In this document: positions 1 through 64,000 of the stretch, piece by piece
How the letters are laid out: every line of letters starts with the position of its first letter
How positions within the stretch are numbered: position 1 is the first letter of the stretch
Assembly: GCA_051715345.1 (NCBI GenBank)
Contig: JBPXJQ010000029.1
Location: 37,240 to 101,239, forward strand
Source: Candidatus Blackallbacteria bacterium
GTDB taxonomy: Bacteria; Cyanobacteriota; Sericytochromatia; UBA7694
DNA length: 64,000 nucleotides
Direction: 5' to 3'
The notes under the pieces: model-generated
Seen by the model: the letters and a program-made list of their open reading frames with translations, nothing else
Databases searched by the model: none
Told to the model about the DNA's origin: nothing
Position numbers and translations under genes: made by a program

Positions 1-180
1 CCGAGTTCATAATGGGTCATGGCCATGCCCGTGCCAAAGAACAGCACGGGGGTGCCCAAAAACAGGCTGAAATGCACCATGGGATACAGCCAACCAGGAG
101 GCTGAAATACACGTGTTGTGGCGTCAAGAAAGTGGCTTTCTTGATGGTCGAGTTCGGCAAAAATATCTGTAAATTTCATT
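1..180 (-). CDS. Hypothetical protein, N-terminal part only; the gene continues past the window start
   Basis: Reverse-strand reading frame opens with ATG at 178-180 (MKFTDIFAELDHQESHFLDATTRVFQPPGWLYPMVHFSLFLGTPVLFFGTGMAMTHYELG) and runs off the window edge. It has a hydrophobic C-terminal stretch. I prefer it to the low-complexity plus-strand ORF 12-215. Confidence 0.3.
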
Positions 181-430
181 TTTTCACTCTGTTTAGAGAT
201 ACGCACAAATCATAGCGATTTTCAGCAACCATGACCAGGGGTGGCCTCGAAAACCTCTGTTTTTGAGGAAAGCCTGTGAGCGTAAAACGAAGACTTTGAG
301 CTCGGCTCCCCAGAAAATTGGAACCAGTGAAGTTTCAGCAGAGATTATTTTGCCTCAAATTGGGTATACTAAAAACAAGCACGCATTCGTACAGAACATT
401 TAATTTGAGAGTTATCCCAGGAGGCCTTCC

Positions 431-1141
431 ATGGACCAGCAACGTGTCAACAATCTCGATTCAGCCCAAGCCTATCAGCAGGCCCAACTTGTTCGCGAAC
501 AGGAACGCAATGATGATATCAGCAAACTGATTCTGGCTGGTCCTGCCGCTGCTCAGCAAGTGCAGAATGTGCCCAGCGCGGCTGAAGAAGCAGCTGAGTC
601 AGCCCCGACAGATCGGATTGAACTGACCGGCAAAGAGCCCCCTGTTGCACCGGCCCAAGGTCTCAAAACGCCTGAAGTCGGGCAGCCTTTGACAGTCCAA
701 GCAGGAGATATTTCTTTTAGAGTGGATGGCCGCGGTGCTGCTGTGGCTCTGCAAGAACGACTCGCCGCTGAGAAAAACACCCCCCAATTTGCAGAAACCG
801 CTCAAGCACTGGGTGTGAGTGATATCGCCGCTTTCGAGCGTGCCGTAGAAAAGGGAGATGCGCTCGAAACCTTTGCCTTGGTTGATCCCAGCAATATTTA
901 TCTGGTGGATGCCCAACGCCGTGAGATTAACGCAAATGACCTGTCTGCTTTTGCCAACGCCGAATTGGTGATTCGCCCCCGTGGGTCCGAAAGCCCAGGC
1001 CAAGCTGATCCTGCTGAAAAACTCTTGGAGCGGCTTGAAAATCCTGTCTTGGCGAGGATCAATGATCCGGCTCTGCAGGCCCAAGATGCCTTGGCCAATC
1101 GCCCTCCTCAGCCTATGGATACCCAACAGATTGTTGGCTAA
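431..1141 (+). CDS. Hypothetical protein, Ala/Gln-rich, no transmembrane segment seen
   Basis: ATG at 431 sits 7 nt after a strong RBS, AGGAGG at 419-424. Long ORF with no recognisable motif. Confidence 0.5.
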   Translation: MDQQRVNNLDSAQAYQQAQLVREQERNDDISKLILAGPAAAQQVQNVPSAAEEAAESAPTDRIELTGKEPPVAPAQGLKTPEVGQPLTVQAGDISFRVDGRGAAVALQERLAAEKNTPQFAETAQALGVSDIAAFERAVEKGDALETFALVDPSNIYLVDAQRREINANDLSAFANAELVIRPRGSESPGQADPAEKLLERLENPVLARINDPALQAQDALANRPPQPMDTQQIVG

Positions 1142-1153
1142 CGACTTTTAAGC

Positions 1154-1203
1154 TTCAACCCCCATATCAGTGTCCCGTGATTGTTTGGCGCTTGGGGGTT
1201 GAA
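1154..1203 (+). terminator. Stem-loop after gene 431-1141: 11-bp perfect stem (TTCAACCCCCA / TGGGGGTTGAA) with a 28-nt loop
   Basis: The inverted repeat is visible in the sequence. The downstream T-run is weak (TGGTTT), so this may be an attenuator or a protein-binding hairpin rather than an intrinsic terminator. Confidence 0.3.
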
Positions 1204-1248
1204 TGGTTTAAACTGGGAGCACAGCTATCTACCAGAAACTGAGGTGCT

Positions 1249-2148
1249 GTGCACATGCACGTAGAAGATATTCGCATTCCCGGCTCGACCACTTTGGCAG
1301 CCAAACTTTATGTCCCCCAAGAAGAGGGTGTTTTCCCTGGCATTTTGCTCTGTCACGGCTTTGCCTCATGCAAGGAAGAATATATGGCTCTTCCCCACGC
1401 TTTGGCGCAAAAGGGCTTTGCCGTTCTCAACTTTGATTTTTCAGGCCATGGCGAAAGCACTGGACCTCGCGGTTTTGTCAGTGAACACAGCCATCTGGAC
1501 GATACCTTGCGGGCCTATCAGACCTTGATTGATCGCCCCGAAGTGGATCTCAGTCGCACCGCTTTGATTGGACACAGTTTGGGTACAGCTGCTGTTCTGC
1601 GCTTTCTCTCAACCAAGGTTTCAAAACATGTTCAGGCCACCGTGCTTTTGGCTCCCATGCACCAGATTCGGCAGAGTGTCTTGGGTATTGAAAAACAGGC
1701 CTATTTTTTGCTCTCACAGGCTGCTAAACCCTGGCTCAAATTGACAGGTCGGCACAGTTATATCCCTTATAAAGTCACGGCCAAAGACATTTATACCAGC
1801 ACCGAGGCCATGGCCCGTGCCAAAACTCAAAAGCTCCTCATGACCAGTATCTCCGTGCACAATTACACCTACTTGATGGAAAAACAGGACAATGTGCTCT
1901 ATGCCCAACATGTGAGCACCCCAGCCCTGGTAATTGCCGCTGAAAAAGACAGTTTGATACCCACTGTCTTTAGCAAAGCCGTCTTTGATGCCTTGGCCAG
2001 CCAAGACAAAGAATTCCACATCCTTCAGGGTTCGGGTCACTCTATGTTGGGCGATCGGCAAGCCAAAGAGGTCACTGGCATGATCTGTGATTGGCTGGGC
2101 CAACATCTACAGTCAGCCAAGGATGCCCCTCTGCCCCAGGAGGCCTGA
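1249..2148 (+). CDS. Alpha/beta-hydrolase fold enzyme, dienelactone-hydrolase/esterase-like
   Basis: LLCHGFASCKEEY segment and the GHSLG nucleophile elbow (GxSxG). Start is GTG 1249 or ATG 1255, after a GAGG RBS. Confidence 0.6.
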   Translation: MHMHVEDIRIPGSTTLAAKLYVPQEEGVFPGILLCHGFASCKEEYMALPHALAQKGFAVLNFDFSGHGESTGPRGFVSEHSHLDDTLRAYQTLIDRPEVDLSRTALIGHSLGTAAVLRFLSTKVSKHVQATVLLAPMHQIRQSVLGIEKQAYFLLSQAAKPWLKLTGRHSYIPYKVTAKDIYTSTEAMARAKTQKLLMTSISVHNYTYLMEKQDNVLYAQHVSTPALVIAAEKDSLIPTVFSKAVFDALASQDKEFHILQGSGHSMLGDRQAKEVTGMICDWLGQHLQSAKDAPLPQEA

Positions 2149-2151
2149 GCG

Positions 2152-3012
2152 ATGTCTGTCCGTTTGCTGGCTGGGTTCATAGCCGGATTTTTGGCCTTTG
2201 GCAGTGTTTTTCCCACTTCGGCAGCAGAAATGCCTGCTGCCCTCTATGTGGGTTATCCCATGGAGGGGTTGGAGCCTGTTGTCTTGGTGGATCCAATTAC
2301 CCAAAAATTGAGTTCCCCTTCGCGTGAATACCGCACGGCCCAAGATTTTTTTCAGAGGTCCCTGCCTTTGAGTACCGAATTGGAACTCTTTCAAAATGGG
2401 GAAGTCAAAAACCTCTTTACCAGTGGCCCATATCAATTCAGCCAAGAGCGCTGTACGGGTTCGGGGGTCTTTCAAGGCAGTTTTAAACACAGCGATAAAA
2501 GTCTGATGCCGCTTTTGGCTTTTTCTCCTGCTTTTCCAGGGCCGCGCAAATATCCAGGTGGGTATCCTTCCCAGCGTTTTGATCAAATTGCCCGCCAATT
2601 GACCCGCGAGACCTATCAAAAGCGTGGGGTCAAAGCTGCCCAGTTGAAACAATTGCGCATTCGCAAAATTCTGCCCTTTGCACTGGACAATGGGACCAGT
2701 ATTCAGTTTGCGGTTAGCAGTGTGATCGGTTCGGGTGCTTCAGCCTGCCCAAGCCATTCGCTTTTGCTCGTGGTGGAAAAAGTGGGGCGGCGCTACGTGC
2801 GCCGTCTGGAAAAATACCGGGCAGATCAAGGCAAAGGCGCCTGTTTTGCCTATGACTTTCTTAGCTCTTTTGCAACGGGACCCAGTGTTGATAAAATCCT
2901 GATACAGGGCTCTTCCCACACCGCTCGTTGGTATGAAATCTTGCAAAGGCAAAACCTGGGAGCTTATAAAACGCTCTATACCGGCGGGGGACGCAGCTGT
3001 CAGCGCCCTTAA
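2152..3012 (+). CDS. Secreted hypothetical protein
   Basis: N-terminal signal peptide MSVRLLAGFIAGFLAFGSVFPTSAAE. Starts 4 nt after the stop of the hydrolase gene, so the two are co-operonic. Confidence 0.5.
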   Translation: MSVRLLAGFIAGFLAFGSVFPTSAAEMPAALYVGYPMEGLEPVVLVDPITQKLSSPSREYRTAQDFFQRSLPLSTELELFQNGEVKNLFTSGPYQFSQERCTGSGVFQGSFKHSDKSLMPLLAFSPAFPGPRKYPGGYPSQRFDQIARQLTRETYQKRGVKAAQLKQLRIRKILPFALDNGTSIQFAVSSVIGSGASACPSHSLLLVVEKVGRRYVRRLEKYRADQGKGACFAYDFLSSFATGPSVDKILIQGSSHTARWYEILQRQNLGAYKTLYTGGGRSCQRP

Positions 3013-3104
3013 ACTTTTCATTTATTTTTTCAAATTAACGAAAGTTTAACCTCTCTCTAAACTATAACTAATGATGTAACACCCCCCCAGAATGGAAAAC
3101 GGCA

Positions 3105-4466
3105 GTGTACGTCAGCGCAACATCAAGCCTCGCAAATATTCAATTTAAGCCCGCAACCAGCGCACAGCCCACTGTGTCGGCTTCTCAGCCTGCCGTTTCT
3201 CCTTATGCAAGCCAAGATACTTGGACCCCCCGTTTAATCGGCGACAATACCATTCAAGCCCAGGGCAAAAATGTCGGCCTGCGCATCATTGGCAAAACCC
3301 TCGGCCTCAAAGCCGAATATATGGAAGCTTCTTTCCATGACAAAACCCCCAATACCCCGATTGATATCGAAGAACTGGACTTTGATTTACATATCAAAGC
3401 TGGTGTGGCTTCGGTCTCGGATGTCGATGCCACCTTGACGGTTGAACGTTTACTCAATCGCAAGACGGAAGGCAGCAACAAAAAACCGCTGGTCAAAGAT
3501 CTGCGCGTGACCTTCAATCCCAACAATGAAGTGCGCGTCGAAGGCAAAGTGCGGGCCTTGGGTATGAATCTGCCGATTGATATCAAAGGCACCGTTTCAG
3601 CTACTTCTGCTGGTGAAATCCGCTATGATCTGGGCAAAGCCAAAGTGGCGGGCATCGGCTTAAATGGTCTGATGTCAGTTACAGGTATGAACCTTGACAA
3701 ATTACTCAAATTGCACAATCCCAACGAAGGCTATTATTCACAGGGCAATTCACTTTTCGTCAATCTGGGCACCACAGTTAGCAATCTGGAGGATGCAATC
3801 GGCCTTCAAGCCAATGTTCACGGTGTGAGCACGCATCTGGGCCGCTTACAATTGGTGGTTGGCGATACCCCGGAAGACGCTGCCCGCGCCTTGCGTGAAA
3901 AACAACAAACAGAACCTGCTTATGTCAAAGCCACAGCCGGTCATGCTTATATCGACGGCTTCTTTCTCAAAGAGGGCAAACTCAATATTTATGACCTGAC
4001 CCCTTCCACCCCTCTTGGCCTCAATGTGGTCGGTAAAGAGCGCAGCATTCAGGTTAAAAGTGGCTTTATTGGCATCTCCGATGCCCGTTTTGAAGAGCTG
4101 ATCAAAGACGAAATTGGTGAAACCGATGATTTTACCGATATCGACACCAACTTGAAAAATGACGGGGCTCACCTCAAAGGCAAATTGTTTGGTGCTGTGC
4201 CCGTTTCAATGAACCTCAAATTTGGCCGCACAGATGAAGGCCAATTGATGTTTACCCCCCACAGTCCCAAAGCGATTGGCTTTATCCCCTTGCCTCTGGG
4301 CTTGGTGCGTGAAAAAGTCCAGAAATTGGTCAAAACCGGCACACCATATGGCGATGGCGTGGCAATCAAAGGAATGAGCGGGATTGACCTCGGTTATATC
4401 TCTCAATTGGTCCACCAGAATGGTTATATCGTGATGGAAGCGACCGAAAAACCCCAACAGAATTGA
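3105..4466 (+). CDS. Hypothetical protein of about 450 aa
   Basis: Long uninterrupted ORF with a GTG start, after an AT-rich intergenic region. No motif recognised. Confidence 0.45.
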   Translation: MYVSATSSLANIQFKPATSAQPTVSASQPAVSPYASQDTWTPRLIGDNTIQAQGKNVGLRIIGKTLGLKAEYMEASFHDKTPNTPIDIEELDFDLHIKAGVASVSDVDATLTVERLLNRKTEGSNKKPLVKDLRVTFNPNNEVRVEGKVRALGMNLPIDIKGTVSATSAGEIRYDLGKAKVAGIGLNGLMSVTGMNLDKLLKLHNPNEGYYSQGNSLFVNLGTTVSNLEDAIGLQANVHGVSTHLGRLQLVVGDTPEDAARALREKQQTEPAYVKATAGHAYIDGFFLKEGKLNIYDLTPSTPLGLNVVGKERSIQVKSGFIGISDARFEELIKDEIGETDDFTDIDTNLKNDGAHLKGKLFGAVPVSMNLKFGRTDEGQLMFTPHSPKAIGFIPLPLGLVREKVQKLVKTGTPYGDGVAIKGMSGIDLGYISQLVHQNGYIVMEATEKPQQN

Positions 4467-4499
4467 GTTCGACTCGATTTAAACTCCCAAGGACATTTT

Positions 4500-4847
4500 A
4501 TGAGTGAAGTGACAATTTTTGACCGCGTTTTGGCAGGTGAAATCCCCGCCCAAGTGGTCTACGAAGATGAACATGTCTTGGCCTTTCAAGACATCATGCC
4601 CCAGGCACCTGTACATGTCTTGGTGATTCCCAAACAAAAAAAACGCTGCTACGACGATTTGGCCGATACCAACGCCGAAGACGTCGGGCATCTCTTTGTG
4701 GGAGCTGCCCGCGCCGCCCGTGCTTTGGGCTTGGCCGAAAATGGCTACCGTGTGGTGATCAACCATGGCCGTGATGGTCAACAGACAGTGGACTATATCC
4801 ACCTGCATCTGCTGGCGGGCCGTCAGATGATGTGGCCTCCCGGCTAA
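4500..4847 (+). CDS. HIT-family (histidine triad) nucleotide hydrolase, HinT-like
   Basis: C-terminal histidine triad DYIHLHLLAG (HxHxHxx). RBS AAGGA sits before ATG 4500. Confidence 0.75.
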   Translation: MSEVTIFDRVLAGEIPAQVVYEDEHVLAFQDIMPQAPVHVLVIPKQKKRCYDDLADTNAEDVGHLFVGAARAARALGLAENGYRVVINHGRDGQQTVDYIHLHLLAGRQMMWPPG

Positions 4848-4860
4848 AACGCCTCTTTTT

Positions 4861-5736
4861 ATGTCTGCCCCTTGGGTTTCTGCCCACTCATTTTTTCGTC
4901 TTTTGGGCGGGGCCCTGCTGATTCTGTTGACTTGGATCGGGCTGGGGTCATTTGTCTCGCTCTATTTAATGGGACAGTGGCAAGTGACTTTTTTGACCGG
5001 CTCAGCGCTGTTATTGTATTTGGCGATTCATGCCGGGTTTGTCTGTTTTGCCCTGAGTTATATCGCCGTTCAATTGGGTTTGAACCAGCAACCTTGGCAA
5101 TTTTTGTTTTGTCCCAGTGGACGGCCTTGGCGCATGGGGGCTTTCTGGGAAACTTTGGGAGTTTGGATCGGCTTGCTGCTGGTCTCTTCAGGCTTAGAAG
5201 CCCTGCTCTACCCAGGCAGTGTGGTTTTTAAAGGATTGGTGCCGGATTGGCCACTTTGGCTCTTGGCAATTTGTCTGTTGACCCCTTTGCAGGTTTGGTC
5301 AGAAGAAAGCTTTTTTCGGGTCTATTTGCCCAGCTTATTTTTGCGCTTATTCCAATCGTTGGGCCTCCATTCTAAAGTGGGAATGGCTTTGACCATTGGC
5401 TTGAGCGCTCTTTGTTTTGCCTTGGTGCATTTGCAGAATCCCGAGTTAAATACCCCTGCTGCCTGGCTGGTTGTGGGCTATTATTTGCTCTTTGCCACCC
5501 TGGCTGCTTTACTCTTGCTCTGGGATCAAGGCTTGGAGCGTGTTTTGGCTTGGCACCTGGGAACCAATCTCTTTGCTTTTTTAATACTCAGCTATGATTT
5601 GGCCGCCATTCGTACCCCTGCACTCTTTCATTCCTCGCGCTTTGATCCCGTTTGGAATTTGGGCCAATTTGTTCTACTCTCACTTCTGGGCTGTGGGATA
5701 CTGTATCTGAGAAAAAACAGGGAGTCTGCTGTATGA
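4861..5736 (+). CDS. CPBP-family (CAAX/Abi) intramembrane glutamic protease
   Basis: Polytopic membrane protein with the three CPBP motifs: EESFFRVYL (EExxxR), FALVHLQN (FxxxH...N) and a downstream His. Confidence 0.65.
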   Translation: MSAPWVSAHSFFRLLGGALLILLTWIGLGSFVSLYLMGQWQVTFLTGSALLLYLAIHAGFVCFALSYIAVQLGLNQQPWQFLFCPSGRPWRMGAFWETLGVWIGLLLVSSGLEALLYPGSVVFKGLVPDWPLWLLAICLLTPLQVWSEESFFRVYLPSLFLRLFQSLGLHSKVGMALTIGLSALCFALVHLQNPELNTPAAWLVVGYYLLFATLAALLLLWDQGLERVLAWHLGTNLFAFLILSYDLAAIRTPALFHSSRFDPVWNLGQFVLLSLLGCGILYLRKNRESAV

Positions 5737-6869
5737 TTTGGGATGTAGCCGTCATGGGGCTTGGGGCGATGGGCAGCGCGATCAGCTATTATCTGTCCCA
5801 GCAAGGTGCGTCAGTGGTGGGCTTGGACCGCTTTGACCCGCCCCACAATTTTGGCTCATCCCATGGCCAGACCCGGGTCATTCGCGAGGCCTATTTCGAG
5901 CACCCAGCTTACGTTCCGCTCTTGCAAACGGCTTATACCAATTGGGAAAATCTCGAGGCTGAGAGTGGTCTTTCGCTCTTGTTACAAACCGGGGGCTTGA
6001 TGCTCGGCAAACCTGACAGCACGTTAATTCAAGGCTCGCGTGAGAGTGCTGAACGCTACGGCATTGCCCACGAAATCTTGAGCCAGCACGAAATCATGTC
6101 CCGGTATTCTGCCTTTTCTCTGCCTGCAGACATGGTCGGTCTCTATGAACAGCGAGCAGGGTTGCTGTATCCCGAAAAATGTATCGCCAGCTATCTCGAT
6201 TTGGCCCGTCGGGCGGGTGCCGAAATTTTGACAAACCAACCGCTGCTGAACTGGCAAAGAGAGGGCTCTGGCTTTGTCTTACAGACCTCAGAATCCGAAT
6301 TGCGCTGTGAGAAGTTGGTGATTGCATCTGGGGCCTGGACGGGTTCGCTCTTGCCTGAATTGGCTTTGCCTTTGCAGGTCACCCGGCAGGTGCTCTTTTG
6401 GTTTGAAACCCCTGAACCCAATCCCTTTGCCATCGGCCAATTCCCGATCTTTTTATTGGAGTATGGTCCCGACGAATTTCTCTACGGCTTTCCCGATCAG
6501 GGGGAGGGTTTTAAAATTGCCCAGCACCTGCCGGGCAGACCCCAAGATCCTGATCTGCTCAGCCAAAGCGTTGAACCTGCTGAAATTGTGCAAATGACAG
6601 AATTTCTAACACGTTTTTTTCCTGCCCTCAGCAGCAAACACCCTGCTAAACTGAGCCAAACGGCGGTCTGTATGTATACCAACACCCCAGATGGGCATTT
6701 CCTGATCGACAGACATCCCGAACATGAATCTCTCTGGTTGGTCAGTCCCTGTTCGGGGCATGGTTTTAAATTTGCAAGTGCCCTGGGAGATGTTTTGGCC
6801 AGGGCCGTTTTGGCCGAGCGCCCCGCCCCCGAATTGGACTTTTTTAGTTTGGCTCGGCTCCGGGTTTAA
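5733..6869 (+). CDS. solA: N-methyl-L-tryptophan oxidase / monomeric sarcosine oxidase (FAD, covalent flavin)
   Basis: N-terminal GxGxxG (DVAVMGLGAMGSAISYY) and a C-terminus SGHGFKFASALGDVLARAV...DFFSLARL that closely matches E. coli SolA. The Cys for covalent FAD is present (VCMYTNTPDGHF). Start moved from 5652 to ATG 5733, overlapping the upstream stop. Confidence 0.75.
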   Translation: MIWDVAVMGLGAMGSAISYYLSQQGASVVGLDRFDPPHNFGSSHGQTRVIREAYFEHPAYVPLLQTAYTNWENLEAESGLSLLLQTGGLMLGKPDSTLIQGSRESAERYGIAHEILSQHEIMSRYSAFSLPADMVGLYEQRAGLLYPEKCIASYLDLARRAGAEILTNQPLLNWQREGSGFVLQTSESELRCEKLVIASGAWTGSLLPELALPLQVTRQVLFWFETPEPNPFAIGQFPIFLLEYGPDEFLYGFPDQGEGFKIAQHLPGRPQDPDLLSQSVEPAEIVQMTEFLTRFFPALSSKHPAKLSQTAVCMYTNTPDGHFLIDRHPEHESLWLVSPCSGHGFKFASALGDVLARAVLAERPAPELDFFSLARLRV

Positions 6870-7902
6870 GCAGCGATTCCACGGTTTTTATGGCGGTCTG
6901 CATGCGTTGTTCCCAACTGCCAGATATGAGCGTATAGGGCAGATTTTGGCTTTTGAGTAGGGCTTGGCAGCGGGCGAAAAAATCGTCCCCTCCTTGGGGC
7001 AGGTATCGTACTTCGTCATCGACCCAAGGCACATCTGGGGCACACAGCAGATAATGATCAAAGTGCTGACGCTTTGCCAAGGCTTCGATTGTCCTGTCTC
7101 GGTGCTGAAAGAGCACATCATTCCAAATGGTGGTGACCCAGATCTCCGTGTCATAAACGATCAACCCTTGCGTCGATTGCTTGAGAGCCTGAGCTTCGAT
7201 TGCTTTTTGGGTGGCCCATTGGCCGCGGGCAATCTGGGGCATGTCTGCGACTACGGGCCGCATGCCTTTGGCCTCGATCCAGGTTCGGGCGTATTCGGGC
7301 ACCCATTGTCCTTTAAAATGGCTTGCCAGGTTTTGGGCCAGGGTACTTTTGCCTGTAGACTCAGGCCCCATCACAGCCACCCTTTTGAGATAGTGGCGCC
7401 GAACTGGGGGAGGCAACATATCCCAGTGTTTGTGTGGGTTTGCACGAATGGCTGTGCCGCTGATTTGAAAATTTTCGCGGCCGGGATCGACGGGCATAAA
7501 TTGCGCACCCAGTACCTCTGCCAATTTCCAACCATAGTCGTCGGAGGCAAAGACCAGATCGGGTCTTTGGGGTAAAATACGCTCCAGGCTGGCTTGCCAA
7601 ATTTGCCAAAAATGGGGGTCTTCGTGAGGGTATTGGGGGTTTTCGTCACTGAGGTGAAGGACCTGCAACTGTGGATAAATGGAAGGAGGAAAGATTTCTT
7701 GAAGCATCTTCACACGCAATTCTCCGGCGATACTTTCACTTTTTAGGCTTCCCAGCACAACACAGAGATGGTCCACGGTCTGCAGGGCAAATTCAATCAG
7801 GTAGAGATGGCCGCGGTGGGGGGGTAAAAATTTGCCCAAAATCATGCCAAAGGAACCGGGTTTTGGATGCTGAAATTCAGTCATTTCGTTGTTTTTGTCC
7901 AT
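6844..7902 (-). CDS. nadR: NadR-type bifunctional NMN adenylyltransferase / ribosylnicotinamide kinase with no N-terminal HTH
   Basis: Nucleotidyltransferase HxGH motif (GKFLPPHRGHLYLIEFA) followed by a P-loop kinase module (VAVMGPESTGKSTLAQNL). Confidence 0.6.
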   Translation of the reverse strand: MDKNNEMTEFQHPKPGSFGMILGKFLPPHRGHLYLIEFALQTVDHLCVVLGSLKSESIAGELRVKMLQEIFPPSIYPQLQVLHLSDENPQYPHEDPHFWQIWQASLERILPQRPDLVFASDDYGWKLAEVLGAQFMPVDPGRENFQISGTAIRANPHKHWDMLPPPVRRHYLKRVAVMGPESTGKSTLAQNLASHFKGQWVPEYARTWIEAKGMRPVVADMPQIARGQWATQKAIEAQALKQSTQGLIVYDTEIWVTTIWNDVLFQHRDRTIEALAKRQHFDHYLLCAPDVPWVDDEVRYLPQGGDDFFARCQALLKSQNLPYTLISGSWEQRMQTAIKTVESLLKPGAEPN

Positions 7903-8087
7903 TTGTGACTTTTATTACAAGTATATTTTACATTTTTTCCTCTGGTATTCAAGGATCCAACAGGTTAAGATATATGTAAGAAGTTATAAAATCTCTCAGA
8001 TCTGGCTGCAATCTCGCTGTGATCTCTGAGCGGTTTTGGAAAAGTGAATTGAATCAGATGAATTGGTGCCACAGCACAGAAGCAAAA

Positions 8088-9125
8088 ATGCCCAAGCGAC
8101 TGGCTTTTCTGGGTTGTGCTTTGGGTTTGATTTTTCTCGGGCCGGCCTGTGCCCAGGCTCTGTCTGCCGCTGCTCCCTCTTTGCCAACCCCACCGCAAAC
8201 CTTGTTGGCGCCCATTCCAGGGCATATCCGTCCTTCGGTTTACCTCACTCCAGCTCCGCCTTCTCCCGCAGATTTTCATTTGCGTGAAGTGCAAGAATTG
8301 CAGCGACGTTATGGAATTCATGCCGCTCAAAACCCAGTCAATCAGGCTGTTACTTTGGCCACAGATAGCTTGGGCTGGCGCGATCATCAGGCTTTAATGA
8401 CAATCTCCAGCTATGCCGATGTGATTCAAACAGCCGCTCAAAAAGAAAATCTCAATCCTGCCGTTTTGGCTGCCATTCTCTTTGATGAAATCCGTCACCA
8501 AAAGCCAACAGAAGAAGTCATGACTCAGTTGGGGCTGGCTCAAACTCTGGGCCTGGCCCAGATCAGTCTGCGCGAGTTGGTGATGCAGGGATTTTTTGAT
8601 AGCGACTTGCGTCAATTGCACGCCAAGGGCCATTTTGATGTGGCATTGCAAGATCTTCAGGCCACAGGCAGACTGGCCTCAAACAAAAATTTTCGCAAAA
8701 TCAGTTTAAAAGAATTGCACACCTATTTGCTCCCACCCCAAATTTTGGCTCATTTGCCAGCCGAACTGATCGAAAAAGGCCAAGCCGCTCTGCTTGACCC
8801 GCATGAAAATATACAGATTTTGGCCCGTCAATTGGCCCGGGTGCGTCAACAACAGGGTATTTCTGCACAGCAGCGGTTTGAAAATTTAGATAAATTTGCT
8901 GTGGCGCACAGTCTGGCTCGGGTGGTTATTTTTCACAATGGCCGTATGGATTATGCCCATAAGATTCTCAATACTTTGCGTCTGCCCCAGCTCGAAGTGG
9001 CCCTGAGCGGCTGCTACCATGCCCGTCATCGGGGCACAGAGGCGGTTGAACTTGAACCCAAACCCGCGCAAGGGGCCCAATCAACTTATCAAACCCGGTA
9101 TTTGCCTTGGTTGAACAAAGGCTGA
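8088..9125 (+). CDS. Secreted protein, possibly lytic-transglycosylase (SLT)-like
   Basis: Signal peptide MPKRLAFLGCALGLIFLGPACAQA. Weak SLT-like E-x-x-NP-AV segment (KENLNPAVLAAIL) and LGLAQTLGLAQ. Start moved from 8019 to ATG 8088. Confidence 0.35.
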   Translation: MPKRLAFLGCALGLIFLGPACAQALSAAAPSLPTPPQTLLAPIPGHIRPSVYLTPAPPSPADFHLREVQELQRRYGIHAAQNPVNQAVTLATDSLGWRDHQALMTISSYADVIQTAAQKENLNPAVLAAILFDEIRHQKPTEEVMTQLGLAQTLGLAQISLRELVMQGFFDSDLRQLHAKGHFDVALQDLQATGRLASNKNFRKISLKELHTYLLPPQILAHLPAELIEKGQAALLDPHENIQILARQLARVRQQQGISAQQRFENLDKFAVAHSLARVVIFHNGRMDYAHKILNTLRLPQLEVALSGCYHARHRGTEAVELEPKPAQGAQSTYQTRYLPWLNKG

Positions 9126-9134
9126 AATTTGGGG

Positions 9135-11105
9135 TTAAAGGCCTTTCAGGTTTCGGCCTTCACTGGCAGCGACAATTTCTTTCAGCGATCGGGCGCCCAG
9201 GGTATCCCCTTCATGGGGGACGGTCACACGCATGACTTCGTCAAGGCTGGTAATCCCTTGAATCACCTTGTAGACGCCATCTTCGGCCAAACTTATCATC
9301 CGTTGACCACTGCGCGCCAGCTCGCGCAACCCAGAGGCTGTCATACCCCTTCTCAGAGCTTGACGCAGGCTTTCGTTGAACTCCAACACCTCATGTAAAG
9401 CGCTAAGACCTTTATAGCCTTCATTCCCACAATCATCGCAGCCATTTGCCTGCCAAAAGAGGTAGTTGTTCCGGTCATTGGCTGAGATAAATAGGTTTTT
9501 AAGCTCATCTGGGCTGGGGGCATAGCTGCTTTTGCATTGCTCACAGAGTTTACGTACAAGCCGTTGGGACACCAACAACAATGGCACGGGTGTGGTGAGA
9601 AAGTGCTGAGCCTGTATATGCTGTAAGTGGTGTAAGGCAGCCGTTGTATCACAGGCATTGAGAGCCGCCAAAACCTTTTTTCCGTTTAAAGCTGCTTGAT
9701 CAATTCTTTCGCTGACACGTTGGTCCTTGACTTCGCCCACGACCACCACATCTGAGTCGTAATCTATCATGGCCTCAATCAGATCGCTGTAGCTGTCTTT
9801 GCCCCCAGCACCATAATAGTTTTGGATGACCCCAGTAATGCTGTAATCAACCGCGTCTTCAAGGGTTAAAATCGCATTATTTGGATGATTCAGGTGCGAT
9901 ATGGCAGCATAAAGTAAGGTGGATTTGCCCGATCGCTGGGGGGAGACCGCCAATAAAACACCCCCCGCACGGTTGAGCAGGGTTTCAATTTTTTTCTGGT
10001 TTTGGGGCGAAAAGTCCATGTCTTCAATACTTAACACCCTGTGGGGAATATAAGCGATATGTAATACCAAATTTTCGCCCCACACACCGCTAAAATATGA
10101 AATTTTTAACTCCACCTGTTGGCGGCCAATCGTGGTGATCAGCCGTTCTTGCCAATAGTCTTCCCGTTTGATTCGAAAAGGGGTTTTGATATAGTCAATT
10201 AAGGGTGGACCCAGGCGCAAAGGCAAGTCGGTCCGGTGTTTTAAAACGCCATTGACGCGGTAGCGCAAACGAATGAATTTTTCTTGACTCTCTAAATGAA
10301 GGGCCGTGGCCCCCGCTTCCACTGCGCTGCGGATCAAAAAACTGGCAATCGGTGCGGCCTGTTCTTTGGTGGGTTTGGCGTTATTGCTCAAATTAAGCAA
10401 CTTTTCGTCTAGTTCTTGGGTGCTGTCTGGGTTGTTTTTGGCTTTGCGCCGCGGCTTAAATAAATAGGTTATCGTGTTGATAATTTCGCTTGCCGGCGCA
10501 ATGGCCGGCGTAATTTTACATTTAAAGCGATCCAGTAATGCTTGCAATAACTCGCTATTCAGGGGGTCCGACATCACCACCACCATTTGGTTGCCGTAGC
10601 GGTGCACAGGCAGACATTCATGCTGCCTTAAAAATTGTTCATCCATTCCTTTGAGCAATTCGGGGTCGATCAACTCGGGTGAAGGCAAAATTCGGGGTAT
10701 ATCCAATTGCATGCTCAAAGCATGGGTCAATTGTTGTTCCGAGATAATGCCCGATTGGACCAAAAGGGTGCCAAAACGATTGCTGGAAAAACGCTGCTGT
10801 TCTAAAACATGGTTGAGTTGTTCCTGGTTGATCAAGCCCATATTGATCATCAATTCGCCGATTTGAATGCGTTTGTGGTGACGGCTGAGAAAGCGCTGTA
10901 AATCCTGTTTGGTAATTAACTTCATTTCCACGCAGATCAGCCCCAGTGGTTTGTAATGACCAGGTTGGCCCAAATCACTGATCATGCCTGACTGTTTTTG
11001 CATGGCCAGCGCTTTTTGCAGTCCGTCTACGGTTAATAGCCCTTCGCGAACCATCAGATCACCGAGTTTCATGGGTTTGTTTTTGGGCGAGGGGGTGCGT
11101 TGCAT
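9135..11105 (-). CDS. GspE/PilB-family secretion ATPase with three N-terminal MshEN-type (T2SSE_N) c-di-GMP-binding motifs
   Basis: Three tandem [RK]LGxxLxxxGxxxxxxLxxALxxQ motifs (KLGDLMVREGLLTVDGLQKALAMQ, IGELMINMGLINQEQLNHVLEQQ, RFGTLLVQSGIISEQQLTHALSMQ). Walker A reads SPQRSGKST, which deviates from the GPTGSGKST consensus. Asp box EDAVDY, Walker B VVVVGEVKD and a C-terminal tetra-Cys CEQC...CDDC are present. Confidence 0.7.
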   Translation of the reverse strand: MQRTPSPKNKPMKLGDLMVREGLLTVDGLQKALAMQKQSGMISDLGQPGHYKPLGLICVEMKLITKQDLQRFLSRHHKRIQIGELMINMGLINQEQLNHVLEQQRFSSNRFGTLLVQSGIISEQQLTHALSMQLDIPRILPSPELIDPELLKGMDEQFLRQHECLPVHRYGNQMVVVMSDPLNSELLQALLDRFKCKITPAIAPASEIINTITYLFKPRRKAKNNPDSTQELDEKLLNLSNNAKPTKEQAAPIASFLIRSAVEAGATALHLESQEKFIRLRYRVNGVLKHRTDLPLRLGPPLIDYIKTPFRIKREDYWQERLITTIGRQQVELKISYFSGVWGENLVLHIAYIPHRVLSIEDMDFSPQNQKKIETLLNRAGGVLLAVSPQRSGKSTLLYAAISHLNHPNNAILTLEDAVDYSITGVIQNYYGAGGKDSYSDLIEAMIDYDSDVVVVGEVKDQRVSERIDQAALNGKKVLAALNACDTTAALHHLQHIQAQHFLTTPVPLLLVSQRLVRKLCEQCKSSYAPSPDELKNLFISANDRNNYLFWQANGCDDCGNEGYKGLSALHEVLEFNESLRQALRRGMTASGLRELARSGQRMISLAEDGVYKVIQGITSLDEVMRVTVPHEGDTLGARSLKEIVAASEGRNLKGL

Positions 11106-11181
11106 CGCTGGATTTCCTTGAAAGAGAGATTACACATGGGTTGGTCTCCAGTGTACACAATCGCTTTCGCGCTTGGAAGGT

Positions 11182-12915
11182 TCAGATTTGGTAATTGAGA
11201 AAGAGACTGGCGACAGGTCCATTGCTTTCGAGGCCGTAGCTCAGATTGATGTTTTTGTCCCCTTCTTTCCAGGCCTTCGAAGTACTGGGATAATACCGCC
11301 AACCCGCATTGAGGCCCAAGATAAAATCCGGATTCACCTGGTAGGCCAACCCCAAAAAGGCGGTGCCGCCAATATTGCTCTGACTTAAATCCCTGACCCC
11401 TTGGCTCAATTGGCCATTGATTTGTCCCATTCTGAAACCCAGATCGAATACCCATTGGCGGAAGTGAAAACGCTTGCTCAAACCACCTTCGAGGGTCATC
11501 GCCACCAAAGAGTTTGAATTATTGCCTTGGCCCTGTGAGAGCATGCCCACGCTACCATTGAGATTGAGGTAGGTTTCCGACCAATTTAAAAAAGGGGCAA
11601 GACTGTAGAGGATTTCGACCGAACCTTCGGGTTGGAAATCTTGAGGCCCCAAACGCGGATCGAGGGTAAGAGAGCCAATGCCCCCTCTAAAGTTGACCTG
11701 AAAATCTGTCTTGGCATATTCCAAATACTGATCTCCCAGTTCAAAATTGCGCTGGGCAATGATCGGCTCTGCCAAGAGATCTTTTTCATTCAATTGGCGC
11801 AATTTGAGAAAACCAATTTCGCTGGCTTTTTTATCTGGTCCGAGGTATTCCACAATTTTATAGCCATGATCCATTTTTAGACCCAGGCTCTGGGGTGTTT
11901 CTCCGCCTGGCAGTGAAAGAGTGACCCGATCCTCTTTGAGATCGTGGGCCATGACCTGGCCTTTGACGGAAAATTCGGGGTTGTTGCGCAATTTTGCGAC
12001 CAACTCCTGCATTTTGTAGAGGGTGGTGACCCCCTCTAAAAGTTGATTCACTTTATTGCCCGAATCTGAGCCAAAGAGGGATATTTGGCCGAGGGCCAGT
12101 TCCAAGACCTGGTTGGTTAATTTTCCAACTTGGGCACCGGGTTGCAATTCCGCTTCGAGTGCTTTGGCTGCAACGCCCATCATCGCAGGGGCAGGGTCTT
12201 CTTGTTCGAGCCGGGCAAAGACCTGATCAAAAGGCGATAATTTGCGCAATTCTTCCAGAAAAACTTTGCCATCACTGGGATTTGGGGCCGATCCCAACTC
12301 GAATAACATGCGCTCGCGCAGACCCTCGAGATTGTCGATGGGCAGTAGTTTCACAATTTCCCAGCTCTGGCTGTATTGTTCTAAGACCTTGGGGCCTTCT
12401 TGTTTGAGGCTGTAGATCGGCAATTGCAATGTCATCTGCGAGCGAAAGCTGAGGTACCATTTCTCCCCTTCTTTGCTTTTCTCAGGCCCGCCGATTTGGA
12501 TCGGGCTGAATTGCCATTGGGGAGCCATTACATAAGCCGCATTGAGCAGTTTTTGGGTTTCACTCCAGGTCACCACTTTTTCGCCCAATTTGAGATCGGG
12601 GGTTTCTTGGCCCGCAGCAAGTTCTCCAGCGTGTTCTTGTTGGTAAATTCTGGCAGTGTTTAAAAAGTCTGGCAAACTCACCTCTGTGTCGAGGCCCTGC
12701 AGGACATAGTCAAAGCGAGGCAATTCGCGTTGAAAATAGCGGCTTAAAAATTCATCCAAGGGGTTTTGGGCCTGTTGGTAAAGCGAGATATATTTGCGCT
12801 GGAATTCGCTCAGGGGAGCGGATTCTGCAGGCTGGGCTTGAACAGGCAAAGTCCCCATTTGTAAGTGCACAAGGCTGATAAAAAGGATTGAGAGCGTAAA
12901 AATTGGGTTCAACAT
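11182..12915 (-). CDS. Secreted protein, possibly an outer-membrane beta-barrel, immediately upstream of the GspE-like gene
   Basis: Signal peptide MLNPIFTLSILFISLVHLQMGTLPVQAQ. The C-terminal region has alternating hydrophobic residues and ends ...ASLFLNYQI. Same strand and 76 nt upstream of the ATPase gene. Confidence 0.45.
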   Translation of the reverse strand: MLNPIFTLSILFISLVHLQMGTLPVQAQPAESAPLSEFQRKYISLYQQAQNPLDEFLSRYFQRELPRFDYVLQGLDTEVSLPDFLNTARIYQQEHAGELAAGQETPDLKLGEKVVTWSETQKLLNAAYVMAPQWQFSPIQIGGPEKSKEGEKWYLSFRSQMTLQLPIYSLKQEGPKVLEQYSQSWEIVKLLPIDNLEGLRERMLFELGSAPNPSDGKVFLEELRKLSPFDQVFARLEQEDPAPAMMGVAAKALEAELQPGAQVGKLTNQVLELALGQISLFGSDSGNKVNQLLEGVTTLYKMQELVAKLRNNPEFSVKGQVMAHDLKEDRVTLSLPGGETPQSLGLKMDHGYKIVEYLGPDKKASEIGFLKLRQLNEKDLLAEPIIAQRNFELGDQYLEYAKTDFQVNFRGGIGSLTLDPRLGPQDFQPEGSVEILYSLAPFLNWSETYLNLNGSVGMLSQGQGNNSNSLVAMTLEGGLSKRFHFRQWVFDLGFRMGQINGQLSQGVRDLSQSNIGGTAFLGLAYQVNPDFILGLNAGWRYYPSTSKAWKEGDKNINLSYGLESNGPVASLFLNYQI

Positions 12916-12954
12916 AATTTTAATTTTAGCGTTTTGTCACATGGACTTGCCCAT

Positions 12955-12983
12955 TTGGCCTGCATCACTGCGTCTGTTATACT
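12955..12983 (+). promoter_or_regulatory. Putative sigma70-type promoter for gene 13027: -35 TTGGCC, 17-nt spacer, -10 TATACT
   Basis: Hexamers read directly from the sequence in the divergent intergenic region 12916-13026. Confidence 0.4.
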
Positions 12984-13026
12984 GTCAGGGCAGATTTCGC
13001 AGAGACAGTGGATAGATTAAACAGCC

Positions 13027-15747
13027 ATGAAAACCCCCTATCATCATCTTCCCGTCATCAGGCATGCAGGTCTGTTGGAAGAGCTAAACGGGATCCCCGC
13101 TTATCTCAATCCAGCAGGATATCAGGCTTATGGGACGTCTTTTAGTTGGCCGTTTTACAGCGGCGGCATATCCGGTAATATCGACGTAGTCGAGAGTCTC
13201 AGTGCCTCCGTGGTCGAAGACCTCCCGCAGGGTTGGTATATGCTGCGCACCTATTATTTTGGCCAATTATTGGAGCGCAAAGCACTGCTCAAAGCCAATG
13301 GCAACCTTGAAGTCAGTTCTCCCGGTCCGATCGCAGCCTCCCAGACAGTCATTTTGGCTGAGCTTGAACATGAAGATCTGCGTTATACCGTGATGCTGCG
13401 CGAGACCAGTCAAGGTTGGGTCAACAAAGACGGCAGTGGCCAACAGGTATTTTTGCTCTACCGCAGCATGACCCGCAAACTCGAAAGGGTGATTCGCGAA
13501 AAGATGCCTGAAGAGGGCTTTGCCAAATTGCGGGTCTCTTTGGGTGAGCAGCCCACACTTTTTCCGATGCAACTCTCACCCAGTGTTTTGGATGTCACTG
13601 GTCGCCGTGTCCCCCTGTTTTACAGCGATGCGATTGAACGCTTGGCCGATTTGCTTTTATCTCACCGCCCGCCTTATGGCCGCACTTTGGTCTATGCAGG
13701 GGGCGATCTTGACTATTTTGATCAATTTGCACTGCACGAAGTCTTTCGTCTTTTGGGCGCTCGCAATCTCAGTGGCAGCAGTGAGTTTGGTCTGCGGGCC
13801 GCCGCCAGAACGCTGGAACTCCAGGCCGGTGAAGAATCGCCGATTTTAACTTTGGAACAGGCCCTCGAAGGCCCCAATAGATTGTTCTTGATGTCGGGCT
13901 GGAATGGCTTTGTCTCTCATTTGCCCGTCTTTAACCAATTGGTTTTGCGTGAAGATCTCGACGCCTGGTTGGTCGATGTCTGTGTGACTGAAAGTGCCAA
14001 AATTTTGGCTGCGCGACTGGCGCCTGAACGGGTTTTATTGGTCCGTACGGGTGGCGATGCCCATTTTGCATTGGCTGTGGCCCATGAAATTGTTCACAAT
14101 TATCCCGGTGCTTTGGATCAGGCGTTTATTTCACAGTACTGTGATCGTGAAAGTCTGGAACAATACTTAACCCTGGCCCGCTCGGAATTCTTCCAAATTG
14201 AACGCACTGCAGAAACCATTTCTCCCGATCCGGCTTATACTGATCGGCTGGTGGCGGGGATTCGCGCCATCGCCGCTCGTTTGGTTGAAAGTGAAAGTGT
14301 TCCCGTGCATTTGGCGGGCTCGGGTCTCTCCCAGACGTCCGGGGTCGTCGGCCACGGACTTTGGAACAATCTCCTGGCCATGTTGGGTAAATTTGGTCTG
14401 TCCTCAGAGGGCACTCCCCGTGGAGGTTCTTTGCGCCTGCCTTACCAGCACAACGAGGAGACCCAAGTACAGGGTTTGGCCCAGGATCGTTTCTTTGGCA
14501 ATCTTCCCTTTAACGAAGTGGGGGCAAGAGAGTCCGCCCTGCGTATGGGCCTGCCTGAAAATGCCTATCACCGTCTGCTCAAAGAGCCCATGCGGCCTGT
14601 CTTGGAGTATACGACGCCTACCCAAGCCGGTCAGCGCGAGCTGATTATTTGTATCGGCCAGGGCCTTGAAGGCCAAATGGTTGACAGGGGCCGTTGGAAA
14701 GACAAACTGAGTGCCCCCGAAACCACTTTGGTGGTGATCGATCCCATGCCCGGCCCTTTCTTTTTGCGCCATGCCGCCCTGTGTTTGCCCACTGCCCCCG
14801 AGGTGGCTTCGGCACGGCTGTACCAAAATGGCGAATGGCGCTTGACTCTTGCCTTTCCCCGCCGCACGGCCCCACCCGAGACACGCACGGCTACGACTTT
14901 GCTTTACGACACCATGGCTGAAGTTTCCAGGTCTTTGCGTGAAGAAGAAGATTTTCGCGAGGGCCATCCCGATTTGGCCAGCTATTCAGCCCAGGGCTAT
15001 TTACAATCGCGTTTTGAACCGCCCGAATGGAATTGGGGCGGGGGGCTTGAGCGCATCGATGGCGAAGTCAGCCGCTTTCAACTCTGGGACCGAATCCAGT
15101 CTTATCTCACTGGCACTGAAGAGACCCGGGGCCCACTCTATTGCCGTCCCGAACACAGCGATGGCATGCCGTTAAACTGGGACGAAGTTCTCTCAGCCGG
15201 AAGTTTGATTTATGGCGGGGTCGGCAAAAACCGCCACCGCCAGGGTGGGTGTGAACGCGCACCATTTCAAGACATTTACCGCGAACCCGTGTCCTTTCGC
15301 TTCTTTGTGCCCAAAGAAGGTGATTTGCGCATCCCCAATGGAATTGTACTCAATACGGGCTGTTCAACACTCAGTGACAATGTGGCCTGGATTCGTTTTG
15401 CGATTTCCTCGTTTCATTCCAGCAAGGTGCTTGATTCGCTTGATATGCCCAAACACAAGCCGTTGTTTATCTCACAAACCCTGGCCGATGAAATGGGCTT
15501 TAAAAAAGACCAAAAAGTCAAAGTCAGCAATGTTGAAACGGGCCGCTCTTTGATTCTCAAAGTTGAGCCCACATCACGGCTCAAAGGCCACATGGCCTAT
15601 TTGAGTTATCACCATTCCCATGCCGAAATTCAACAGGATTCTTATATCAATATCCTTTCCTACCGCAGTGTTCGCTGTGCCTATTCGGGACTGCCTTATC
15701 TCAAGTCCACTCTGATTACTCTCGAAGCTTTGCAAGAAGGAGACTGA
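13027..15747 (+). CDS. Molybdopterin (Mo-bisPGD) oxidoreductase-fold protein that lacks the N-terminal Fe-S cysteine motif
   Basis: Central LFLMSGWNGFVSHLP resembles the xWGSNPxxxxP motif. The C-terminal segment PLFISQTLADEMGFKKDQKVKVSNVETGRSLILKVEPTSRLKGHMAYLSYHH follows the Molydop_binding domain pattern (xISPxDAxxLGIxDGDxVxVxSxRGxxxLxAxVT...). The first ~200 aa contain no cysteines and there is no TAT signal. Confidence 0.45.
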   Translation: MKTPYHHLPVIRHAGLLEELNGIPAYLNPAGYQAYGTSFSWPFYSGGISGNIDVVESLSASVVEDLPQGWYMLRTYYFGQLLERKALLKANGNLEVSSPGPIAASQTVILAELEHEDLRYTVMLRETSQGWVNKDGSGQQVFLLYRSMTRKLERVIREKMPEEGFAKLRVSLGEQPTLFPMQLSPSVLDVTGRRVPLFYSDAIERLADLLLSHRPPYGRTLVYAGGDLDYFDQFALHEVFRLLGARNLSGSSEFGLRAAARTLELQAGEESPILTLEQALEGPNRLFLMSGWNGFVSHLPVFNQLVLREDLDAWLVDVCVTESAKILAARLAPERVLLVRTGGDAHFALAVAHEIVHNYPGALDQAFISQYCDRESLEQYLTLARSEFFQIERTAETISPDPAYTDRLVAGIRAIAARLVESESVPVHLAGSGLSQTSGVVGHGLWNNLLAMLGKFGLSSEGTPRGGSLRLPYQHNEETQVQGLAQDRFFGNLPFNEVGARESALRMGLPENAYHRLLKEPMRPVLEYTTPTQAGQRELIICIGQGLEGQMVDRGRWKDKLSAPETTLVVIDPMPGPFFLRHAALCLPTAPEVASARLYQNGEWRLTLAFPRRTAPPETRTATTLLYDTMAEVSRSLREEEDFREGHPDLASYSAQGYLQSRFEPPEWNWGGGLERIDGEVSRFQLWDRIQSYLTGTEETRGPLYCRPEHSDGMPLNWDEVLSAGSLIYGGVGKNRHRQGGCERAPFQDIYREPVSFRFFVPKEGDLRIPNGIVLNTGCSTLSDNVAWIRFAISSFHSSKVLDSLDMPKHKPLFISQTLADEMGFKKDQKVKVSNVETGRSLILKVEPTSRLKGHMAYLSYHHSHAEIQQDSYINILSYRSVRCAYSGLPYLKSTLITLEALQEGD

Positions 15748-15749
15748 TA

Positions 15750-16982
15750 GTGTCGATCTCAGAAGTTCTCAAAAGCGTCCCCTTTTTTGATCATTTTACC
15801 GATACCCAAATTGATGACCTGGTGCATATGGGGCGTCCGCTCCAGACCGAAGCCGATCAAGTGCTCTTTCAGATGGGTGATCTGGCCGACAGCCTCTACG
15901 TCATTCTCAACGGCTCTGTGCGGGTCTATGGCAAAGATCCTGAGGGCAAGCCGGTTGAACTCTCCACCCTGCGCAAGGGGCAGTTTTTTGGGGAGTTGGC
16001 CCTGGTGGATGGTGGCACCCGTTCCGCCACCGTGCGCACAGGCGAACCCTGTGAATTTTTTGTGATTGAGCGCTCCAATTTTATGCGCTTGCTCTCCACC
16101 TCCCCCGAATTGCTCTCGGACGTCTTGGCGGGCATTACCAGCAAAATCAAAAGTTCAAATGAAAAAATCTTTCTCGAAATGTTGGAAAAACAGCGCTTGC
16201 AGTCGCAGATGGAAATTGATCGCCACCGCTCACTCTCTGAGATGGTGGCTGGGGTGGCCCATGAGATCAATACCCCGCTGGGCATTGTCAATGTTACAGC
16301 CAGCATGATCACGGAGAACCTGACCCCCGATCTCTTGGCCCGTGCCACCGATCCCGAACTCAAATATGTGCTCGAAGACATTCAAGAAGCAGCTCAATTA
16401 ATGCTGAGCAACATTGCCCGTGCCAATAAATTGATCCAGAGCTTCAAAAGTGTTTCAGTCAATCAGATTATGGATACCTTGGAAACGGGCCTGTTTGTGC
16501 AATTGGTTCAAGAGGTGATAGACCTGTTTAAAATCAAGGCCCGTCAGGCACACTTGAGCCTGGAAACTGAGTTTGAACCTGGCGTTGAGCATTTGGAATG
16601 GACGGGTTATCCGGGGTATCTGTCTCAAATTCTGATGAATTTTTTCAGCAATATCGAAAGATATGCCTATCCCGCTGGGGTCGGTGGCCGGATTTTGGTC
16701 AAACTCAGCAGTTTTGAACGCGACAATAAGCCTTTTTTCAGGCTTGTGGTGCAAGACTTTGGCAAAGGGATTCCCAAAGAAGATGTTTCCCGTGTCTTTG
16801 ACGTCTTTTTTACCACGGGGCGCGGTCAAGGGGGGACAGGCTTGGGTATGTCGATTGTGCACAATTTGGTTACGTCTGCCCTGCACGGCAGTATTACCCT
16901 CGATTCTGAATTGGGCCAAGGCACCACTGTGACGGTTGAATTTCCCCATCAAATTACCCCGCAGGAACATTTGGCCGGATAA
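15750..16982 (+). CDS. Cyclic-nucleotide-binding sensor histidine kinase (cNMP domain, HisKA, HATPase_c)
   Basis: N-terminal CAP-type cNMP domain (FFGELALVDGGTRSATVRT), H-box VAHEINTPLG and G-box GTGLGMSIV. The GTG start sits directly after the upstream stop (TGATAGTG). Confidence 0.7.
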   Translation: MSISEVLKSVPFFDHFTDTQIDDLVHMGRPLQTEADQVLFQMGDLADSLYVILNGSVRVYGKDPEGKPVELSTLRKGQFFGELALVDGGTRSATVRTGEPCEFFVIERSNFMRLLSTSPELLSDVLAGITSKIKSSNEKIFLEMLEKQRLQSQMEIDRHRSLSEMVAGVAHEINTPLGIVNVTASMITENLTPDLLARATDPELKYVLEDIQEAAQLMLSNIARANKLIQSFKSVSVNQIMDTLETGLFVQLVQEVIDLFKIKARQAHLSLETEFEPGVEHLEWTGYPGYLSQILMNFFSNIERYAYPAGVGGRILVKLSSFERDNKPFFRLVVQDFGKGIPKEDVSRVFDVFFTTGRGQGGTGLGMSIVHNLVTSALHGSITLDSELGQGTTVTVEFPHQITPQEHLAG

Positions 16983-17017
16983 GCGCCATTTGAATCCATA
17001 AGAGCAAGGAGCATCCC

Positions 17018-17944
17018 ATGATTTCATTACCTGAAAATTATTTGATTCTGGTGGTTGACGACGAGCCGGATATGCACTCGCTCAGCCGCCTGAGCTTACG
17101 CAGTTTAAAATACCGCGATCGGGGGGTGGAATTGGCCTTTGCCTCAACAGGTCAGGAAGCGGTTGAATTTATGCGCAGCCGCCCCGATACCGCCGTGATT
17201 CTGCTCGATGTGGTGATGGAAACCCCGACTGCTGGCCTTGATGCCTGTCAGTCGATTCGCCAAGAACTCGGCAACGAATTTGTGCGGATTATTCTGCGCA
17301 CGGGCCAACCAGGGGCCGCCCCCGAAAAGAAAGTGATCGAAGAATATGATATCGACGGCTATTTGGCCAAAGCCGAATTGACAACCAACCGGCTCTATAC
17401 CGCTGTGCGCACGGCCCTGAAAGCCTATGATGAATTGGTTGAATTGCAGCGCCACCGCGAGGTCTTGACCTTTTTGCATGAATCGGTCACCTCTTTGCAT
17501 ACCCTCGAAGCGTTGGAAGAGAGCCTGCAGCGCATTCTCGAAACGGCGGTGATGATTGCCCCCTGTGACTTGGCTGTCTTGAATCTCGAAACTTTTCAAG
17601 AATCTGGAGACTCACGGCGCTATGTCTTGTTTACAGGCACCAATCCCAATTCAGACGAAACCGAAGCTGCCGCCACGGCGATAGTCTCTCAGATTGCCGA
17701 AGACCCCAGCGCGCTGGCGCTCAAAGATGCGGGAATTTTTGGCAATGGTTTCCTCGTGCCTTTGGTCCTGCACAGGGATTTGGGCTATGGCTGGCTCTAT
17801 GTCGAAAACAGCCTCGAAGATCCGCTGATGTACCAAACCCTGCCCATGTTGGCGGCCCATGCTGCCAACGCCCTCTATTCCACGATTGCCCGCGAATTGT
17901 TTTTGGCCCGCAGCGGCACCTTCTTTGCTGAGATCAACGTCTAG
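17018..17944 (+). CDS. Response regulator: receiver domain plus a ~180-aa C-terminal domain of unknown function, GAF-like
   Basis: Receiver signature LVVDDEPDMH...ILLDVVM. RBS AAGGAG at 17004-17009 before ATG 17018. Confidence 0.65.
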   Translation: MISLPENYLILVVDDEPDMHSLSRLSLRSLKYRDRGVELAFASTGQEAVEFMRSRPDTAVILLDVVMETPTAGLDACQSIRQELGNEFVRIILRTGQPGAAPEKKVIEEYDIDGYLAKAELTTNRLYTAVRTALKAYDELVELQRHREVLTFLHESVTSLHTLEALEESLQRILETAVMIAPCDLAVLNLETFQESGDSRRYVLFTGTNPNSDETEAAATAIVSQIAEDPSALALKDAGIFGNGFLVPLVLHRDLGYGWLYVENSLEDPLMYQTLPMLAAHAANALYSTIARELFLARSGTFFAEINV

Positions 17945-19818
17945 CCAGTGCGCTCCAAGGGAATTCGGCTTCCCTGCAGCAAAGCTTGAAAAAATTCGCG
18001 CAGATTGTAGTGCAAAAAGAGTTCTGTCGGGGATTTATGCCCCATCGGGGGTGGGCCTGCGATCAGCTGTTTATAAAACAATTCTTCAAAAATCGAATGG
18101 CTCAGGCCAATTGCTTCGTTAAGTAATTCCAGCGGGAAATCCGCCTGAACCTCTTCGAGATAGGTTCTGAGCAGACTGTGGGCTTCGCGGTAAAAAACGA
18201 CTATTTTGTTTTCTTGGCTCAGCCGCAATTGCAGGGCGATATCTGGCGCGAGATGAGCCCCATCTTTGATTGAATAGAGCAGTGGGTTTTCGTCTTGGCG
18301 GACATACCCGTCTTGCAATTTGTGGGCTGTGATAATCAATGCCTTTTGCAAGGCATCTAAAAGCGGCAACTCTTTGAGGTGCTCAGGAGACATAAAACGC
18401 TCAATTAAACTGCGGTAAGACAGGCCTGTCTGCTGGTGAATTAAAAGCAGGGGCAACTGTAACATTTTGTGGGTATAGACCAAAAAATTGGTGGTCCAGG
18501 CGTAGGCGTGCATTTTGACCCAATCCGCGCGCGAAAGCGTTTTGGTTGCGACAATAATTTCGAGGTATTCATAGATGCCATCGGGCGGCTCTCCGTGGCC
18601 TGGAAAGTGAATTTGGATGCTCTCGAGGCCATAGCGTTCTCGGTAGGCAGGTTGGGCCATCTCAGCATTGGGTAAGATGCTGGCGTTATAACAGATGATT
18701 TTGTTGAATTGCCCGTGGTTCAGCACATCATCGATGGTATTGGCAAAGGAGTCGTAGGTCTCTTCGGGCAGGCCCAGAATAATATCTGTATAGCTAAAAA
18801 TGCCATTGTCGAGGCAGAATTGTTGAATTTCGCGGTAGGCCTGCAGGGAGATGTTTTGCCGGTTGATTGCTTTGAGCACCTCTGGGTGGGTGCTTTGAAC
18901 CGCCAAAGAAGTGACGGAGTTGAGACCTGCATCGGCCAGGATTTTTTGGATTTCAAAATTGCGCTGTTTGACGTTTTTGGCGGTTTGGGTTTGCACGCAT
19001 TGGGGATAACCCGTTTTTTGGCTGACCAAAGCAAAATGCCGTGCCAGTTCAACATCTCTTTCAAAAATACCAAAATTGGCATCTGCGGAAAAAATATTGC
19101 CGACGCGGTTGGCGCCAAACCATTCAATTTCGGCTTTGAGCCGCTCCAAATCATAGCGATAAACCTTGCTCTGGGTTAAAGACCCCCAATCACAAAAACT
19201 GCACGAAAACGGACAGCCCCGATTGCTTTCCCAGGTGCCGACCCATTCTCTGTTGGGCCATTTTTCGAGCAGCGAATCAAAAATGCCACTCAAATAAGGG
19301 GAGGGTATGCTGTCGAGATCCTTGATGCGGGGCCCCGCTGGGTGGGTCTGAAATTTTCCCTGAGGATCGATATAACTGATTCCGGGTATGCTGTGCCAAT
19401 CGTTTTCGGGAAAGGCTTCCAACAGAGCCAGAAAGGTATTTTCCCCTTCACCGTGCGCGCAGACATCGATATAGGGATGGGCCCGCAAAAAAACCTCAGC
19501 CTCGTTGGGGACCTGGGGCCCCCCAAAGAGAATCAAAATCTGAGGATGGCTTAATTTGAGGGATTGTGCCAGTGCCAAGGAGCGTTTGATATTCCAGATA
19601 TAGGTGCTAAATCCAGCAATATCAACCTCTTTGAGGGCCTCTACTCCCTCTGGAATCGAGACCCTGTGGTGCACAGGCGGCAAAAATTGATAGCGTTCTG
19701 GCGCACTCGCCCAGCGTTGGGCATAGGCCTGTAAAAGTCCCACCGAATAGGGAAAATAATAGTGCTCACCGCGCTGTTCGCTGATCTGTACCAGACCGAC
19801 CCGGACGTGATCCTTCAT
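17941..19818 (-). CDS. B12-binding-domain radical SAM enzyme (class B rSAM with DUF4070-like C-terminus)
   Basis: Radical SAM cluster motif CPFSCSFCDW (CxxxCxxC), preceded by a B12-binding-like N-terminal domain. 625 aa. Confidence 0.65.
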   Translation of the reverse strand: MKDHVRVGLVQISEQRGEHYYFPYSVGLLQAYAQRWASAPERYQFLPPVHHRVSIPEGVEALKEVDIAGFSTYIWNIKRSLALAQSLKLSHPQILILFGGPQVPNEAEVFLRAHPYIDVCAHGEGENTFLALLEAFPENDWHSIPGISYIDPQGKFQTHPAGPRIKDLDSIPSPYLSGIFDSLLEKWPNREWVGTWESNRGCPFSCSFCDWGSLTQSKVYRYDLERLKAEIEWFGANRVGNIFSADANFGIFERDVELARHFALVSQKTGYPQCVQTQTAKNVKQRNFEIQKILADAGLNSVTSLAVQSTHPEVLKAINRQNISLQAYREIQQFCLDNGIFSYTDIILGLPEETYDSFANTIDDVLNHGQFNKIICYNASILPNAEMAQPAYRERYGLESIQIHFPGHGEPPDGIYEYLEIIVATKTLSRADWVKMHAYAWTTNFLVYTHKMLQLPLLLIHQQTGLSYRSLIERFMSPEHLKELPLLDALQKALIITAHKLQDGYVRQDENPLLYSIKDGAHLAPDIALQLRLSQENKIVVFYREAHSLLRTYLEEVQADFPLELLNEAIGLSHSIFEELFYKQLIAGPPPMGHKSPTELFLHYNLREFFQALLQGSRIPLERTG

Positions 19819-19908
19819 CGTATCCTGTTTTCCTGCTGATAGGAGCTTGTCTTTAGAACATCATACCACTTGAGCAAACTCACCCGAATGAACCCACCCG
19901 AATTATCC

Positions 19909-21051
19909 TCACTCAAGACTTTCGCTCTGAATCTCCAGCTCATAAGGCAGATTGACATAAGCAGCAACATCTTCCACGGCCCTGAGCAGAGCTTCGTTTT
20001 CTGACTCGGTAAGCCTTTCAAACGGGAAAATCTGGATCTGCACGTTTTTTCGCTTGATTTGACGCTTCCAAACTCCCTTCACCAGCCCATCGATTAAAAA
20101 GACGGGATGAAACACCCCGTTTTTGCCCGGAATGACTCTATGCGCAAAGTGAGGATCCAAGACGGAATCCCGATCTTGGTAGCCAATCAGGTATTCATCA
20201 AAAGCGGGCAAGAGACAGGCTTGGGGCGAAGCGACAGGCCTCATTTTGGCGGAGGGAGCAAAAAACCAATGGGTGTTGTCTGCCCAGAGCTCACAGCTCA
20301 ATTCATTTTTGATCTCAGACAGGCCTTGTTTGGCTTGGGTCAAGCTGAGACCGGTCCAACGGGCCAAATCTTGAACGGTCGCAGGTCCATGGCCCGAGAA
20401 ATAGAGGCGTGTGATCTCAGCCAAAGCCGCTTCAGATGTGAGCCTGGTTTGCGGGGGGCAAAACGATTCCAACAGGGCAAAACTGGGTTGTTTGCCGACC
20501 GGGGGGCCCTGGCAGATCAGGCCTGTTTGGGCATGATACCCAAGCAGATGATAGCCGCGCTGAGAATGCGTGGCAATACCGATTTTTTCAAAAGCGGCCA
20601 GGATTTCTGGGCGCGAGAGCCAAGCGTTCTCTGCCAATAATTCACGCAGGCAGTTGCCGGTCAGCTTGAGTATTTCCGGGCTGATTTCCAATTGCCTGAG
20701 CCGTCCGGCAGATGCCGACAAAATCCGGGGTGTCATCAAAGCCAACATCCAACTGAGGTCACTGCCAGGAACCCAATGTAAGGTGCCGCGCATCGGCCAA
20801 GAGCGAACAATCTCGCCTTTGGCAATGGCCTGATTCAGGGCTGTGCGGCGGTCTTGCCCCTGCTTGATGCTATGTTTTAAATTGAGGCGCAGGGCCAAAG
20901 CCCAGAGGGAGTTTTCATACTCTTGGGCCTGGACTGCGCCGAGGCCTGTGAGCACATCCAAGGGAGAGTCAAACTGGGCGCTTGTTTTCAGTCCCAAATT
21001 GTGCAAACGCAGTTCCAGGGCCCAGCTGGGCATGTCCGTGCGGGCCTTCAT
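19909..21051 (-). CDS. Winged-helix YcaQ/AlkZ-family (HTH_42) DNA glycosylase-like protein
   Basis: N-terminal LGAVQAQEY carries the Q-hydrophobic-Q catalytic motif of the AlkZ/YcaQ family. Length about 380 aa. Start overlaps the upstream stop by 4 nt (ATGA). Confidence 0.5.
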   Translation of the reverse strand: MKARTDMPSWALELRLHNLGLKTSAQFDSPLDVLTGLGAVQAQEYENSLWALALRLNLKHSIKQGQDRRTALNQAIAKGEIVRSWPMRGTLHWVPGSDLSWMLALMTPRILSASAGRLRQLEISPEILKLTGNCLRELLAENAWLSRPEILAAFEKIGIATHSQRGYHLLGYHAQTGLICQGPPVGKQPSFALLESFCPPQTRLTSEAALAEITRLYFSGHGPATVQDLARWTGLSLTQAKQGLSEIKNELSCELWADNTHWFFAPSAKMRPVASPQACLLPAFDEYLIGYQDRDSVLDPHFAHRVIPGKNGVFHPVFLIDGLVKGVWKRQIKRKNVQIQIFPFERLTESENEALLRAVEDVAAYVNLPYELEIQSESLE

Positions 21052-21623
21052 TTTTGCAAGGCCTTTTCAATTCGCCGGTCGGGCACGAGCCAGATCAAGG
21101 CCACCAGGGCATACAGGGCCCAGGCCAGCCAGGTCTGTACAAAAGCCAGGCCGATGGCCAAGGCATACAAAAGTGGCGAAATCTTGCCTTTCATATCGTC
21201 TCCCAAGGCCCGTTTAAGCAGAGATTGTGAGCCCTGACTGCGAATGATCGCGCCTTGCAAGAGAAAATAGGCAATGGCTGCCAACAGCAGTACACCGCCA
21301 TAGAGGGCGGTTGGCAGAGGGGCAAAGGGGTTTTCCCCCATCCAATGGGTCACAAACGGCACCAAAGAAAGCCAAAAGAGCAGGTGTAAATTGGCCCACA
21401 ACATGCTGCCCGTGACATGTTCAGTGACATGCAACATGTGGTGGTGGTTGTTCCAGTAAATGCCCAAATAAATGTAGCTGAGCACATAACTCAAAAAAAC
21501 GGGAATCATGGGCTGAAGTGTGTTTAAGTCAACACCGTGGGGAACCTTTAGCTCCAATACCATAATGGTAATTAAGATCGCGATTACACCATCGCTGAAA
21601 GCTTCTAAACGGCTGGTTTTCAT
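21048..21623 (-). CDS. TMEM175/DUF1211-family membrane protein, putative K+ channel
   Basis: Signature RLEAFSDGVIAILITIMVLEL at the N-terminus. Start placed at the ATG of MKTSRLEAF (21621-21623) with an AAAGGA RBS upstream, rather than at ORF start 21725. Confidence 0.6.
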   Translation of the reverse strand: MKTSRLEAFSDGVIAILITIMVLELKVPHGVDLNTLQPMIPVFLSYVLSYIYLGIYWNNHHHMLHVTEHVTGSMLWANLHLLFWLSLVPFVTHWMGENPFAPLPTALYGGVLLLAAIAYFLLQGAIIRSQGSQSLLKRALGDDMKGKISPLLYALAIGLAFVQTWLAWALYALVALIWLVPDRRIEKALQK

Positions 21624-21666
21624 GGCAGGGATCCTTTGCAATTCTGTATTATAACAGCCTGAATAA

Positions 21667-21692
21667 TAGACAGTCTGCTTTGATAGACAGTA
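21667..21692. promoter_or_regulatory. Two copies of ATAGACAGT spaced 17 bp apart, in the divergent TMEM175/NAD-kinase intergenic region
   Basis: Direct repeats at 21667-21675 and 21684-21692. Possible response-regulator-type operator. Confidence 0.25.
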
Positions 21693-21873
21693 TTCTGGGC
21701 TGTGAGAGGCATTCTCGTAGCCCAAGTCTGGCTGTGGCTGGATCAGGTATGTTATGATTTGGTACGTTGATCACACCTTGCCCGTATCAATCCCGTATCA
21801 ATCTTGGTGCCAAAACGGGCCACACAGACCCTTAAACATAATAGGACAAAGAAGCAGGAGAATCCAACGCGCC

Positions 21874-22740
21874 ATGGCCGTTCCCGCGATTGGGATCATT
21901 TACAATCTCTACAAAACCTACCGCTGCGACACCCAGCATATTGCCCAGGAAGTGGCCCAGTGGTTGTCTGCACGTGGCGAAAATGTCTATGTCTTTGCCT
22001 CTCATTATGATTCCAATGAGGCCTTTGAAAAGGATACCAGCGACGTTCGCCTAAAAATGGCTTTGGTGCTCGGCGGTGATGGGACCGTTCTTTACGCTGC
22101 CCGTCTCTTGGCCCCACACGGGGTGCCCCTTTTGTGCGTCAATGCGGGCTCACTCGGATTTATTTCCGAAACGGCTCTCGAAGATCTCTATCCTGCCCTT
22201 GAAAAACTCTTGGCAGGCGAATATGTGATTCAAGAGCGCTCAATGATGCAAATTGAGGTGCTCGACGAAAATTACCAACCGCGCCTGGTCTTTCATGCCC
22301 TCAATGATGCCGCAATCATGCGCCACCCCCTTTCGTACATTATCGAACTGGCCACCTATGTCGATGGCGAATTTGTCACGACCTACCGCGCCGATGGTCT
22401 GATTATTGCCTCCGCTACGGGTTCGACGGCCTATTCCCTTAGCTCCGGTGGGCCGATCATGTTGCCCGATGTCTCGGCGTATATTATCAATCCGATTTGT
22501 CCACACGCCTTGTTTAACCGCTCGGTTGTGATTCCCGAGTGGAAAGAGACCACCGTCAAGGTCCTGCTGCGTGAGCCCACCCAAGAGGTGCTGATCACCA
22601 TCGACGGGCAGGCCCATTTGGCTTTGCACCACCGCGATATTGTCAAAATCAGCCGCTCCTTTTACAAAACCCGCTTGGTCAAGTTTCAGAAAAACGACTT
22701 TTTCCACATTATGCGCCAGAAGCTTTTCTTGGGGCGCTAA
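21874..22740 (+). CDS. nadK: NAD kinase
   Basis: GGDGTVLYAARL motif and NAD-kinase architecture. ATG 21874 follows an AGGAG RBS. The longer ORF from 21754 is rejected. Confidence 0.8.
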   Translation: MAVPAIGIIYNLYKTYRCDTQHIAQEVAQWLSARGENVYVFASHYDSNEAFEKDTSDVRLKMALVLGGDGTVLYAARLLAPHGVPLLCVNAGSLGFISETALEDLYPALEKLLAGEYVIQERSMMQIEVLDENYQPRLVFHALNDAAIMRHPLSYIIELATYVDGEFVTTYRADGLIIASATGSTAYSLSSGGPIMLPDVSAYIINPICPHALFNRSVVIPEWKETTVKVLLREPTQEVLITIDGQAHLALHHRDIVKISRSFYKTRLVKFQKNDFFHIMRQKLFLGR

Positions 22741-22753
22741 GCCCACTAATTTT

Positions 22754-22803
22754 CAAAAAACACAAAGCGCCCCAGCATTGCTTTTGGGGCGCTTTGTGTT
22801 TTG
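22754..22803. terminator. Bidirectional intrinsic terminator between nadK (+) and the DUF2892 gene (-)
   Basis: Perfect 14-bp stem ACACAAAGCGCCCC / GGGGCGCTTTGTGT with a 12-nt loop, flanked by an A-run upstream and a T-run downstream. Confidence 0.7.
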
Positions 22804-22810
22804 AACCGTG

Positions 22811-23005
22811 CTAGACTTTTTTCTCAATCGGACAGGTGCTCATGCCAAAGAGTTGGTAGAGTGGGCACCAGCCCGCCACAGCTGTTCCGAGTGGCACCAG
22901 GGCCAGCAGGCCCAGCCAAGAACCTGTCATCATGCCATAGCCTGCCAAGGTGGCGGCCAAGACAAAGCGTATTCCCCGATCGATCGTTCCTTCATTGACT
23001 TTCAT
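22811..23005 (-). CDS. DUF2892 (YgaP-like) small membrane protein
   Basis: Two transmembrane helices and the conserved ...GWCPLYQLFGMSTC tail. Confidence 0.55.
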   Translation of the reverse strand: MKVNEGTIDRGIRFVLAATLAGYGMMTGSWLGLLALVPLGTAVAGWCPLYQLFGMSTCPIEKKV

Positions 23006-23076
23006 GCTGTGTTACCTCTTAAACATTGTTATATTTATAGAATACCCCCTACTGTATTTTTGTTCAGTAACTTTAG

Positions 23077-23706
23077 TTACCCAAGCCAAATTATTTTTCC
23101 CCGGCCCAATTCGACCCGCTTTTCTTGTTCTAATTTTTTCAGCAGACGCGAAACCACTTCTCGGGCCGTGCCCAATTCATCTGCCAATTGCTGGTGAGTG
23201 GCTTGAATCAAAGAGCCGCCAGCCAGTTTGGCCCGGGTTTGCAGCAAATCCAACAGGCGTTCATCCACCCGACTGAAGGCCAATTCGTTGACCACCTGTA
23301 CCAATTCTTCAAAGCGAATGGTGTACAGCTCCAGCACAAATTGGTTCCAACTGGCATGGTTTTGGGCCCACAATTTTAAACAATGACTGGGAAAGACCCA
23401 AACCTCTGTGTCCGCCTGGGCAATGGCCCGAATTTGGCTGCGTTGGGCCTTGGTGCCTGCCAAAATGGAGAGCACACAAGATTCCCCTGGCTGGATATAA
23501 TAGAGCAAAATTTCTTTGCCAGAGGGGTCGTCACGCAAAACCCGGATACTGCCTTTGAGGACCAAAGGAATCAGACTGACTTCGCTGCCCGGTCCCAAAA
23601 TTTCCTGTTCCTGTGCAAAGCTCAGGGTGCGCCCTTCGCTGATTAAGGCCAAGATTAATTCTGGGCTAAAGGCACTGAATCGTGCTTTGAGTAGGTCTCG
23701 GTTCAT
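23077..23706 (-). CDS. Crp/Fnr-family transcriptional regulator
   Basis: N-terminal cNMP-binding beta-roll and C-terminal HTH (REVVSRLLKKLEQEKRVELGRGKI). Confidence 0.7.
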   Translation of the reverse strand: MNRDLLKARFSAFSPELILALISEGRTLSFAQEQEILGPGSEVSLIPLVLKGSIRVLRDDPSGKEILLYYIQPGESCVLSILAGTKAQRSQIRAIAQADTEVWVFPSHCLKLWAQNHASWNQFVLELYTIRFEELVQVVNELAFSRVDERLLDLLQTRAKLAGGSLIQATHQQLADELGTAREVVSRLLKKLEQEKRVELGRGKIIWLG

Positions 23707-23894
23707 ATTTATCTCCTGATCAAGAGGGCTGGGGCTGGATCTTCACGCTAACACAGATCTTAAGTCCTTTCCAATCTCAAGTCATTTTCAAAAGCGCCAG
23801 GGCAAAACCAACACGGGGTGGAATAACTTGCATATTCACTGGGCTCAGACAAGCTGTGCTAGCATGTATGCAGCGATCTTTCAAGGAGCAGGCC

Positions 23895-25325
23895 ATGACC
23901 CACACAGAACCCTCAGAACCCATTTCTTTTCAGGCACATAAACAGGAAAAATGGCTGGAGCGCTTTCAACAGGCTTCTCCCAAGGGCCGGTATGAACTCC
24001 TGATCGCCACCCTCAACGAGCCCGTTTTGGCATTGGAGCCCGATGTGCTCAGCTACGCTGTTGCCAGTGTGAGTCAGATCTTGGGCCATAACAATCTTCT
24101 GGCCGAGCAAAAAGCCTTAACAGCCTTGCTGGAAGCCAAAGCCCCCGCTTCGTATGCCCAAATTCGTGGGATTCAAGCTTTGATCGACCTTCAAGAGGCG
24201 CTTTTTCTCAAACAACCCGAAAAATTTGAGACGTTGTTTGCGGTTTGGCTCGATCCCCAGTTGGAAGTACCTCCCCCTTATACCTTGATTCTCAAAAGCC
24301 TGGCGTATTATGGTTATCCCAAAGCTGCCGCCGAACTCGCGGATAAATTGGCGAAAAAATTGGGCAAAAAAGCGCTCGAAGAAGATGATTTACTCGACTT
24401 TTCTTTGGAGCAGCACCGCATTCATTACCTCTTTGAACAAATTACCCATGCTCTGCAAGAAGGCGTAGATCCGCCTTGGAAACCCTTCGAAAGTGGTTTG
24501 CGCGATTTGGGCATCAAAACCAAACAAGAACAGGCTTTTTTCCGCGAGCAATGGGAATCTTCAGATAAAGTCCAGTTCAACCGCCTGAGAACGGCACTTG
24601 CCGATGGAGATCCTGAGTTGGGTCTCTTTCACAGCCGTTTAATTTTTAGTCGCTGGATGTACAAACAACATCGACTCAACCTGTTTACAGGGGGAGACAT
24701 GGTTCAACATGCCCTCGAAATGTGGTTAACGGACGCACCGGATCCCCTGCCCTCTTTAGAAAAACTGGTTCAAATTGATGAAGCCCGTCTGCATGCCTAT
24801 TTTGAACGGCTGGAATTTGACCCCAATTGGGATTTACTCGACGCCTTCACCCTGCTCTGGGGCCTGCCCCATGTCTATGACTGGCTGGTAGAATGTGGCC
24901 TGTGTAAACCGGCCTTGCGTGGCCAGGTCATGAATTGGGTTGAAAAACTGCGTCCGATCTTAATTGAACAGCGCAGCAATGCACTTTGGGGCTATGATTT
25001 TGTGCATCGCTGGCCCTGCCCGCTCGGGCGTGAAGCCGCTGAATTTCAAGCGGAGGCAGAGATCTTTGCGCAAACCCTGAACCAATCCAGCCCTTTGAGT
25101 GACAATCCCGAAGACAGCCGCCATTTTGACGAAGATTTCCCTGATATCCCCGATGAGTTGGTGGATTCAGTCGGTGCCATGTTAGAAGACCAGGGCATTG
25201 AGGTGCTCGATGGCCTGCTCAAAGAAATCGAGGAGCAGATGGGCCATGAAGCTGTCGGGGCACTGCTGGCCGCTTTGGAAGCGCAAGGATATCTCGAGTT
25301 GGAATACGAAGGCGACGAAGAATAG
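23895..25325 (+). CDS. Hypothetical protein with an acidic C-terminus
   Basis: Start moved to ATG 23895 (MTHTEP) preceded by an AGGAG RBS. No motif recognised. Confidence 0.45.
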   Translation: MTHTEPSEPISFQAHKQEKWLERFQQASPKGRYELLIATLNEPVLALEPDVLSYAVASVSQILGHNNLLAEQKALTALLEAKAPASYAQIRGIQALIDLQEALFLKQPEKFETLFAVWLDPQLEVPPPYTLILKSLAYYGYPKAAAELADKLAKKLGKKALEEDDLLDFSLEQHRIHYLFEQITHALQEGVDPPWKPFESGLRDLGIKTKQEQAFFREQWESSDKVQFNRLRTALADGDPELGLFHSRLIFSRWMYKQHRLNLFTGGDMVQHALEMWLTDAPDPLPSLEKLVQIDEARLHAYFERLEFDPNWDLLDAFTLLWGLPHVYDWLVECGLCKPALRGQVMNWVEKLRPILIEQRSNALWGYDFVHRWPCPLGREAAEFQAEAEIFAQTLNQSSPLSDNPEDSRHFDEDFPDIPDELVDSVGAMLEDQGIEVLDGLLKEIEEQMGHEAVGALLAALEAQGYLELEYEGDEE

Positions 25326-25334
25326 GCTGACGCT

Positions 25335-26513
25335 TTGACACAGATCTGGGATGTCATCGTAATTGGCGCCGGGGCCGCAGGCTTGATGTGCGCCCTGACT
25401 GCTGGTAAACGGGGCAAAAAGGTCTTGGTTTTGGAGCACCAAGCCAAGCCCGGGCGCAAAATTTTGATCTCGGGTGGGGGGCGTTGCAATTTTACCAATC
25501 TCTATGCAGGGCCCGAAAATTACCTGTCGCAAAACCCCCATTTTTGCAAATCTGCCCTGGCCCGGTTTACCCCGGGTGATTTCATTGAAATGGTTGAAGC
25601 CCATGGCATTCCCTACCACGAAAAAAAACTGGGGCAACTTTTTTGTGATCGCTCGGCCCAAGACATTTTGGATTTGCTGCTCAATGAATGCACGGAAGCC
25701 GGTGTCAAACTGTATACAGGTGTCCGTGTGCAGCGCATCCGCAAAGCTGAGTCAGAATTTGTGCTCGATACCCCCGATCAGACGTTTCTATCTCGGGCCT
25801 TGGTGCTGGCCACTGGTGGGCTCTCGATTCCCAAAATGGGGGCCACAGATTTTGGCTACCGCATCGCCAAACAATTTGGTCATCAACGGGTAGAGACCCA
25901 ACCAGGATTGGTCCCGCTGACTTTCTCACAAGCCCAATCGGCCCTGGTTGAATTGCGTGGGCTGGCCCTTGATACAGAGGTCAGTTTGCCCACTGCGCGC
26001 TTTCGCGAAAACACACTCTTTGCCCATTTTGGCCTGAGTGGCCCCGCCATTTTGCAGATTTCTTCTTTTTGGCAGCCGGGCCAGGCCCTGAAGATCAATT
26101 TTTTACCTGATTTAAATCTGGCCCAAACCCTTTTGGCTTGGCAAAAAGAAAAGCGCCAAGCCCAAATTACCACCCTCTTGGATGAATTTTTGCCCAAACG
26201 CTTTGTGCGGGCCTGGCAAGAGCTGTATTTTCCTGCAAAACCCCCTTTTCAACTCAGTGTCCACGAAGGTGAAAGTCTCTGTCATGCCCTACAGGCCTGG
26301 CACTTTGAACCCGCAGGCACGGCGGGATATGCCAAAGCCGAAGTCACCACAGGGGGGGTGAACACCCGCGAAGTCTCCTCCAAAACGATGGAATCGCGTC
26401 ATGTGCCGGGTTTGTACCTGATCGGCGAACTCTTAGATGTCACAGGTTGGCTGGGAGGGTATAATTTTCAATGGGCTTGGGCCTCGGGCACTGCTGCGGG
26501 TGAGGCTGTTTAA
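25335..26513 (+). CDS. BaiN/YhiN (HI0933)-family NAD(P)/FAD-dependent oxidoreductase
   Basis: DVIVIGAGAAGLMCAL Rossmann motif and ILISGGGRCNFTN, characteristic of the HI0933 family. Confidence 0.7.
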   Translation: MTQIWDVIVIGAGAAGLMCALTAGKRGKKVLVLEHQAKPGRKILISGGGRCNFTNLYAGPENYLSQNPHFCKSALARFTPGDFIEMVEAHGIPYHEKKLGQLFCDRSAQDILDLLLNECTEAGVKLYTGVRVQRIRKAESEFVLDTPDQTFLSRALVLATGGLSIPKMGATDFGYRIAKQFGHQRVETQPGLVPLTFSQAQSALVELRGLALDTEVSLPTARFRENTLFAHFGLSGPAILQISSFWQPGQALKINFLPDLNLAQTLLAWQKEKRQAQITTLLDEFLPKRFVRAWQELYFPAKPPFQLSVHEGESLCHALQAWHFEPAGTAGYAKAEVTTGGVNTREVSSKTMESRHVPGLYLIGELLDVTGWLGGYNFQWAWASGTAAGEAV

Positions 26514-26551
26514 GCGCCAACTATTGAGACCGAGTTAAAAAGGGGAATCCG

Positions 26552-28861
26552 ATGAGTCAATTGTCTTTTTATGCCTACCGGGTTTCAGCTTTGGCCCTGG
26601 AACTGCAGGGCAGCCGTTTTCAGGCCCGTTTTCAGGCTTTGCCGGGCGGGGTCTGGCGGTTGTTAATCTGGCACCGGCCTGAGGACAGCCAGAAAAGCTC
26701 TTGGGTTTTGGAGCCCCAAAATATTCAGCCCTTTCAAACCTTAGAGAACACTGCGGGCCTCGACCTCAGTGCCGATGCGGGGCCCGGCCTACAACTCAAT
26801 CTCGCGCCTTTTTATTGGCAATTTGGTTTTTTAAAGGCCCTGGGCATGACCTGTGATATCCCTTTTCAACGACAAGAAAATCTGCCGCCCGCGGGATTGC
26901 GTCACCCGGCCCTCGACGGCAGTGATGGCCTGCCCTGGGGCTCGGGTCTCAGTCTGAATCTGGCCCTGGCCCCACAAGATGCCATTTATGGACTGGGTGA
27001 GCGCACAGGTTTTCTAAATAAACGCGGAAGGATCTGGAAAAACTGGACCAAAGACGAGTTTTTTCACTCGCCTCAGGCTGATCCACTCTACCAATCGCAC
27101 CCTTTTATGCTCTTGCGCCGTGAAAGCGATTATCTGGGGCTGTATTTGGATGAAAGTTGGTACAGTTGTTTTGATTTGGGTTATAGCGATCCCGACAGCA
27201 TGAGTATATACAGTGCTGGGCCGACCCTCGACCTCTACCTGATTCCCGGACCGACCCCAGCGGATATTGTCAAAGCCTATTCGTCCCTGACAGGCCGCGC
27301 ACCTTTGCCCCCGCTCTGGGCCCTGGGTGCCCACCAATGCCGCTGGAGCTATCCCGATCAGGAAAGTGTTTTGGCCATCGCTGAGGGCTATCGCGAGCAA
27401 CAATTGCCTTTGGATGCCCTGTGGTTGGACATTGACCACATGGAAGGATACAAAGTATTTAGTTTTTGCAAACAGCGCTTTCCCGACCCCGCCGCTTTAA
27501 CGGCTCAATTGCAGGCGCATGGCTTGCGCACTGTCGTGATTGTCGATCCGGGAGTCAAACAGGAGGCCGCCTACCCCATTTACGAGAGTGGTCGGCAATT
27601 GCAGGCCTTTATTCGCGATCAGCAAGATCGCGAATATGTGGGAGAAGTTTGGCCCGAACCCGTTGTTTGGCCAGATTTTTCACAACCAGAAGTGCGTTCT
27701 TGGTGGGGGCGCTGCCAGGATTTTTACCGTTTAAATGGCGTGGCTGGGCTGTGGATCGATATGAATGAACCTGCGGTGTTTAAAACCCCTGGCAAAACAC
27801 TGCCCTTGAATCTGCGCCAGGGCAAACACAGTCACGCAGAAATGCACAATCTCTATGGTTACCAAATGGCCATGGCGACCTGGGAAGGGCTCAAGGCCCG
27901 CAAACCCGATAGCCGCCCCTTTGTCTTGACCCGTTCGGGCTGTCCGGGTATCCAAAAATATGCCCTGGTTTGGACCGGTGACAACAGCAGTTATTGGGAG
28001 CATTTGGAGATGTCTTTGCCGATGTTAATGAACTTGGGCCTCTCTGGGGTGCCCCTTGTTGGCGCAGATATTGGCGGCTTTTCGGGGGATTGTGATGGTG
28101 AACTGCTGCTGCGCTGGACCCAATTGGGGGTCTTGTACCCTTTTATGCGCAACCATGCCGGCAAAGGCAGTCGCCGCCAAGAACCTTGGCAATTTGGCGA
28201 GCCCTGGTTGAGTCTGATTCGTTCAGCATTAGAACTGCGTTACCAACTTTTGCCCTATCTCTACAGTTTGGCCAAACTGGCGGCTGAAAGGGGTGAGCCC
28301 CTCTTGCGCCCACTTTTATATGCCTACCCGGACGATCCCCAGACCTGGCAGATTCATGACCAATGCCTTTTGGGACCGGATTTGTTGGCGGCACCGGTCT
28401 TGCGGCCCGGCCAGAGCCGCCGCGCAGTCTATTTGCCTGCGGGAGCCTGGCAGGATTTTTGGACCGGCAAACGCTACCAGGGGCAGGAGTGGATTCTCTG
28501 CGAAACGCCTCTGGCCCAGATGCCGCTTTTTCAGCGCTGTGGCAGTGCTTTGCCGCTGGTCGCTCCGGCGTTGTCAACGACAGATGCCTGGTGGAAGGAC
28601 CTGATTTGGAAAATTGCCCCCGATCAATCCATTTTGGGCCGGGTTTGGCAAGATGCCGGTGACAGTGATGCCCCTGGCCAATGGCGCGAATTGACAGGTT
28701 CCTGGGATGGCCAGCAATTGATCTTGAACCAGACACCGGCCCAAGCCAGTCTGGTGCAGATGCCTGTTTTTCATGGCCCCCTGCGTGGCAATGTCAGCCA
28801 CGAATACCAATCCGGTCAACTTTCGCTGGCGCTGAATTCTCACGCGCTTTTGGAGTGGTAA
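26552..28861 (+). CDS. Glycoside hydrolase family 31 (alpha-glucosidase / alpha-xylosidase-like)
   Basis: GH31 catalytic nucleophile region GLWIDMNEPA. 769 aa. Confidence 0.7.
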   Translation: MSQLSFYAYRVSALALELQGSRFQARFQALPGGVWRLLIWHRPEDSQKSSWVLEPQNIQPFQTLENTAGLDLSADAGPGLQLNLAPFYWQFGFLKALGMTCDIPFQRQENLPPAGLRHPALDGSDGLPWGSGLSLNLALAPQDAIYGLGERTGFLNKRGRIWKNWTKDEFFHSPQADPLYQSHPFMLLRRESDYLGLYLDESWYSCFDLGYSDPDSMSIYSAGPTLDLYLIPGPTPADIVKAYSSLTGRAPLPPLWALGAHQCRWSYPDQESVLAIAEGYREQQLPLDALWLDIDHMEGYKVFSFCKQRFPDPAALTAQLQAHGLRTVVIVDPGVKQEAAYPIYESGRQLQAFIRDQQDREYVGEVWPEPVVWPDFSQPEVRSWWGRCQDFYRLNGVAGLWIDMNEPAVFKTPGKTLPLNLRQGKHSHAEMHNLYGYQMAMATWEGLKARKPDSRPFVLTRSGCPGIQKYALVWTGDNSSYWEHLEMSLPMLMNLGLSGVPLVGADIGGFSGDCDGELLLRWTQLGVLYPFMRNHAGKGSRRQEPWQFGEPWLSLIRSALELRYQLLPYLYSLAKLAAERGEPLLRPLLYAYPDDPQTWQIHDQCLLGPDLLAAPVLRPGQSRRAVYLPAGAWQDFWTGKRYQGQEWILCETPLAQMPLFQRCGSALPLVAPALSTTDAWWKDLIWKIAPDQSILGRVWQDAGDSDAPGQWRELTGSWDGQQLILNQTPAQASLVQMPVFHGPLRGNVSHEYQSGQLSLALNSHALLEW

Positions 28862-28862
28862 G

Positions 28863-29741
28863 ATGTACAAACGAGAAAGAGCCACCCCTGAAGAACTCTT
28901 GGCCCAACTTCAGCCCCAGCACAAATTGCCGATCTGGCGCACACCGACCTTTCGCCTCAGTTTGGTGGCGCTTTTGATGCTCTTGCTGATCTCCAGTTTA
29001 CGCGGGCAATGGGGCAATCGCGGCAAAATTCCTGCTGTTAAAAACGAAGCCCAAGCAGAGTTGGAAAAACTCAAAAAAGCCCCGCTCAAAAGCAGTGAAG
29101 ACTATTATTTGCGTGCCGAAGTATTGCGCGAACACGCGCATTTTTCTGAAGCCATTGATGATTATAACCGCATTCTCAAAGAGAATCCCCGTTCGATCAA
29201 AGCCCTGGCCCTGCGTGCCGATAGTTGGACACAGCTCGGGCAATATGCCAAAGCCCAGGCCGATTGGACTTCGATACTCAAGCGCTATCCCCAAGACCTA
29301 ACCGCCTTGAACCAACGGGGGGTGGCTTCGCTGCGATTGGGGCAAACGGCAGCGGCCCGCGCGGATTTTGACTTGGCTTTGCGCAAACATCCCCAAGAGG
29401 CAGTACTCTGGGCCAATCGCGGGCTGAGCTGGCTCGAAGCCAAAAATCTGCCATTGGCCAAAACCGATCTCAAAAAAGCCCTGGCTCTCAATCCCAAATT
29501 GCCCGAAAGTCATTTTTTCTGGGGACGTCTGCAATTGGCAGAAGAAAATCCCACGGAAGCACTCAAAGCCTTTTCAAACACCCTGATTCTAAACCCTGAA
29601 CATCTTCAAGCGCGTTATGAACGGGGGCTCTTGTACAACCGCCTGGGCCCCTGCAAACAGGCCCGCAAAGACCTCCAACGGGCGTGTCGTTTGGGAGACT
29701 CGCGGGCTTGCAAACCGCTCAAATGCCAGGCCAAGTCATGA
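28863..29741 (+). CDS. Tetratricopeptide-repeat protein with a C-terminal Cys motif, translationally coupled to recJ
   Basis: Multiple TPR units (YYLRAEVLRE..., ALALRADSWTQLGQYAKAQ...). N-terminal transmembrane/signal segment. C-terminus ACRLGDSRACKPLKC. The stop overlaps the recJ ATG (ATGA). Confidence 0.6.
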   Translation: MYKRERATPEELLAQLQPQHKLPIWRTPTFRLSLVALLMLLLISSLRGQWGNRGKIPAVKNEAQAELEKLKKAPLKSSEDYYLRAEVLREHAHFSEAIDDYNRILKENPRSIKALALRADSWTQLGQYAKAQADWTSILKRYPQDLTALNQRGVASLRLGQTAAARADFDLALRKHPQEAVLWANRGLSWLEAKNLPLAKTDLKKALALNPKLPESHFFWGRLQLAEENPTEALKAFSNTLILNPEHLQARYERGLLYNRLGPCKQARKDLQRACRLGDSRACKPLKCQAKS

Positions 29742-32110
29742 GTTCCTCGGATATTGCTTGGCGTTCGCCACTGCTCCCTCCTTTGCATCACAATGTTGAA
29801 ACATTTGCCAAAGCAACAGGGGTCTCACCTTTCTTGGCGCAATTATTGCTCAATCGCCAATTAGACAACCCCGAAGTTGCACAGGATTTTTTAGCTTCTG
29901 ATCCCGTGCTCAATTGGCCCCGCCCAGACTTCGAGGCCGAATTGGTGGCACTCTTTCGCACACTTTATGAGCGAAATGGCCTGATCGTGATTCATGGGGA
30001 TTATGACGCCGATGGCCTGACGGGGACCACCATTTTGACCGAATACCTGCGCAGCAGTGGCTTTCAGGTTGAACCCTTTTTGCCCACCCGTTCTCTGGGC
30101 TATGGTTTAAATTTGGCAACCCTTGAGCGCTTTGCCGAGTCAGGGGCGCAGTTATTGATCACTGTGGACTGTGGGGTGAGCAATCAGAAAGAAATTGCCC
30201 GGGCCCAAGCATTGGGTATGCAAGTGGTGATCACCGACCACCATGGTTTGGGAGAATCTTTGCCTCCTGCGGACTTTGTACTCCATCCCGAAGTGCTCAA
30301 AATCCCAGAGTTACAAAATTTATCGGGGGTGGGCATGGCCTATTGGCTGGCCGTCATCCTCTACCCCCATTTTGCCTGCAGTCGCCCTTTGGATCATTGG
30401 CTCGAATTGGCAGGCATTGGGACCATTGCCGACATGACCCCATTAAAAGGCTTTAACCGCAACCTTGTCAAAGCGGCTTTAAAAAAGATCAAACACAGCC
30501 AACGTCCCGGCCTATTGGCCTTGCTCCAGCAAAAACAGACACGGGCCTCAGAACTGGATGAAACGGCCCTGGCTTTTCGGGTCATCCCCCTGCTCAATGC
30601 GGCGGGCCGATTGCAAAGCCCCATGCTTGCTTTGGACCTCTTATTGGCTGAAGACCAGGATGAAGCTGAAAGCTTGGCTGAAAACCTCAATCAGGTCAAT
30701 CAGGCCCGGCGTGAAATGGGCCAGGCCCTTTTAGACGAAATAACAGCCAAATTGGATCTTGATTTGCCCAGCGGGCCTGTGATTTTGGCTGAACCCGGCT
30801 GGCCATTTGGGATTCTGGGGATCACCTGCTCCCAACTGGTTGAACGTTATGGCCGACCTGTGTTTTTGATGGCCATTGATGGGGAGATTGCCAAAGCATC
30901 CGTGAGGGCCCCGGAAGGCTTCCATGTCCTACATGCACTCCAGAGCTGTGATGATCTTTTTATCAAATACGGGGGGCATGCCCAGGCTGGCGGCTTTTCA
31001 ATCTCACTTTCTAAGTTGGAAGAACTCAAACAGCGCCTGGGAAACTTTTACACAGACCTGGGTTCGCCACAATTAACGCCGATGGCCGAACTCGAACTCA
31101 ATTTGAAAGCGGTCAATGACGATCTCTGGGAGGACCTACAACGCTTGGCGCCTTTTGGCGCAGGCAACCCCCTGCCCAGTTTTGTCGCTCGCAACGTGCC
31201 TCTGCAAAAGGTCGCTCCTGATCGCAAAGGTGTGCATCTCTTTGCTGAATTTTCGTCGGGGCTCAAGCTCAAAGGTTGGAATATGTGGCGGTCAGAATTG
31301 GCAGAACACAGCCATTTTGATTTGCATTTCGAATTGCAGCAAAATACGTGGAAAGGCCGCACCAGTCTGGAATTACAGCTTAAGCAGATTCAGCCTCATT
31401 CAGAGGTGTTGGCCATTGTTCCAACCTTGCCCCGGCAAACTTTGAACGTCTCTGCTGGGAGTGATGCGGGTTTGGGGCCCTGTTTTTTTCATCCCCAGAC
31501 AGGCCGCTATGTCCATTTAGCCCCATTGGCTGGGGAGTTCAAACCCGCAGTAGATCATTGGCTGGATGGCCGACGATTCGCGAATCTTTCACCCGAATTT
31601 GATGCTCAGACATGGATTTTGCGTCCCCCGGCAGATCTCTTGGACCGGGATCGGCACAGCATGGCCTGGGAAAACCTGTATTGCAGCCATTTGATTGTGC
31701 AATGGTTGCCCATTGATTCTGAGCTTTTTCAAATGGCCTTGAGCTGTACCCAGCCAGAAAAACTGACCTTTTTGCCCACTGAGTTGGACCTTGCTCCCCC
31801 TCCCTCTTTTACTGAATTGAAACAGGCTCAGTCGGTCTTGGCCAAATTTCAAGCGCAGACATGCGAAGAATTGCCCGAAACTCGCTTGGTGACAGCACTG
31901 TCCATCTCTCACAGCCGGGCCCGGCTCTTATTGGCTTGTTTGGCGGATTTAAACCTGCGTGAAGGGGCTTCTGCACTTAGAAACAGCCGCCTGGATCTGC
32001 GCGACAGCCCAACATTCTTGGCCTATCTGACCCGCTTTCATGCAGCCCAAAACCAATATCAGAAGTGGTACAAACGGTCTTTTCAGGCCTTTCAATCCTG
32101 GTTGCTTTAA
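29738..32110 (+). CDS. recJ: Single-stranded-DNA-specific exonuclease RecJ with a ~300-aa C-terminal extension
   Basis: DHH motifs IHGDYDADGLTG, ITVDCGV and ITDHHG. DHHA1 motif GGHAQAGGFS. Total 790 aa, versus about 570-700 aa for typical RecJ. Confidence 0.7.
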   Translation: MSSSDIAWRSPLLPPLHHNVETFAKATGVSPFLAQLLLNRQLDNPEVAQDFLASDPVLNWPRPDFEAELVALFRTLYERNGLIVIHGDYDADGLTGTTILTEYLRSSGFQVEPFLPTRSLGYGLNLATLERFAESGAQLLITVDCGVSNQKEIARAQALGMQVVITDHHGLGESLPPADFVLHPEVLKIPELQNLSGVGMAYWLAVILYPHFACSRPLDHWLELAGIGTIADMTPLKGFNRNLVKAALKKIKHSQRPGLLALLQQKQTRASELDETALAFRVIPLLNAAGRLQSPMLALDLLLAEDQDEAESLAENLNQVNQARREMGQALLDEITAKLDLDLPSGPVILAEPGWPFGILGITCSQLVERYGRPVFLMAIDGEIAKASVRAPEGFHVLHALQSCDDLFIKYGGHAQAGGFSISLSKLEELKQRLGNFYTDLGSPQLTPMAELELNLKAVNDDLWEDLQRLAPFGAGNPLPSFVARNVPLQKVAPDRKGVHLFAEFSSGLKLKGWNMWRSELAEHSHFDLHFELQQNTWKGRTSLELQLKQIQPHSEVLAIVPTLPRQTLNVSAGSDAGLGPCFFHPQTGRYVHLAPLAGEFKPAVDHWLDGRRFANLSPEFDAQTWILRPPADLLDRDRHSMAWENLYCSHLIVQWLPIDSELFQMALSCTQPEKLTFLPTELDLAPPPSFTELKQAQSVLAKFQAQTCEELPETRLVTALSISHSRARLLLACLADLNLREGASALRNSRLDLRDSPTFLAYLTRFHAAQNQYQKWYKRSFQAFQSWLL

Positions 32111-32133
32111 AAAAAGCAATAAAATTCCCGCTT

Positions 32134-32143
32134 GTGTGATCAC
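32134..32143. promoter_or_regulatory. Perfect 10-bp palindrome TGTGATCACA upstream of apt
   Basis: Read directly. Crp-like half-sites TGTGA and TCACA with no spacer. Confidence 0.3.
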
Positions 32144-32209
32144 AGAGGGATGGCCTATGATAAGGAACGGGTTACAATAGGTATAACGTGCTTTCTTGAA
32201 AGGCTGATC

Positions 32210-32752
32210 ATGAAATTGATACCGGATGACGAACTCCAAGCGCTGCTGGTTCCCCATATTCGCGATGTGCCCGATTTTCCCAAACCGGGAATTCTGTTTA
32301 AAGATATCACCACCCTGCTCAAAGAGCCCGAGATCTTAAAGCTCACTTTGGACCAGATGGCTTTGCGCTTTCAGGATCAGGGGATTGATCATGTGGTCGG
32401 GATTGAATCCCGGGGTTTTATTTTTGGCACGCCCTTGGCTTATCTGCTCAATGCGGGCTTTGTGCCCGTGCGCAAAGCGGGAAAATTGCCGAGTGCGACG
32501 TACCGCAAGGAATATGCCCTGGAATATGGCACAGATGTACTCGAAATCCACAAAGACGCAATTCAACCCGGCGATAAGGTCTTGATCTGCGATGATTTAT
32601 TGGCCACAGGTGGCACAGCTGCGGCCGCCTTGGCCATGCTCGAAGAACTGGGTGCCCAGGTTGTGGGGGCCTTGTTTGCGATTGAACTGACATTCCTCAA
32701 GGGGCGGGAGAAAATACCCAATTGCAAGACAGTCAGCCTGATTCAGTATTAA
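32210..32752 (+). CDS. apt: Adenine phosphoribosyltransferase
   Basis: PRPP-binding motif VLICDDLLATGGTAAAA and conserved VVGIESRGFIFG. Start placed at ATG 32210 (MKLIPDD). Confidence 0.8.
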   Translation: MKLIPDDELQALLVPHIRDVPDFPKPGILFKDITTLLKEPEILKLTLDQMALRFQDQGIDHVVGIESRGFIFGTPLAYLLNAGFVPVRKAGKLPSATYRKEYALEYGTDVLEIHKDAIQPGDKVLICDDLLATGGTAAAALAMLEELGAQVVGALFAIELTFLKGREKIPNCKTVSLIQY

Positions 32753-32847
32753 AAAAATATTTGCCCCTGCCTGGGGAAATTCCGATTAACTCTTATCCCC
32801 CTTATGTGGCTTCACTGTTGGAACATTTGGTGGAAAAAATGGCCTAT

Positions 32848-35064
32848 GCCACAACAGAAGACATCGCCTTTGCTGAGCGCGCTTTTTTTGCAGCTTACGA
32901 GTTGCACAAAGAACAAAAACGTAAATCGGGTGAACCCTATATCATCCACCCTTACGAGGTGGCGCTGATTTTGACCGAGCTCAATGCCAGCGGTGAAATG
33001 ATTGCTGCTGGATTTTTGCATGATATCCTCGAAGACACCGACTTTACCCATGCTGAAATGACTTCGGCTTTTGGTGAAACCGTCACCGCCTTGGTGGATG
33101 GTGTGACCAAATTGAGTAAATTCTCCTTTTCTTCCAAAGAAGAGCGGCAAGCTGAAAACTTTAGGCGCATGTTCATGGCCATGGCCCAAGACATTCGTGT
33201 CGTCATCATCAAGCTCGCAGATCGCCTGCACAATATGCGTACCCTTGATCATATGTCGGAAGACAAGCAAAAAAAAATCGCCCAAGAGACCCTGGATATT
33301 TTTGCACCTCTGGCGCACCGATTGGGGATTGGCCGACTCAAATGGGAGTTGGAAGATCTCTGCTTGCGCTATCTCTACCCTGATTATTATTGGAGCATAG
33401 CCCAATATATAGCCCAAAAGCGCGTTGAGCGCGAAGAGGTCATGAGCCGGACTTTGGTTCAGCTCAAAGAGGCCTTGCTCGATGAAGATACCGAGTTTTT
33501 TATCGACGGTGAGCCCCGTCCGGACGGGGAAGACAGTAAAAAAAGAACCAAAAAAGTTCAAATTTTTGGCAGACCCAAAAATTTTTACAGTATTTACAAT
33601 AAAATTTCCAAAAAACAAAAAGATTTCAAAGATATCTACGATTATTTTGGTATCCGTGTTTTGGTTGACAGCGAAGCGGATTGTTATTCAGTCTTGGGTA
33701 TGGTTCACTCCATTTGGAAGCCGATACCCGGTCGCTTTAAAGACTATATCGCCATGCCCAAGCAGAATATGTACCAGTCCCTGCACACCACGGTGATCAG
33801 CGAGACAGGGCATCCGCTTGAGGTTCAAATTCGCACCTTTGATATGGACCGCATTGCCGATTTCGGGATCGCCGCGCATTGGAAATACAAACAGGGTGGC
33901 AATCAGCCCAAACGCAACAAAAACGATCTGCAATTGACCTGGCTGCGCCAATTGATTGATTGGCAAAAAGACCTCAAAGACGCAGAAGAGTTTATGTCCA
34001 ATGTCAAAAGCGATCTCTTTGAGGAAGACATCTATATCTTTACCCCGCGCGGTGATGTGCATGTTTTGCCCAAAGGCTCGACGGCCATTGACTTTGCCTA
34101 CCGGATTCACACGCATGTTGGCAATAGCTGCGTCGGGGCCAAAATGAATGGACGCATGATCTCCTTGCCCACCCCGCTCGAAAACGGGGCCCAGGTTGAG
34201 ATCATGACTTCCAAAAATGGTCAGCCGAGTCTGGACTGGATCAATTTTGTCGTCTCCAACCAGGCCAAAAACAATATCCGCAAATGGTTCAAAAAAGAGC
34301 GCCGCGAAGACAGTCTCAAACGCGGCAAAGAGCTACTCGAAGCCGAATTTGGCAAAGAAAATTACGAGCATTATATTCGCTCCAAAACCTTCGAAGAAAT
34401 GGCGCAAAAATTCAACCGCAACAGTGTTGAAGATTTAATCGCCACAGTCGGCTATGGTGAAATCACACCCAAACAATTGCTCAACCGGATCAAAACCGGG
34501 CCACTCAACCCTGATGTGCTCGATAAAATGATCATTGGTCAGACGGTCTCCCCTGAACAGCGGCGGCGAGAGGTCAAAGGCAAAGGTATTTTGATTGGCG
34601 GTGAAGCGGGGGTTCTTGTCTTTTTCCCGCATTGTTGTTTGCCCGTGCCCGGTGAGCCGATTGTCGGCGTGGTCACCCGCACCAAAGGGGTTGCAGTGCA
34701 CTCCAAAGAATGCTCCAATTTGGGCCAGGTCAACCCCAAACGCTTCTTGCCCGCGAGCTGGGGAGAGGTCGAAAAAAGCTTTTACCCCGTTGAATTGCAG
34801 ATTTATACCATTGATCGCCGGGGCCTGCTCAAAGACGTCGTGGCACGCATGTCAGACAGCAAAATCAATATCCTCGCTGCCAATGTGGCCACCCACAAAG
34901 ACAAGACCGCCACCATTGATCTGGTGGTCGAGGTTACGGATATCAAACAGCTGCAGGGGATTATTCAGAAGATCCGCGCCATGAGTGATGTTCTCAATGT
35001 GGTCAGAATTGTAAAAACCTCCAAAGCGATCAAACAAATGGCGAGCAAAAAAGAGAGCAAATAA
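32848..35064 (+). CDS. rel: Bifunctional (p)ppGpp synthetase/hydrolase (RelA/SpoT homologue)
   Basis: HD hydrolase motif (HDILEDT), synthetase domain, TGS and C-terminal ACT region. The N-terminus aligns with SpoT/Rel (GEPYIIHP). Start is uncertain: TTG at 32722 or ATG at 32848. Confidence 0.8.
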   Translation, partial: ATTEDIAFAERAFFAAYELHKEQKRKSGEPYIIHPYEVALILTELNASGEMIAAGFLHDILEDTDFTHAEMTSAFGETVTALVDGVTKLSKFSFSSKEERQAENFRRMFMAMAQDIRVVIIKLADRLHNMRTLDHMSEDKQKKIAQETLDIFAPLAHRLGIGRLKWELEDLCLRYLYPDYYWSIAQYIAQKRVEREEVMSRTLVQLKEALLDEDTEFFIDGEPRPDGEDSKKRTKKVQIFGRPKNFYSIYNKISKKQKDFKDIYDYFGIRVLVDSEADCYSVLGMVHSIWKPIPGRFKDYIAMPKQNMYQSLHTTVISETGHPLEVQIRTFDMDRIADFGIAAHWKYKQGGNQPKRNKNDLQLTWLRQLIDWQKDLKDAEEFMSNVKSDLFEEDIYIFTPRGDVHVLPKGSTAIDFAYRIHTHVGNSCVGAKMNGRMISLPTPLENGAQVEIMTSKNGQPSLDWINFVVSNQAKNNIRKWFKKERREDSLKRGKELLEAEFGKENYEHYIRSKTFEEMAQKFNRNSVEDLIATVGYGEITPKQLLNRIKTGPLNPDVLDKMIIGQTVSPEQRRREVKGKGILIGGEAGVLVFFPHCCLPVPGEPIVGVVTRTKGVAVHSKECSNLGQVNPKRFLPASWGEVEKSFYPVELQIYTIDRRGLLKDVVARMSDSKINILAANVATHKDKTATIDLVVEVTDIKQLQGIIQKIRAMSDVLNVVRIVKTSKAIKQMASKKESK

Positions 35065-35066
35065 GC

Positions 35067-35723
35067 TCAAAAGTAGCCTTGGTACCACTCCCGTTCGTGG
35101 TGATCCAGGGCCAAGGGATCGGGGGTATATTCCGGTTCCAGATGCTTGCGCAGGGTTTGCAGAGAGCGATCGTCGCGTTGGCTCAGCACGGGGATACCTG
35201 CCCGAATTAAAGTGGCGGCAGAGACACCCGGCCCTTTTTGCCATTGCCGATTTGGTCCTTCGCGGGCCCCAAGCGAAATTACCTGTACGCCACAGGCGGC
35301 ACTCATGTCCAGCATGATTGCCAGTTCTGTTCTGTGTTTTTGGGCCAGGCTGAGCATCCGATGTCCGGCTTCGATCATGGCGGTAGTCCAGTCTTCTCCT
35401 GCTGCAGTCAATACCTGGGCTCGACCCTCAAGCACATCAAAGCCATTGCCGCCGTGGATATCACTTAAGGCCCGTGGAGTGCCAAACAGCGCATCTTCAG
35501 GACAAAAGTAACAAGCCGAAACAGTCGGGAGTGCCAAGAGACTTGAAAAAAAAGTGTCCTCTCCCAGGCCATTGCCGTCGTAGATGCAAGCCTTGCCAGT
35601 TAAACAGGCGCTGAAGAGTATTCGCAGTGGTTCTGTAGAACTGACAGGTCGCAATCCAGTCAGGGCCTGCCAAGACATGATTTGGGGCGGACGGGGAAAA
35701 GGAGCAGAATCCAAATTGGCCAT
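35067..35723 (-). CDS. DUF523 (YbbK/TudS-like, putative [4Fe-4S] thiouracil desulfidase-family) protein
   Basis: ILFSACLTGKACIYDGNG matches the DUF523 signature ILVSACLLGxxCRYDGG. Confidence 0.5.
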   Translation of the reverse strand: MANLDSAPFPRPPQIMSWQALTGLRPVSSTEPLRILFSACLTGKACIYDGNGLGEDTFFSSLLALPTVSACYFCPEDALFGTPRALSDIHGGNGFDVLEGRAQVLTAAGEDWTTAMIEAGHRMLSLAQKHRTELAIMLDMSAACGVQVISLGAREGPNRQWQKGPGVSAATLIRAGIPVLSQRDDRSLQTLRKHLEPEYTPDPLALDHHEREWYQGYF

Positions 35724-35730
35724 CTCAACC

Positions 35731-36852
35731 CTATTTTAGCAATTCACTGACCGATTCGCGCTGGTTGATTCTAAACACCACATCGGCAAAGAGTTTGGCG
35801 ACAGAGACTTCGTCGTACCAGGGATTTTGTTTTAAAAAATCTTCCCCGTGAAAGACGGCGTCTGTGCCAATCACCTTTTTGATATAACCTTCACGCACTG
35901 CTTTGTCCAGTTTTTCGACAGCGGCACCATTAAAATAGGGCATGCTGCAGGCCAGATAAATATCCTGAGCCCCATTTTCTTTGAGCAATTTTGTGGCGTT
36001 TATGATCGTGCCCCCTGTGGCAATCATATCGTCGATGATCAAGACATTGCGATCTTTTACGCTGCCAATCAGTCTCACACTTTCAATGCTGCTCGGCCGC
36101 GAATAATCCCGCTGTTTGTCGACAATGGCCAGATCCGTACCAAGTGTGAGTGAATAGTGCCGGGCCCGTTGCACACTTCCGACATCGGGGGCCACCAGGG
36201 TTAAATTGCTGAGATCGTAATGTTGTTTGATATGTTTGGTGATGGGCCCAGAAGCATGAATATTTTCAAAATGGGCTGACCTGAAAAAACCTTCCACGGG
36301 TTCAGCGTGAATATCCAAGGTGATCACCCGATCGGCACCTGAGGCCTCTAAGAACATCGCAATTTGGCGAGCGGTAATGGATTCCCGCTCTTTTTTGCGC
36401 TCTTGGCGGGCATAAGGGTATTGGGGAATGATCACGGTGATGGTTTGGGCATCGGCATTGTAAGCCGCATCAATGGCTGTACACAGTGCCATTAAATTGT
36501 CGTTGATGCTGCGGCGCTGATCCGAATCTGTGAGATCACGGGTCAGTGGGTCGTCCATACATTGCACAATATACACGTCATCGCCGCGGATATTTTCGGT
36601 AATCACTGTTTTGACTTCGTGATTGGAAAAGAATATTTCTTTGGCCGAGCGGCGACAGGTGTCTTCCCAGCGCTGATGACCATATTGCTCATTGAGCAAA
36701 TCGTCGAGATGCTTGACCAGACGGTCAGCAAAACCGCTGCCCGATGTGCAGGCCAAAATGCTCATGCGGCCCCGCGACCTGCGGGTCTTCTTGCGGACAC
36801 CACTGTTGCCTCTTTGGTGTTCCGGATCCAAACGCAGTTGACCGGTACTCAT
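35731..36852 (-). CDS. prs: Ribose-phosphate pyrophosphokinase (PRPP synthetase)
   Basis: PRPP-binding loop VLIIDDMIATGGTI and HAEPVEGFF. The true start is probably the internal MSILACTSG near 36765. Has a short insertion compared with class I Prs. Confidence 0.7.
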   Translation of the reverse strand: MSTGQLRLDPEHQRGNSGVRKKTRRSRGRMSILACTSGSGFADRLVKHLDDLLNEQYGHQRWEDTCRRSAKEIFFSNHEVKTVITENIRGDDVYIVQCMDDPLTRDLTDSDQRRSINDNLMALCTAIDAAYNADAQTITVIIPQYPYARQERKKERESITARQIAMFLEASGADRVITLDIHAEPVEGFFRSAHFENIHASGPITKHIKQHYDLSNLTLVAPDVGSVQRARHYSLTLGTDLAIVDKQRDYSRPSSIESVRLIGSVKDRNVLIIDDMIATGGTIINATKLLKENGAQDIYLACSMPYFNGAAVEKLDKAVREGYIKKVIGTDAVFHGEDFLKQNPWYDEVSVAKLFADVVFRINQRESVSELLK

Positions 36853-37073
36853 AACTTCCCCCCTATTTTCTTTTTTGGCCGGGCCTGTTTTTTAATAAAA
36901 GGCGCTTTTAATTGGGGCCAGACCAGAAAAAGGTAAACACACTATAACATATCCCCTTCTTTGGTAAAGGGGGAGGTTTTGCGCTTGTCTGAGAGAAATG
37001 GGTGTACAATAGAACTCGTTGATTTTTTAACGAAGCCATTAAAGATTTTGAACTTACAAGGAACACTGCAGCC

Positions 37074-37613
37074 GTGAAAGAACGGAAAATCGGCCCTGCC
37101 GTCGTGCGTTTGCTGCAAGGGGATATTATGGCCTGTGAAGTCGATGGACTGATCAATGTCACGGGCAAAGCGCTTTCCCATTTGGAAAACCAGCCAAAAC
37201 CGGGCTTGCACGGCGCTGAAGACCTCGAGGCCACTTTGTTTACAGGCCAAAACCGCGACAAAGCGGTGGTCATGACCCAGGCCCAATTTCTCAGGGCTAA
37301 AAATGTGCTCAATACCCTCAGCGTAGAAACCACCAGCACCAATGGTGCCAAAAAAATTCGCAAAACCATGCGTTCGATTCTCGAAGAAGCCCAGGAACAA
37401 GGCTTAGAAAGTCTTGCCATTCCAGCGATTGGCACGGGCATCGGCAAATTTCCCTTGGACAAATCTGCCGAAATTTTGATCGACGAACTGGCCCGCAGTG
37501 TCAGTTCCCCCGGAAACCACCTGCGCAAAATCATATTTGTACTCGAAAACCAGAAAAGTTATAAGGTCTTTGAGCAGGTGCTGGAACAGTTTGATTATTC
37601 GGAGTATTTTTGA
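37074..37613 (+). CDS. Macro-domain protein (ADP-ribose / O-acetyl-ADP-ribose binding or hydrolysis)
   Basis: GDIMACEVDGLINVTG (GDIT...DAIVNAAN-like) and SLAIPAIGTGIGKFP motifs. The stop overlaps the next start (TGATG). Confidence 0.6.
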   Translation: MKERKIGPAVVRLLQGDIMACEVDGLINVTGKALSHLENQPKPGLHGAEDLEATLFTGQNRDKAVVMTQAQFLRAKNVLNTLSVETTSTNGAKKIRKTMRSILEEAQEQGLESLAIPAIGTGIGKFPLDKSAEILIDELARSVSSPGNHLRKIIFVLENQKSYKVFEQVLEQFDYSEYF

Positions 37614-38512
37614 TGTCTGAACCTATTTCTCTCTACCATGGCCATTTTTTCAATCGCAATGGCCTCAAATACCATTATCTCGATCAAGGCCAAGGTGACC
37701 CTGTGGTCATGGTGCATGGCAATCCAACCTGGTCTGTCTATTACCGCAATCTGGTCAAGGCCCTGAGCCCCCAGTTTCGCTGCATTGTGCCTGATCATAT
37801 TGGCTGTGGCTATTCGGATAAGCCCGATGACAGCCAGTATAATTACACCCTCGGCAGCCGGATTGACGATTTGGAAGCGCTTTTGAATCACCTGGGGGTC
37901 AACAAAAATGTGACCCTGGTTGTGCATGATTGGGGCGGTTTAATCGGTCTGGGCTGGGCCCTGCGCCACATGGATGCAGTCAAACGCCTGGTGATATTTA
38001 ATACTGCCGCTTTTCATCTGCCCAATACCAAACGCCAGATTCCCTGGCAATTGGCACTGGGCCGTCAAACCCGATTGGGTGCTTGGCTGATCGAAAACCT
38101 CAATGCCTTCAGTGTGGCGGCGTCTTGGGTGGGTTGTACCGAACACCCGATGTCGGCCAAATTGCGTAAAATTTACCAATCTCCTTATAACACCAAAGCC
38201 AATCGGATTGCCACCTTGCGCTTTGTACAAGATATTCCGCTGCACCCGGAGGATCCCGCTTTTGCCTTGGTCTCTGAAGTCGAAGACAATCTTGAACGCT
38301 TCCGCCATCTGCCCACTTTGATCTGCTGGGGCTTAAAAGACTTTGTCTTTGACGGTGCTTTTCTCAAGGTTTTTGAAGACAAATTGCCCCAGGCTGAAGT
38401 CCATCGCTTTGAACAAGCGGGCCATTATGTTCTTGAAGACAGGGCGGCTGAAATTGTGCCCTTGGTGCAGGCTTTTATGGGCCAAAAGGCCCCAGAACCC
38501 GTACTTTCATGA
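37613..38512 (+). CDS. oleB: Haloalkane-dehalogenase-like alpha/beta hydrolase, OleB-like
   Basis: HGNPTWSVYYRNL and the Asp nucleophile elbow VHDWGGLIGLGWA. It sits directly upstream of the OleC and OleD homologues. Confidence 0.55.
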   Translation: MSEPISLYHGHFFNRNGLKYHYLDQGQGDPVVMVHGNPTWSVYYRNLVKALSPQFRCIVPDHIGCGYSDKPDDSQYNYTLGSRIDDLEALLNHLGVNKNVTLVVHDWGGLIGLGWALRHMDAVKRLVIFNTAAFHLPNTKRQIPWQLALGRQTRLGAWLIENLNAFSVAASWVGCTEHPMSAKLRKIYQSPYNTKANRIATLRFVQDIPLHPEDPAFALVSEVEDNLERFRHLPTLICWGLKDFVFDGAFLKVFEDKLPQAEVHRFEQAGHYVLEDRAAEIVPLVQAFMGQKAPEPVLS

Positions 38513-38522
38513 AGGCCTTGAT

Positions 38523-40205
38523 ATGACTGCGGTACTTTCGGCTCCTGCCAATATCGCCTCTGCGCTCTATGCTTCTTACAAGACCCAACCGCAGGCCACA
38601 GCGATTATTCTGGCACAGAAACCCGATCGAAAGGGCCGTTTGTCGTATACCCACTACAGCTTTGAGACCCTGGTCAAGGAGACCGAGGTGCTGGCTGCTG
38701 GACTCAAAAATAAGGGGATTGTCCGTGGCATGCGCACCGTCTTGATGGTGCCTCCCAGTCTGGAATTCTTTGCCCTGATGTTTGCCATGTTAAAATCCGG
38801 GATCGTGCCCGTATTGATTGATCCTGGCATGGGCCTCGACAATCTTAAAACCTGTCTGCAAGAGGCTCAACCAGAGGCGTTTGTGGGGGTGACCAAGGCC
38901 CATCTGGCACGCAAAATCTTGGGCTGGGGCAAAGACACAGTCAAAATCAACGTAACTCTCGGGCCCAAACTCTTTTGGGGCGGTTCTACTTTAAATGAGC
39001 TGCGGCGCTTTGGCCAAAAATCGCCGCTAACAGGCGTGGCTGATACCCGCCCTGAAGAGCTGGCGGCGATCCTCTTTACCAGCGGCAGCACAGGCGTTCC
39101 CAAAGGCGTCGTCTATCAGCATTTGCAATTCTTGGCCCAAATTGAAAGGATCCGTGAAACCTATCAGGTTCAACCCGGAGAGGTTGATTTGGCCACGTTC
39201 CCGCCTTTTGCCCTGTTTGACCCCGCTTTGGGTATGACCTCGGTGATACCCTGGATGGATCCCACCAAACCGGCCTTGGTCAACCCTGAGTATATTTTTG
39301 ACGCGATTGAACGCTTTCAGGTCACTCATATGTTCGGCTCGCCCGCATTGCTCAATCGCATTAGCCGCGCTGGCCAAGCAAAACAGATCCATTTGCCTTC
39401 GCTGCGCAGAGTGCTCTCTGCTGGCGCACCCGTTCCCTGGCAGACTCTCGAACGCATGCAGTCCTTGTTAACTGCAGAAGCCCAAATTTATACGCCCTAT
39501 GGCGCAACCGAATGTCTGCCTGTGGCCAGTATTAGCAGCCGCGAAATTCTGAGCGAAACCCAGCTTTTAACCCGTGAGGGCAAAGGGGTTTGCATTGGTA
39601 AAGCCGTAAACGGGGTCGAAGTGGTGATCATCCCCATTACTGATACACCGATAGCCGAATGGGATGACTCCCTGGTTTTGCCCGTGGGTGAATTAGGGGA
39701 AATTGTCGTCAAAGGCGATAACGTGACCACCGCTTATTTTAACCGCCAGGCCTCAACTGATTTGGCAAAAATTGCCGACAGTGATGGCGGCGTGCGCCAC
39801 CGCATGGGCGATTTGGGGTACATCGATGCCCAAGGGCGGATTTGGTTCTGCGGCCGAAAATCCCACCGCGTGATTACAGCACAAGAAACACTTTTCACCA
39901 TTCCCTGTGAGGCGATCTTTAATACCCATCCCGATGTCTATCGCACGGGTTTGGTGGGTGTGGGCGAACCTGGTCAAATTCAGCCCGTGGTCTGTGTCGA
40001 ACTCGAAAAAAATCCCGGCCAATCGCCGAATCAGATCATTCTCGATTTACAAGACTTGGCCCAAAAATATCCACATACCCGCGCAATTCGGCATTTTTTA
40101 ATTCACCCGGCATTGCCTGTGGATATCCGCCACAACTCCAAGATCTTTCGCGAAAAATTGGTCCCCTGGGCCACAGAGAAATTGGCTTTGGGGGTTGCAA
40201 ATTGA
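38523..40205 (+). CDS. oleC: AMP-dependent synthetase/ligase, OleC-like (beta-lactone synthetase family)
   Basis: ILFTSGSTGVPKGVV, TPYGATECLP, HRMGDLGYIDAQGRIWFCGRK and FLIHPALPVDIRHNSKIFREKL resemble OleC. The B-C-D gene order supports the call. Confidence 0.6.
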   Translation: MTAVLSAPANIASALYASYKTQPQATAIILAQKPDRKGRLSYTHYSFETLVKETEVLAAGLKNKGIVRGMRTVLMVPPSLEFFALMFAMLKSGIVPVLIDPGMGLDNLKTCLQEAQPEAFVGVTKAHLARKILGWGKDTVKINVTLGPKLFWGGSTLNELRRFGQKSPLTGVADTRPEELAAILFTSGSTGVPKGVVYQHLQFLAQIERIRETYQVQPGEVDLATFPPFALFDPALGMTSVIPWMDPTKPALVNPEYIFDAIERFQVTHMFGSPALLNRISRAGQAKQIHLPSLRRVLSAGAPVPWQTLERMQSLLTAEAQIYTPYGATECLPVASISSREILSETQLLTREGKGVCIGKAVNGVEVVIIPITDTPIAEWDDSLVLPVGELGEIVVKGDNVTTAYFNRQASTDLAKIADSDGGVRHRMGDLGYIDAQGRIWFCGRKSHRVITAQETLFTIPCEAIFNTHPDVYRTGLVGVGEPGQIQPVVCVELEKNPGQSPNQIILDLQDLAQKYPHTRAIRHFLIHPALPVDIRHNSKIFREKLVPWATEKLALGVAN

Positions 40206-41191
40206 AAGTATTTGTCACGGGTGGGGGCGGATTTTTGGGGCTGGCAATTGTAAGGCAATTAATTGCTCAGGGCCATGACGTGGTCAGTTATTCTCGCGGT
40301 GTTTATCCCGATTTAAACGCGCTGGGTGTCGAACACCGCCAAGGAGATCTCGATGCTCCCAATCGCTTGGTTGCGGCTCTCAAGGACTGTCAGGCTGTGG
40401 TGCATGTGGCTGCCAAGGCCGGTATCTGGGGGAGTTATGAATCGTTTCACAGTGCCAATGTGCGCGGTACCGAAAACGTGATCTCAGCCTGTCAGCAGGC
40501 GGGCATTTCCAAATTGGTCTATACAAGTTCACCGAGTGTGGTTCACAATGGCCAAGATCTTGAAGGCGTAGACGAAAGCACGCCTTACCCGACCCATTTT
40601 GAGGCCTTTTATCCCCAGACCAAAGCGTTGGCTGAGAAAATGATTTTACAGGCCAACAGTGAGTCACTTGCCACTGTCTCGCTGCGGCCCCATATCATCT
40701 GGGGGCCGGGTGATCCGCATTTTGTGCCCCGGTTGGTGGCCCGCGCCAAAGCTGGTCGCTTGCGTCTGATCGGCAACCGCGATCCCAAAGTTGACACCGT
40801 TTACGTCGAAAATGCTGCAACCGCGCATGTCTTGGCATTAAACAAACTTGAGCCAGGAGCCACAATCGCAGGCAAGGCCTATTTTATCACCCAAGACCAG
40901 CCCGAAACGGTCTCTCAATTTGTCAATCGGATTTTGGACGCTGCGGGCTTGCCTCCTGTTACCCGCCGTGTCCCTGTGCGCGTGGCTCATTTGGCTGGTT
41001 CCGTGCTGGAATCCGTTTACCGGGCCTTCCATTTGCCCGGTGAACCGCCCATGACCCGCTTTATGGTCAGCCAGTTTTCGACCTCCCATTGGTTTGACAT
41101 TTCAGCGGCTCGCCGAGATCTGGGCTATGAACCTGTGATCTCGACGGAAGCTGGCATGATGATGCTCAAACGTTGGTTACAATCGACTTAG
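40202..41191 (+). CDS. oleD: NAD(P)-dependent 3-beta-HSD / epimerase-family reductase, OleD-like
   Basis: VFVTGGGGFLGLAIVRQL Rossmann motif and YPQTK (YxxxK). Start overlaps the oleC stop. Confidence 0.6.
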   Translation: MKVFVTGGGGFLGLAIVRQLIAQGHDVVSYSRGVYPDLNALGVEHRQGDLDAPNRLVAALKDCQAVVHVAAKAGIWGSYESFHSANVRGTENVISACQQAGISKLVYTSSPSVVHNGQDLEGVDESTPYPTHFEAFYPQTKALAEKMILQANSESLATVSLRPHIIWGPGDPHFVPRLVARAKAGRLRLIGNRDPKVDTVYVENAATAHVLALNKLEPGATIAGKAYFITQDQPETVSQFVNRILDAAGLPPVTRRVPVRVAHLAGSVLESVYRAFHLPGEPPMTRFMVSQFSTSHWFDISAARRDLGYEPVISTEAGMMMLKRWLQST

Positions 41192-41204
41192 GGGCTCGAT
41201 TGTA

Positions 41205-42002
41205 TCATTGGTTTGGGGCTTTAACCGGGTGCAATTGCCCACGAATATCCCCATAAAAAGTCTGGCCTTTGGTGTGCAGGTTAAAATACAGTTCACTGCG
41301 GCGAGCAATATGTTCCATGCCCGCTACGGTTTTGACTTTGCCAAAAATAGGTTGGTCGGGAACCACTGGGCAACCTGAGGTAAAGGCACTGACAATTCCG
41401 TGCCCACTGTTGGCCGTTTTGGTGATATCTTCATTTTGAACCTGCAGGGAAAAGAGACCATTTTTAAAATTCTGTTTAAAGCTGCCTTGTATGCCAAAAT
41501 CGACAATAATAGGCCCGAGCATATCTGGTTTGCCACAGTGAATGTGAAACATCACCACCTGATCTGGATCGACGTTCTCCAGTTTAACATCCACATAGGC
41601 CTTGCTCAGGTCTTTGCTAAAACGCAAGCTGCCATGTCCGCGGGCTTTGCGGTCTTTGCGGGCCAGAGACGGGGCTGTGGATTTAAATTCTTTGGGGGTC
41701 ATTTCTGGGGTGTTCACCTCTTCATCGGGTTCCTGATGGGGGCTGAGAAAGGCCTCAAAGCTGCTGCCAATTTCGGCTCCTTTGGCAGGATTTAAATTTT
41801 CAATGGGGGGATTGACCGTTTTTCCTGCTTGAGAAGCCGAATCATGGGCTGCATGATGGCTGGTGTGAGGAGGGGTGTTTGCCTGTTTTTCAACTGAATT
41901 TGCCTGTAATAAAGGGATTTGAGTACCCAGTGCAATCAACGTCACAAAAACAGAGACGCCGATTAAGAACTTGGGGGAACCCAGTATTTTTTTATTTAAC
42001 AT
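41205..42002 (-). CDS. CHRD-domain secreted protein
   Basis: N-terminal signal/transmembrane segment. CHRD signatures VMFHIHCGKPDMLGPIIV and LYFNLHTKGQTFYGDIRGQL. Confidence 0.55.
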   Translation of the reverse strand: MLNKKILGSPKFLIGVSVFVTLIALGTQIPLLQANSVEKQANTPPHTSHHAAHDSASQAGKTVNPPIENLNPAKGAEIGSSFEAFLSPHQEPDEEVNTPEMTPKEFKSTAPSLARKDRKARGHGSLRFSKDLSKAYVDVKLENVDPDQVVMFHIHCGKPDMLGPIIVDFGIQGSFKQNFKNGLFSLQVQNEDITKTANSGHGIVSAFTSGCPVVPDQPIFGKVKTVAGMEHIARRSELYFNLHTKGQTFYGDIRGQLHPVKAPNQ

Positions 42003-42137
42003 TGTTTATTCCTGTTTCGATTTTTTACACTATAAACCACGAAACATTTTATCTTCAAGACCTGGGCATTGCTGTAACAAAAGCGGTACAATTAACATAC
42101 AATCCGTATGTTTGTATATACATCTCACGATATATAT

Positions 42138-42204
42138 CCCACTATGAAACCCACTATGAAAGCAGTGATCCTCATCCATGCCAGGAAATTCTATGCCAGG
42201 AAAT
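42138..42204 (+). repeat. Two short tandem duplications in the ABC transporter leader/start region
   Basis: 12-mer CCCACTATGAAA repeated twice (42138-42161). 12-mer ATGCCAGGAAAT repeated with a 15-nt period (42178-42189, 42193-42204), which gives the duplicated MPGN start. Confidence 0.6.
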
Positions 42205-43134
42205 ACCCCCGATTCAATCATTTCTGTGAAAGGTCTTACCAAGGTCTATAAGACAGGGTTTCAGGCTTTAAAACAGATCGATCTTGAGATTCACAGGGGC
42301 GAAATTTTTGCCCTGCTCGGCCCCAATGGAGCTGGTAAAACCACCCTGATCAGTATTATCTGCGGAATCGTCAACCCGAGTTCGGGGATCGTCAAAGCGG
42401 ATAATTTTGAGATTGTCAAAGATTACCGCATGGCCCGCTCAAAAATCGGGCTCGTGCCTCAGGAATTGACCAGTGATATCTTTGAAACCGTCTGGGCCAC
42501 CGTTCAATTCAGCCGAGGACTTTTTGGTAAAGCACCCAACCCCGCTTATCTCGAACAGATTCTCAAAGATCTGTCTCTCTGGGAGAAAAAAGACAGCAAA
42601 ATCATGACCCTGTCTGGAGGCATGAAACGTAGGGTGATGATAGCCAAAGCACTCTCTCATGAGCCCAGCATTCTGTTTCTCGATGAACCCACGGCGGGTG
42701 TCGATGTCGAATTGCGCCGCGAGATGTGGGAGATGGTTCGTCGCTTGCGTGAGCAAGGGGTCACGATTATTTTGACCACCCATTATATTGAAGAGGCCGA
42801 AGAAATGGCTGATCGGATTGGGGTGATCAACAAGGGGGAGATCATTTTGGTCGAAGACAAAAAGACCCTGATGAAAAAACTGGGCAAAAAGCAATTGGCG
42901 ATTCATTTACAAGCGCCCCTGCAAATGCTGCCTGAATCCCTGAAGGGGTTTCAATTGGCCCTTTCCGAAGACCGGACCCAATTGATCTATACCTTTGATA
43001 CCCAGGCTGAACACACAGGCATTCCCGCCCTGCTTAAACAATTGGGAGAATTGGATCTTGACTTTAAAGACCTGCACACCAGCGAGAGTTCTTTGGAAGA
43101 TATCTTTGTGCGCTTGATTGGAGAAACAAAATGA
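42178..43134 (+). CDS. ABC transporter ATP-binding protein
   Basis: Walker [10 protein letters not shown], signature LSGGMKRR and Walker [12 protein letters not shown]. Alternative start at 42193. Confidence 0.8.
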
Positions 43135-43892
43135 ATATCTATGCCATTCGGGCCATTTACCAATTTGAATTGGCGCGTTTTTTTCGCACCCTGTTTCAGA
43201 GCATTGCCTCTCCGGTGATCTCGACCTCGCTCTATTTTATTGTCTTTGGCTCAGCGATTGGTTCACGCATGACTGAGATCGATGGCACGAGTTATGGGGC
43301 TTTTATAGTACCGGGTTTGATCATGCTTTCGGTTTTGACTGAAAGTATCTCCAATGCTTCGTTTGGGATTTATATGCCCAAATATTCAGGTACGATATAT
43401 GAGGTTTTGTCTGCGCCCGTTTCTGCTTTTGAAATTGTCACAGGTTATGTGGGCGCAGCAGCCACCAAGTCAATCATCTTGGGGGCGATCATTTTGGCCA
43501 CAGCACGACTTTTTGTTGATTTTACGATCTTACATCCCCTTTGGATGGGGGTCTTTTTGGTTTTGACTTCTCTAACCTTTAGCCTCTTTGGCTTTATAAT
43601 TGGGATTTGGGCAGATGGATTCGAAAAATTACAGATCATTCCGATGATGATCATTACGCCCTTGACCTTTTTGGGGGGCAGTTTTTATTCGATCCATATG
43701 TTGCCGCCTTTTTGGCAAAAACTGACTCTGTTTAACCCCATTGTCTACCTCGTCAGTGGCTTCCGCTGGAGTTTTTACGGGGTTTCAGATGTGGGAGTGG
43801 CTTTGAGTCTGACCATGATCTCCGTCTTTCTCAGCGTGAGTTTGTTGACTGTGTGGCTTCTGTTTAAAACAGGCTATAAAATCAAAAACTAA
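43131..43892 (+). CDS. ABC-2-type transporter permease
   Basis: Six predicted transmembrane helices. ATGA overlap with the ATPase gene. Confidence 0.7.
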
Positions 43893-45192
43893 GGATCTGC
43901 ATTTTCCAGTTTTTGGGCCCAGGTCTGAAGGGCCTGAAACTGGGCTTGTAGCAGTTCAGGATCGTCTACCAGACTTTTAAATTGGTGATAATCCAAGCGC
44001 ACTGCCTCAATCCAGTTTTCGCTTTCAAAATCCAAATGGGTAAATAGCCAGACGTACATCACATGCCCGTAAGTATAATGGCTGTGTAGGGTCTGTAATT
44101 CAGATAAACTGGTCCCCCCGTCCAAGAGGCAATGGGGGGACTTTTCGTCAGCCAAAATCAGTTTCATGACAGGTTGATCTTTGCCACAGGTATAGGGTTG
44201 GCTTGGCGAAAAAAAACTATTGCCAAAGGTGCGACAACTCAGTGGGCGGTGTGTGTAAATACCACAGGTTTCAGCTTTGGTTAAAAACGGGCAAGGGTCC
44301 TTGCGCAGGGCTTGGGTGAGTTTATAAAAAGCCTGGTTGCCGTTATTCGTTTGCAATTGATCGAGATACTCATCAAAATAGAACAGGGTTTTTTCGATAT
44401 AATCCGCATTTTTAGCCATGTAGAGGACAATCTCAGCTATCAGTCTTTTTTGTTCTTGCAGGGGCAAACCTTGGCTGAGTGCCTCAAACATCATCTCCCA
44501 TTCCAGCGGGCGAATACAGAGGTCAAAGCCATTCCCCAATTTGCAGCAATCTGCACAGCCGCTTGGACAGCTCAAGGGGTGGGCGGCATAGGCTTTTTGC
44601 ATAGGTGCTTCCATTTTTTTGTAGAGCAAAGCCAGTGCTTGCTTGGCTTGAATGGGGGCTTGGGAGATGTAAGCTTGGTACTGCTGAAAGACATCAAAAT
44701 AAAATGCATCTTGGTGATCTGATGCCAATTGGGACACCCACGGATTGCTCAGCCATTGAACTTGAAGCAAATCGCGTGTACCACGGAGATAACTGTGTAA
44801 TTGGCTGCTCAAGCGCGTAGGGTGGTTCACCAGATAGGTCAAGCTGGGGTGGCTAAGAATCTCCTGAAAATCAAAATTTTCCAAACAAAATAAGGCCAGT
44901 TCTGGCATAGAGTCGATGACCAAGATCGGCACTTCAGGGGGTTTATGAGCCAGCAAGCGCTTCAAATACTCGCCCGTGCCCAAACCATAAACCACATAGC
45001 CCCAATTGACGCCAGACGGTGGGAGAAATGCCTCGGATAATTCCCATGTTTGTGTGGAAAATCCAAGCAATGGCTGTTGTTCTGTCCCCTTCAACTGAAA
45101 CTCTACTGAAGGTGTTAGAACATCGAAGACAGATTGCGTGTCTGGGTGAAATTGTTTGAGGACAGCAAAATTATTTTTTAAAAATCTTGTCA
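43889..45192 (-). CDS. YkgJ-family (UPF0153) cysteine-cluster protein with an N-terminal extension
   Basis: CPSGCADCC...CIRP and [24 protein letters not shown] match the YkgJ zinc/iron-chelating motif. ATG start at MTRF; the TTG start at 45247 is the alternative. Confidence 0.5.
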
Positions 45193-45255
45193 TAATTATT
45201 AGTGAAATATTTGTAAAATGAATTGAATAAAATACAAAGAGCTTCAATCATAACA

Positions 45256-45280
45256 TGTGATCCAATTTGTTAGGATCACA
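45256..45280. promoter_or_regulatory. Perfect inverted repeat TGTGATCC-N9-GGATCACA in an AT-rich divergent intergenic region
   Basis: Read directly at 45256-45263 and 45273-45280. Confidence 0.35.
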
Positions 45281-45433
45281 ATTAAATAAATATTCTTAGG
45301 GAAAAATAAGATTTAACTCAATTAACCATTTCTTTACCTTTATTTATCCGATAGATAAGAATTATTTGGCGTTCATTGTCAGATAAGCTAAGTATCAAAT
45401 CAAGTGTTTTTCAAATAGAGGAGTTTTTATTAA

Positions 45434-45925
45434 ATGAATATCAATACCGTTAACACTGCTGCCGCTGTTATCAATCCCGCTACCCCTGCGGCTCCCAAGA
45501 AACCCGAAACGACGACCAGCCCCTCTTTAAATGAACTTAAAGGGGACAGCCTCGAACTCAAAAAAAGCCCAATGAATGCCGCCCTCCGGGGTGGACTGAT
45601 TGCCGCTGGTGCAGTTGGCGTGCCTGGCTTAATCTACGCAGGCAGTTCCAACGGGGTTGAAAAAGTATTTGCACTTTATTTGGCTGGTACGGGTGCTGCC
45701 GCCGCAGGCGTGACCGGTGCTGTTGCAGGTGCTGTGGCTTCCCAAGTCACCGACAGTCCCTGGAAAGGGGCTTTGTTGGGCGCTGTGACCGGTGCAGTGA
45801 CCGGTGCCGCTGCTCTCGGTGCCATTGGCCGCAGCTTGAATGGGGCTGCAACCGGTGCAGCCATAGGTGCTGTGGGTGGTTTGATCGGTGGCGTTGCCGG
45901 TACCTACGCCAGCCAGAAGAAATAA
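45434..45925 (+). CDS. Glycine/alanine-rich glycine-zipper membrane protein
   Basis: Repeated GxxxG/AxxxG motifs (GAVAGAVASQ, GAVTGAVTGAAALGAIG). RBS AGAGGAG before the ATG, terminator directly downstream. Confidence 0.55.
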   Translation: MNINTVNTAAAVINPATPAAPKKPETTTSPSLNELKGDSLELKKSPMNAALRGGLIAAGAVGVPGLIYAGSSNGVEKVFALYLAGTGAAAAGVTGAVAGAVASQVTDSPWKGALLGAVTGAVTGAAALGAIGRSLNGAATGAAIGAVGGLIGGVAGTYASQKK

Positions 45926-45937
45926 AATTTTAACAGC

Positions 45938-45966
45938 AAAAGCCCCTCGTTTGAGGGGCTTTTTTC
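45938..45966. terminator. Bidirectional intrinsic terminator: AGCCCCTC-GTTT-GAGGGGCT followed by TTTTTT
   Basis: Perfect 8-bp GC-rich stem, tetraloop, T-run. A-run upstream, so it also serves the convergent minus-strand gene. Confidence 0.75.
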
Positions 45967-45987
45967 TATGCAAATGCGACCCTGGAT

Positions 45988-47409
45988 TTACCAGTTTTGA
46001 TCGCCAATACAATACAGGTAGCCTCCGGCTGCGACCAAGATATAACCCTGTTTTGAGACAGCAGGTGAGCTAAAAATCGCATCCCCGATGGTAGGATGGA
46101 AATGAGTGGCTCCTCCGCCCGTGGCAATTCCCTCTGGAAACTTGCTTCCAGCCAGCTTTGGTTCGCCCAGATACAGAGCCCAACCGGCTTTGCCTTTCGC
46201 TGCATCAAGGGTATACAGACCCCCATCATGACGGGGAATAATCACCACCGAGCCACTCAGGGCGGGAGAAGCCCATTGCGGAAACATCGGTACACCGACG
46301 GAAGTACTGCCCAGGGCTTTGCCCGTTTCGGCATTCACGGCAATAACCTCGTTTGAATAGGGCTCGGCATAAATCAAAAGGTCATTGTACAAAACGGGTG
46401 AAGTGCGGATATTGCCCCAATTCTGACGCTCGCCATCTGATTCTGCTTTCCAGAGCAACTTGCCCGTGAGCAAATCCAAGCGGATCAAGGCGGGTGTCGG
46501 GTACAAGTTATCGCGGGCAAAGCCAATAATCGCACTGTTTTTATACAAGGTTGCTGAGCCATAGATCTCAATGGGTGTGAGGTATTGTTCGTTGACGTAT
46601 TCGGGATAAAGGCTGAGAATATCTTTTTCCCAGCGGATTTTGCCCTTGAGACTGAGTCCATAGATTTTCCCATGGGTGGTACCAATGACAAGCCGGTCTC
46701 CCTGCAGAGCTGCCCCTGCGCGAATGCTGCCTTCTAGTGCCGTTTTCCAACGGATTTTTCCCGTATTTGCATCCAAGGCAAAAAACAGCCCTTGGGCTGT
46801 GCCAACATAAACCACTTGATTGTGGACCAAGACCTGGAAAGTTTCTGAGCCCAATTCTTGGCGCCATTTTAATTCACCCGTACGGGCATCAAGGGCCCAA
46901 ACAGCGCCTTCGTCGCCCGTGGCAAAGATCTGTCCATTTTCATAGGCCATGCCGCTGGCATCTGCGCGAGCGGGTGCATACCAATTGCGTGCGCCCGTCT
47001 TGAGATCAAAGGCATAAACACCGTCAGTCAGTAGACTGTCACTTTCATTCCCTGCTTCATAATCGGGGATTTGCCAGAGATAGCCTGAGCTGCTGATAAA
47101 AACCTGTCCATCAGCAATCAGAGGTGAATTGAGCCATCCTGCAACACCCACAGCTTGTTTCCAACGAATTGCAGGGTTTTGGATCGTCCGGCTAGACGGG
47201 CCTTGGCCAGTGTGACTGATATTTTGTTGAAACAGAGGCCAGTCCTGAGTAGGGGTGACTGGGTTGGCCTGGGAAGGGTTGACCAGTGCCGTTAAGAGCC
47301 ATCCTGATAGACTCAGAGCCAAAACGAGGGGGGATATTGACAAGATTTTTTTCACAATAACTCCTTTTAAAATCAGCAACATACGTCCATGACAAACGTA
47401 ACGACTCAA
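45988..47409 (-). CDS. PQQ-repeat beta-propeller protein, secreted
   Basis: Repeated ...DG.V..........G...A.D..TG...W... blades (YAFDLKTGARNWY, VWALDARTGELKWRQ, FFALDANTGKIRWK). N-terminal signal-like segment. Confidence 0.6.
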   Translation of the reverse strand: MSRYVCHGRMLLILKGVIVKKILSISPLVLALSLSGWLLTALVNPSQANPVTPTQDWPLFQQNISHTGQGPSSRTIQNPAIRWKQAVGVAGWLNSPLIADGQVFISSSGYLWQIPDYEAGNESDSLLTDGVYAFDLKTGARNWYAPARADASGMAYENGQIFATGDEGAVWALDARTGELKWRQELGSETFQVLVHNQVVYVGTAQGLFFALDANTGKIRWKTALEGSIRAGAALQGDRLVIGTTHGKIYGLSLKGKIRWEKDILSLYPEYVNEQYLTPIEIYGSATLYKNSAIIGFARDNLYPTPALIRLDLLTGKLLWKAESDGERQNWGNIRTSPVLYNDLLIYAEPYSNEVIAVNAETGKALGSTSVGVPMFPQWASPALSGSVVIIPRHDGGLYTLDAAKGKAGWALYLGEPKLAGSKFPEGIATGGGATHFHPTIGDAIFSSPAVSKQGYILVAAGGYLYCIGDQNW

Positions 47410-47583
47410 CTGTTCACAGGCTCATTTTGCCATGAAAACTGTGGGGCTGAGATGATTTCGGCAGCCGGAAAGAAAAAAGAGGCTGGATTTTTAGACTTTA
47501 ATTAGTGTAAAATGTACATATATTCGATCGCTTGGGCTTCCAATTCCGGTATACTTGAAGTTGAATGAAAGGCAGATGGGCAA

Positions 47584-48522
47584 ATGTCAGAGATGTTGGC
47601 TTTAATCAAAGAAAAGGGTGAAGTTCAGCTGCGAACGACCCGTCGGCCCACCTGTGATGCCTCTAATCACGTCCTGATACGCGTTAAGATGGCGGGGATC
47701 TGTCGCACAGATTTGGCTGTGATGCGTTCCCAATTGGCCACCCCCGAGCCCCTGATCGTGGGCCATGAATTTGCAGGGGAAATTGTAGAAATCGGAGATC
47801 AGGTTCACTCTCTTCAAGTGGGAATGTCCGTGACTGCAATGCCGCTCTTGCCCTGCGGTCTCTGTTCGGCCTGTGTGGAAAAACGGACTGAAAGCTGTTA
47901 CTGCGGCAAGATGTTGGGGCTGCATGTTTCAGGGGCTTTTGCTGAATTTGTCTGTCTACCCGCTGAACAGGTCTATGCATTGCCTCAACACTGGCCTACT
48001 GCCTTGAGTTGGGAGACGGCAGCCTTCAGCGAACCCGTTGCCGCCGCTGCTGCCATTCTCAAAGCGGATATTCACCCCAAGCTGCAGGGCGCAATTGTGG
48101 GACAGGGCCGAATTGCCGAATTGAGCTTGCGGCTCTTAAACAGTCAGGGTTTTGAACGGATCGAAATGTATGCCCAACCCCAAGATTTACCCAGCAATGG
48201 CTTTGATTGGTTGATCGAAACAGGGCTCCGTGCCGCATGTGTCAATCCCCTGCTCACAGCCTTGCGTCCGAGGGGCCTGCTTTTGCTCAAATCGCGGCAT
48301 TTGCCCACTTTGCAATTTGATCCCCAACTTTTGATTTGCAAAGAAATCCGATTACAAGGCGTCTATTATGCGGCTTTTCCTTGGGTGTTGAAGTGGTTGG
48401 CTGAAAACGCAGAGCGCGTACAGGATTTATTTGGTCCGGTATATCCTGCTCAGTCCTGGCAAAGCGCTTTAGAAGCCGCTGAATCGGGGGAATCACTCAA
48501 AATCTTTTTAAGTTGGCCCTAG
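47584..48522 (+). CDS. Zn-dependent medium-chain dehydrogenase, threonine-dehydrogenase/ADH-like
   Basis: GICRTDLAVM...GHEFAGEIVEIGDQV catalytic-zinc signature. First gene of the coupled five-gene operon. Confidence 0.7.
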   Translation: MSEMLALIKEKGEVQLRTTRRPTCDASNHVLIRVKMAGICRTDLAVMRSQLATPEPLIVGHEFAGEIVEIGDQVHSLQVGMSVTAMPLLPCGLCSACVEKRTESCYCGKMLGLHVSGAFAEFVCLPAEQVYALPQHWPTALSWETAAFSEPVAAAAAILKADIHPKLQGAIVGQGRIAELSLRLLNSQGFERIEMYAQPQDLPSNGFDWLIETGLRAACVNPLLTALRPRGLLLLKSRHLPTLQFDPQLLICKEIRLQGVYYAAFPWVLKWLAENAERVQDLFGPVYPAQSWQSALEAAESGESLKIFLSWP

Positions 48523-48524
48523 CG

Positions 48525-50399
48525 ATGTGTGGGGTAATTGCCGTGATCGGCAACGAAACCATTTCGATCAACCAACTTGCAGCAGGCGTCGATGCCTTGG
48601 CCAGCCGTGGACCCGATGGTAAGGGCCTGTGGCGTTCAGAGAATCAACGTGTGGGTTTGGGCCATGCCCGACTTGCCACCCGCGATCTGTCAGGCGGGCA
48701 GCAGCCCCTGCATTGTTCCCAACGCCAATTGAGTGGGGTTTTTAACGGTGAATTTTATGGGGTAGAGCCCTTGCGCGCAGACTTGGTAAAAAAGAGGTAT
48801 CATTTTTTTACCAATTCAGACAGTGAAGTTGCGCTTTATCTCTATGCAGAATACGGTTTGGATTGCCTGCGTTTTTTGCGCGGAGAATTTGCAATGATTC
48901 TCTGGGATGACCAAAAACAGGAATTGATCGCACTGCGCGATCGCTTTGGCATCAAACCGCTGTTTTTTTCCAGGCAAGCAGATACTTTGCTCTTGGCTTC
49001 TAAGGCTTCTGCCCTCTGGGCGATGGGCGTTTCACCCGCTTGGGATCTGAATGGCCTGGCCCAAATTTGCAGTTTTCAATACCCTTTGCCTGAACAATCG
49101 CTTTTTGCAAATATTCAGACTTTGCCACCGGGCCACGGTTTGCGTTGGCGTTCAGGTCAACTTGAGTTGTTTTGTTATTGGGATCTGGACTATCCCGAGG
49201 CCAAAGACCTTCGGCCCGAGTCAGAATCCCGTTTGATTCCCGAATTACAATCTGCAATCCAGACTGCGGTTGAACTGCGCAGAGTGGCAGACCTGCCCAT
49301 TTGCTCATATCTCAGTGCGGGCCTGGACTCCAGTTTGATCACTTCTTTGCTCAATCAAGTGGCACCGTCTCCTGCTTTTTGTGTGGGTTTTCCTGGTTGG
49401 GAGGGCGACGAAGGTCCTTTGGCTCAAATCACGGCAGATGCCTTGGGGATTCAGTTACATACCCTGCAACTCGATTTTTCCACGCTTCAGCAGGCCCTGC
49501 TTGAGACCATTCGCGTGACCGAAGGACCCTGTATCAACCCCCATGTGGTTGCCCGCCGTTTGCTTTGTCAAAAGATCCGTGCGGCGGGATTCAAAGTCGT
49601 CTTAACAGGGGAAGGGGCAGATGAACTTTTTGGTGGCTACGCCCATCTGCTCGAAGATCTGTATCCCGGTGGGGATCGCCACGCAGGCTTGGTGGGCATG
49701 CATTTGCCTTTGGGGTCGGAGCCAGACCTCTCACTTTTAGAGCGCGAATGGGGACACATTCCCACCTTTATTCAGGCCAAAGCGTCACTGTGTCTACGCT
49801 TGCGCAGTTTGCTCAATCCCGATTTTCGCTCGGCATTTCCTTTCCCAGAGATGCAAATGCGGCTCTTGGCCGCTTTTCCTTCACAGGTACTGGAGGGGCG
49901 TCATCCACTTCACCGTTCGCTCTATCTCTGGAACAAGCTGGGTTTGGCTGGGTATATCTTGCCCACCGTCGGAGATGGGGCTGAAATGGCAGAAGGCCTG
50001 GAAGGGCGTTTGCCTTTTCTTGATCATCTGCTTTTTGAACGGGTGCGAGGCTTGCCCCCAGAACAGCTGATGGCCCCTGGCCTGGAAAAAGCCCTGTTAC
50101 GCAAATTGGCCCAACCCTGGCTGCCACAATCTGTATTAAATCGCCCCAAAGCACCTTTTTTGGCGCCCTCACTTTTGTCCCACAGATTGCAGGCTGAACC
50201 TGAATCCCACCCAACCACGCAAGCGGCTTTTTTTCCAGAGCCCTTGCCGGATTTTGTCGATCGCTCCGCTTTGGCTCAACGTTTACGTTGGTTGGCTTAC
50301 GCTCCGTCAGAAGAACATCAGAGCTGGGAGCCCCCCTTGCTGCTCTTGTCCTCGCTGTGTCAAATGCATCAACTTTTTTTCTCAAACAAGGAGTTATAA
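48525..50399 (+). CDS. Asparagine-synthetase-B-family glutamine-dependent amidotransferase
   Basis: N-terminal MCGV (Cys nucleophile). Class II GATase residues HARLATRD, NGEFYG, SDSEV, GEFAMILWD. PP-loop SYLSAGLDSS. 628 aa, longer than AsnB. Confidence 0.75.
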   Translation: MCGVIAVIGNETISINQLAAGVDALASRGPDGKGLWRSENQRVGLGHARLATRDLSGGQQPLHCSQRQLSGVFNGEFYGVEPLRADLVKKRYHFFTNSDSEVALYLYAEYGLDCLRFLRGEFAMILWDDQKQELIALRDRFGIKPLFFSRQADTLLLASKASALWAMGVSPAWDLNGLAQICSFQYPLPEQSLFANIQTLPPGHGLRWRSGQLELFCYWDLDYPEAKDLRPESESRLIPELQSAIQTAVELRRVADLPICSYLSAGLDSSLITSLLNQVAPSPAFCVGFPGWEGDEGPLAQITADALGIQLHTLQLDFSTLQQALLETIRVTEGPCINPHVVARRLLCQKIRAAGFKVVLTGEGADELFGGYAHLLEDLYPGGDRHAGLVGMHLPLGSEPDLSLLEREWGHIPTFIQAKASLCLRLRSLLNPDFRSAFPFPEMQMRLLAAFPSQVLEGRHPLHRSLYLWNKLGLAGYILPTVGDGAEMAEGLEGRLPFLDHLLFERVRGLPPEQLMAPGLEKALLRKLAQPWLPQSVLNRPKAPFLAPSLLSHRLQAEPESHPTTQAAFFPEPLPDFVDRSALAQRLRWLAYAPSEEHQSWEPPLLLLSSLCQMHQLFFSNKEL

Positions 50400-51170
50400 A
50401 TGAGCCAAGCCACTCCCTGGTGGGAGACCTTTTACTCCCATCACTATGCCGAAGCGATGTTTCAATTGGATCGCGATTATCTCAACGCTGCCTGTGAATT
50501 CATTCTCGATAAACTGCAATTGCAGTCAGGACAAACGGTCTTGGATCAGTGTTGTGGGATCGGCAATATCAGCCTTTTGCTGGGCGAAAGGGGCCTTTCT
50601 GTGACAGGCATCGAGCAAAGCCTGAGCTATGTGCGACAGGCCCAAGAGCGCGCCCGCTTGGGAGATTTGGACCAATGCCAATTTATCGCAGCAGATGCTT
50701 TCAGCTATGTCTCGCCCGCCCCACTGGATGCCGCTTTTAATTGGCACACCAGTTTTGGCTATACCTCAGATGACCGCCAAAACAGGCGCATGTTGGAAAT
50801 GGCCTATGCTTCGCTCAAACCCGGAGGTTATTTTCTCTTGGATTATCTGAACCTGCCCTATGTTTTCAAACATTTCCGCGCTACCATGATTACCTATCAT
50901 CAGACCCAAGAAGGAGATGTAGAGGTGATTCGGGAATCCAGCCCCGATCTGGTCTCTGGGATGTTGAACCAACTTTGGACCTTCGTCTATCCTAATGCAG
51001 AGCGTCGTCTGGTACAACAGACGGGTACACGCATGTATTTGCCCTATCAATTGGGGGAGCTGCTCAAGCAAAGTGGTTTTGAGCTGATTGACTATTTTGG
51101 TAGTTTAGCGGGTGACCCCCTCTCAATTGACACTTCCCGCTGTATTTGCTTGGCCCGGCGGCCTGTGTGA
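50400..51170 (+). CDS. Class I SAM-dependent methyltransferase
   Basis: Motif I VLDQCCGIGNISL. Starts immediately after the AsnB-like stop. Confidence 0.7.
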   Translation: MSQATPWWETFYSHHYAEAMFQLDRDYLNAACEFILDKLQLQSGQTVLDQCCGIGNISLLLGERGLSVTGIEQSLSYVRQAQERARLGDLDQCQFIAADAFSYVSPAPLDAAFNWHTSFGYTSDDRQNRRMLEMAYASLKPGGYFLLDYLNLPYVFKHFRATMITYHQTQEGDVEVIRESSPDLVSGMLNQLWTFVYPNAERRLVQQTGTRMYLPYQLGELLKQSGFELIDYFGSLAGDPLSIDTSRCICLARRPV

Positions 51171-52021
51171 GCGCATTGCTGAAAGCGAACTTACCCCCAA
51201 GCCACGGTTCGATTCTGTTGCAGCCGGAAGCCTTTTACCGGGGTGAACTGGCCTTACTTACGGCCACATCCGCGACTGTGAAATTGGTTCAGGGGCTTCA
51301 CCAGCGACTCCACCAAGCCCTTCTTCCAGCCCCTACTTTTGCCACGGCTCATCACATTTTAGCCAGTGAGCTCTTGCGCCACCGTCTCCATCATTTGCGC
51401 AGGCAACTTTACACAGATAAGGCTGTTTTAAAGACTTTGGCTGCAATTGTATCTGAATTGGTTGAGGAACTGAGTTGGCCTGAGTTGCCTGCTGTGGATT
51501 TGCCCCGCCTTCGGGCAATCGTCCCGCAGATGCATCAAATACCGGCCGCTGCAGACGCCTTTTCGGCCCACCGCGATACCTGGTATGCCAATCCTGCAGC
51601 CCAGATCAACCTATGGATTCCCTTGGGGGATTATTCTTCCTCCCAGACTTTTGTCTTTTATCCAGCCTGCTTTTCTCGCCCTGTTGAAAATAATTCTGAG
51701 AGCTTTGACTACGAACAGTGGCAGGCCACCGTCGGTTGGCAAAGCTTGCAAAAACCTGAGTCAGCCATTTATCCCCAGGCCTTGGATGTGCCAATTGTGG
51801 AGCCGCTGGGATTTGCCTGTGAAGCTGGACAGCGGCTTTTGTTTTCGGGCTCACACCTGCATCAGCCTTTGCCAAATAACAGCAACCAAATTCGCTTTAG
51901 CCTCGATATGCGTTTGGTGTGTCGGCGCGATTTTGCCGAACAGCGCGGTGCTCCTCAAATAGATAATCGCTCCAAAGGCAGTACCTGGCCTGAATTTGTT
52001 CCACTGGAGGCTTGGCAATGA
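51146..52021 (+). CDS. PhyH-family Fe(II)/2-oxoglutarate dioxygenase-like protein
   Basis: AHRDTWY (HxD) ... NLWIPLGD ... GSHLHQ pattern typical of the phytanoyl-CoA-dioxygenase family. TTG start overlaps the methyltransferase end. The stop overlaps the next ATG (ATGA). Confidence 0.5.
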   Translation: MLGPAACVSALLKANLPPSHGSILLQPEAFYRGELALLTATSATVKLVQGLHQRLHQALLPAPTFATAHHILASELLRHRLHHLRRQLYTDKAVLKTLAAIVSELVEELSWPELPAVDLPRLRAIVPQMHQIPAAADAFSAHRDTWYANPAAQINLWIPLGDYSSSQTFVFYPACFSRPVENNSESFDYEQWQATVGWQSLQKPESAIYPQALDVPIVEPLGFACEAGQRLLFSGSHLHQPLPNNSNQIRFSLDMRLVCRRDFAEQRGAPQIDNRSKGSTWPEFVPLEAWQ

Positions 52022-54933
52022 GTGAACATTTCCGCTCTTTTGTAGACGCCCTCTCTCAGGTTGTTTTGCGTCAGCCGGAGGCCCCGGCTTTTGTCAGTGC
52101 AGAAAGCGCTTTGAGTTATGTCCAGCTCTGGGAAGAATCTGGACGGGTAGCTGCTTTTTTGGGCTCAACAGGGCTGCAACCTGGCGAGCGGGTGGGCATT
52201 TGTTTGCCCAGATCTGTGGCCTGGATTATTGCCTTGATTGGCGCATGGCGAGCAGGCATGGTGATCACGCCACTCGATCCCTTGGCTCCTGCTGAGCGTT
52301 TGGAGTGGCAACTCAAACACGCCACCCTGGCCACGGTCTTGGGGCAAGGTTCACCACCGGCGGGAATTCCACTTTCAAGCTGGCTCGATTTGGCCCTGGC
52401 ATGTGATGCTGAACCACTGAAAGATAGCCATTTGTTGCAAGAGGGCGACCCAGCCTATTTGATCTTTACCTCGGGTTCAACGGGCCTTCCCAAAGGGGTT
52501 TTACTGCCCCACCGGGGCCTCTTGCCGGTTTTAGAGGCCCAAATAGCGGCCTTTGGTTTGGGGCCAGGCTGTCGCAGTCTCTGGCTGCTTTCGCCGCTCT
52601 TTGATGCTTCGCTTTCCGATTTGGGGACCACCCTCTTGGCAGGTGCCACCCTTTATATGGACACTGGCCTGGAAAGAGATCTTGACCGCTTTAAACAAGC
52701 CCTCGCAAAATGGCAGATCACCCATCTCGATTTACCACCTTCGTTATTGCCTCTGCTCAATCCCTCCGATTTTCCCAGCTCTTTTCAGACCTTGATTCTC
52801 GGGGGGGAACCCAGTGACCCCGCCCGTCTGCGCATCTGGGCTGAAAATTTCAAGCTAATCAATGTCTATGGCCCCACCGAAACAACCATCTGTGCCTCCC
52901 TGTGTGTGGTTGATCAGAACTGGCAAGTGCCTTTGTTGGGGCAGCCTTTGCCAGGCTTTGGCTTTGCTGTTTTACAGCCCGATCAAACCCCTGTGGATCA
53001 AGGCCAAGATGGAGAATTGTGGATCAGTGGTCCCGGTTTGGCATTGGGATACGTCAATGCTTCACGCTTGACCCGCGAACGCTTCCGTGAGTTAAATGGG
53101 GTGCGTTTTTACCGCAGTGGCGATCGGGTTCAGCTTTTGCCAGGGGGGGAATTTGCTTTTCGGGGCCGACTCGATCGCCAACTCAAATGGCATGGCCAGC
53201 GCCTGGAGCCCGAAGAAATTGAAGCTGTGCTTCTGCAAGTGCCGGGTTTGACCCGTGTAGCCGTGTTTTTACACATCCAAGCCGGACAAGATGACGGCGT
53301 TTTAAGTGTTGCCTTTCAAACCCAAATGCCTGAATGTGTTGAGCAGGGCTTTTTGCAGACAACTTTAAAAGCCTGCTTGCCAGAATGGATGTTGCCTGTG
53401 CGCTGGTTTCAACCCGTCGAATGGCCACTCACAGCGACGGGCAAAACAGATTATGAAGCCTTGCAACACTTAGCGTTTGAAACGGATCTCACTTCTGAGC
53501 CCATAGAATCTCCCGAAGAGGCCCTGTTTCTCAGCCTTTGGCGTGAAATTTTGCATCGCCCGGCTCTCAGTGCCAGCGAAGCTTTGGGTGCACATTCATT
53601 GCAAAAATTGGAGTTTTTGGCCCGCTGCAGTTTACAAGGTTTGCATCTCAATCCCGAACGCCTGAGTACCTGTGATTCGGTCCGACAGATTGTACAGATT
53701 CAACACCAAACAGAAGTCAGTGGTTTGCCCGTTGAACATTTATTGCCCGACACCCAGCTCAGCCCTTCCTGGCGACGTTTTTTAGCCCAATCTCAGACCC
53801 ATGCCGTTAAAGGCAAAGGGGAGCCTCTATTAACTGGTGCCACTGGATTTCTGGGCCGCTGGCTTTTGCGCAGCTTGCTCGAAGAGGGCAAAGGCCCCGT
53901 TCACTGCTTGGTGCGGGCCCGCAATGTCGAAGAAGGTTTGGAACGGCTTTTACAGGCCCTAAAGAGCACTGGGCCTTGCAAAAATGACTGGGCGAAACGG
54001 ATTGTTCCCTGGTGTGGTGACCTTGAAGCTGAACAGTGGGGATTGCCAAATAGTTCTTGGAAACGTCTGGCATTGGCATTGGATCGGATCATTCACAGTG
54101 GGGCTCGCGTGCACCTCAGCGAGCCTTATGAGCGCCTCAAGGACCCCAATCTTAAAGGCACTCAGACGGCGCTTAAATTACAGGCTTCAGGCCGCAGCAA
54201 AGCCTTACATTATGTTTCGACCCTCTCGGTTTTTGTTGGCAGTGATCGCAATCAAGGTGTGGCTTATGAAGACGACGATCTCTCTCAGACCCGATATCTG
54301 TTTGGGGGTTATGCCCAAAGTAAGTGGGCGGCAGAGGCTTGGCTGCGCCAAAGTGGGGGCCAAGCGGGACCGCTGCAGATCTACCGCTTGGGCTTGATTA
54401 CTGGCGACACGCAGATTGGCTGGTTTCCTGAAAAAGATTGGTTTCAATGGTTGACACAGGGATTGGTCAATTTGGGTGGCATACCCCAAGACATCGACCC
54501 TGCCTGGGCCCTGGATTTAACTCCTGTGGACTATGCTGCTCGGGCCCTGTTGGCGCTTGCCAAAAAGCCTTTGCCGGGTCTTCATACCTATCATCTTGCC
54601 AATCCCAAACCACTCCTACTGGGGCAGTGGCTCACAGCTTTACAGGCCTTTGGCGTGCGTTTAGAGCGCCTGCCCCGTGCTGAGTGGCATTTGCGTATGC
54701 AGGCAGCCTTGCAAAGCTGTACAGGCCCTGAAAGTGCATCTGCACTCTTGGCCCTTTGTCGCCTGATGGGTGAAGAACAATACAAACATTTGCGCAGTCT
54801 TGATCTTTTTCAAACCACGGGCATTCGCTTTGATACCCAAAACGCGGATACTCTCTTACACCCGCAGGGACATTTTTGCCCAGCACCTGAACCTGAATTA
54901 CTTCAGCGCTACCTCATTCAGATGCTGAATTAG
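52018..54933 (+). CDS. NRPS-like carboxylic-acid reductase: adenylation, peptidyl-carrier and terminal thioester-reductase domains (A-T-R)
   Basis: A-domain motifs LIFTSGSTGLPKGV (A3), FDAS (A4, Asp present), NVYGPTETT (A5), YRSGDRV (A7), GRLDRQLKWHGQRLEPEEIE (A8), ATGKTD (A10). Carrier LGAHSL. R-domain TGATGFLGRWLL and YAQSK. RBS GGAGG before ATG 52018. Confidence 0.75.
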   Translation: MSEHFRSFVDALSQVVLRQPEAPAFVSAESALSYVQLWEESGRVAAFLGSTGLQPGERVGICLPRSVAWIIALIGAWRAGMVITPLDPLAPAERLEWQLKHATLATVLGQGSPPAGIPLSSWLDLALACDAEPLKDSHLLQEGDPAYLIFTSGSTGLPKGVLLPHRGLLPVLEAQIAAFGLGPGCRSLWLLSPLFDASLSDLGTTLLAGATLYMDTGLERDLDRFKQALAKWQITHLDLPPSLLPLLNPSDFPSSFQTLILGGEPSDPARLRIWAENFKLINVYGPTETTICASLCVVDQNWQVPLLGQPLPGFGFAVLQPDQTPVDQGQDGELWISGPGLALGYVNASRLTRERFRELNGVRFYRSGDRVQLLPGGEFAFRGRLDRQLKWHGQRLEPEEIEAVLLQVPGLTRVAVFLHIQAGQDDGVLSVAFQTQMPECVEQGFLQTTLKACLPEWMLPVRWFQPVEWPLTATGKTDYEALQHLAFETDLTSEPIESPEEALFLSLWREILHRPALSASEALGAHSLQKLEFLARCSLQGLHLNPERLSTCDSVRQIVQIQHQTEVSGLPVEHLLPDTQLSPSWRRFLAQSQTHAVKGKGEPLLTGATGFLGRWLLRSLLEEGKGPVHCLVRARNVEEGLERLLQALKSTGPCKNDWAKRIVPWCGDLEAEQWGLPNSSWKRLALALDRIIHSGARVHLSEPYERLKDPNLKGTQTALKLQASGRSKALHYVSTLSVFVGSDRNQGVAYEDDDLSQTRYLFGGYAQSKWAAEAWLRQSGGQAGPLQIYRLGLITGDTQIGWFPEKDWFQWLTQGLVNLGGIPQDIDPAWALDLTPVDYAARALLALAKKPLPGLHTYHLANPKPLLLGQWLTALQAFGVRLERLPRAEWHLRMQAALQSCTGPESASALLALCRLMGEEQYKHLRSLDLFQTTGIRFDTQNADTLLHPQGHFCPAPEPELLQRYLIQMLN

Positions 54934-56150
54934 TCCTCAAAAATCTGGATTTGGTTGCGGCCCCGATCTTTGGCCTGATACAGGGCTTTATCCGCCGCAT
55001 TAAGCAATTGTTCTTTGGTTTTCTCGGCCCGTGGGATTCCCACTGCCAGGCCCAGACTCAGGGCGACATATTTGTGTTCGGGAGACTCTGGATGAGGCAA
55101 GGCCAATTGGTGGACCGCTTCGGCCATGGCCTGGGCCACTTTATAGGCCCCTTGCAAAGGGGTTTCCGGCAACAGCACAACAAACTCCTCTCCACCGTAC
55201 CGGGCCAAGAGATCACCAGGCCGTTTAATGACTTTTCTCAGGGCCTGGGTGACCTGAATCAGACAGTCATCGCCTTGCAAATGACCAAAGTGATCGTTGT
55301 AATATTTAAAATAATCCAAATCACAAAGAATCAAGGCCAGGGGTGTGCCATTGCGCAAACAGCGTTGCCATTCTTTTTGTAAGATTTGGTCAAAGAAGCG
55401 GCGATTGGCAATTTCGGTTAAGCCATCCATTTGGGCCTGTTGGGCCAACTTGATTTCTAAATTTTTGCGCTCAGTGGTATCGCGAAAGGTCACAGCCAGG
55501 CCATCGTCGAGTTTGACCGCGCTCAGATGCAGCCAGATCTGTTTCTGCTCTAAAAACAGCTCTTTATCGAGAACTTGCCCCTTTTCGACAACTGTCACAA
55601 AGTCTTCAAACAGGCCCTCTGCTTGAATTTTTGGATTTTTGCCAAATTGTTTTTCTGCTGAGGCGTTGAGCAAAACCCATTTAAACTCTATAATTTGGCC
55701 ATTTTCGTCACGCAGGGCTTCACAGGCGGCAATTCCATCTTGGGAACTATTGAGAATACTCTCCAATTGCCTGCGCTGTTTGAGGATCGTCAATTGACTT
55801 TCGATCCGGGCCAAGACCTCGGCCTCTTGAAAGGGCTTGGTGATATAATCCACGGCCCCGGCTTTCAGGGCCTTAACTTTTTCTTCGGTGTCCTGCATCG
55901 CACTGATAAACAAAACCGGAATTTGTTTTAAATGATCATTCTTTTTTAAAGCCGAACAGACTTCGTAGCCATCCATTTCTGGCATGCGAATATCCAGCAG
56001 AATCAAATCGGGTTTTTCTTTTTCAATCGCACTCAGGGCCTGTTTTCCTGAGGTGAAGGGACGCACCACATAGCCCTGATCTTTGAGAATATTGATCAGC
56101 AGATGCAAATTATGGGGGTTGTCGTCAATCAGGACAATGTCTTCAGCCAT
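54930..56150 (-). CDS. Response regulator with receiver, PAS and GGDEF (diguanylate cyclase) domains
   Basis: Receiver IVLIDDNPHN...LLDIRMP. GGDEF active site RYGGEEFVVLL. Stop overlaps the convergent A-T-R stop. Confidence 0.75.
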   Translation of the reverse strand: MAEDIVLIDDNPHNLHLLINILKDQGYVVRPFTSGKQALSAIEKEKPDLILLDIRMPEMDGYEVCSALKKNDHLKQIPVLFISAMQDTEEKVKALKAGAVDYITKPFQEAEVLARIESQLTILKQRRQLESILNSSQDGIAACEALRDENGQIIEFKWVLLNASAEKQFGKNPKIQAEGLFEDFVTVVEKGQVLDKELFLEQKQIWLHLSAVKLDDGLAVTFRDTTERKNLEIKLAQQAQMDGLTEIANRRFFDQILQKEWQRCLRNGTPLALILCDLDYFKYYNDHFGHLQGDDCLIQVTQALRKVIKRPGDLLARYGGEEFVVLLPETPLQGAYKVAQAMAEAVHQLALPHPESPEHKYVALSLGLAVGIPRAEKTKEQLLNAADKALYQAKDRGRNQIQIFED

Positions 56151-56176
56151 AGGATTTCCTGTATTTCAATACCCAT

Positions 56177-58954
56177 TCATGATACAGGCTTATGAGAGAG
56201 GTGGGAATCGCTCAACAATTTTAAGATCTCGCTGTATTCGAATTGCTGGGCCCATTGATTGAGCAAATGCCCCAGTTCGGGGCTGTGGGGAAAAATGGCG
56301 GCGATGGATTTTTCCAAGGCCTCCATATAACCGAGTTCGGCTGCTTCGCGCAGATTTGCAAGCTTGGCAGAGGGAATGCCTGCGAGAATGGCAACCCAGT
56401 CTTTTTGTTGCAGTGTCTGGGTTTCCGCATAACGGTAATTTAAACCCAATTGTTCAGCAATCAAACTCCAGATTTCGTGCTCTTGAATGGGCTTTCGGAT
56501 AAACAGATCACAGCCTGCAGCCAAGGTTTTGGCTTGTTCATCTGAAAACGCACTGGCGGTCACAGCCACGATCACTGTTTTCTGATAACCCGCTTTAATC
56601 AGGTCTTTGATCTCCCGAGCGGCCTGATAACCGTCCATAATCGGCATGCGCATATCCAGCAGAATCAAGTGGGGTTGCCAAGATTTAAATTTGTCCACTG
56701 CAACTTGACCATTTTCGGCCAGTTGTATTTGAAATCCCAATGGACGCAGATAGTGTTCGAGTAAATGGCAATTGTGGGGATCATCATCAACGATCAAAAT
56801 TCGGATTTCGCCTTGGTCAGGTGCCAGACCCAGGATTTTTTTCGGCATTTGAATGACAGGTTGGTTGGGGCCGCTGAGCAAAACAGGGATCTGGAATTCA
56901 AACCGTGACCCTTGGCCCAAACTACTTTGAACTGCCAGTTTCCCGCCCATTTTTTCAATCAATTGTTGGCTGATGGCCAAACCCAAGCCCACCCCTTCGC
57001 GGCTGCGACCCAGACTTTGCAATTGCACAAAGGGCTGAAAAATACTTTCCAACTGATCCGCTGAAATCCCCAGGCCTGTATCTTCAACCAAAAAATGGAG
57101 TTGGTATGTTTGCGGTGCCGTCAAAGCCCGGGCTTTGACCTTGAGACTGACCTTCCCACTTTCTGTGTATTTGAGCGCGTTGTTGAGCAGATTAATCAAA
57201 ATCTGACGCAATTGTTTTTCATCACATCGAATCAAGCGCGGGGTGTTCAGGGCCATCTCTACTTTGAGTTCGAGCCCTTTGGCCTGGGCCTTAAATTGCA
57301 ACATCTCCTGCAAATCGTGAACCAGCAATTGTAAATCGCAATTGTCTTCATGTAATTCCAAGTTTCCCGCTTCAATTTTTGCCATTTCCAGGACATCGTT
57401 GAGGAGTTTAAGCAGGTGATCCCCACTGTTGACAATAATATTTAATTTATCGCGGTGTTCAGTGGCCAGTCCATGGGCATTGCGCAAAAGTCGGGAGAAG
57501 CCAATAATTGAATTTAAGGGTGTTCGTATCTCATGGCTCATATGGGCCAAAAATTGGCTTTTGGCTTGGTTGGCTTGGGCCAATTGGGCTGTGCGTTGTG
57601 AGACTTTTTGTTCAAGATCGAGGTTTTGGGATTGCATCAGGTTGTAAAGCCGGGTATTTTCGAGTGATATGGCTGCTTGGCTAGAAAGCAATTCGAGAAT
57701 TTGTAGTTCGTGGGGGCTGAAATGCCCAGCCTCGGTGGTGTTTTCCAGATAGAGCACGCCACTGAGTTGGCCTTTGTTGAGAATCGGAAGACAGAGCACT
57801 GCTTCTGGTTCACAGGCCAGTAAATAAGCGTCTTCGCTAAAGGGGTGATCGGCGGTTAAATCGTTGAGCAGTACGCGCTGCTTGCTCTGAATCACGGCTT
57901 CAACAACCGCTGAGGAAACCATCCGGTTTTTGTAAAGACTTTGGTGCAGGATATAAATATCTTTGTTCCACTCCGCGTGGGCCTCTATCCACCAAGTTCC
58001 GCCTTCAGGCAAAAGCAATGATACTTTTTGGGCTCCCGAATATTCCATCATCAAGGTCAGCAATTTTTCTAAAAAATGATTCAGACTGATCTCACTTGAA
58101 AGGGCCTGTGAGGCTTTCAGCAGACTGACCAGGTCGAGATCTTCGGCTTTGATTTCGGCCAGACTGGGAAGCCTGGTGTCTGGGTCGGGCAGGGGCTGAG
58201 GCGCAAGCAATAAAAAAGGATATTGGTGTTCCAATTTTAATTTCAGTGCAACAATTTCCCAATTGCAATACATTTGATAAGCAGCCTGCAAATAGATTTC
58301 GGCGATGCGGATATGCCCCAAGCCAAAATAAAACTGGCCAGCGAGCTCTTGGGCCAGGGCCTCTAATTGGGGCACATGGTGCAATTTGGCCTCTTCAATC
58401 GCTTGATCATATAGGCGCATGGCCATCGGGATTTGATGATGGCAGTGGGCCCGCTCGGCTTCAATCAGACTGGTTTCGGGTAAATAATTGCCTTTAAATT
58501 TGGCGGTTGCCCTTTTTAATTGGCTGAGTATTTTTTGGATAGTGGGTGCCAATCGCTTACTTGAACCCGTCTCACGGCAATATTTTAATGCGACCAAGGC
58601 CAAGCTGGAGCGGGCTTCGATGACCCAAATCGGATCTGGGTGTGTTGAGAGATTGAGCAAACAGCTTTCAAGCGCTTGCAAATGTGGAGACGATCCATGG
58701 TGATCGAGCAAGTAGGCACAGACGAGGGTCTGGGCGCTTCTCATTGGTTCAGGGGCCTGTTCTGCCTCGGGTGTTTTCAGCAGATGAAAGCAGGCTTCAA
58801 GCAGAGGCACACGCAAATGGGGTTGTTTAAACATACCCCAGAATTTTAACAGTTTTGATGTTCGGGCTTCAAATTCTGTTTTCAGGATCAACCTTTTATC
58901 TCTTTCTGCTTGGCTGAATTGATTCTCCTCCCTTACACTGAAGCGAGATGACAT
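56177..58954 (-). CDS. Hybrid sensor histidine kinase (N-terminal helical/GAF region, HisKA, HATPase_c, two receiver domains)
   Basis: H-box HMSHEIRTPLNSIIG. G-boxes. Receivers ILIVDDDPHNCHLL...LLDMRMP and a second LVHQQTG...LLDMRMP domain. The start may be a downstream Met, since ATG 58954 overlaps the divergent SNF2 start. Confidence 0.75.
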   Translation of the reverse strand: MSSRFSVREENQFSQAERDKRLILKTEFEARTSKLLKFWGMFKQPHLRVPLLEACFHLLKTPEAEQAPEPMRSAQTLVCAYLLDHHGSSPHLQALESCLLNLSTHPDPIWVIEARSSLALVALKYCRETGSSKRLAPTIQKILSQLKRATAKFKGNYLPETSLIEAERAHCHHQIPMAMRLYDQAIEEAKLHHVPQLEALAQELAGQFYFGLGHIRIAEIYLQAAYQMYCNWEIVALKLKLEHQYPFLLLAPQPLPDPDTRLPSLAEIKAEDLDLVSLLKASQALSSEISLNHFLEKLLTLMMEYSGAQKVSLLLPEGGTWWIEAHAEWNKDIYILHQSLYKNRMVSSAVVEAVIQSKQRVLLNDLTADHPFSEDAYLLACEPEAVLCLPILNKGQLSGVLYLENTTEAGHFSPHELQILELLSSQAAISLENTRLYNLMQSQNLDLEQKVSQRTAQLAQANQAKSQFLAHMSHEIRTPLNSIIGFSRLLRNAHGLATEHRDKLNIIVNSGDHLLKLLNDVLEMAKIEAGNLELHEDNCDLQLLVHDLQEMLQFKAQAKGLELKVEMALNTPRLIRCDEKQLRQILINLLNNALKYTESGKVSLKVKARALTAPQTYQLHFLVEDTGLGISADQLESIFQPFVQLQSLGRSREGVGLGLAISQQLIEKMGGKLAVQSSLGQGSRFEFQIPVLLSGPNQPVIQMPKKILGLAPDQGEIRILIVDDDPHNCHLLEHYLRPLGFQIQLAENGQVAVDKFKSWQPHLILLDMRMPIMDGYQAAREIKDLIKAGYQKTVIVAVTASAFSDEQAKTLAAGCDLFIRKPIQEHEIWSLIAEQLGLNYRYAETQTLQQKDWVAILAGIPSAKLANLREAAELGYMEALEKSIAAIFPHSPELGHLLNQWAQQFEYSEILKLLSDSHLSHKPVS

Positions 58955-61900
58955 TATCGAAAATCGAAAACATAATCCAAAAAGCCTACGGCAAAGTAGC
59001 TGCAGACAAAGGCTGGACCTATTGGCGCCAGGACCGCGTACTGCATTTTGACTGCCAGACCCTGCCAGGCGTGACGCTGGTCGACGGCCTTGTAAAAGGC
59101 AGCCGACAGCTTCCGTATGAGGTCACGCTCGAAATTGATCCGAGCCGACCCGCCAATATGACCGGGCAGTGCAATTGTCCGATTGAATTTGACTGCAAAC
59201 ATTGTGCTGCATTGGGCTATGCCTGGCTTGCCCGGCAAGACCGTGTCGCTGCACCTGTTGCCAAGAAGCCCTATCAGCCGGAACCTTATCAGCCTGAATC
59301 TTATCAACCTGAACCCTATCAGCCCGAGCGTCAACAACCAGAACGTCAACAACCAGAACGCACGGCCCGTAAAAATCGGCCCGATCCACAACCCCCACAA
59401 GCCCGTGGTCAAAACCGCAGCGAAAATGCGCAACCCTTTAGGGCTTGGTTGGGTCGTCTGCGCAAGCAGGCCACCCAGACCAACCCTGATCGTCCCCAGC
59501 CTCTGCGCTTGTTGTATGTGCTTTCAATTGTGGGTGATCAGGCCAAAATTGACTTGCGTACCTTTGATTCCAAACGGGGCAGAAATGGCAGTCGATTGAC
59601 CCGTCCTGAGCCTCTGAGCAAATTATTGGGTCCCCAAACCCGTCACACTCCCGAAGATCAAGAAATTGCCCGACTTTTGATGAGCCTGGCAGACCCAGGC
59701 CTTGCCGCTGCCTCAATCACCAGCTTGGTGCTCAAGGGCAGCACGGGTGCCTTGGCCCTGGACCTGATGTTGGCCAGTGGCCGCTGCCGCATGCAGAGTC
59801 CAGATGGTTTGCGTTTGGTTCAGGGGGAGTCCCGTCCCTTGGATTTTGCCTGGCGCCAAGCCCCCAAAGGTTGGCAATTACATGCCATCAGTACCCCGCC
59901 TGTCAAGCAGGCTTTTCAGATCGATGGGCCCTGGTATTTTGATGCCAGCACACGCAGTCTTGGCCCCCTTGAAACGGAAATGCCACCTGGACTGGTCGAA
60001 GAGTTGCTCAAGGCTCCAAGTATTCCCAAGGGCCAGATCGAGGCCGCCAATGCCGAATTGTTAAAACTGGTGCCCGAACTCAAACTCAAATTGCCCGAAG
60101 GGGCCCGCAATGAACTTAAGAAAATTGCGGGGGTTGAGCCTGAGCCCAAACTTGTTCTGAGAGGGTTGCCCCGCGAAGGTCGCGATCCCCTTTATGTCGC
60201 CCAATTGGCTTTTGATTATTCAGGCGTTTTGCTCAATCCCACCAACGAGAACCCGTCTTTGCGCCTTGAACAAAGAGGGCGGACCTATCAATTGCAACGC
60301 GAACCAGAGGCCGAAAAACGCTTCCGCGAACAATTGCTTGATTCTTGCCTAGAAGCTGTGGGTGATGGCGTGACGCACGTCTTGCCAGGAGATGGGGCTT
60401 TGGCCCAGGCCCAAGCTTGGGAGTATTGGCTCAGGGTCTCTGTACCTGAATTGGAGTCCTTGGGCTGGAGCGTAAACCTCACCGAAGATTTTAGTTTAAA
60501 GGTGTATCCCGGCGAAAGCGACTGGGAAGCCAGTATCAGCAATGACGAAAAAGGCGAGTGGTTTGACCTGAGTTTGGGCATCGAAATTGATGGCAAACAT
60601 GTTAATTTATTGCCCTTGTTAGAAGGTCTTTTGCAATCGGTGGATGAACCCCAGGAATTGCTCGAACGCTTGGCCAAGGAAGAGTTTCTCTTGTTGCCAG
60701 TGGGCATAGAGCGCTGGTTACGAGTGCCTTCCAGTCGGATCAAAGGCATGTTGGCCACCCTGATTGAACTCTATGATGATGAAGGTCTCAATCCTGATGG
60801 ATCTGTGCGTCTGAATTGGCATCAAGGTCTGGGGTTGGGCAGTTTGCTCAACGATCCTGGCCTGCATTGGCAAGGCGGTGATCACCTGCGCAAATTGGCC
60901 AGTCGCTTGCATGATTTTGGCGGGCTCGACATGGTTCAGGTGCCAGAGGGATTTAATGCCACCCTGCGTCCCTATCAGCAAGAAGGTCTCAATTGGCTGC
61001 AATTTCTGCGAGAGTTTGGCTTTCATGGCGTGCTCGCCGACGATATGGGTTTGGGCAAGACAATTCAGACCCTGGCGCATTTGCTGATTGAAAAACGCTC
61101 GGGGCGGGCCGATAAGCCGACGTTGGTGATTGCCCCTACCAGTGTTGTCCCCAATTGGCGCCGGGAAGCCGAAAAATTTGCTCCTGATCTCAAGGTCTTG
61201 GTCTTACATGGGGCCAATCGTGCTGAAGACTTTGCCAAAATGGCCGATGCAGACCTGATTTTAACCACCTATGCCCTGATTCGCATCGACCTCGAACACT
61301 ACCTTGAGCATTGTTTTCATTTGCTCATTCTCGACGAAGCCCAGATGATCAAAAATCCATTGGCCAAAACGGCCCAGGCTGTTTGCAAGCTCGAAGCCAG
61401 GCACCGTCTAGCGCTGAGTGGTACCCCCGTCGAAAATCATCTCGACGAACTCTGGTCGATCTATCGCTTTTTGATGCCTGGTTTTCTTGGCAGTGCCAAA
61501 GAGTTTGGCCGCCGCTTCCGTACACCGATCGAAAAATTGGGAGATGGAATTCGCGCCGATGCCCTGCGCCAGCGTATGCGTCCATTTTTGCTCAGACGTA
61601 CCAAGCTTGAAGTGGCCCGCGATTTGCCGCCCAAGAGCGAGATGGTTCAATATGTGGCTCTCAGTGGTGCCCAGCGCGATCTCTACGAGACCATCCGGGT
61701 GGCTCTGGATGCCCGTGTGCGCGAGGAAATCGGTAAAATTGGCCTCAAACGCAGCCAGATAGTACTCTTAGACGCCCTGCTTAAACTGCGACAAATCTGC
61801 TGTGATCCCCGCCTGCCCAAGTTAGATGAGGCCAAAAAAGTCAAAGATTCGGCCAAACTCGAATGGTTGCTCGAAACGGTGCCCGAAATGGTGGAAGAAG

Positions 61901-62355
61901 GCCGCAAAATTCTGATCTTCTCGCAATTTGTGAGCATGTTGGATTTGATTGAAGCCGGTTTGGAAAAGCAGAATATTCCCTCTTTGCGCTTAACAGGCGC
62001 CACGCGCAAGCGTGAAAATGTGGTGGATGCCTTTCAGCGTGGCGATGCGCCCGTCTTTTTGGTTTCTCTCAAAGCAGGTGGGGTGGGTATCAACCTGACT
62101 GCCGCAGACACCGTAATTCACTACGATCCTTGGTGGAATCCCGCTGCTGAAAACCAAGCCACCGATCGGGCGTGGCGCATTGGCCAAGACAAACCGGTTT
62201 TTGTCTACAAACTGATCTGCGAACAGACCGTTGAAGAAAAGATTTTGCTGCTGCAACAGAAGAAAGCCGCTCTGAGCGAGGGCATCTACAGCGAGCAGGC
62301 CGATGGAACTTTGCGGATCGAAGCGGAAGATTTGCTGGCCCTGCTCGAAAATTAA
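58948..62355 (+). CDS. SNF2-family helicase with an N-terminal SWIM zinc finger and a Pro/Gln-rich repeat linker
   Basis: SWIM finger CNCPIEFDCKHCAALGYAW. SNF2_N motifs LADDMGLGKTIQ and DEAQMIKN. Helicase_C motifs. 1135 aa. Confidence 0.75.
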   Translation: MTLSKIENIIQKAYGKVAADKGWTYWRQDRVLHFDCQTLPGVTLVDGLVKGSRQLPYEVTLEIDPSRPANMTGQCNCPIEFDCKHCAALGYAWLARQDRVAAPVAKKPYQPEPYQPESYQPEPYQPERQQPERQQPERTARKNRPDPQPPQARGQNRSENAQPFRAWLGRLRKQATQTNPDRPQPLRLLYVLSIVGDQAKIDLRTFDSKRGRNGSRLTRPEPLSKLLGPQTRHTPEDQEIARLLMSLADPGLAAASITSLVLKGSTGALALDLMLASGRCRMQSPDGLRLVQGESRPLDFAWRQAPKGWQLHAISTPPVKQAFQIDGPWYFDASTRSLGPLETEMPPGLVEELLKAPSIPKGQIEAANAELLKLVPELKLKLPEGARNELKKIAGVEPEPKLVLRGLPREGRDPLYVAQLAFDYSGVLLNPTNENPSLRLEQRGRTYQLQREPEAEKRFREQLLDSCLEAVGDGVTHVLPGDGALAQAQAWEYWLRVSVPELESLGWSVNLTEDFSLKVYPGESDWEASISNDEKGEWFDLSLGIEIDGKHVNLLPLLEGLLQSVDEPQELLERLAKEEFLLLPVGIERWLRVPSSRIKGMLATLIELYDDEGLNPDGSVRLNWHQGLGLGSLLNDPGLHWQGGDHLRKLASRLHDFGGLDMVQVPEGFNATLRPYQQEGLNWLQFLREFGFHGVLADDMGLGKTIQTLAHLLIEKRSGRADKPTLVIAPTSVVPNWRREAEKFAPDLKVLVLHGANRAEDFAKMADADLILTTYALIRIDLEHYLEHCFHLLILDEAQMIKNPLAKTAQAVCKLEARHRLALSGTPVENHLDELWSIYRFLMPGFLGSAKEFGRRFRTPIEKLGDGIRADALRQRMRPFLLRRTKLEVARDLPPKSEMVQYVALSGAQRDLYETIRVALDARVREEIGKIGLKRSQIVLLDALLKLRQICCDPRLPKLDEAKKVKDSAKLEWLLETVPEMVEEGRKILIFSQFVSMLDLIEAGLEKQNIPSLRLTGATRKRENVVDAFQRGDAPVFLVSLKAGGVGINLTAADTVIHYDPWWNPAAENQATDRAWRIGQDKPVFVYKLICEQTVEEKILLLQQKKAALSEGIYSEQADGTLRIEAEDLLALLEN
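59269..59358 (+). repeat. Six tandem 15-nt units encoding (P)YQPE-x four times then RQQPE twice, inside the SNF2 gene
   Basis: Units CCCTATCAGCCGGAA, CCTTATCAGCCTGAA, TCTTATCAACCTGAA, CCCTATCAGCCCGAG, CGTCAACAACCAGAA and CGTCAACAACCAGAA, read directly. Confidence 0.8.
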
Positions 62356-62381
62356 ATCTATTTTTTCAGGACTGAGTCAGG

Positions 62382-62753
62382 CTACTTCTTTGAGGGGCTT
62401 TGTTCTGGGCAAGTTGCTTTACAGGCCGTGGCTTGGCCCAATTTACAGGCTTCAGACCAAGCTCCTTTTGCCTCAGGACAGCGATTGAGGGCTGCCAGTG
62501 CATCTCCCCGGCCTGCCAATAAGCTGCTCCGCTGAGGGCTTGTAGGTGAGTCTTTGAGGGCTTTGAGTCCTTTGTCAAAATAGAGCAAAGCCAAGTCCGC
62601 GCGGGATTGGGTGAGCGCTTCGCGCCCTTCCATTTCTGCTGCCAGCGCTTTGTCCTGCTGCAATTGTTCTCCCCCGCCAAGCCGGCCCATGAAGACATAG
62701 AGCACAATCATGCCGATGAAGATCAGGGCCAAGACAATTGGAAAAATTTTCAT
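62382..62753 (-). CDS. Small membrane-anchored TPR-like protein with a C-terminal Cys motif
   Basis: N-terminal transmembrane helix MKIFPIVLALIFIGMIVLYVF. C-terminus ACKLGQATACKATC resembles the C-terminus of the TPR protein at 28863-29741. Located 19 nt downstream of the CHAP gene. Confidence 0.4.
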   Translation of the reverse strand: MKIFPIVLALIFIGMIVLYVFMGRLGGGEQLQQDKALAAEMEGREALTQSRADLALLYFDKGLKALKDSPTSPQRSSLLAGRGDALAALNRCPEAKGAWSEACKLGQATACKATCPEQSPSKK

Positions 62754-62772
62754 AATTTACCTTTGATTCAGA

Positions 62773-63624
62773 CTATCGTTTGCTGATCTTTGCTGCAACA
62801 GGGAGAAATGCACGGAATGGCGCACCGCCATAGTGAGAGAGCATCTGGGGGCGAATATGGTCGGAAATTTCATTGCCCTGACCATCGGCTATCGAGATAT
62901 GGCCTGATCGGGAGTTTCCTTTGCCCCAGACCACAATCGCCCCAGCAGGTAATTTTTCCAAAACTTTGACACTGGGGAAGATCTCCTGAAATGATCTGCT
63001 TTTGGCCAAATAATCCGCGGCCATATAGGCATGATAACCCGCCAAAAATGGATCTGTGAAAGCGTGGATTGCTTCAGCGACAAAACGGTAACAGTATCTT
63101 TCGGTTCCAATCACGCGGGCGCGGGCATAGTTGACCAGGGCCCGGCCAAAGTGTGGGTTATAATTGCCCCGCTCGGCTTCTTTCTGAAGTTTTTCAAGCG
63201 TCTCAGGTCCAATAATGCCCCAAAAGGGGCTGTTGGTCTGTACCAGCCTGTGTTTTTCTTGAAATTGGCCCACATGATTCAGGGTCTCACGATCAAAGTG
63301 TTCATGCTGGGTCACAGGGTAACCCAGTCCATTTAAAAGGGCTTTGACCTCTTTTACCGCTGGTCCCTGCTGGCCAAGGCGCAAAAGTGCACCTTGCTGT
63401 ATTTCTGAGATGCTAGGCGAGCGCAGGGCATCTGCCAATCGCGCTTGCTCAATTTGATTTAATGTGTTTGCCTTGTCGTCGCGGGCATCGATATAAGCAA
63501 GTTGTAATTTTTCAGTGTGGGTTTCGGATTCTGGCAGGAGTCCGTTCGTAGACGGTGCGGCAATAGCGCTTTGCAAGATGCAGAATTGGGCCAGAACGAG
63601 TAGTGTAAGGGTGATTCGATTCAT
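62773..63624 (-). CDS. Secreted peptidoglycan-binding-domain protein with a CHAP-like cysteine/histidine peptidase domain
   Basis: Signal peptide MNRITLTLLVLAQFCILQSAIA. PG_binding_1-like GPAVKEVKALLNGLGYPV. Cys (RYCYRFVAEAI) and His (SRSGHISIADG) arranged as in CHAP. Confidence 0.5.
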   Translation of the reverse strand: MNRITLTLLVLAQFCILQSAIAAPSTNGLLPESETHTEKLQLAYIDARDDKANTLNQIEQARLADALRSPSISEIQQGALLRLGQQGPAVKEVKALLNGLGYPVTQHEHFDRETLNHVGQFQEKHRLVQTNSPFWGIIGPETLEKLQKEAERGNYNPHFGRALVNYARARVIGTERYCYRFVAEAIHAFTDPFLAGYHAYMAADYLAKSRSFQEIFPSVKVLEKLPAGAIVVWGKGNSRSGHISIADGQGNEISDHIRPQMLSHYGGAPFRAFLPVAAKISKR

Positions 63625-64000
63625 ATATTCATACCTCTGGTTTGCTTTTTCTGTTCCCTGTCTCCAACAGGGGGATCCTTAACAAATGTTAAAGAAAAGG
63701 CAAATTTCAGCCGTTGAGCATTATGGCCCTTGGGTCGCAAATGGGGCAAGTACTTAGACTAATTACCAATTCTAATTTACCTAACCCAAATGCAGATAAA
63801 CGCAAGCTTTCAGGCTTGTTGGAATTTTTTTTCGTCTCGGGGCTTGTGAACGCAATTGTTATTAAAATGTGACGAAAATTCAGTTAAAAATTTTTACTTT
63901 TTGCGTTTTTGGATTATTTGATAATTTTTTGGTATTTCCCATTATTTTCTGGAGTCTTTCGGGATTTTTATCTCTACTGAATGAGTCCAAACGTGTGCAA

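Follow-up and report, generated by a model that had tools for sequence, protein, structure and literature searches.

A GspE/PilB-family protein of Candidatus Blackallbacteria with a doubled MshEN-type sensor region and an atypical nucleotide site

Gene layout of the locus

The stretch of DNA analysed (hereafter, the window) comprises 64,000 nt of Candidatus Blackallbacteria bacterium (assembly GCA_051715345.1, contig JBPXJQ010000029.1, positions 37,240–101,239 of the forward strand). Two genuine ORFs, encoding a 577-aa signal-peptide protein and a 656-aa GspE/PilB-family protein, lie on the same strand with a gap of 76 bp, in which no terminator-like site was found, and the ATPase gene has an AAGGA ribosome-binding site of its own, 9–14 nt upstream of its ATG (Table 1). 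The operon to which the preliminary description assigned the ATPase gene and its partner is at most a putative one. Paralogue groups of the ATPase were labelled A to D for this analysis, and the window gene is of type A. The convergent 368-aa ORF, ending 9 bp from the ATPase stop codon, is syntenic at every type A locus, where it occupies the slot taken by REC-GspE beside the type B paralogues; the type A gene of the window does not adjoin any REC-GspE.

When all large ORFs of the 64-kb window were scanned against Pfam, no GspF/PilC, pilin, secretin, or PilMNO domains were detected, which bears out a preliminary description of the locus, in which GspF platform, pilin, and secretin genes were said to be missing nearby. 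The same description had proposed a GGDEF regulator as the source of ligand for the ATPase; a gene for a REC-GGDEF protein is indeed located at 54930–56150, but it is 44 kb off and nothing was found connecting the two.

Table 1. Features of the locus (window coordinates)
Feature	Position	Strand	Basis
ORF, 368 aa, convergent	8019..9125	+	ORF, without family match
GspE/PilB-family CDS, 656 aa (type A paralogue, Sericytochromatia clade)	9135..11105	-	ORF; Pfam T2SSE and MshEN
N2D and CTD ATPase-fold region, aa 256–626	9228..10340	-	Pfam T2SSE, E 9e-57
Tetra-Cys zinc-site motif, C521, C524, C556, C559	9429..9545	-	Invariant in 41/41 family members
Degenerate His-box, NGKKVLAALNACD	9648..9686	-	Alignment of family members
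Atypical Walker A, SPQRSGKST, aa 388–396	9918..9944	-	Alignment of family members
MshEN_C/GSPII alpha-beta subdomain, aa 134–220	10446..10706	-	Pfam PF05157, E 1.1e-17
Sensor module 2, aa 81–133	10707..10865	-	NF053729; alignments
Sensor module 1, aa 13–76	10878..11069	-	NF053729; motif survey
Secreted-protein CDS, 577 aa	11182..12915	-	ORF; signal peptide; modelled C-terminal barrel
C-terminal 8-stranded outer-membrane barrel, aa ~405–577	11185..11703		Model

Family assignment and the sensor region

The 656-aa protein matches the Pfam families T2SSE (PF00437; 192.8 bits against a cut-off of 24.9) and MshEN (PF05157), and its AlphaFold model (pLDDT 80) has the N2D and CTD fold, resembling the cores of PilF and PilB with TMt values of 0.83–0.86 in a Foldseek comparison. 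The preliminary reading as a GspE-like protein with an MshEN-type sensor is upheld, the sensor region being enlarged. The top NCBIfam match is PilB (TIGR02538; E, 1.5e-87), although the protein scores far under the cut-offs of both equivalog models (294.6 against 675.65 for PilB; 261.9 against 630.25 for T2SS GspE, TIGR02533). Homologues with 47–98% identity are found in Sericytochromatia, Blackallbacteria, and Melainabacteria, among which the type A ORF is intact and, in no fewer than eight separate sequence clusters or MAGs, kept at 66–98% identity.

In the MshEN receptor unit, a 5-residue spacer connects two motifs of 24 residues each (53 residues in total), and MshEN_C follows (Wang 2016, PMC5013675). 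In the window protein, four such motifs (aa 13–36, 53–76, 81–104, and 110–133) are arranged as two tandem modules, a layout shared by ~38 of 40 homologues. Module 1, modelled as four helices, contains motif 1 (KLGDLMVREGLLTVDGLQKALAMQ) and the divergent motif 2 (PLGLICVEMKLITKQDLQRFLSRH) set apart by a 16-aa insert, whereas module 2 is a full 53-residue MshEN_N unit (motif 3, a 5-aa spacer, and motif 4) that runs directly into MshEN_C and aligns to the N-domains of MshE (5HTL), PilF, and M. xanthus PilB. When the two halves were scored separately with the NCBIfam c-di-GMP_motif model NF053729 (cut-off, 38 bits), aa 1–78 alone gave 47.6 bits (E, 1e-12) and module 2 gave 60.9 bits (E, 7e-17; profile positions 1–53), both far beyond chance. 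Against the published relaxed consensus [RKPN]hGxxhhxx[GAS]hhxxxxhxxxhxx[QNKRYWST] with 11 scored positions (PMC5013675), motifs 1 and 4 agree at all 11, motif 3 at 10 (Gln at position 1, in place of R/K/P/N), and motif 2 at 8, so that each module has one motif off the consensus. The preliminary description had counted three motifs, probably because motif 2 deviates at three positions and motif 3 at the first; it had also taken two as the usual number, although tandem MshEN_N modules (PMC5013675) and multi-GSPII ATPases such as PilF have already been described. Binding of c-di-GMP does not depend on perfectly conserved motifs (PMC5013675). The N-terminal modules are predicted, from the conservation of their motifs, to bind c-di-GMP.

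Among MshEN-containing T4P/T2SS extension ATPases (PMC5013675, PMC11656802), MshE of V. cholerae, PilB of M. xanthus and Geobacter, and PilB2 of C. perfringens share with the window protein the order MshEN_N, MshEN_C, N2D, and CTD with tetra-Cys. Module 2 together with MshEN_C aligns to the N-domains of MshE and PilB, and the core folds are alike (TMt, ~0.84). The window protein differs in its additional N-terminal MshEN_N-like four-helix module, in the replacement of Walker A G1, arginine finger 2, and both His-box histidines, in the variability of the catalytic core across its family, and in having no pilus or T2SS genes nearby. A parallel for the multiplied sensor is provided by Thermus thermophilus PilF, which, like Deinococcus PilB, has three tandem GSPII/MshEN domains (PMC11731258; PDB 6f8l) and gives four separate matches to the N-terminus of the window protein (best E, 1.9e-28). 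In PilF, which is proven to be an active pilus motor, the repeated unit is the entire GSPII domain with its N and C subdomains, whereas the window protein duplicates the 53-residue N subdomain only and has a degenerate ATP site.

Nucleotide site and conservation across the family

In PilT-like ATPases, Walker A and B, the catalytic Glu, both arginine fingers, and the Asp-box Glu are completely conserved, and a His-box His contacts the gamma-phosphate (McCallum 2017, PMC5424180). The Walker A of the window protein departs from GxxxxGK[ST] at G1, which is replaced by Ser, and has Arg391 in place of the second Gly of GPTG, while GKS, including Lys394 and Ser395, is retained. In the His-box, neither histidine is left (His1 is replaced by Lys476 and His2 by Asn483). 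The arginine-finger motif PQDGR of N2D reads WQER with a 3-aa deletion, in which finger 1 is kept as Arg321; finger 2 is Lys334, and the pair is accordingly incomplete. The Asp-box residues Glu416 and Asp417, the Walker B residues Asp450 and Asp452, and the catalytic-position Glu458 are all present. The atypical Walker A, the altered His-box, and the intact tetra-Cys noted earlier were all confirmed, and the first two proved to be family traits. Since the window protein keeps Lys394, Ser395, Glu416, Asp417, Asp450, Asp452, Glu458, and the finger-1 Arg, it could bind ATP and hydrolyze it slowly.

A comparison of 41 family members with 10 canonical relatives (Table 2) suggests that the nucleotide pocket of the family has been remodelled and freed from catalytic constraint. 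Within the type A clade, too, the Glu at the catalytic position is changed to Asp or Arg in 3 of 11 sequences. Two replacements are themselves conserved, Arg391 in 39 of the 41 members, at a position where Gly is invariant in the canonical relatives, and Lys/Arg at 476 in all 41, pointing to a remodelled rather than a merely decayed site. The case for degeneracy is strongest for the family as a whole and less so for the window protein.

Table 2. Catalytic positions in the family and in canonical relatives
Position	Family members	Canonical relatives
Arg finger 1	R in 12/41	9/10
Arg finger 2	R in 5/41	10/10
Walker A G1	G in 9/41	10/10
Walker A Lys	Arg instead in 4/41	K in 10/10
Asp-box D	D in 15/41	10/10
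Catalytic Glu	E in 21/41	10/10
His1	0/41	10/10
His2	5/41	10/10
Tetra-Cys	41/41	10/10

The mean pairwise identity is highest in module 1 (73%), and falls through module 2 (64%), MshEN_C (60%), and N2D (56%) to the CTD core (46%). In canonical GspE proteins, conservation is usually greatest in the ATPase core, and the order in this family is therefore reversed, with the sensor ahead of the CTD core. Both MshEN_N-type modules, MshEN_C, and the tetra-Cys zinc site appear to be under strong constraint, while the catalytic core diverges about as fast as the remainder of the protein. For a same-genome control, the core from Walker A to the His-box was compared between type B proteins and the adjacent REC-GspE across the same genome pairs: the type B core shows 44–47% identity in five of six pairs and 70% in the closest, against 88–93% for the canonical REC-GspE. 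A family in which the catalytic residues are not conserved, and in which the core diverges fast beside a same-genome canonical GspE kept at ~90% identity, does not support the earlier designation of the protein as a motor.

Paralogue groups and the conserved locus

Types A, B, and C occur together in four MAGs, and the MAG of the window itself has a type C copy (L024) and a contig-end fragment 100% identical to a type B protein (P0018); the window gene is an additional paralogue specific to its lineage. Copies of types B and C share one conserved locus in at least four lineages, with type B arranged tail-to-tail with REC-GspE in 10 distinct loci. This REC-GspE, whose motifs are canonical, lacks the 24-aa motifs altogether, and the locus is flanked by genes for MFS-PGA_cap (MFS-CapA), MMPL, SecF-like, GT4, and CvpA proteins. 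GspF/PilC, secretin, and PilMNO were not found in the conserved locus of the related genomes examined, and pilin-type genes are close to it in two lineages only, as a Tad/Flp set ~4–8 kb from the type B/REC-GspE pair in Blackallbacteria (L002) and as one N_methyl protein (L009). The preliminary description had allowed that T2SS or T4P genes might lie just outside the window; these loci instead support the view that the protein is something other than a plain pilus-motor paralogue whose pilus genes lie past the window edge.

The protein might nevertheless be an ordinary active extension ATPase for a T4P, Tad, or T2SS machine elsewhere in the genome, tuned by c-di-GMP in the manner of MshE and PilB, as its best NCBIfam match, its fold like those of PilF, PilB, and GspE, and the Blackallbacteria Tad/Flp set would suggest. 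We regard this as unlikely, in view of the scores far under the equivalog cut-offs, the family-wide loss of residues invariant in PilT-like ATPases, the Tad genes not being kept beside the type B/REC-GspE pair in other lineages, and the lack of GspF near any family member examined.

The neighbouring outer-membrane barrel protein

The 577-aa protein, described earlier as secreted with a beta-strand-like C-terminus, does have a signal peptide (aa 1–27, VQA/QP), an N-terminal region of mixed character that weakly matches an FlgT-like fold, and a modelled C-terminal 8-stranded barrel with a C-terminal beta-signal. The alternating hydrophobic pattern of its C-terminus is like that of OmpA/NspA/OmpX/OmpW-type barrels, from which it differs in having no sequence-family match in Pfam or NCBIfam.

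Linkage of the barrel gene and the ATPase gene is not conserved. Adjacency is confined to close relatives (five related loci, with 76–98% ATPase identity); ATPase homologues with 67% (L014) and ~50% identity are without the barrel gene, no T2SSE gene lies beside the barrel-protein homologues with 49%, 32%, and 26% identity, and in JACYMC01 both genes are present and unlinked. The preliminary description had paired the two proteins and raised the possibility of a c-di-GMP-responsive motor turned to an unknown export or assembly task; on this proposal, an active, c-di-GMP-gated motor ATPase and the upstream barrel protein would together serve a new route of export or assembly. The short same-strand gap lacking a terminator-like site, the adjacency in the five loci, and the retention of Walker A Lys, the Asp-box Glu and Asp, and Walker B Glu are consistent with that proposal, which we consider improbable: the linkage is gone at modest divergence, the catalytic core is under relaxed constraint, the 64 kb contain no inner-membrane platform to bridge a cytoplasmic ATPase and an outer-membrane barrel, and OmpA/NspA-type barrels, with their eight strands, are too small for a secretion channel. 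The barrel protein is probably a mere genomic neighbour, functionally independent of the ATPase-like protein; Sec and BAM would deliver it to the outer membrane without the latter.

Proposed role of the window protein

Because the doubled sensor is kept while the ATP site is remodelled and fast-evolving, the window protein is more likely a signalling subunit than a motor. The explanation that we favour, giving it about an even chance, is that the protein is a regulatory subunit which senses c-di-GMP and has an impaired ATP site, the barrel gene beside it being a recent arrival. As a cytoplasmic GspE/PilB-fold member of a Sericytochromatia-wide family, the protein would bind c-di-GMP through its N-terminal modules and act as a sensor or regulatory subunit rather than an autonomous motor, perhaps by joining the hexamers of a competent GspE paralogue or modulating them, or perhaps by signalling through a conformation independent of the nucleotide state, as reported for M. 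xanthus PilB. A precedent for PilB as a signalling protein, in the control of M. xanthus exopolysaccharide, has been reviewed (PMC11656802). That the gene is instead a redundant duplicate drifting to loss of function with no specific role, as its lineage-restricted occurrence as an extra copy and the drift of catalytic residues within the type A clade might suggest, is very improbable given the intact, conserved ORF, the near-invariant N-terminal modules and tetra-Cys, and the conserved new residues Arg391 and Lys476.

GspE/PilB ATPases are usually viewed as motors that MshEN switches; in this clade, the switch has been kept and duplicated and the catalytic residues of the motor left to drift. 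The pattern suggests that GspE-fold proteins can become dedicated c-di-GMP receptors or regulatory pseudo-subunits, and it fits indications from Myxococcus of PilB signalling that does not depend on the assembly of pili. The non-photosynthetic sister classes of Cyanobacteria, which are uncultured and little studied, would gain a class of receptors. Such genes should not be annotated as "type IV pilus assembly protein PilB", and operon partners should not be inferred from adjacency in close relatives alone.

A wider and more speculative reading, which we regard as unlikely, is that Sericytochromatia and their relatives possess an undescribed c-di-GMP-controlled non-pilus machine for export of an envelope polymer or lipid. 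In such a machine, the double-MshEN paralogues of types A, B, C, and D might serve as second-messenger-sensing pseudo-subunits joined with one canonical REC-GspE, the whole might drive or gate export via the co-located MFS-CapA, MMPL, SecF-like, GT4, and CvpA proteins, and the window gene might supply an additional sensor subunit. If true, these would be the first pseudo-ATPase subunits in the GspE/PilB family and the first instance of an MMPL/MFS export route with a GspE-type ATPase coupled to it.

An N-terminus with the same four motifs, among them the unusual motif 2 (P[LF]GxxCV...L[QR]R[IL]LRK[HY]), also occurs in GspE-like proteins of Desulfacinum infernum DSM 9756 (L029), a Desulfacinum MAG (L028), and a Rokubacteria MAG (L032), with 36–37% full-length identity to the window protein; the one neighbourhood scanned, that of L028, contains no GspF or pilin gene. 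Unlike the window protein, the Desulfacinum proteins keep GPTGSGKTT and the Rokubacteria protein GPTGNGKTT, all with GEIRD or GEMRD, and the two Desulfacinum proteins also keep TGHKV..TFHTDD. Since their catalytic motifs are canonical, these proteins look like the catalytically intact ancestral state of the subfamily.

Fold and sensor region of the ATPase

The two open reading frames of the preliminary description, those of the GspE/PilB-family ATPase and of its neighbour, here called the barrel protein, were both recovered, the former with its own AAGGA ribosome-binding site, in DNA of ~50% GC from a Sericytochromatia genome. A gene in MAG JBIKWL01 ('Candidatus Sericytochromatia bacterium ... 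bin207') shares 98% identity with that of the ATPase. The AlphaFold model of the ATPase (pLDDT, 80) matched the PilF, PilB, and GspE cores with a TMt of ~0.84, and the NCBI equivalog scores were well under the cut-offs (PilB, 294.6 vs 675.65; GspE, 261.9 vs 630.25). The protein consists of a GspE fold and a doubled MshEN_N sensor.

Coordinates of the features in the window and in homologue loci (L numbers)
Feature	Position	Strand	Description
Convergent ORF	8019-9125	+	368 aa; signal-peptide-like segment
ATPase	9135-11105	-	656 aa; Pfam T2SSE aa 256-626, E 9e-57; MshEN PF05157 aa 134-220
Position 476	9678-9680	-	K/R in place of His1
P-loop R391	9933-9935	-	Arg
Intergenic gap	11106-11181		76 bp
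Barrel protein	11182-12915	-	577 aa
Gene run divergent from barrel gene	13027-17944	+	906-aa protein and two signalling genes
cNMP-binding histidine kinase	15750-16982	+	in the same run
REC-DUF3369-like response regulator	17018-17944	+	in the same run
REC-GGDEF protein	54930-56150	-	diguanylate-cyclase type
REC-GGDEF protein and hybrid kinase	54930-58954	-	925-aa GAF-HisKA-HATPase-REC kinase follows
L036, L002, L009, L024	1-16380; 1-21938; 1-17971; 9348-14123		multi-paralogue locus, Sericytochromatia and Blackallbacteria
L024	8580-9140	-	186-aa protein, flagellin N-terminal domain
L014	2622-6727		two 645-aa four-motif GspE-like genes
L026	4832-11923		KSB1 MAG; GspE-like gene and neighbours

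Three copies of the 24-residue MshEN motif had been counted previously; a pattern scan gave four units (aa 13-36, 53-76, 81-104, and 110-133), a set also present in ~38 of the 40 closest homologues. Scanned separately with the NCBIfam c-di-GMP_motif model (53 residues; cut-off, 38 bits), both halves passed, with 47.6 bits for aa 1-78 and 60.9 bits for aa 79-138. Module 2 (motifs 3 and 4, aa 81-133) has the canonical 5-residue spacer and, together with the MshEN_C subdomain, aligns to Vibrio cholerae MshE (5HTL), Thermus thermophilus PilF, and Myxococcus xanthus PilB; module 1 (motifs 1 and 2, aa 13-76) is an additional MshEN_N-like unit, split in the window lineage by a 16-residue insert. Eight helices are predicted in the model of the sensor region, which would fit two four-helix bundles. 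Of the four motifs, 1 and 4 agree at every position with the relaxed consensus that Wang et al. (2016) give; motif 3 departs from it by a Q at position 1 and motif 2 at three positions. We infer that the ATPase binds c-di-GMP. More than two motif copies, earlier set against a usual number of two, have in fact been described: (MshEN_N)2 architectures are mentioned by Wang et al. (2016; PMC5013675), and PilF has three GSPII domains (PMC11731258). Across the family, pairwise identity averages 73% and 64% for the two sensor modules and 46% for the catalytic core. An exclusive association of the four-motif layout with the degenerate clade was ruled out, as proteins of Desulfacinum and Rokubacteria share it together with canonical catalytic motifs; because these outgroups keep such motifs, the double sensor predates the catalytic degeneration.

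Nucleotide-binding site

The Walker A sequence SPQRSGKST, the altered His-box (NGKKVLAALNACD), and the intact tetra-Cys site had been read correctly. The odd Walker A and His-box are family-level traits, and the whole pocket is unconstrained. According to McCallum et al. (2017, PMC5424180), PilT-like ATPases show complete conservation of Walker A and B, the two arginine fingers, the catalytic Glu, and the Glu of the Asp-box, and a His of the His-box contacts the γ-phosphate.

Residues at catalytic positions in 41 family members and 10 canonical relatives
Position	Family	Canonical
Arg finger 1	R in 12/41	9/10
Arg finger 2	R in 5/41	10/10
Walker A G1	G in 9/41	10/10
Walker A Lys	Arg instead in 4/41	K in 10/10
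Asp-box Asp	D in 15/41	10/10
Catalytic Glu	E in 21/41	10/10
His1	0/41	10/10
His2	5/41	10/10

In addition, the 'PQDGR' motif of N2D, the N-terminal part of the ATPase-fold region, is rewritten in the ATPase with the deletion of three residues. Unlike the catalytic positions, the four tetra-Cys cysteines are invariant across the family. Two basic residues are also conserved, R391 in the P-loop (Arg in 39 of the 41 members) and the K/R that replaces His1 at position 476 (all 41), suggesting a remodelled ligand site and not simple decay. In a control with four genomes, five of the six pairwise comparisons of the family member's Walker A-His-box segment gave 44-47% identity and the closest pair 70%; the adjacent canonical GspE with a REC domain (REC-GspE) reached 88-93% in those genomes. 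The ATPase combines a conserved zinc site with a nucleotide pocket that has been remodelled and evolves fast.

The window ATPase retains K394, S395, E416, D417, D450, D452, E458, and R321, and judging from these residues, residual ATP binding or slow hydrolysis may persist in this copy. It is nevertheless unlikely that the protein is an ordinary active pilus-motor paralogue: apart from the altered pocket, a Pfam scan of all large ORFs in the 64-kb window detected no GspF/PilC, pilin, prepilin peptidase, secretin, or PilMNO gene, in agreement with the preliminary description.

Barrel protein and its linkage to the ATPase

The barrel protein matched no family in Pfam or NCBIfam. Its AlphaFold model (pLDDT, 78.6; pTM, 0.73), with pLDDT >85 through the C-terminus, and the C-termini of its homologues, in which hydrophobic residues alternate and the last residue is F, L, or I, support the earlier suggestion of a β-barrel. 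Of the 19 homologues found, few carry a source annotation, and these belong to MAGs of Sericytochromatia or Obscuribacterales. The N-terminus shows a weak match to the FlgT-like (flagellar H-ring) fold.

The gap between the two genes contains no terminator-like hairpin, and the promoter and terminator search in it was uninformative; no c-di-GMP riboswitch or other RNA element matched Rfam at E ≤0.1 over 7800-13300. The linkage was examined in the neighbourhoods of three barrel-protein and five ATPase homologues, and then by tblastn over 36 loci. Five loci, L001 and L010-L013 (ATPase identity, 76-98%), share the arrangement of barrel gene, ATPase gene, and convergent 368-aa ORF. No T2SSE gene was found beside the barrel-protein homologues at 49%, 32%, and 26% identity, nor a barrel gene beside the ATPase homologues at ≤67% identity, and in JACYMC01 the two families are on separate contigs in unrelated contexts. 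The adjacency is therefore confined to the close clade of type A (the paralogue group of the window ATPase), no link between ATPase and barrel protein is conserved, and the pairing proposed earlier was rejected as evidence of a shared pathway. As is established for the biogenesis of outer-membrane proteins, a small barrel that depends on Sec and BAM requires no cytoplasmic ATPase. An export pathway made up of the ATPase and the barrel protein, as suggested previously, is quite improbable. The 368-aa ORF, whose stop codon is 9 bp from that of the ATPase, matched nothing in Pfam or NCBIfam; its synteny extends to all type A loci, and its place there is the one that REC-GspE takes beside type B.

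Paralogues and the REC-GspE locus

Twenty-six loci were recovered when GTDB species genomes were scanned. Type A (84-98% identity) co-occurs with type B and/or type C paralogues in four MAGs: with type B (~51%) in JADMKE01, with type B plus type C (39%) in CAZRFI01 and JBFWRL01, and with type C in JBIKWL01, the window's own MAG, where a contig-end fragment is also 100% identical to the type B protein P0018. In 10 distinct loci, type B is tail-to-tail with a 780-822-aa REC-MshEN(Pfam)-T2SSE protein, REC-GspE, which has canonical motifs (GPTGSGKS, EDPIEY, GEIRD, and TGHLLLSTLHTNDA) and none of the 24-residue motifs. The wider locus, read in the source lineage, one related metagenome contig, and Blackallbacteria, has the order [type C] [MFS_1-PGA_cap fusion] [MMPL] ... 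(forward), [SecF-like] (reverse), [type B] (forward), and [REC-GspE] [GT4] [CvpA] (reverse). The window gene is a paralogue specific to its lineage; elsewhere, its family is tightly paired with a canonical REC-GspE among genes of envelope-export type. Within this multi-paralogue locus, the type C gene overlaps the fusion gene, type B has four motifs, and the REC-T2SSE gene is convergent; the locus looks like a GspE-associated system for envelope export not described before. The window and the L024 protein with a flagellin N-terminal domain, encoded near type C, come from one Sericytochromatia MAG.

In L014, a type A gene (67% identical to the query) lies in tandem with a type D paralogue (49.5%) without a barrel gene; the latter has the Walker A GPQASGRST, with Arg for Lys. 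This pair is direct evidence for tandem duplication within the family. That the window gene is a duplicate in decay, as its lost catalytic residues might suggest, is highly improbable in view of the conserved basic residues. In a neighbour-joining tree (without branch support), type A groups with type B lineages, followed by D and then C, with the canonical-motif P0043 outside.

Possible role and genomic contexts

It appears an even call that the ATPase is a c-di-GMP-binding sensing or regulatory (pseudo-)subunit and not an autonomous motor. Such a subunit could share hexamers with a competent paralogue or form hexamers that interact with it; alternatively, it could signal through its conformation, a mode that has been proposed for the control of exopolysaccharide by M. 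xanthus PilB (PMC11656802). That GspE and pseudo-GspE make up a machine gated by c-di-GMP, with export through MFS-CapA and MMPL coupled to it, is a rather doubtful extension. The individual parts, GspE fold, MshEN motifs, and OmpA-like barrel, are all of known kinds; our literature search returned no description of a doubled MshEN_N throughout a family, with a degenerate catalytic site and a conserved pairing with a canonical REC-GspE in a non-pilus locus, and no papers on 'PilB' with 'pseudo-ATPase'.

Among the outgroups, the neighbourhoods scanned, those in a Desulfacinum MAG and KSB1, contained no GspF or pilin gene. The KSB1 gene keeps canonical catalytic motifs; transcribed divergently from it are genes for a TackOD1-domain protein, a GT2 (synthase-like glycosyltransferase), and an OEP (outer-membrane factor), which is another non-pilus, polysaccharide-type context.

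The REC-GGDEF protein, proposed earlier as a possible ligand source, is present as described, 44 kb from the ATPase; the adjoining hybrid GAF histidine kinase is probably its own phosphorelay partner. The run divergent from the barrel gene, in which the 906-aa protein gave only sub-threshold matches to molybdopterin-binding domains, looks like a cyclic-nucleotide signalling cluster.

Follow-up and report, generated by a model that had tools for sequence, protein, structure and literature searches.

A Mo/W-bisPGD-fold protein lacking cofactor ligands, probably a regulatory pseudo-enzyme, encoded in a two-component operon of Candidatus Sericytochromatia

The window analysed here is a 64-kb stretch (64,000 nucleotides) of a Candidatus Sericytochromatia chromosome, and positions 13027–17944 of its forward strand form a single operon. 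Three open reading frames were found, at 13027–15747, 15750–16982 and 17018–17944, all on the plus strand. The genes and the features discussed below are as follows, residue numbers referring to the product of the first gene unless stated otherwise.

12955–12983, plus strand: promoter-like site TTGGCC-17-TATACT, with TG before the -10 element, 44 nt 5′ of the first ATG; a candidate only
13027–15747, plus strand: Mo/W-bisPGD-fold protein without cofactor ligands ('class C', putative pseudo-enzyme), 906 aa, ATG start
13147–13170, plus strand: former first FS0 motif, residues 41–48, WPFYSGGI (canonical C-x-F-C-G-V-G-D), from alignment
13174–13500, plus strand: beta-rich insertion, residues ~50–158, between the former FS0 halves; family-specific and of variable length
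13507–13527, plus strand: former fourth FS0 ligand and electron-transfer Lys, residues 161–167, PEEGFAK (canonical P-T-x-G-C-V-K)
13762–13818, plus strand: former Mo-ligand loop, residues 246–264, RNLSGSSEFGLRAAARTLE (canonical RNLTGNAEHCLNAGAVHNE), from the NapA alignment
15439–15711, plus strand: Molydop_binding-like C-terminal beta-barrel domain, residues 805–895
15737–15742, plus strand: AAGGAG ribosome-binding site within the end of gene 1, 7 nt 5′ of the kinase GTG; translational coupling
15750–16982, plus strand: soluble histidine kinase, 410 aa, GTG start; Pfam domains and boxes present
17018–17944, plus strand: response regulator, 308 aa, ATG start; receiver and GAF-like/DUF3369-like domain

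As the initial annotation had read it, the stop codon of the Mo-fold gene (TGA, 15745–15747) is followed 2 nt later by the GTG of the kinase gene at 15750, and at orthologous loci the spacing of these two genes lies between -11 (overlap) and +3 nt. An AAGGAG also precedes the ATG of the regulator gene. The promoter proposed upstream is indeed present, but a scan of the region found four promoter-type sites where 3.8 were expected by chance, so that the site alone is no evidence. A second paralogue, a NarK-type gene, a cyclase and a cofactor-biosynthesis gene were sought in the 64-kb window without success, and no electron donor for the 906-aa protein is encoded nearby.

For the 906-aa protein, Pfam returned PF01568 below threshold at residues 805–895 (E = 0.0028, score 18.1 bits, cut-off 26.8 bits) and no match to PF00384, and NCBIfam gave a weak, sub-threshold bisC_fam match. 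Since these single-protein hints all fall below threshold, the fold assignment required a family profile and a structure model. Compared with PDB sequences, the profile matched Fdh alpha (E = 2.6e-7) and NapA (E = 1.8e-6). The AlphaFold model (pLDDT 88.5, pTM 0.85) has the fold of the superfamily, with four domains, two of them Rossmann-like and dinucleotide-binding, and a C-terminal beta-barrel; in a Foldseek search it matched NapA with an E-value of 9.6e-32. Profile and predicted structure thus support a Mo/W-bisPGD fold of the Nap/Nas/Fdh branch and not another fold family. The signatures reported at first are therefore real but weaker than was implied, and this weakness extends to relatives, PF00384 being missed in all 28 family members scanned and PF01568 detected in 21 of them.

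The family is small and sharply separated, scoring at least 600 bits within itself and no more than about 55 bits against canonical enzymes, and no description of it or of its gene module was found in the full-text literature searched. Its canonical members (class A) occur in many phyla and carry a split FS0 motif, C-x2-C-x3-D ... C-x-K, together with a Cys at the Mo-ligand position of NapA; around half are fused to an FAD/NAD(P)H plus 2Fe-2S reductase. Class A genes are often accompanied by a NarK-type nitrate/nitrite transporter, a gene specific to this class, which in more than 20 loci is either joined to the partner kinase in one protein or encoded beside it. The only PDB matches of the MFS part of the fused kinase are NarU and NarK, and both nitrate-binding Arg residues and GxGNxG are kept. 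Class A proteins have the appearance of self-sufficient reductases driven by NAD(P)H and acting on nitrate, nitrite or a similar oxyanion, the substrate being inferred. They resemble NasA, NasC and NarB in being cytoplasmic, Cys-ligated members of the Nap/Nas/Fdh branch with NarK-type transporters at their loci, but the family differs from those enzymes in its split FS0 with an Asp, in a reductase fusion of the FNR type rather than the NasB/NirB type, and in its linkage, for the most part, to a two-component system. Further pointers to nitrate or nitrite in class A are an HPP-family membrane protein encoded in locus L089 and an H-NOX kinase that adjoins the module in Paraliomyxa.

Class B is an FS0-only intermediate, near which only a small stand-alone cNMP-binding protein, and no regulator, is encoded. 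The clade of the window protein, class C, is confined to Sericytochromatia and came out as monophyletic in all 50 outgroup-rooted bootstrap trees. In this clade the ligands of FS0 and of Mo have disappeared, together with the reductase module and the transporter; the fold remains, as do the kinase and the regulator. The loss of FS0 and ligand is derived, because FS0 and the Cys ligand are both present in the outgroup. A midpoint-rooted tree proved misleading, its root being attracted by the long class C branches, and was replaced by the outgroup rooting. The next-nearest tier of sequences scores best against Fdh-alpha, NasC, NasA and NapA models, and some of its members have a NifU-like C-terminal domain, which also occurs in some NasA proteins.

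The FS0 [4Fe-4S] motif, C-x2-C-x3-C...C-x-K, belongs to the Nap/Nas/Fdh-type branch and is not universal in the superfamily. Its absence from the 906-aa protein, which had been proposed from some 200 N-terminal residues without cysteine, was verified: the cysteine-free stretch is even longer, the first Cys being residue 319, and W41, Y44, I48 and F165 occupy the positions of C, C, D and C in canonical members. In the alignment, Gly255 falls at the Cys position of canonical members (Cys140 of NapA), and with Gly255 there the protein lacks a Cys, Sec, Ser or Asp as protein ligand to Mo/W. The model is of low confidence (pLDDT <50) at residues 45–48 and 161–165. The electron-entry Lys is not conserved in class C. 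The reported lack of a Tat signal also holds, inasmuch as inspection by eye, without a predictor, revealed no twin-arginine motif and no hydrophobic core in the N-terminus, whether taken as MKTPYHHLPVIRHAG or as MKTPYHHLPVIRHAGLLEEL. In comparison with NapA of D. desulfuricans (PDB 2NAP/2JIM) and the NAD-dependent/FdhF-type formate dehydrogenases, to which it is ~15–17% identical, the window protein is cytoplasmic, has neither the FS0 cysteines, the ligand Cys nor a Tat signal, carries an extra beta-rich insertion near its N-terminus and escapes recognition by PF00384.

These losses extend beyond the ligands themselves. At least 90% conservation is seen at 268 positions in class A, of which 131 are kept in class C and 126 have turned variable; the losses are concentrated in the FS0 and Mo-loop stretches and in other segments, several being homologous with motifs conserved in NapA. 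That the cofactor has gone as well is inferred, and only indirectly, from these variable positions. Several motifs shared with NapA are still conserved (GWNG...H, an RPGxD-like motif, SQ..G, N476 and D572), for which reason it cannot be ruled out that the protein binds a (di)nucleotide or even the cofactor. The gene is nevertheless not dead: its dN/dS values against orthologues are 0.037–0.19, compared with 0.03–0.18 for the kinase and 0.012–0.05 for the regulator, and purifying selection on it is strong (dN/dS ~0.04). The initial annotation had allowed for a pseudo-enzyme, and the replacement of the four FS0 positions and the Cys, the loss of about half of the invariant positions and a dN/dS of 0.04 strongly support that alternative.

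The kinase is as first described, a histidine kinase with a CAP-type sensor domain. Pfam detects cNMP_binding (PF00027, residues 33–117, E = 2.5e-23, above cut-off), HisKA (PF00512, residues 162–220, including His171, E = 6.6e-8) and HATPase_c (PF02518, residues 290–401, E = 3.4e-22), and the boxes of a HisKA-type sensor kinase are present (H171, N301, DxGxG at 336, the F box at 350 and GxGxG at 362). The phosphate-binding cassette for cyclic nucleotides, FGE[LM]AL..G..RSA[TS], recurs in almost every partner kinase and reads FGELAL...RSAT here (G81, E82, R91, S92, A93). By sequence the domain qualifies as CAP/CRP-type; nucleotide binding is inferred, in the absence of binding data.

The receiver protein with a further C-terminal domain that had been reported downstream consists of a receiver (residues 10–130, PF00072, E = 9e-11), a long helix (123–158) and a GAF-like/DUF3369-like domain (166–297). 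D14, D15, D64, T95 and K118, the residues expected of a receiver, are invariant in 31 sequences. DUF3369 (PF11849) itself is sub-threshold (E = 0.0031), and among relatives it is weakly matched in 15 of 31 and GAF_2 in 2 of 31. The model (pLDDT 85.4) has the REC-GAF protein 6oap as its top full-length fold match (E = 3e-14), and no DNA-binding or enzymatic output domain was found by Pfam, in the model or by fold search. RpfG-type proteins (receiver, DUF3369, HD-GYP) and the 6OAP REC-GAF dual-sensor kinase share the receiver, the long helix and the GAF-like/DUF3369-like domain, but the window regulator has no trailing HD-GYP or kinase domain and no conserved bilin Cys, and its DUF3369 match is below the cut-off. 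It is the best conserved of the three proteins. Judged from their sequences, the kinase, receiver and cNMP-binding motifs are all intact.

The linkage of these genes is conserved well beyond the window. The same trio is present in all 10 class C loci with adequate flanks, the flanks being otherwise unrelated. A regulator and/or a kinase accompanies the Mo-fold gene in 22–24 of 38 class A loci; the 14 loci with neither nearby all belong to one sub-branch. Gene order in class A varies (Mop-HK, HK-Mop-RR, RR-HK-Mop and Mop-RR-HK), and synteny persists despite this rearrangement, across several phyla and down to 34–44% identity. When loci were instead picked through the regulator, the Mo-fold gene adjoined it in three of three. 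The cross-phyla survey and this reciprocal test uphold the association with signalling genes that was initially proposed. The regulator is of one receiver plus GAF-like kind in most of class A and all of class C; the partner kinase is usually CAP-type, with inputs that vary between CAP-type, NarK plus CAP-type, GAF, HAMP and none. All-against-all clustering of flank ORFs revealed no further neighbour conserved across the family, and no cyclase is encoded near the module. P0197 resembled a natural fusion of kinase and Mo-fold protein and would have served as Rosetta-stone evidence, but it has out-of-frame stretches at both junctions and was set aside as an artefact of frameshifting in an L009-like locus.

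On balance we consider it probable, without being assured, that the 906-aa protein is a pseudo-enzyme derived from the Mo/W-bisPGD oxidoreductases and retained in a cNMP-gated phosphorelay, where it acts as a regulatory subunit. Co-produced with the kinase by translational coupling, it would act within a complex of kinase and regulator. A cyclic nucleotide would gate the kinase through the CAP-type domain, leading to autophosphorylation on His171, from which phosphate would pass to Asp64 of the regulator, whose GAF-like domain may work by binding a protein or a ligand rather than DNA. This scheme builds on the observed fold, loss of ligand residues, purifying selection and conserved linkage; the physical interaction, the direction of information flow (input or output) and the identity of any ligand are inferred, with no experiment or complex prediction behind them. 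NreA-NreB-NreC and the H-NOX plus kinase systems offer a likeness, as background only, in pairing a soluble kinase with a separate ligand-binding partner around a nitrate/NO theme. Here, however, a 906-residue protein of enzymatic descent takes the place of a GAF or H-NOX domain partner, a CAP-type cNMP domain provides the input to the kinase, and the regulator lacks a DNA-binding domain. The C-terminal domain of the complex I subunit NuoG/Nqo3, also among the closest known cases, is part of a respiratory complex, whereas the window protein is free-standing and lies in a signalling operon.

It is possible, if less probable, that the Mo-fold protein is the output of the system, bound and switched by the phosphorylated receiver plus GAF-like regulator. 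In class A this may amount to post-translational control of the reductase, and in class C to control of a leftover non-redox activity or binding function. The regulator, the most conserved of the trio, has no DNA-binding or enzymatic domain of its own, and it co-occurs with the Mo-fold protein while the kinase sensors vary (CAP-type, NarK plus CAP-type, GAF, HAMP and a nearby H-NOX kinase); with these two partners constant and the kinase inputs variable, an output role fits at least as well as an input role. Against this, no catalysis is left to control in the clade of the window protein, and tight translational coupling joins the Mo-fold gene to the kinase gene. Furthermore, class B pairs with a stand-alone cNMP-binding protein in the absence of a regulator, which suggests that the CAP-type domain and the Mo-fold protein are connected.

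That the 906-aa protein remains a working molybdo- or tungsto-enzyme without FS0 or a side-chain ligand, merely controlled by the kinase and regulator, seems unlikely. There are precedents in the superfamily, since DMSO reductase, TorA and BisC lack FS0 and arsenite oxidase has no side-chain ligand, and the strong purifying selection, the weak bisC_fam match and the retained NapA-shared motifs would all suit such an enzyme. Yet the 126 variable positions are concentrated in the Mo-ligand loop and the NapA-like segments, the Lys for electron entry is not kept, neither the fused reductase nor the transporter remains, and there is no nearby gene for an electron donor. That the genes are chance neighbours, or the first a decaying and functionless relic, has only the absence of experimental data in its favour and is very hard to reconcile with synteny that survives deep divergence, unrelated flanks and rearranged orders in several phyla, with the successful regulator-side test, and with an intact ORF that has a dN/dS of 0.037 and a confident model.

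A pseudo-enzyme retained as a regulatory subunit, if that reading is true, would extend to signalling a superfamily otherwise known for catalysis, with a relic in complex I. More speculatively, and we regard this as doubtful, the whole family may be dedicated to signalling instead of metabolism, as a module in which a self-sufficient, NAD(P)H-driven Mo reductase handles an N-oxyanion signal and is physically coupled to a cNMP-gated kinase and a receiver plus GAF-like regulator. The Sericytochromatia version would then be a cofactor-less receptor or adaptor subunit and the first pseudo-enzyme of the Mo-bisPGD fold to have a role in signalling. Nitrate or nitrite would be imported or sensed by the NarK-type 'transceptor' fused to the kinase, the product possibly being nitrite or NO; if true, bacteria would have a counterpart of N-oxide/NO-cNMP signalling. 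The family, which escapes PF00384, has two unusual features, an Asp ligand in a split FS0 and an electron chain that unites FAD, 2Fe-2S, FS0 and Mo. The series from class A (active) through class B (FS0-only) to class C (ligand-less) is natural material for the study of enzyme-to-regulator evolution. The analysis points to a cNMP-gated two-component pathway, so far unexplored and perhaps connected with nitrate or nitrite, in Sericytochromatia, Planctomycetota, Myxococcota, giant sulfur bacteria and others, and a cultured carrier, Paraliomyxa miuraensis SMH-27-4, makes the module testable.

The three genes lie on the forward strand exactly where the initial annotation had placed them:

13027–15747, forward strand: Mo-fold gene, an ORF of 906 aa
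15750–16982, forward strand: kinase gene, an ORF of 410 aa with a GTG start
17018–17944, forward strand: regulator gene, an ORF of 308 aa

The 2-nt spacing described between the first two is likewise correct, with the TGA of the Mo-fold gene at 15745–15747 and the kinase GTG at 15750. An AAGGAG ribosome-binding site for the kinase sits within the 3′ end of the Mo-fold gene, and the regulator gene is preceded by its own AAGGAG. The Mo-fold protein is taken to be made from one transcript with the kinase and the regulator, and to be translationally coupled to the kinase, a reading made without experiments. The promoter proposed upstream (TTGGCC-17-TATACT) is present at 12955–12983 but does not rise above chance, with 4 matches in the region against 3.8 expected. 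The proteins encoded by the window DNA share 99% identity with those of a Candidatus Sericytochromatia MAG (L010); the Sericytochromatia are relatives of the cyanobacteria without photosynthesis.

The Mo-bisPGD signatures originally ascribed to the 906-aa protein hold for the fold, but not for the Pfam families: a scan of the single sequence gave no match to PF00384, and PF01568 appeared only below threshold (E 0.0028). Matches to bisC_fam and to NapA (E 0.007) were weak, and it is a family profile together with the predicted structure that places the protein in the Mo/W-bisPGD fold, far from known families. An exhaustive search of 1.84 billion cluster representatives with a family HMM returned 134 matches in total. 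Family members scored at least 600 bits, the next tier (unclassified Fdh/Nas/Nap-like enzymes) 120–180 bits and canonical enzymes no more than about 55 bits, and PF00384 went undetected in all 28 family members scanned. From these score gaps and PF00384 misses we infer a small, sharply bounded family within the Nap/Nas/Fdh branch. Its members carry database names that are generic or simply ‘hypothetical protein’, and our full-text literature searches turned up no account of the family, its fusion architectures or the module. No Tat signal could be discerned by eye on the window protein. Since it meets the fold criterion for superfamily membership and fails those of the Mo ligand, the iron-sulfur motif FS0 and the Pfam thresholds, we class it as a degenerate and divergent representative rather than as a nitrate reductase or formate dehydrogenase.

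The canonical relatives, class A, come from Planctomycetota, Alpha- and Gammaproteobacteria (including Thiomargarita), Myxococcota (including the cultured Paraliomyxa miuraensis), Acidobacteriota, Rhodothermales and Gemmatimonadota. Alignment and key-column read-outs give the motif order C-x2-C-x3-D, insertion, G-C-V-K, which we interpret as an FS0-type motif interrupted by an insertion of roughly 45–110 aa, with Asp at the third position; Asp as the third FS0 residue is unusual. The Cys of ...NAEHCLNAG... aligns with Cys140, the Mo ligand of NapA. In about half of class A the protein extends at its C-terminus into a module of FAD_binding_6, NAD_binding_1 and plant-type 2Fe-2S domains, resembling the GbcB, Hcr and PaaE reductases. 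All-in-one enzymes uniting split FS0, Cys-ligated Mo domain and reductase module occur at L009:8001–11912, L090:10865–14722, L017, L033 and other loci, and this clade escapes PF00384.

Class C, which includes the window protein, is confined to the Sericytochromatia and has none of the ligand residues; the window protein has W41, Y44, I48, F165 and G255 at the FS0 and Mo-ligand positions. Its first cysteine is residue 319, which bears out the claim of a cysteine-free N-terminus (first ~200 aa) without an FS0 motif, and in its structural model pLDDT falls below 50 only at the two former FS0 loops. Of the 268 class A positions with a conservation of 90% or more, class C keeps 131; 11 have switched to another conserved residue and 126 are variable. 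The losses cluster in the FS0 segments and the Mo-ligand loop (251–275), with further segments at 430–447, 470–485, 545–554, 589–604, 729–802 and 861–889, and several of these segments match conserved NapA motifs. In neighbour-joining trees with p-distance-type corrections, for which the next tier of sequences served as outgroup, class C was monophyletic in 50 of 50 bootstrap replicates. Because the Cys ligand is present in that outgroup along with the FS0 cysteines, the trees indicate that the ligand losses of class C are derived. The gene itself is not decaying and is selectively maintained: dN/dS against orthologues is 0.037 at 93–97% identity and at most 0.19 at 54% identity, similar to that of the kinase gene. 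The pseudo-enzyme option raised in the initial annotation fits both the substituted ligand positions and this ratio.

Class B, a set of paralogues also found in the Sericytochromatia, keeps the FS0 cysteines and has Gly at the Mo-ligand position. In four of four loci a small cNMP-binding protein (about 160 aa), encoded on its own, lies immediately upstream in place of kinase and regulator, for example:

L054:5431–5970: cNMP-binding protein, preceding the class B gene
L054:5974–8682: class B gene

The same arrangement is seen in L035, L063, L064 and L069, and some genomes (JACYMC01, CAYFGW01, CAJYHH01) hold class B and class C together, whereas the Sericytochromatia MAGs JBIKWL01, JADMKE01 and JBFWRL01 have class C alone.

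The sensor attributed to the window kinase was recovered by Pfam as a CAP-type cNMP-binding domain (PF00027, E 2.5e-23), together with HisKA and HATPase_c; the kinase boxes are all present (H171, N, G1, F, G2) and membrane segments are absent. The kinase's phosphate-binding cassette is canonical (FGELAL...RSAT; G81, E82, R91, S92) and is shared by nearly every partner kinase in the family, being degenerate only in Polyangiaceae and Sorangium, and the cNMP pocket is apparently competent, although binding is inferred from motifs alone. Among the three proteins the regulator is conserved best. Its receiver is intact, with D14, D15, D64, T95 and K118 invariant in 31 sequences, and leads into a long helix and then a GAF-like domain (model pLDDT 85.4 for the regulator). 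Its best full-length structure match is the REC-GAF module of PDB entry 6oap (E 3e-14); 15 of 31 regulator family members match DUF3369 weakly, and no DNA-binding or enzymatic output domain was found in the regulator. Kinase and regulator both look functional, as judged from these predicted features.

The initial annotation would have been refuted had homologues never been linked to signalling genes; they are so linked. In class C the order Mo-fold gene (Mop), kinase (HK), regulator (RR) is kept down to 34–44% identity with flanking genes that are all different, and the trio is intact in 10 of 10 loci flanked on each side by 2.5 kb or more. Neighbours were counted in adequately flanked loci only; the genomes are mostly MAGs, and absences on short contigs are uninformative. 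Class A shows the orders Mop-HK, HK-Mop-RR, RR-HK-Mop and Mop-RR-HK with the same type of regulator, which is present in 22 of 38 loci, a kinase being present in 24 of these 38; the other 14 make up a single sub-branch without regulator or kinase. Conversely, three regulators picked solely by similarity to that of the window all adjoin a class A gene. The stop-to-start distance between Mo-fold and kinase genes is −11 to +3 nt, whichever comes first, and all-against-all clustering of flanking ORFs revealed no other family-wide conserved neighbour. The linkage is thus a property of the family and not a peculiarity of the window genome. A 911-aa metagenome protein (P0197), considered as a kinase and Mo-fold fusion, was rejected as a frameshift artefact with out-of-frame stretches at the kinase/Mo-fold junction and the C-terminus, and calls for caution when domain fusions are inferred from metagenome gene calls.

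Other genes in the window are as follows:

9135–12915, reverse strand: T2SSE-type ATPase with MshEN domain (656 aa) and a 577-aa protein
17941–19818, reverse strand: B12-binding radical SAM gene (625 aa), converging on the regulator gene with a 4-nt overlap of 3′ ends
23077–23706, reverse strand: 209-aa ORF weakly resembling the cNMP-binding domain of the kinase (E 1.5e-5), probably a CRP/FNR-type protein
54930–58954, reverse strand: second signalling pair, a hybrid kinase (GAF, HisKA, HATPase_c and receiver, 925 aa), then a receiver and GGDEF diguanylate cyclase

The radical SAM arrangement is shared with the closest relatives (L001–L003) and not with more distant class C loci. The 577-aa protein, encoded upstream of the ATPase gene and divergent from the operon, has no Pfam match; neither it nor the ATPase is conserved beside the module elsewhere.

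Class A loci offer a clue to substrate:

L009:5230–8004: NarK-type MFS, cNMP-binding and kinase core fusion
L017:1187–3997: the same fusion
L033:3097–5976: the same fusion
L090:8070–10853: the same fusion
L089:11822–12487: HPP-family (PF04982) membrane protein directly after the class A gene (one locus)
L048:2505–4709, reverse strand: H-NOX (haem-NO-binding) and PAS histidine kinase, divergent from the RR, Mo-fold and kinase module of Paraliomyxa miuraensis SMH-27-4

In at least 13 loci of class A the kinase is part of a fusion protein of 920–985 aa with an MFS domain at its N-terminus. At least 6 further loci encode this MFS protein on its own next door, and more distant copies adjoin the kinase-less sub-branch. 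NCBIfam assigns this domain to the NarK family (E 4.5e-52), NarU and NarK are its only relatives in the PDB, and alignment with them shows that the two arginines that bind nitrate have been kept, as has the GxGNxG signature; the fusion could possibly be a transporter-receptor (‘transceptor’). HPP proteins include nitrite transporters. At L089 the class A gene is split into ORFs of 548 and 736 aa and the kinase input is GAF rather than a cNMP domain. Similar H-NOX-PAS kinase neighbours occur in L044 and L050, also Nannocystineae myxobacteria, where the module's own kinase lacks a cNMP domain. Considered alongside the Cys ligand and the NAD(P)H reductase fusion, the NarK-type MFS, HPP and H-NOX neighbours suggest that class A is a cytoplasmic nitrate/nitrite-type reductase, an inference without residue-level substrate assignment. 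The NarK-type MFS, HPP protein, H-NOX kinase and fused reductase are all absent from class B and C loci and from the window.

We are confident that the window's Mo-fold protein descends from a redox enzyme without being one itself, and that its function is linked to the two-component system. That it may contribute to the input, as partner of the CAP-type domain or the kinase, is suggested by the coupling of its gene to the kinase gene and by the pairing of class B with a CAP-only protein. Both observations count against an output role, with the Mo-fold protein as target of the phosphorelay; this tentative alternative is in turn supported by a regulator and Mo-fold pair that is constant while kinase inputs vary (CAP-type, NarK plus CAP-type, GAF, HAMP). 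That a protein devoid of the ligand residues is still an enzyme we regard as very improbable. The explanation we favour, with some reserve, is that it would act as a non-catalytic regulatory subunit of a cNMP-gated kinase/regulator phosphorelay. By analogy, such a module may resemble accessory-protein-dependent two-component systems (NreA-NreB, or H-NOX with its kinase) and enzyme-derived pseudo-enzymes, and the regulatory role would go back to an ancestor that had already coupled enzyme turnover to the relay.

Follow-up and report, generated by a model that had tools for sequence, protein, structure and literature searches.

The AZL subfamily of DNA glycosylases, to which AlkZ of Streptomyces sahachiroi (5UUJ) belongs, is defined by the catalytic motif (Q/H)-aliphatic-Q and is variable in both sequence and gene neighbourhood. 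Members are DNA glycosylases for N7-alkylguanine or interstrand-crosslink substrates. Their genes are often found no more than 5 genes or 2 kb from a genotoxin biosynthetic cluster, but this location is typical rather than obligatory: AZL proteins are enriched in such clusters, yet most AZL genes sit outside them, and the proteins evolve fast while remaining active (PMC9040887). The YcaQ-like (YQL) proteins, such as Escherichia coli YcaQ and Acinetobacter baumannii AlkX, are members of the same superfamily with the motif Q-aliphatic-D (PMC7367128, PMC11228520). Cobalamin-dependent radical SAM C-methyltransferases are represented by TokK/ThnK (carbapenem C6 alkylation), CysS (cystobactamid) and KedN5 (kedarcidin), all of them natural-product tailoring enzymes. 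The TMEM175 channels, tetramers of six-helix subunits that conduct K+ (or H+), include the K+ channel of Chamaesiphon minutus, CmTMEM175 (5VRE); we know of no physiological role for the bacterial members.

Relatives of these three systems stand in series on the minus strand of the window, which is the whole 64-kb stretch of DNA that was analysed. The first gene encodes a TMEM175-family (DUF1211) cation channel. Its longest open reading frame starts at a TTG (21048–21725, 225 aa), but the ATG at 21623 is most likely the start, and this 191-aa form (21048–21623) is called in all relatives. The stop codon overlaps the start of an AlkZ-like (HTH_42, AZL-type) DNA glycosylase gene (19909–21051, 380 aa) in an ATGA at 21048–21051. 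After a spacer of exactly 90 nt (19819–19908) follows the gene of a cobalamin-dependent, class B radical SAM enzyme (rSAM; 17941–19818, 625 aa). The motifs RLEAFSDG, VQAQEY and CPFSCSFCDW are all present in the translations. The earlier note had described this arrangement as one operon, and its sequence-level statements on strand, overlap, gap and motifs were all found again. The operon itself stood only in part, as probable co-transcription of the first two genes; the conclusion reached here, with a probability of about three in four, is that two independent units, a TMEM175-AlkZ bicistron and the rSAM gene, lie side by side in a single lineage.

The family identities of the three proteins were upheld by Pfam matches above the gathering scores and by matches to proteins of solved structure. 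The channel protein matches PF06736 (TMEM175) at 3.3e-30 (104.9 bits against a gathering score of 25). Its best solved-structure match is CmTMEM175 (4.5e-17, residues 2–177), and the RLEAFSD of its first transmembrane helix aligns with RIEAFSD there. By profile and by the RxxxFSD of the first helix, it is a predicted member of the TMEM175/DUF1211 family. The glycosylase matches PF06224 (AlkZ-like) at 1.7e-58 (199.3 bits, cut-off 25.9) over profile positions 3–328 of 329, and AlkZ 5UUJ is its sole solved-structure match (3e-17, 66 bits). The QxQ motif pointed out earlier is the catalytic AZL motif: the QAQ aligns on the catalytic QAQ of 5UUJ, and Q41, A42 and Q43 are invariant in 16 homologues, so the catalytic residues, whose loss would have spoken against a glycosylase, are retained. 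Profile and motif both place the protein in the predicted HTH_42/PF06224 family and AZL subfamily. YQL membership was rejected, because the motif is QAQ rather than Q-aliphatic-D and because sequence and neighbourhood are variable, whereas YQL proteins are highly conserved.

The rSAM enzyme matches Radical_SAM (PF04055, 4.4e-14, 53.4 bits against 29.5) and B12-binding (PF02310, 2.4e-9, 37.5 bits against 32.1). Its CxxxCxxC cysteines C202, C206 and C209 are invariant in 18 homologues, and the N-terminal B12-binding domain together with this core identifies a predicted class B enzyme. The classification called for in the earlier note places it with the methyltransferase type, given its similarity to TokK (7KDX, 1.4e-92, 314 bits, residues 18–528) and CysS (9N1B, 1.7e-59, 205 bits). 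The best NCBIfam match is the KedN5 family (NF033712), but its 281.6 bits, over residues 63–446 only, lie below the curated cut-off of 700, which makes KedN5 the closest family and not one to which the protein belongs. Such an enzyme probably would methylate an unactivated carbon by means of methylcobalamin and a 5'-deoxyadenosyl radical. The family of TokK/CysS-like cobalamin radical SAM enzymes is large and rich in paralogues, in Sericytochromatia (at least 5 copies in one metagenome-assembled genome) and in many other phyla, with 589 confirmed loci in species-representative genomes.

The reading as a three-gene functional operon holds that the glycosylase protects against the rSAM product or cooperates with it, the channel being accessory; its variants are a minimal genotoxin/self-resistance pair and a DNA-modification/repair pair. 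The shared strand, the 4-nt overlap, the 90-nt gap and a spacer without terminator fit such a unit, as do the AZL-type motif, from a subfamily enriched in genotoxin clusters (PMC9040887), and the kinship of the rSAM enzyme with tailoring enzymes. Conservation in relatives speaks against it. By the source names of the closest homologues, the window belongs to a Candidatus Sericytochromatia genome. The trio occurs in only one genus-level clade of Sericytochromatia, where the whole neighbourhood is syntenic, and both are kept among close relatives alone, with AlkZ proteins 77–84% identical. The rSAM orthologues at 75% (L089) and 67% identity (L090) have unrelated genes upstream, with neither AlkZ nor TMEM175, and a 53% identical rSAM (L091) likewise has neither; another Sericytochromatia AlkZ (46%) stands alone. 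Apart from these orthologues, 77 rSAM-family loci were without AlkZ and TMEM175. Of 83 rSAM-centred loci (72 of them with at least 2 kb of upstream sequence), only 3 have AlkZ or TMEM175, all three in the same clade. The 80 AlkZ-centred loci from metagenomes, many of them short (at least 2 kb downstream in 37 only), include none with an adjacent TMEM175 and none with a TokK-like rSAM. The proposed linkage of the three genes is thus not conserved outside the clade, and this largely refutes the three-gene reading.

The conserved genomic partner of the rSAM gene is, instead of AlkZ, a convergent block on the plus strand (13027–17944), which domain searches resolve into a 906-aa protein, weakly NapA/molybdopterin-fold-like, a cNMP-binding histidine kinase and a response regulator. 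The stop of the response regulator overlaps that of the rSAM gene by 4 nt; L089 and L090 retain both the block, at 72–92% identity, and the overlap. The AlkZ-rSAM adjacency persists even in L007, which diverges most within the clade, and has therefore lasted for some time (dS ~0.6–1.0), a point in favour of the three-gene unit.

The gene content of the region bears on the genotoxin variant as well. The neighbours encode NAD kinase, Crp, YgaP-like and HI0933-like proteins, GH31, RecJ, a two-component system and a T2SS-E ATPase. No PKS, NRPS or comparable biosynthetic genes lie within ~15 kb on either side, and the sole AMP-binding/reductase genes are ~30 kb away. The suggested link of the AlkZ homologue to genotoxin biosynthesis found no counterpart in this neighbourhood, and a self-resistance locus, with core biosynthetic genes adjoining the glycosylase, was rejected as a class for it. 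In other phyla, the rSAM family often sits in nucleotide-sugar/heptose gene clusters, not in genotoxin clusters. Together with the promoter-like element of the rSAM gene and the difference in selective regime described below, these observations make a functional unit of all three genes highly improbable.

The preferred division into two units is reflected in the conserved promoter-like elements, which were called on conservation and consensus. An extended -10 element, TGTTATAAT (21648–21656, minus strand), precedes the TMEM175 ATG by ~25 nt and lies within a block, CTG.TATAATACA.AA, that is invariant in the window and in L002, L003, L005, L006 and L007; the sequence further upstream is unalignable between relatives. 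This element would be the promoter of the TMEM175 gene. In the first proposed unit, transcription would start from TGTTATAAT and run through the channel gene into the glycosylase gene across the ATGA overlap.

A second extended -10 element, TGGTATGATGTT (19857–19868, minus strand), lies between AlkZ and the rSAM gene, 41 nt ahead of the rSAM ATG. All 10 clade loci, L007 among them, carry it exactly, and its region forms 14 consecutive invariant columns amid a variable, indel-rich spacer. Analogous elements, TGTTATGAT (L089) and TGGTATAGT (L090), lie upstream of the rSAM orthologues that lack AlkZ. Because of this invariant element, the rSAM gene, the second unit, probably has its own extended -10 promoter (TGGTATGAT), with read-through from AlkZ possible. 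The fold of the 90-nt spacer is no better than that of shuffles (z = -0.58). The spacer contains no terminator-like site; therefore, a transcript of all three genes may well be made in addition to an rSAM-specific one.

The two direct repeats noticed upstream of the channel gene, ATAGACAGT (21666–21674 and 21683–21691), fall in about the -35/-50 region of the putative TMEM175 promoter. Their presence was confirmed: the 9-mer occurs exactly twice in the window, with starts 17 nt apart and 8 nt between the copies. Conservation was not found, since L003 has only degenerate copies and L002, L005, L006 and L007 have none, although the adjacent promoter element is kept. Close pairs of 9-mer direct repeats are common here: the window contains 21, whereas shuffles give 4.2 ± 1.8. 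The pair is most likely a chance occurrence or a strain-specific small duplication.

The first unit can be compared with L007 (AlkZ 66%), in which the order is NADK<>AlkZ>rSAM and TMEM175 is missing. Here, TMEM175 codons 1–4 are fused in frame to AlkZ from codon 4 onward, and the AlkZ gene sits behind the TMEM175 promoter-like element and 5'UTR; MKTSR-LEAFSDG is a native TMEM175 N-terminus. TMEM175 was probably lost by an in-frame deletion that joined its first codons to AlkZ, the polarity (deletion, not insertion) being indicated by the chimeric start and by dS at two of the three genes. Such a deletion rewires the promoter and start codon of one gene onto the next. The gene order, the fusion and the native N-terminus together indicate that AlkZ owes its expression to the TMEM175 promoter and that the channel gene can be dispensed with. 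The two genes are probably co-transcribed as a bicistron.

A cation/proton channel and a crosslink/alkylation glycosylase could form a module protecting DNA under ionic or acid stress, to which the ATGA overlap and the shared promoter-like element would lend themselves. The YcaQ-like AlkX of A. baumannii is induced by acidic pH and protects against it (PMC11228520), and the conductance of human TMEM175 is described in one report as pH-regulated (PMC8956256). If true, this coupling would be the first functional context for bacterial TMEM175 channels. It is, however, unlikely: L007 dispensed with the channel while keeping AlkZ behind the same element, the pairing was not met in the 80 AlkZ-centred loci, where the single locus with a TMEM175 nearby (L132) has an IS200-like ORF and an SDR ORF in between, and the two genes are under very different constraint.

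This difference in constraint is evident from the substitution rates. The dN/dS of AlkZ is 0.19–0.35, against 0.003–0.14 for its neighbours (TMEM175, 0.02–0.06; rSAM, 0.04–0.06). Its dS equals theirs and its dN is ~5–40 times higher, with amino-acid identities of 77–84% against 93–99.7%. Constraint on AlkZ is markedly weaker than on the genes around it, a property described for AZL proteins, and the locus offers a clean example from nature of adjacent genes under different selective regimes. These values could also mark AlkZ as a decaying or non-functional relic between two constrained genes, but its dN/dS is clearly below 1, its reading frame is intact in all relatives, and Q41, Q43 and ~65 further positions are invariant across phyla. 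As fast evolution is compatible with activity in AZL proteins (PMC9040887), a relic is very unlikely. In the two-unit reading, the protein would most likely be a chromosomal, non-cluster AZL enzyme that excises bulky or crosslinking N7-alkylpurine lesions. Because co-transcription seems likely only for TMEM175 and AlkZ and more distant relatives lack the trio, the locus appears to be an ordinary lineage-specific neighbourhood and not a new functional system.

Compared with the known systems, the channel shares with CmTMEM175 a single six-helix repeat of ~190–200 aa, RxEAFSDG on the first transmembrane helix and an alignment spanning nearly the full length, but the similarity is only 66 bits and the protein is a predicted channel. 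The rSAM enzyme resembles TokK, CysS and KedN5 in its N-terminal B12-binding domain and CxxxCxxC core, with strong similarity over the full core, and differs in lying outside a natural-product cluster. The glycosylase has in common with AlkZ of S. sahachiroi the full-length PF06224 match, the QAQ motif and fast evolution; their relationship is only distant (66 bits), and the gene described here is neither inside nor adjoining a biosynthetic cluster and is paired, in putative co-transcription, with a channel gene. It is ~45% identical to a large group from Chloroflexota, Sericytochromatia and Firmicutes. The AZL-type (QAQ) clade is thus widespread beyond Actinobacteria, in these phyla and in Saccharibacteria, at non-cluster locations, which goes beyond the earlier survey of AZL and YQL proteins, confined to Streptomyces. 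With E. coli YcaQ and A. baumannii AlkX, which carry Q-aliphatic-D where this protein carries Q-A-Q, it shares the superfamily and a chromosomal location outside clusters, and, like the gene described here, ycaQ shares its operon with functionally unrelated genes.

The three consecutive minus-strand genes, which the earlier note described as an operon, are read here as a lineage-specific juxtaposition of two units (with a probability of about three in four). The first unit would be a bicistron of a TMEM175-type channel and an AlkZ-like (AZL) glycosylase. The second would be a TokK/CysS-like cobalamin methylase expressed from its own promoter, whose stable partner is a convergent signalling block. 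The observation itself was verified, and the genes had been correctly identified; the ORF call returned exactly the coordinates proposed earlier, the channel stop and the glycosylase start overlap as ATGA (21048-21051), and the gap between the glycosylase and the radical SAM (rSAM) gene is 90 nt.

The channel gene was called as an ORF of 225 aa with a TTG start (21048..21725, minus strand). The start is most likely the ATG at 21623, which gives a predicted protein of 191 aa, because TMEM175 is called in this way in all relatives and the reading frame upstream of this ATG is not conserved among them. The TMEM175/DUF1211 assignment agrees with the Pfam match (3.3e-30) and with the best solved structure, the cyanobacterial CmTMEM175 (5VRE), whose alignment spans residues 2-177 and takes in the RxEAFSDG motif. 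The second gene (19909..21051, minus strand) encodes a 380-aa protein with a full-length match to the AlkZ-like HTH_42 family (PF06224, 1.7e-58), and AlkZ alone (5UUJ, 3e-17) was found among solved structures. The QAQ of the query lies on the QAQ of AlkZ, and Q41, A42 and Q43, as well as approximately 65 further positions, do not vary across 16 aligned homologues, which come from several phyla. The AlkZ/YcaQ-family identity with a QxQ motif is thus upheld, and the alternative that the catalytic residues would be missing after alignment did not arise. The published subfamily motifs are Q-aliphatic-D for YcaQ-like proteins, (Q/H)-aliphatic-Q for AZL and H-aliphatic-(S/T)(D/E) for AZL2 (PMC9040887); QAQ fits the second of them, so the protein is an AZL by motif. 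The third gene (17941..19818, minus strand) encodes a class B radical SAM enzyme of 625 aa, in which a B12-binding domain accompanies the Radical_SAM core and the CxxxCxxC motif is invariant. Among solved structures it is closest to the C-methyltransferases TokK (1.4e-92, residues 18-528) and CysS (1.7e-59). Its top NCBIfam model is the KedN5 family, where it scores 281.6 bits and the cut-off is 700, which makes it a relative of this family rather than a member. These nearest relatives bear out the methyltransferase type expected for the enzyme. The closest homologues of the genes come from sources named as Candidatus Sericytochromatia, which assigns the organism to this group.

Conserved intergenic elements lie in front of both units. 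Upstream of the channel gene, the only conserved intergenic block is CTG.TATAATACA.AA..., with an extended -10 element (TGTTATAAT, 21656 to 21648, minus strand) inside it and the 5′UTR after that element. The spacer between the glycosylase and the rSAM gene contains fourteen consecutive invariant columns (TGGTATGATGTTCT), while the rest is variable, with indels. Within these columns lies an extended -10-like sequence (TGGTATGATGTT, 19868 to 19857, minus strand). The motif is exact in 10 of 10 loci of the clade, and rSAM orthologues without AlkZ carry TGTTATGAT or TGGTATAGT upstream. We infer that it is probably the extended -10 promoter of the rSAM gene itself. A pattern scan found no terminator in the spacer, so read-through from the glycosylase into the rSAM gene is possible; the hairpin predicted there is not more stable than in shuffled sequences (z = -0.58) and partly rests on a window-specific 14-nt duplication.

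An example of a rearranged first unit is the locus of a relative (L007, AlkZ 66% identical), in which NAD kinase, AlkZ and rSAM are present and TMEM175 is absent. A comparison of L007 2105-2360 with window positions 21600-21880 and 21010-21070 shows the conserved predicted promoter and UTR, followed by ATG AAA ACC AGC CGC ACA GAG ATG CCC. At a CCG microhomology, this start joins TMEM175 codons 1-4 (MKTS) in frame to AlkZ codon four and those after it. MKTSR is native to the channel, since a distant TMEM175 (in L132, an AlkZ-centred metagenome locus) likewise begins with M-x-x-x-R-LEAFSDG. This is most simply explained by an in-frame deletion that removed TMEM175 in the L007 lineage, and such a loss is supported by dS (NAD kinase, rSAM N-terminus), which places L007 nearer to the window than the TMEM175-bearing locus L005. 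Such a fusion indicates that AlkZ is probably driven by the promoter upstream of TMEM175, which would make the two genes a bicistron, and that the channel may be dispensable for the downstream genes. A channel-glycosylase stress module, which could be proposed by analogy with the acid-induced AlkX (PMC11228520), is considered unlikely. Of the operon claim, co-transcription of TMEM175 and AlkZ is supported, and a functional link of all three genes is not.

The trio is kept in close relatives (AlkZ 77-84% identical), together with the entire neighbourhood, which comprises NAD kinase on one side and a response regulator, a cNMP-binding kinase and a 906-aa protein on the other. This is genus-level synteny, uninformative on function. 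In two loci with rSAM orthologues at 75% (L089) and 67% (L090) identity, the regulator/kinase/906-aa block is kept at 72-92% identity, AlkZ and TMEM175 are absent, and unrelated genes stand upstream of rSAM, namely DUF2196 and GFO_IDH at one locus and hemerythrin with a Ser/Thr kinase at the other. Both genes are also absent next to an rSAM homologue at 53% identity (L091), and in another Sericytochromatia MAG an AlkZ of 46% identity stands alone. Among 80 rSAM-family loci from species-representative genomes (tblastn and profile search), AlkZ or TMEM175 was found in three, all of the same clade; at least 2 kb of upstream sequence was available in 72 of 83 rSAM-centred loci. The 80 AlkZ-centred metagenome loci (35-46% identity) contained neither an adjacent TMEM175 nor a TokK-like rSAM. 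The linkage proposed in the earlier note is thus not kept beyond one clade, an outcome that this note had itself named as refuting, and these loci speak against the three-gene link.

Two candidate second pairings were rejected. In L132 (2503-6182), a DinB_2 gene, an AlkZ homologue, an IS200-like fragment, a short SDR ORF and TMEM175 follow in this order, so that 1.3 kb with the IS200-like and SDR ORFs separates the supposed pair. This TMEM175, 59% identical to that of the window, is the sole other one near AlkZ in the 80 loci. In L113 (1-1981), an AlkZ homologue (~39% identical) and the N-terminal half of a divergently oriented HpnJ gene are arranged head to head, and the contig ends inside the latter; this hopanoid-associated B12 radical SAM enzyme belongs to a different family from the rSAM of the window.

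The conserved neighbour of the rSAM gene is the convergent operon (13027-17944, plus strand) of the 906-aa protein, the cNMP-binding histidine kinase and the response regulator. A 4-nt overlap between the stops of the regulator and the rSAM gene is found in all orthologues of at least 67% identity. The 906-aa protein is weakly NapA/molybdopterin-oxidoreductase-like (E ~0.003-0.007), and the C-terminus of the regulator is DUF3369-like. The N-terminal cNMP-binding domain of the kinase (15750-16982) gives weak PADLOC matches to Pycsar effector models (3e-11), a generic cyclic-nucleotide-binding similarity outside any defence-system context. PADLOC found no defence-system architecture in the window, with generic B12-rSAM similarity to the candidate model PDC-M51A beside the kinase matches.

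The species-representative collection yields 589 confirmed loci of the rSAM family, whose proteins are ~620-690 aa long and whose range extends to Alphaproteobacteria, Elusimicrobiota, Omnitrophota, Planctomycetota, Nitrospirota and Cyanobacteria. Sericytochromatia genomes carry several paralogues each, with at least five in one MAG (MAG_89, contigs JADMKE010000017, 19, 20, 24 and 58). Three copies occur in single loci (e.g., L033 and L037 among L009-L088). Outside Sericytochromatia, the family usually lies inside nucleotide-sugar/heptose-type clusters. Its commonest neighbours in other phyla are NAD-dependent epimerases, aldo/keto reductases, transketolase-like proteins, GHMP kinases, DegT aminotransferases and nucleotidyltransferase/HAD fusions, a set that suggests modification of nucleotide sugars and not genotoxin chemistry. 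A whole-window Rfam scan at gathering thresholds returned no RNA family, and hence no riboswitch, of the cobalamin type or otherwise, close to the rSAM gene.

A genotoxin-type setting for AlkZ, as a self-resistance or repair module, to which the earlier note alluded with the known AlkZ homologues, is very improbable. Within ~15 kb on either side there are no biosynthetic-cluster-like genes; the neighbours are T2SS-E ATPase, NadR-like AAA protein, DAO oxidoreductase, CAAX protease, NAD kinase, YgaP-like, Crp, HI0933-like, GH31, TPR protein and RecJ. The similarity to KedN5 raised the idea that an enediyne cluster, or a genotoxin cluster of another type, persists here as a remnant. This was rejected, since the 64-kb window contains no PKS/NRPS except for two AMP-binding genes at a distance of 17-31 kb. 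A small biosynthetic locus may be formed by an AMP-binding enzyme, an asparagine synthase and a 973-aa protein with AMP-binding and NAD_binding_4 domains (38343-40205 and 48513-54933), the last of carboxylate-reductase or NRPS-like terminal reductase type. At 17-31 kb from the glycosylase, it is too far to count as associated.

The two ATAGACAGT direct repeats reported upstream of the channel are present and are the sole occurrences of this 9-mer in the window. They lie at 21666 and 21683, approximately where the -35 and -50 positions of the predicted TMEM175 promoter would be. L003 has a degenerate version of them and L002, L005, L006 and L007 have none, and the -10 block is kept in all five relatives. 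Close 9-mer repeat pairs are frequent in the window (21 vs 4.2 +/- 1.8 in shuffles), and several of them are plainly short tandem duplications of intergenic sequence. A role as operator was rejected on both grounds, and the pair is treated as chance or a strain-specific duplication. Two further duplications were observed: one of 14 nt (ATTCGGGTG...) in the AlkZ-rSAM spacer (19881-19908), present in the window's genome only, and one of 11-12 nt (GATTGATACGG) between NAD kinase and TMEM175 (21781-21803), common to L003 only.

The glycosylase gene (19909-21051) is a local divergence hot spot, with the same dS as its neighbours. Its amino-acid identity is 66-84%, against 93-99.7% for flanking genes (L002, L003, L005, L007, L010). 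Against the four full-trio relatives, its dS (0.31-0.75) resembles the values at the flanking genes; it was thus inherited vertically with them, and allelic replacement or horizontal transfer was rejected as the source of the divergence. Its dN is ~5-40 times that of flanking genes. With L007 included, dN/dS is 0.19-0.35 (dS up to 0.98), against 0.04-0.06 for full-length rSAM, 0.02-0.06 for TMEM175 and 0.003-0.14 for other neighbours. This shows quite different selective regimes for the glycosylase and the two genes flanking it. Decay of the glycosylase gene, as an explanation of such rates, is judged quite improbable. The rates of the glycosylase, together with its invariant motif, match the published picture of AZL proteins, which evolve fast yet are active (PMC9040887).
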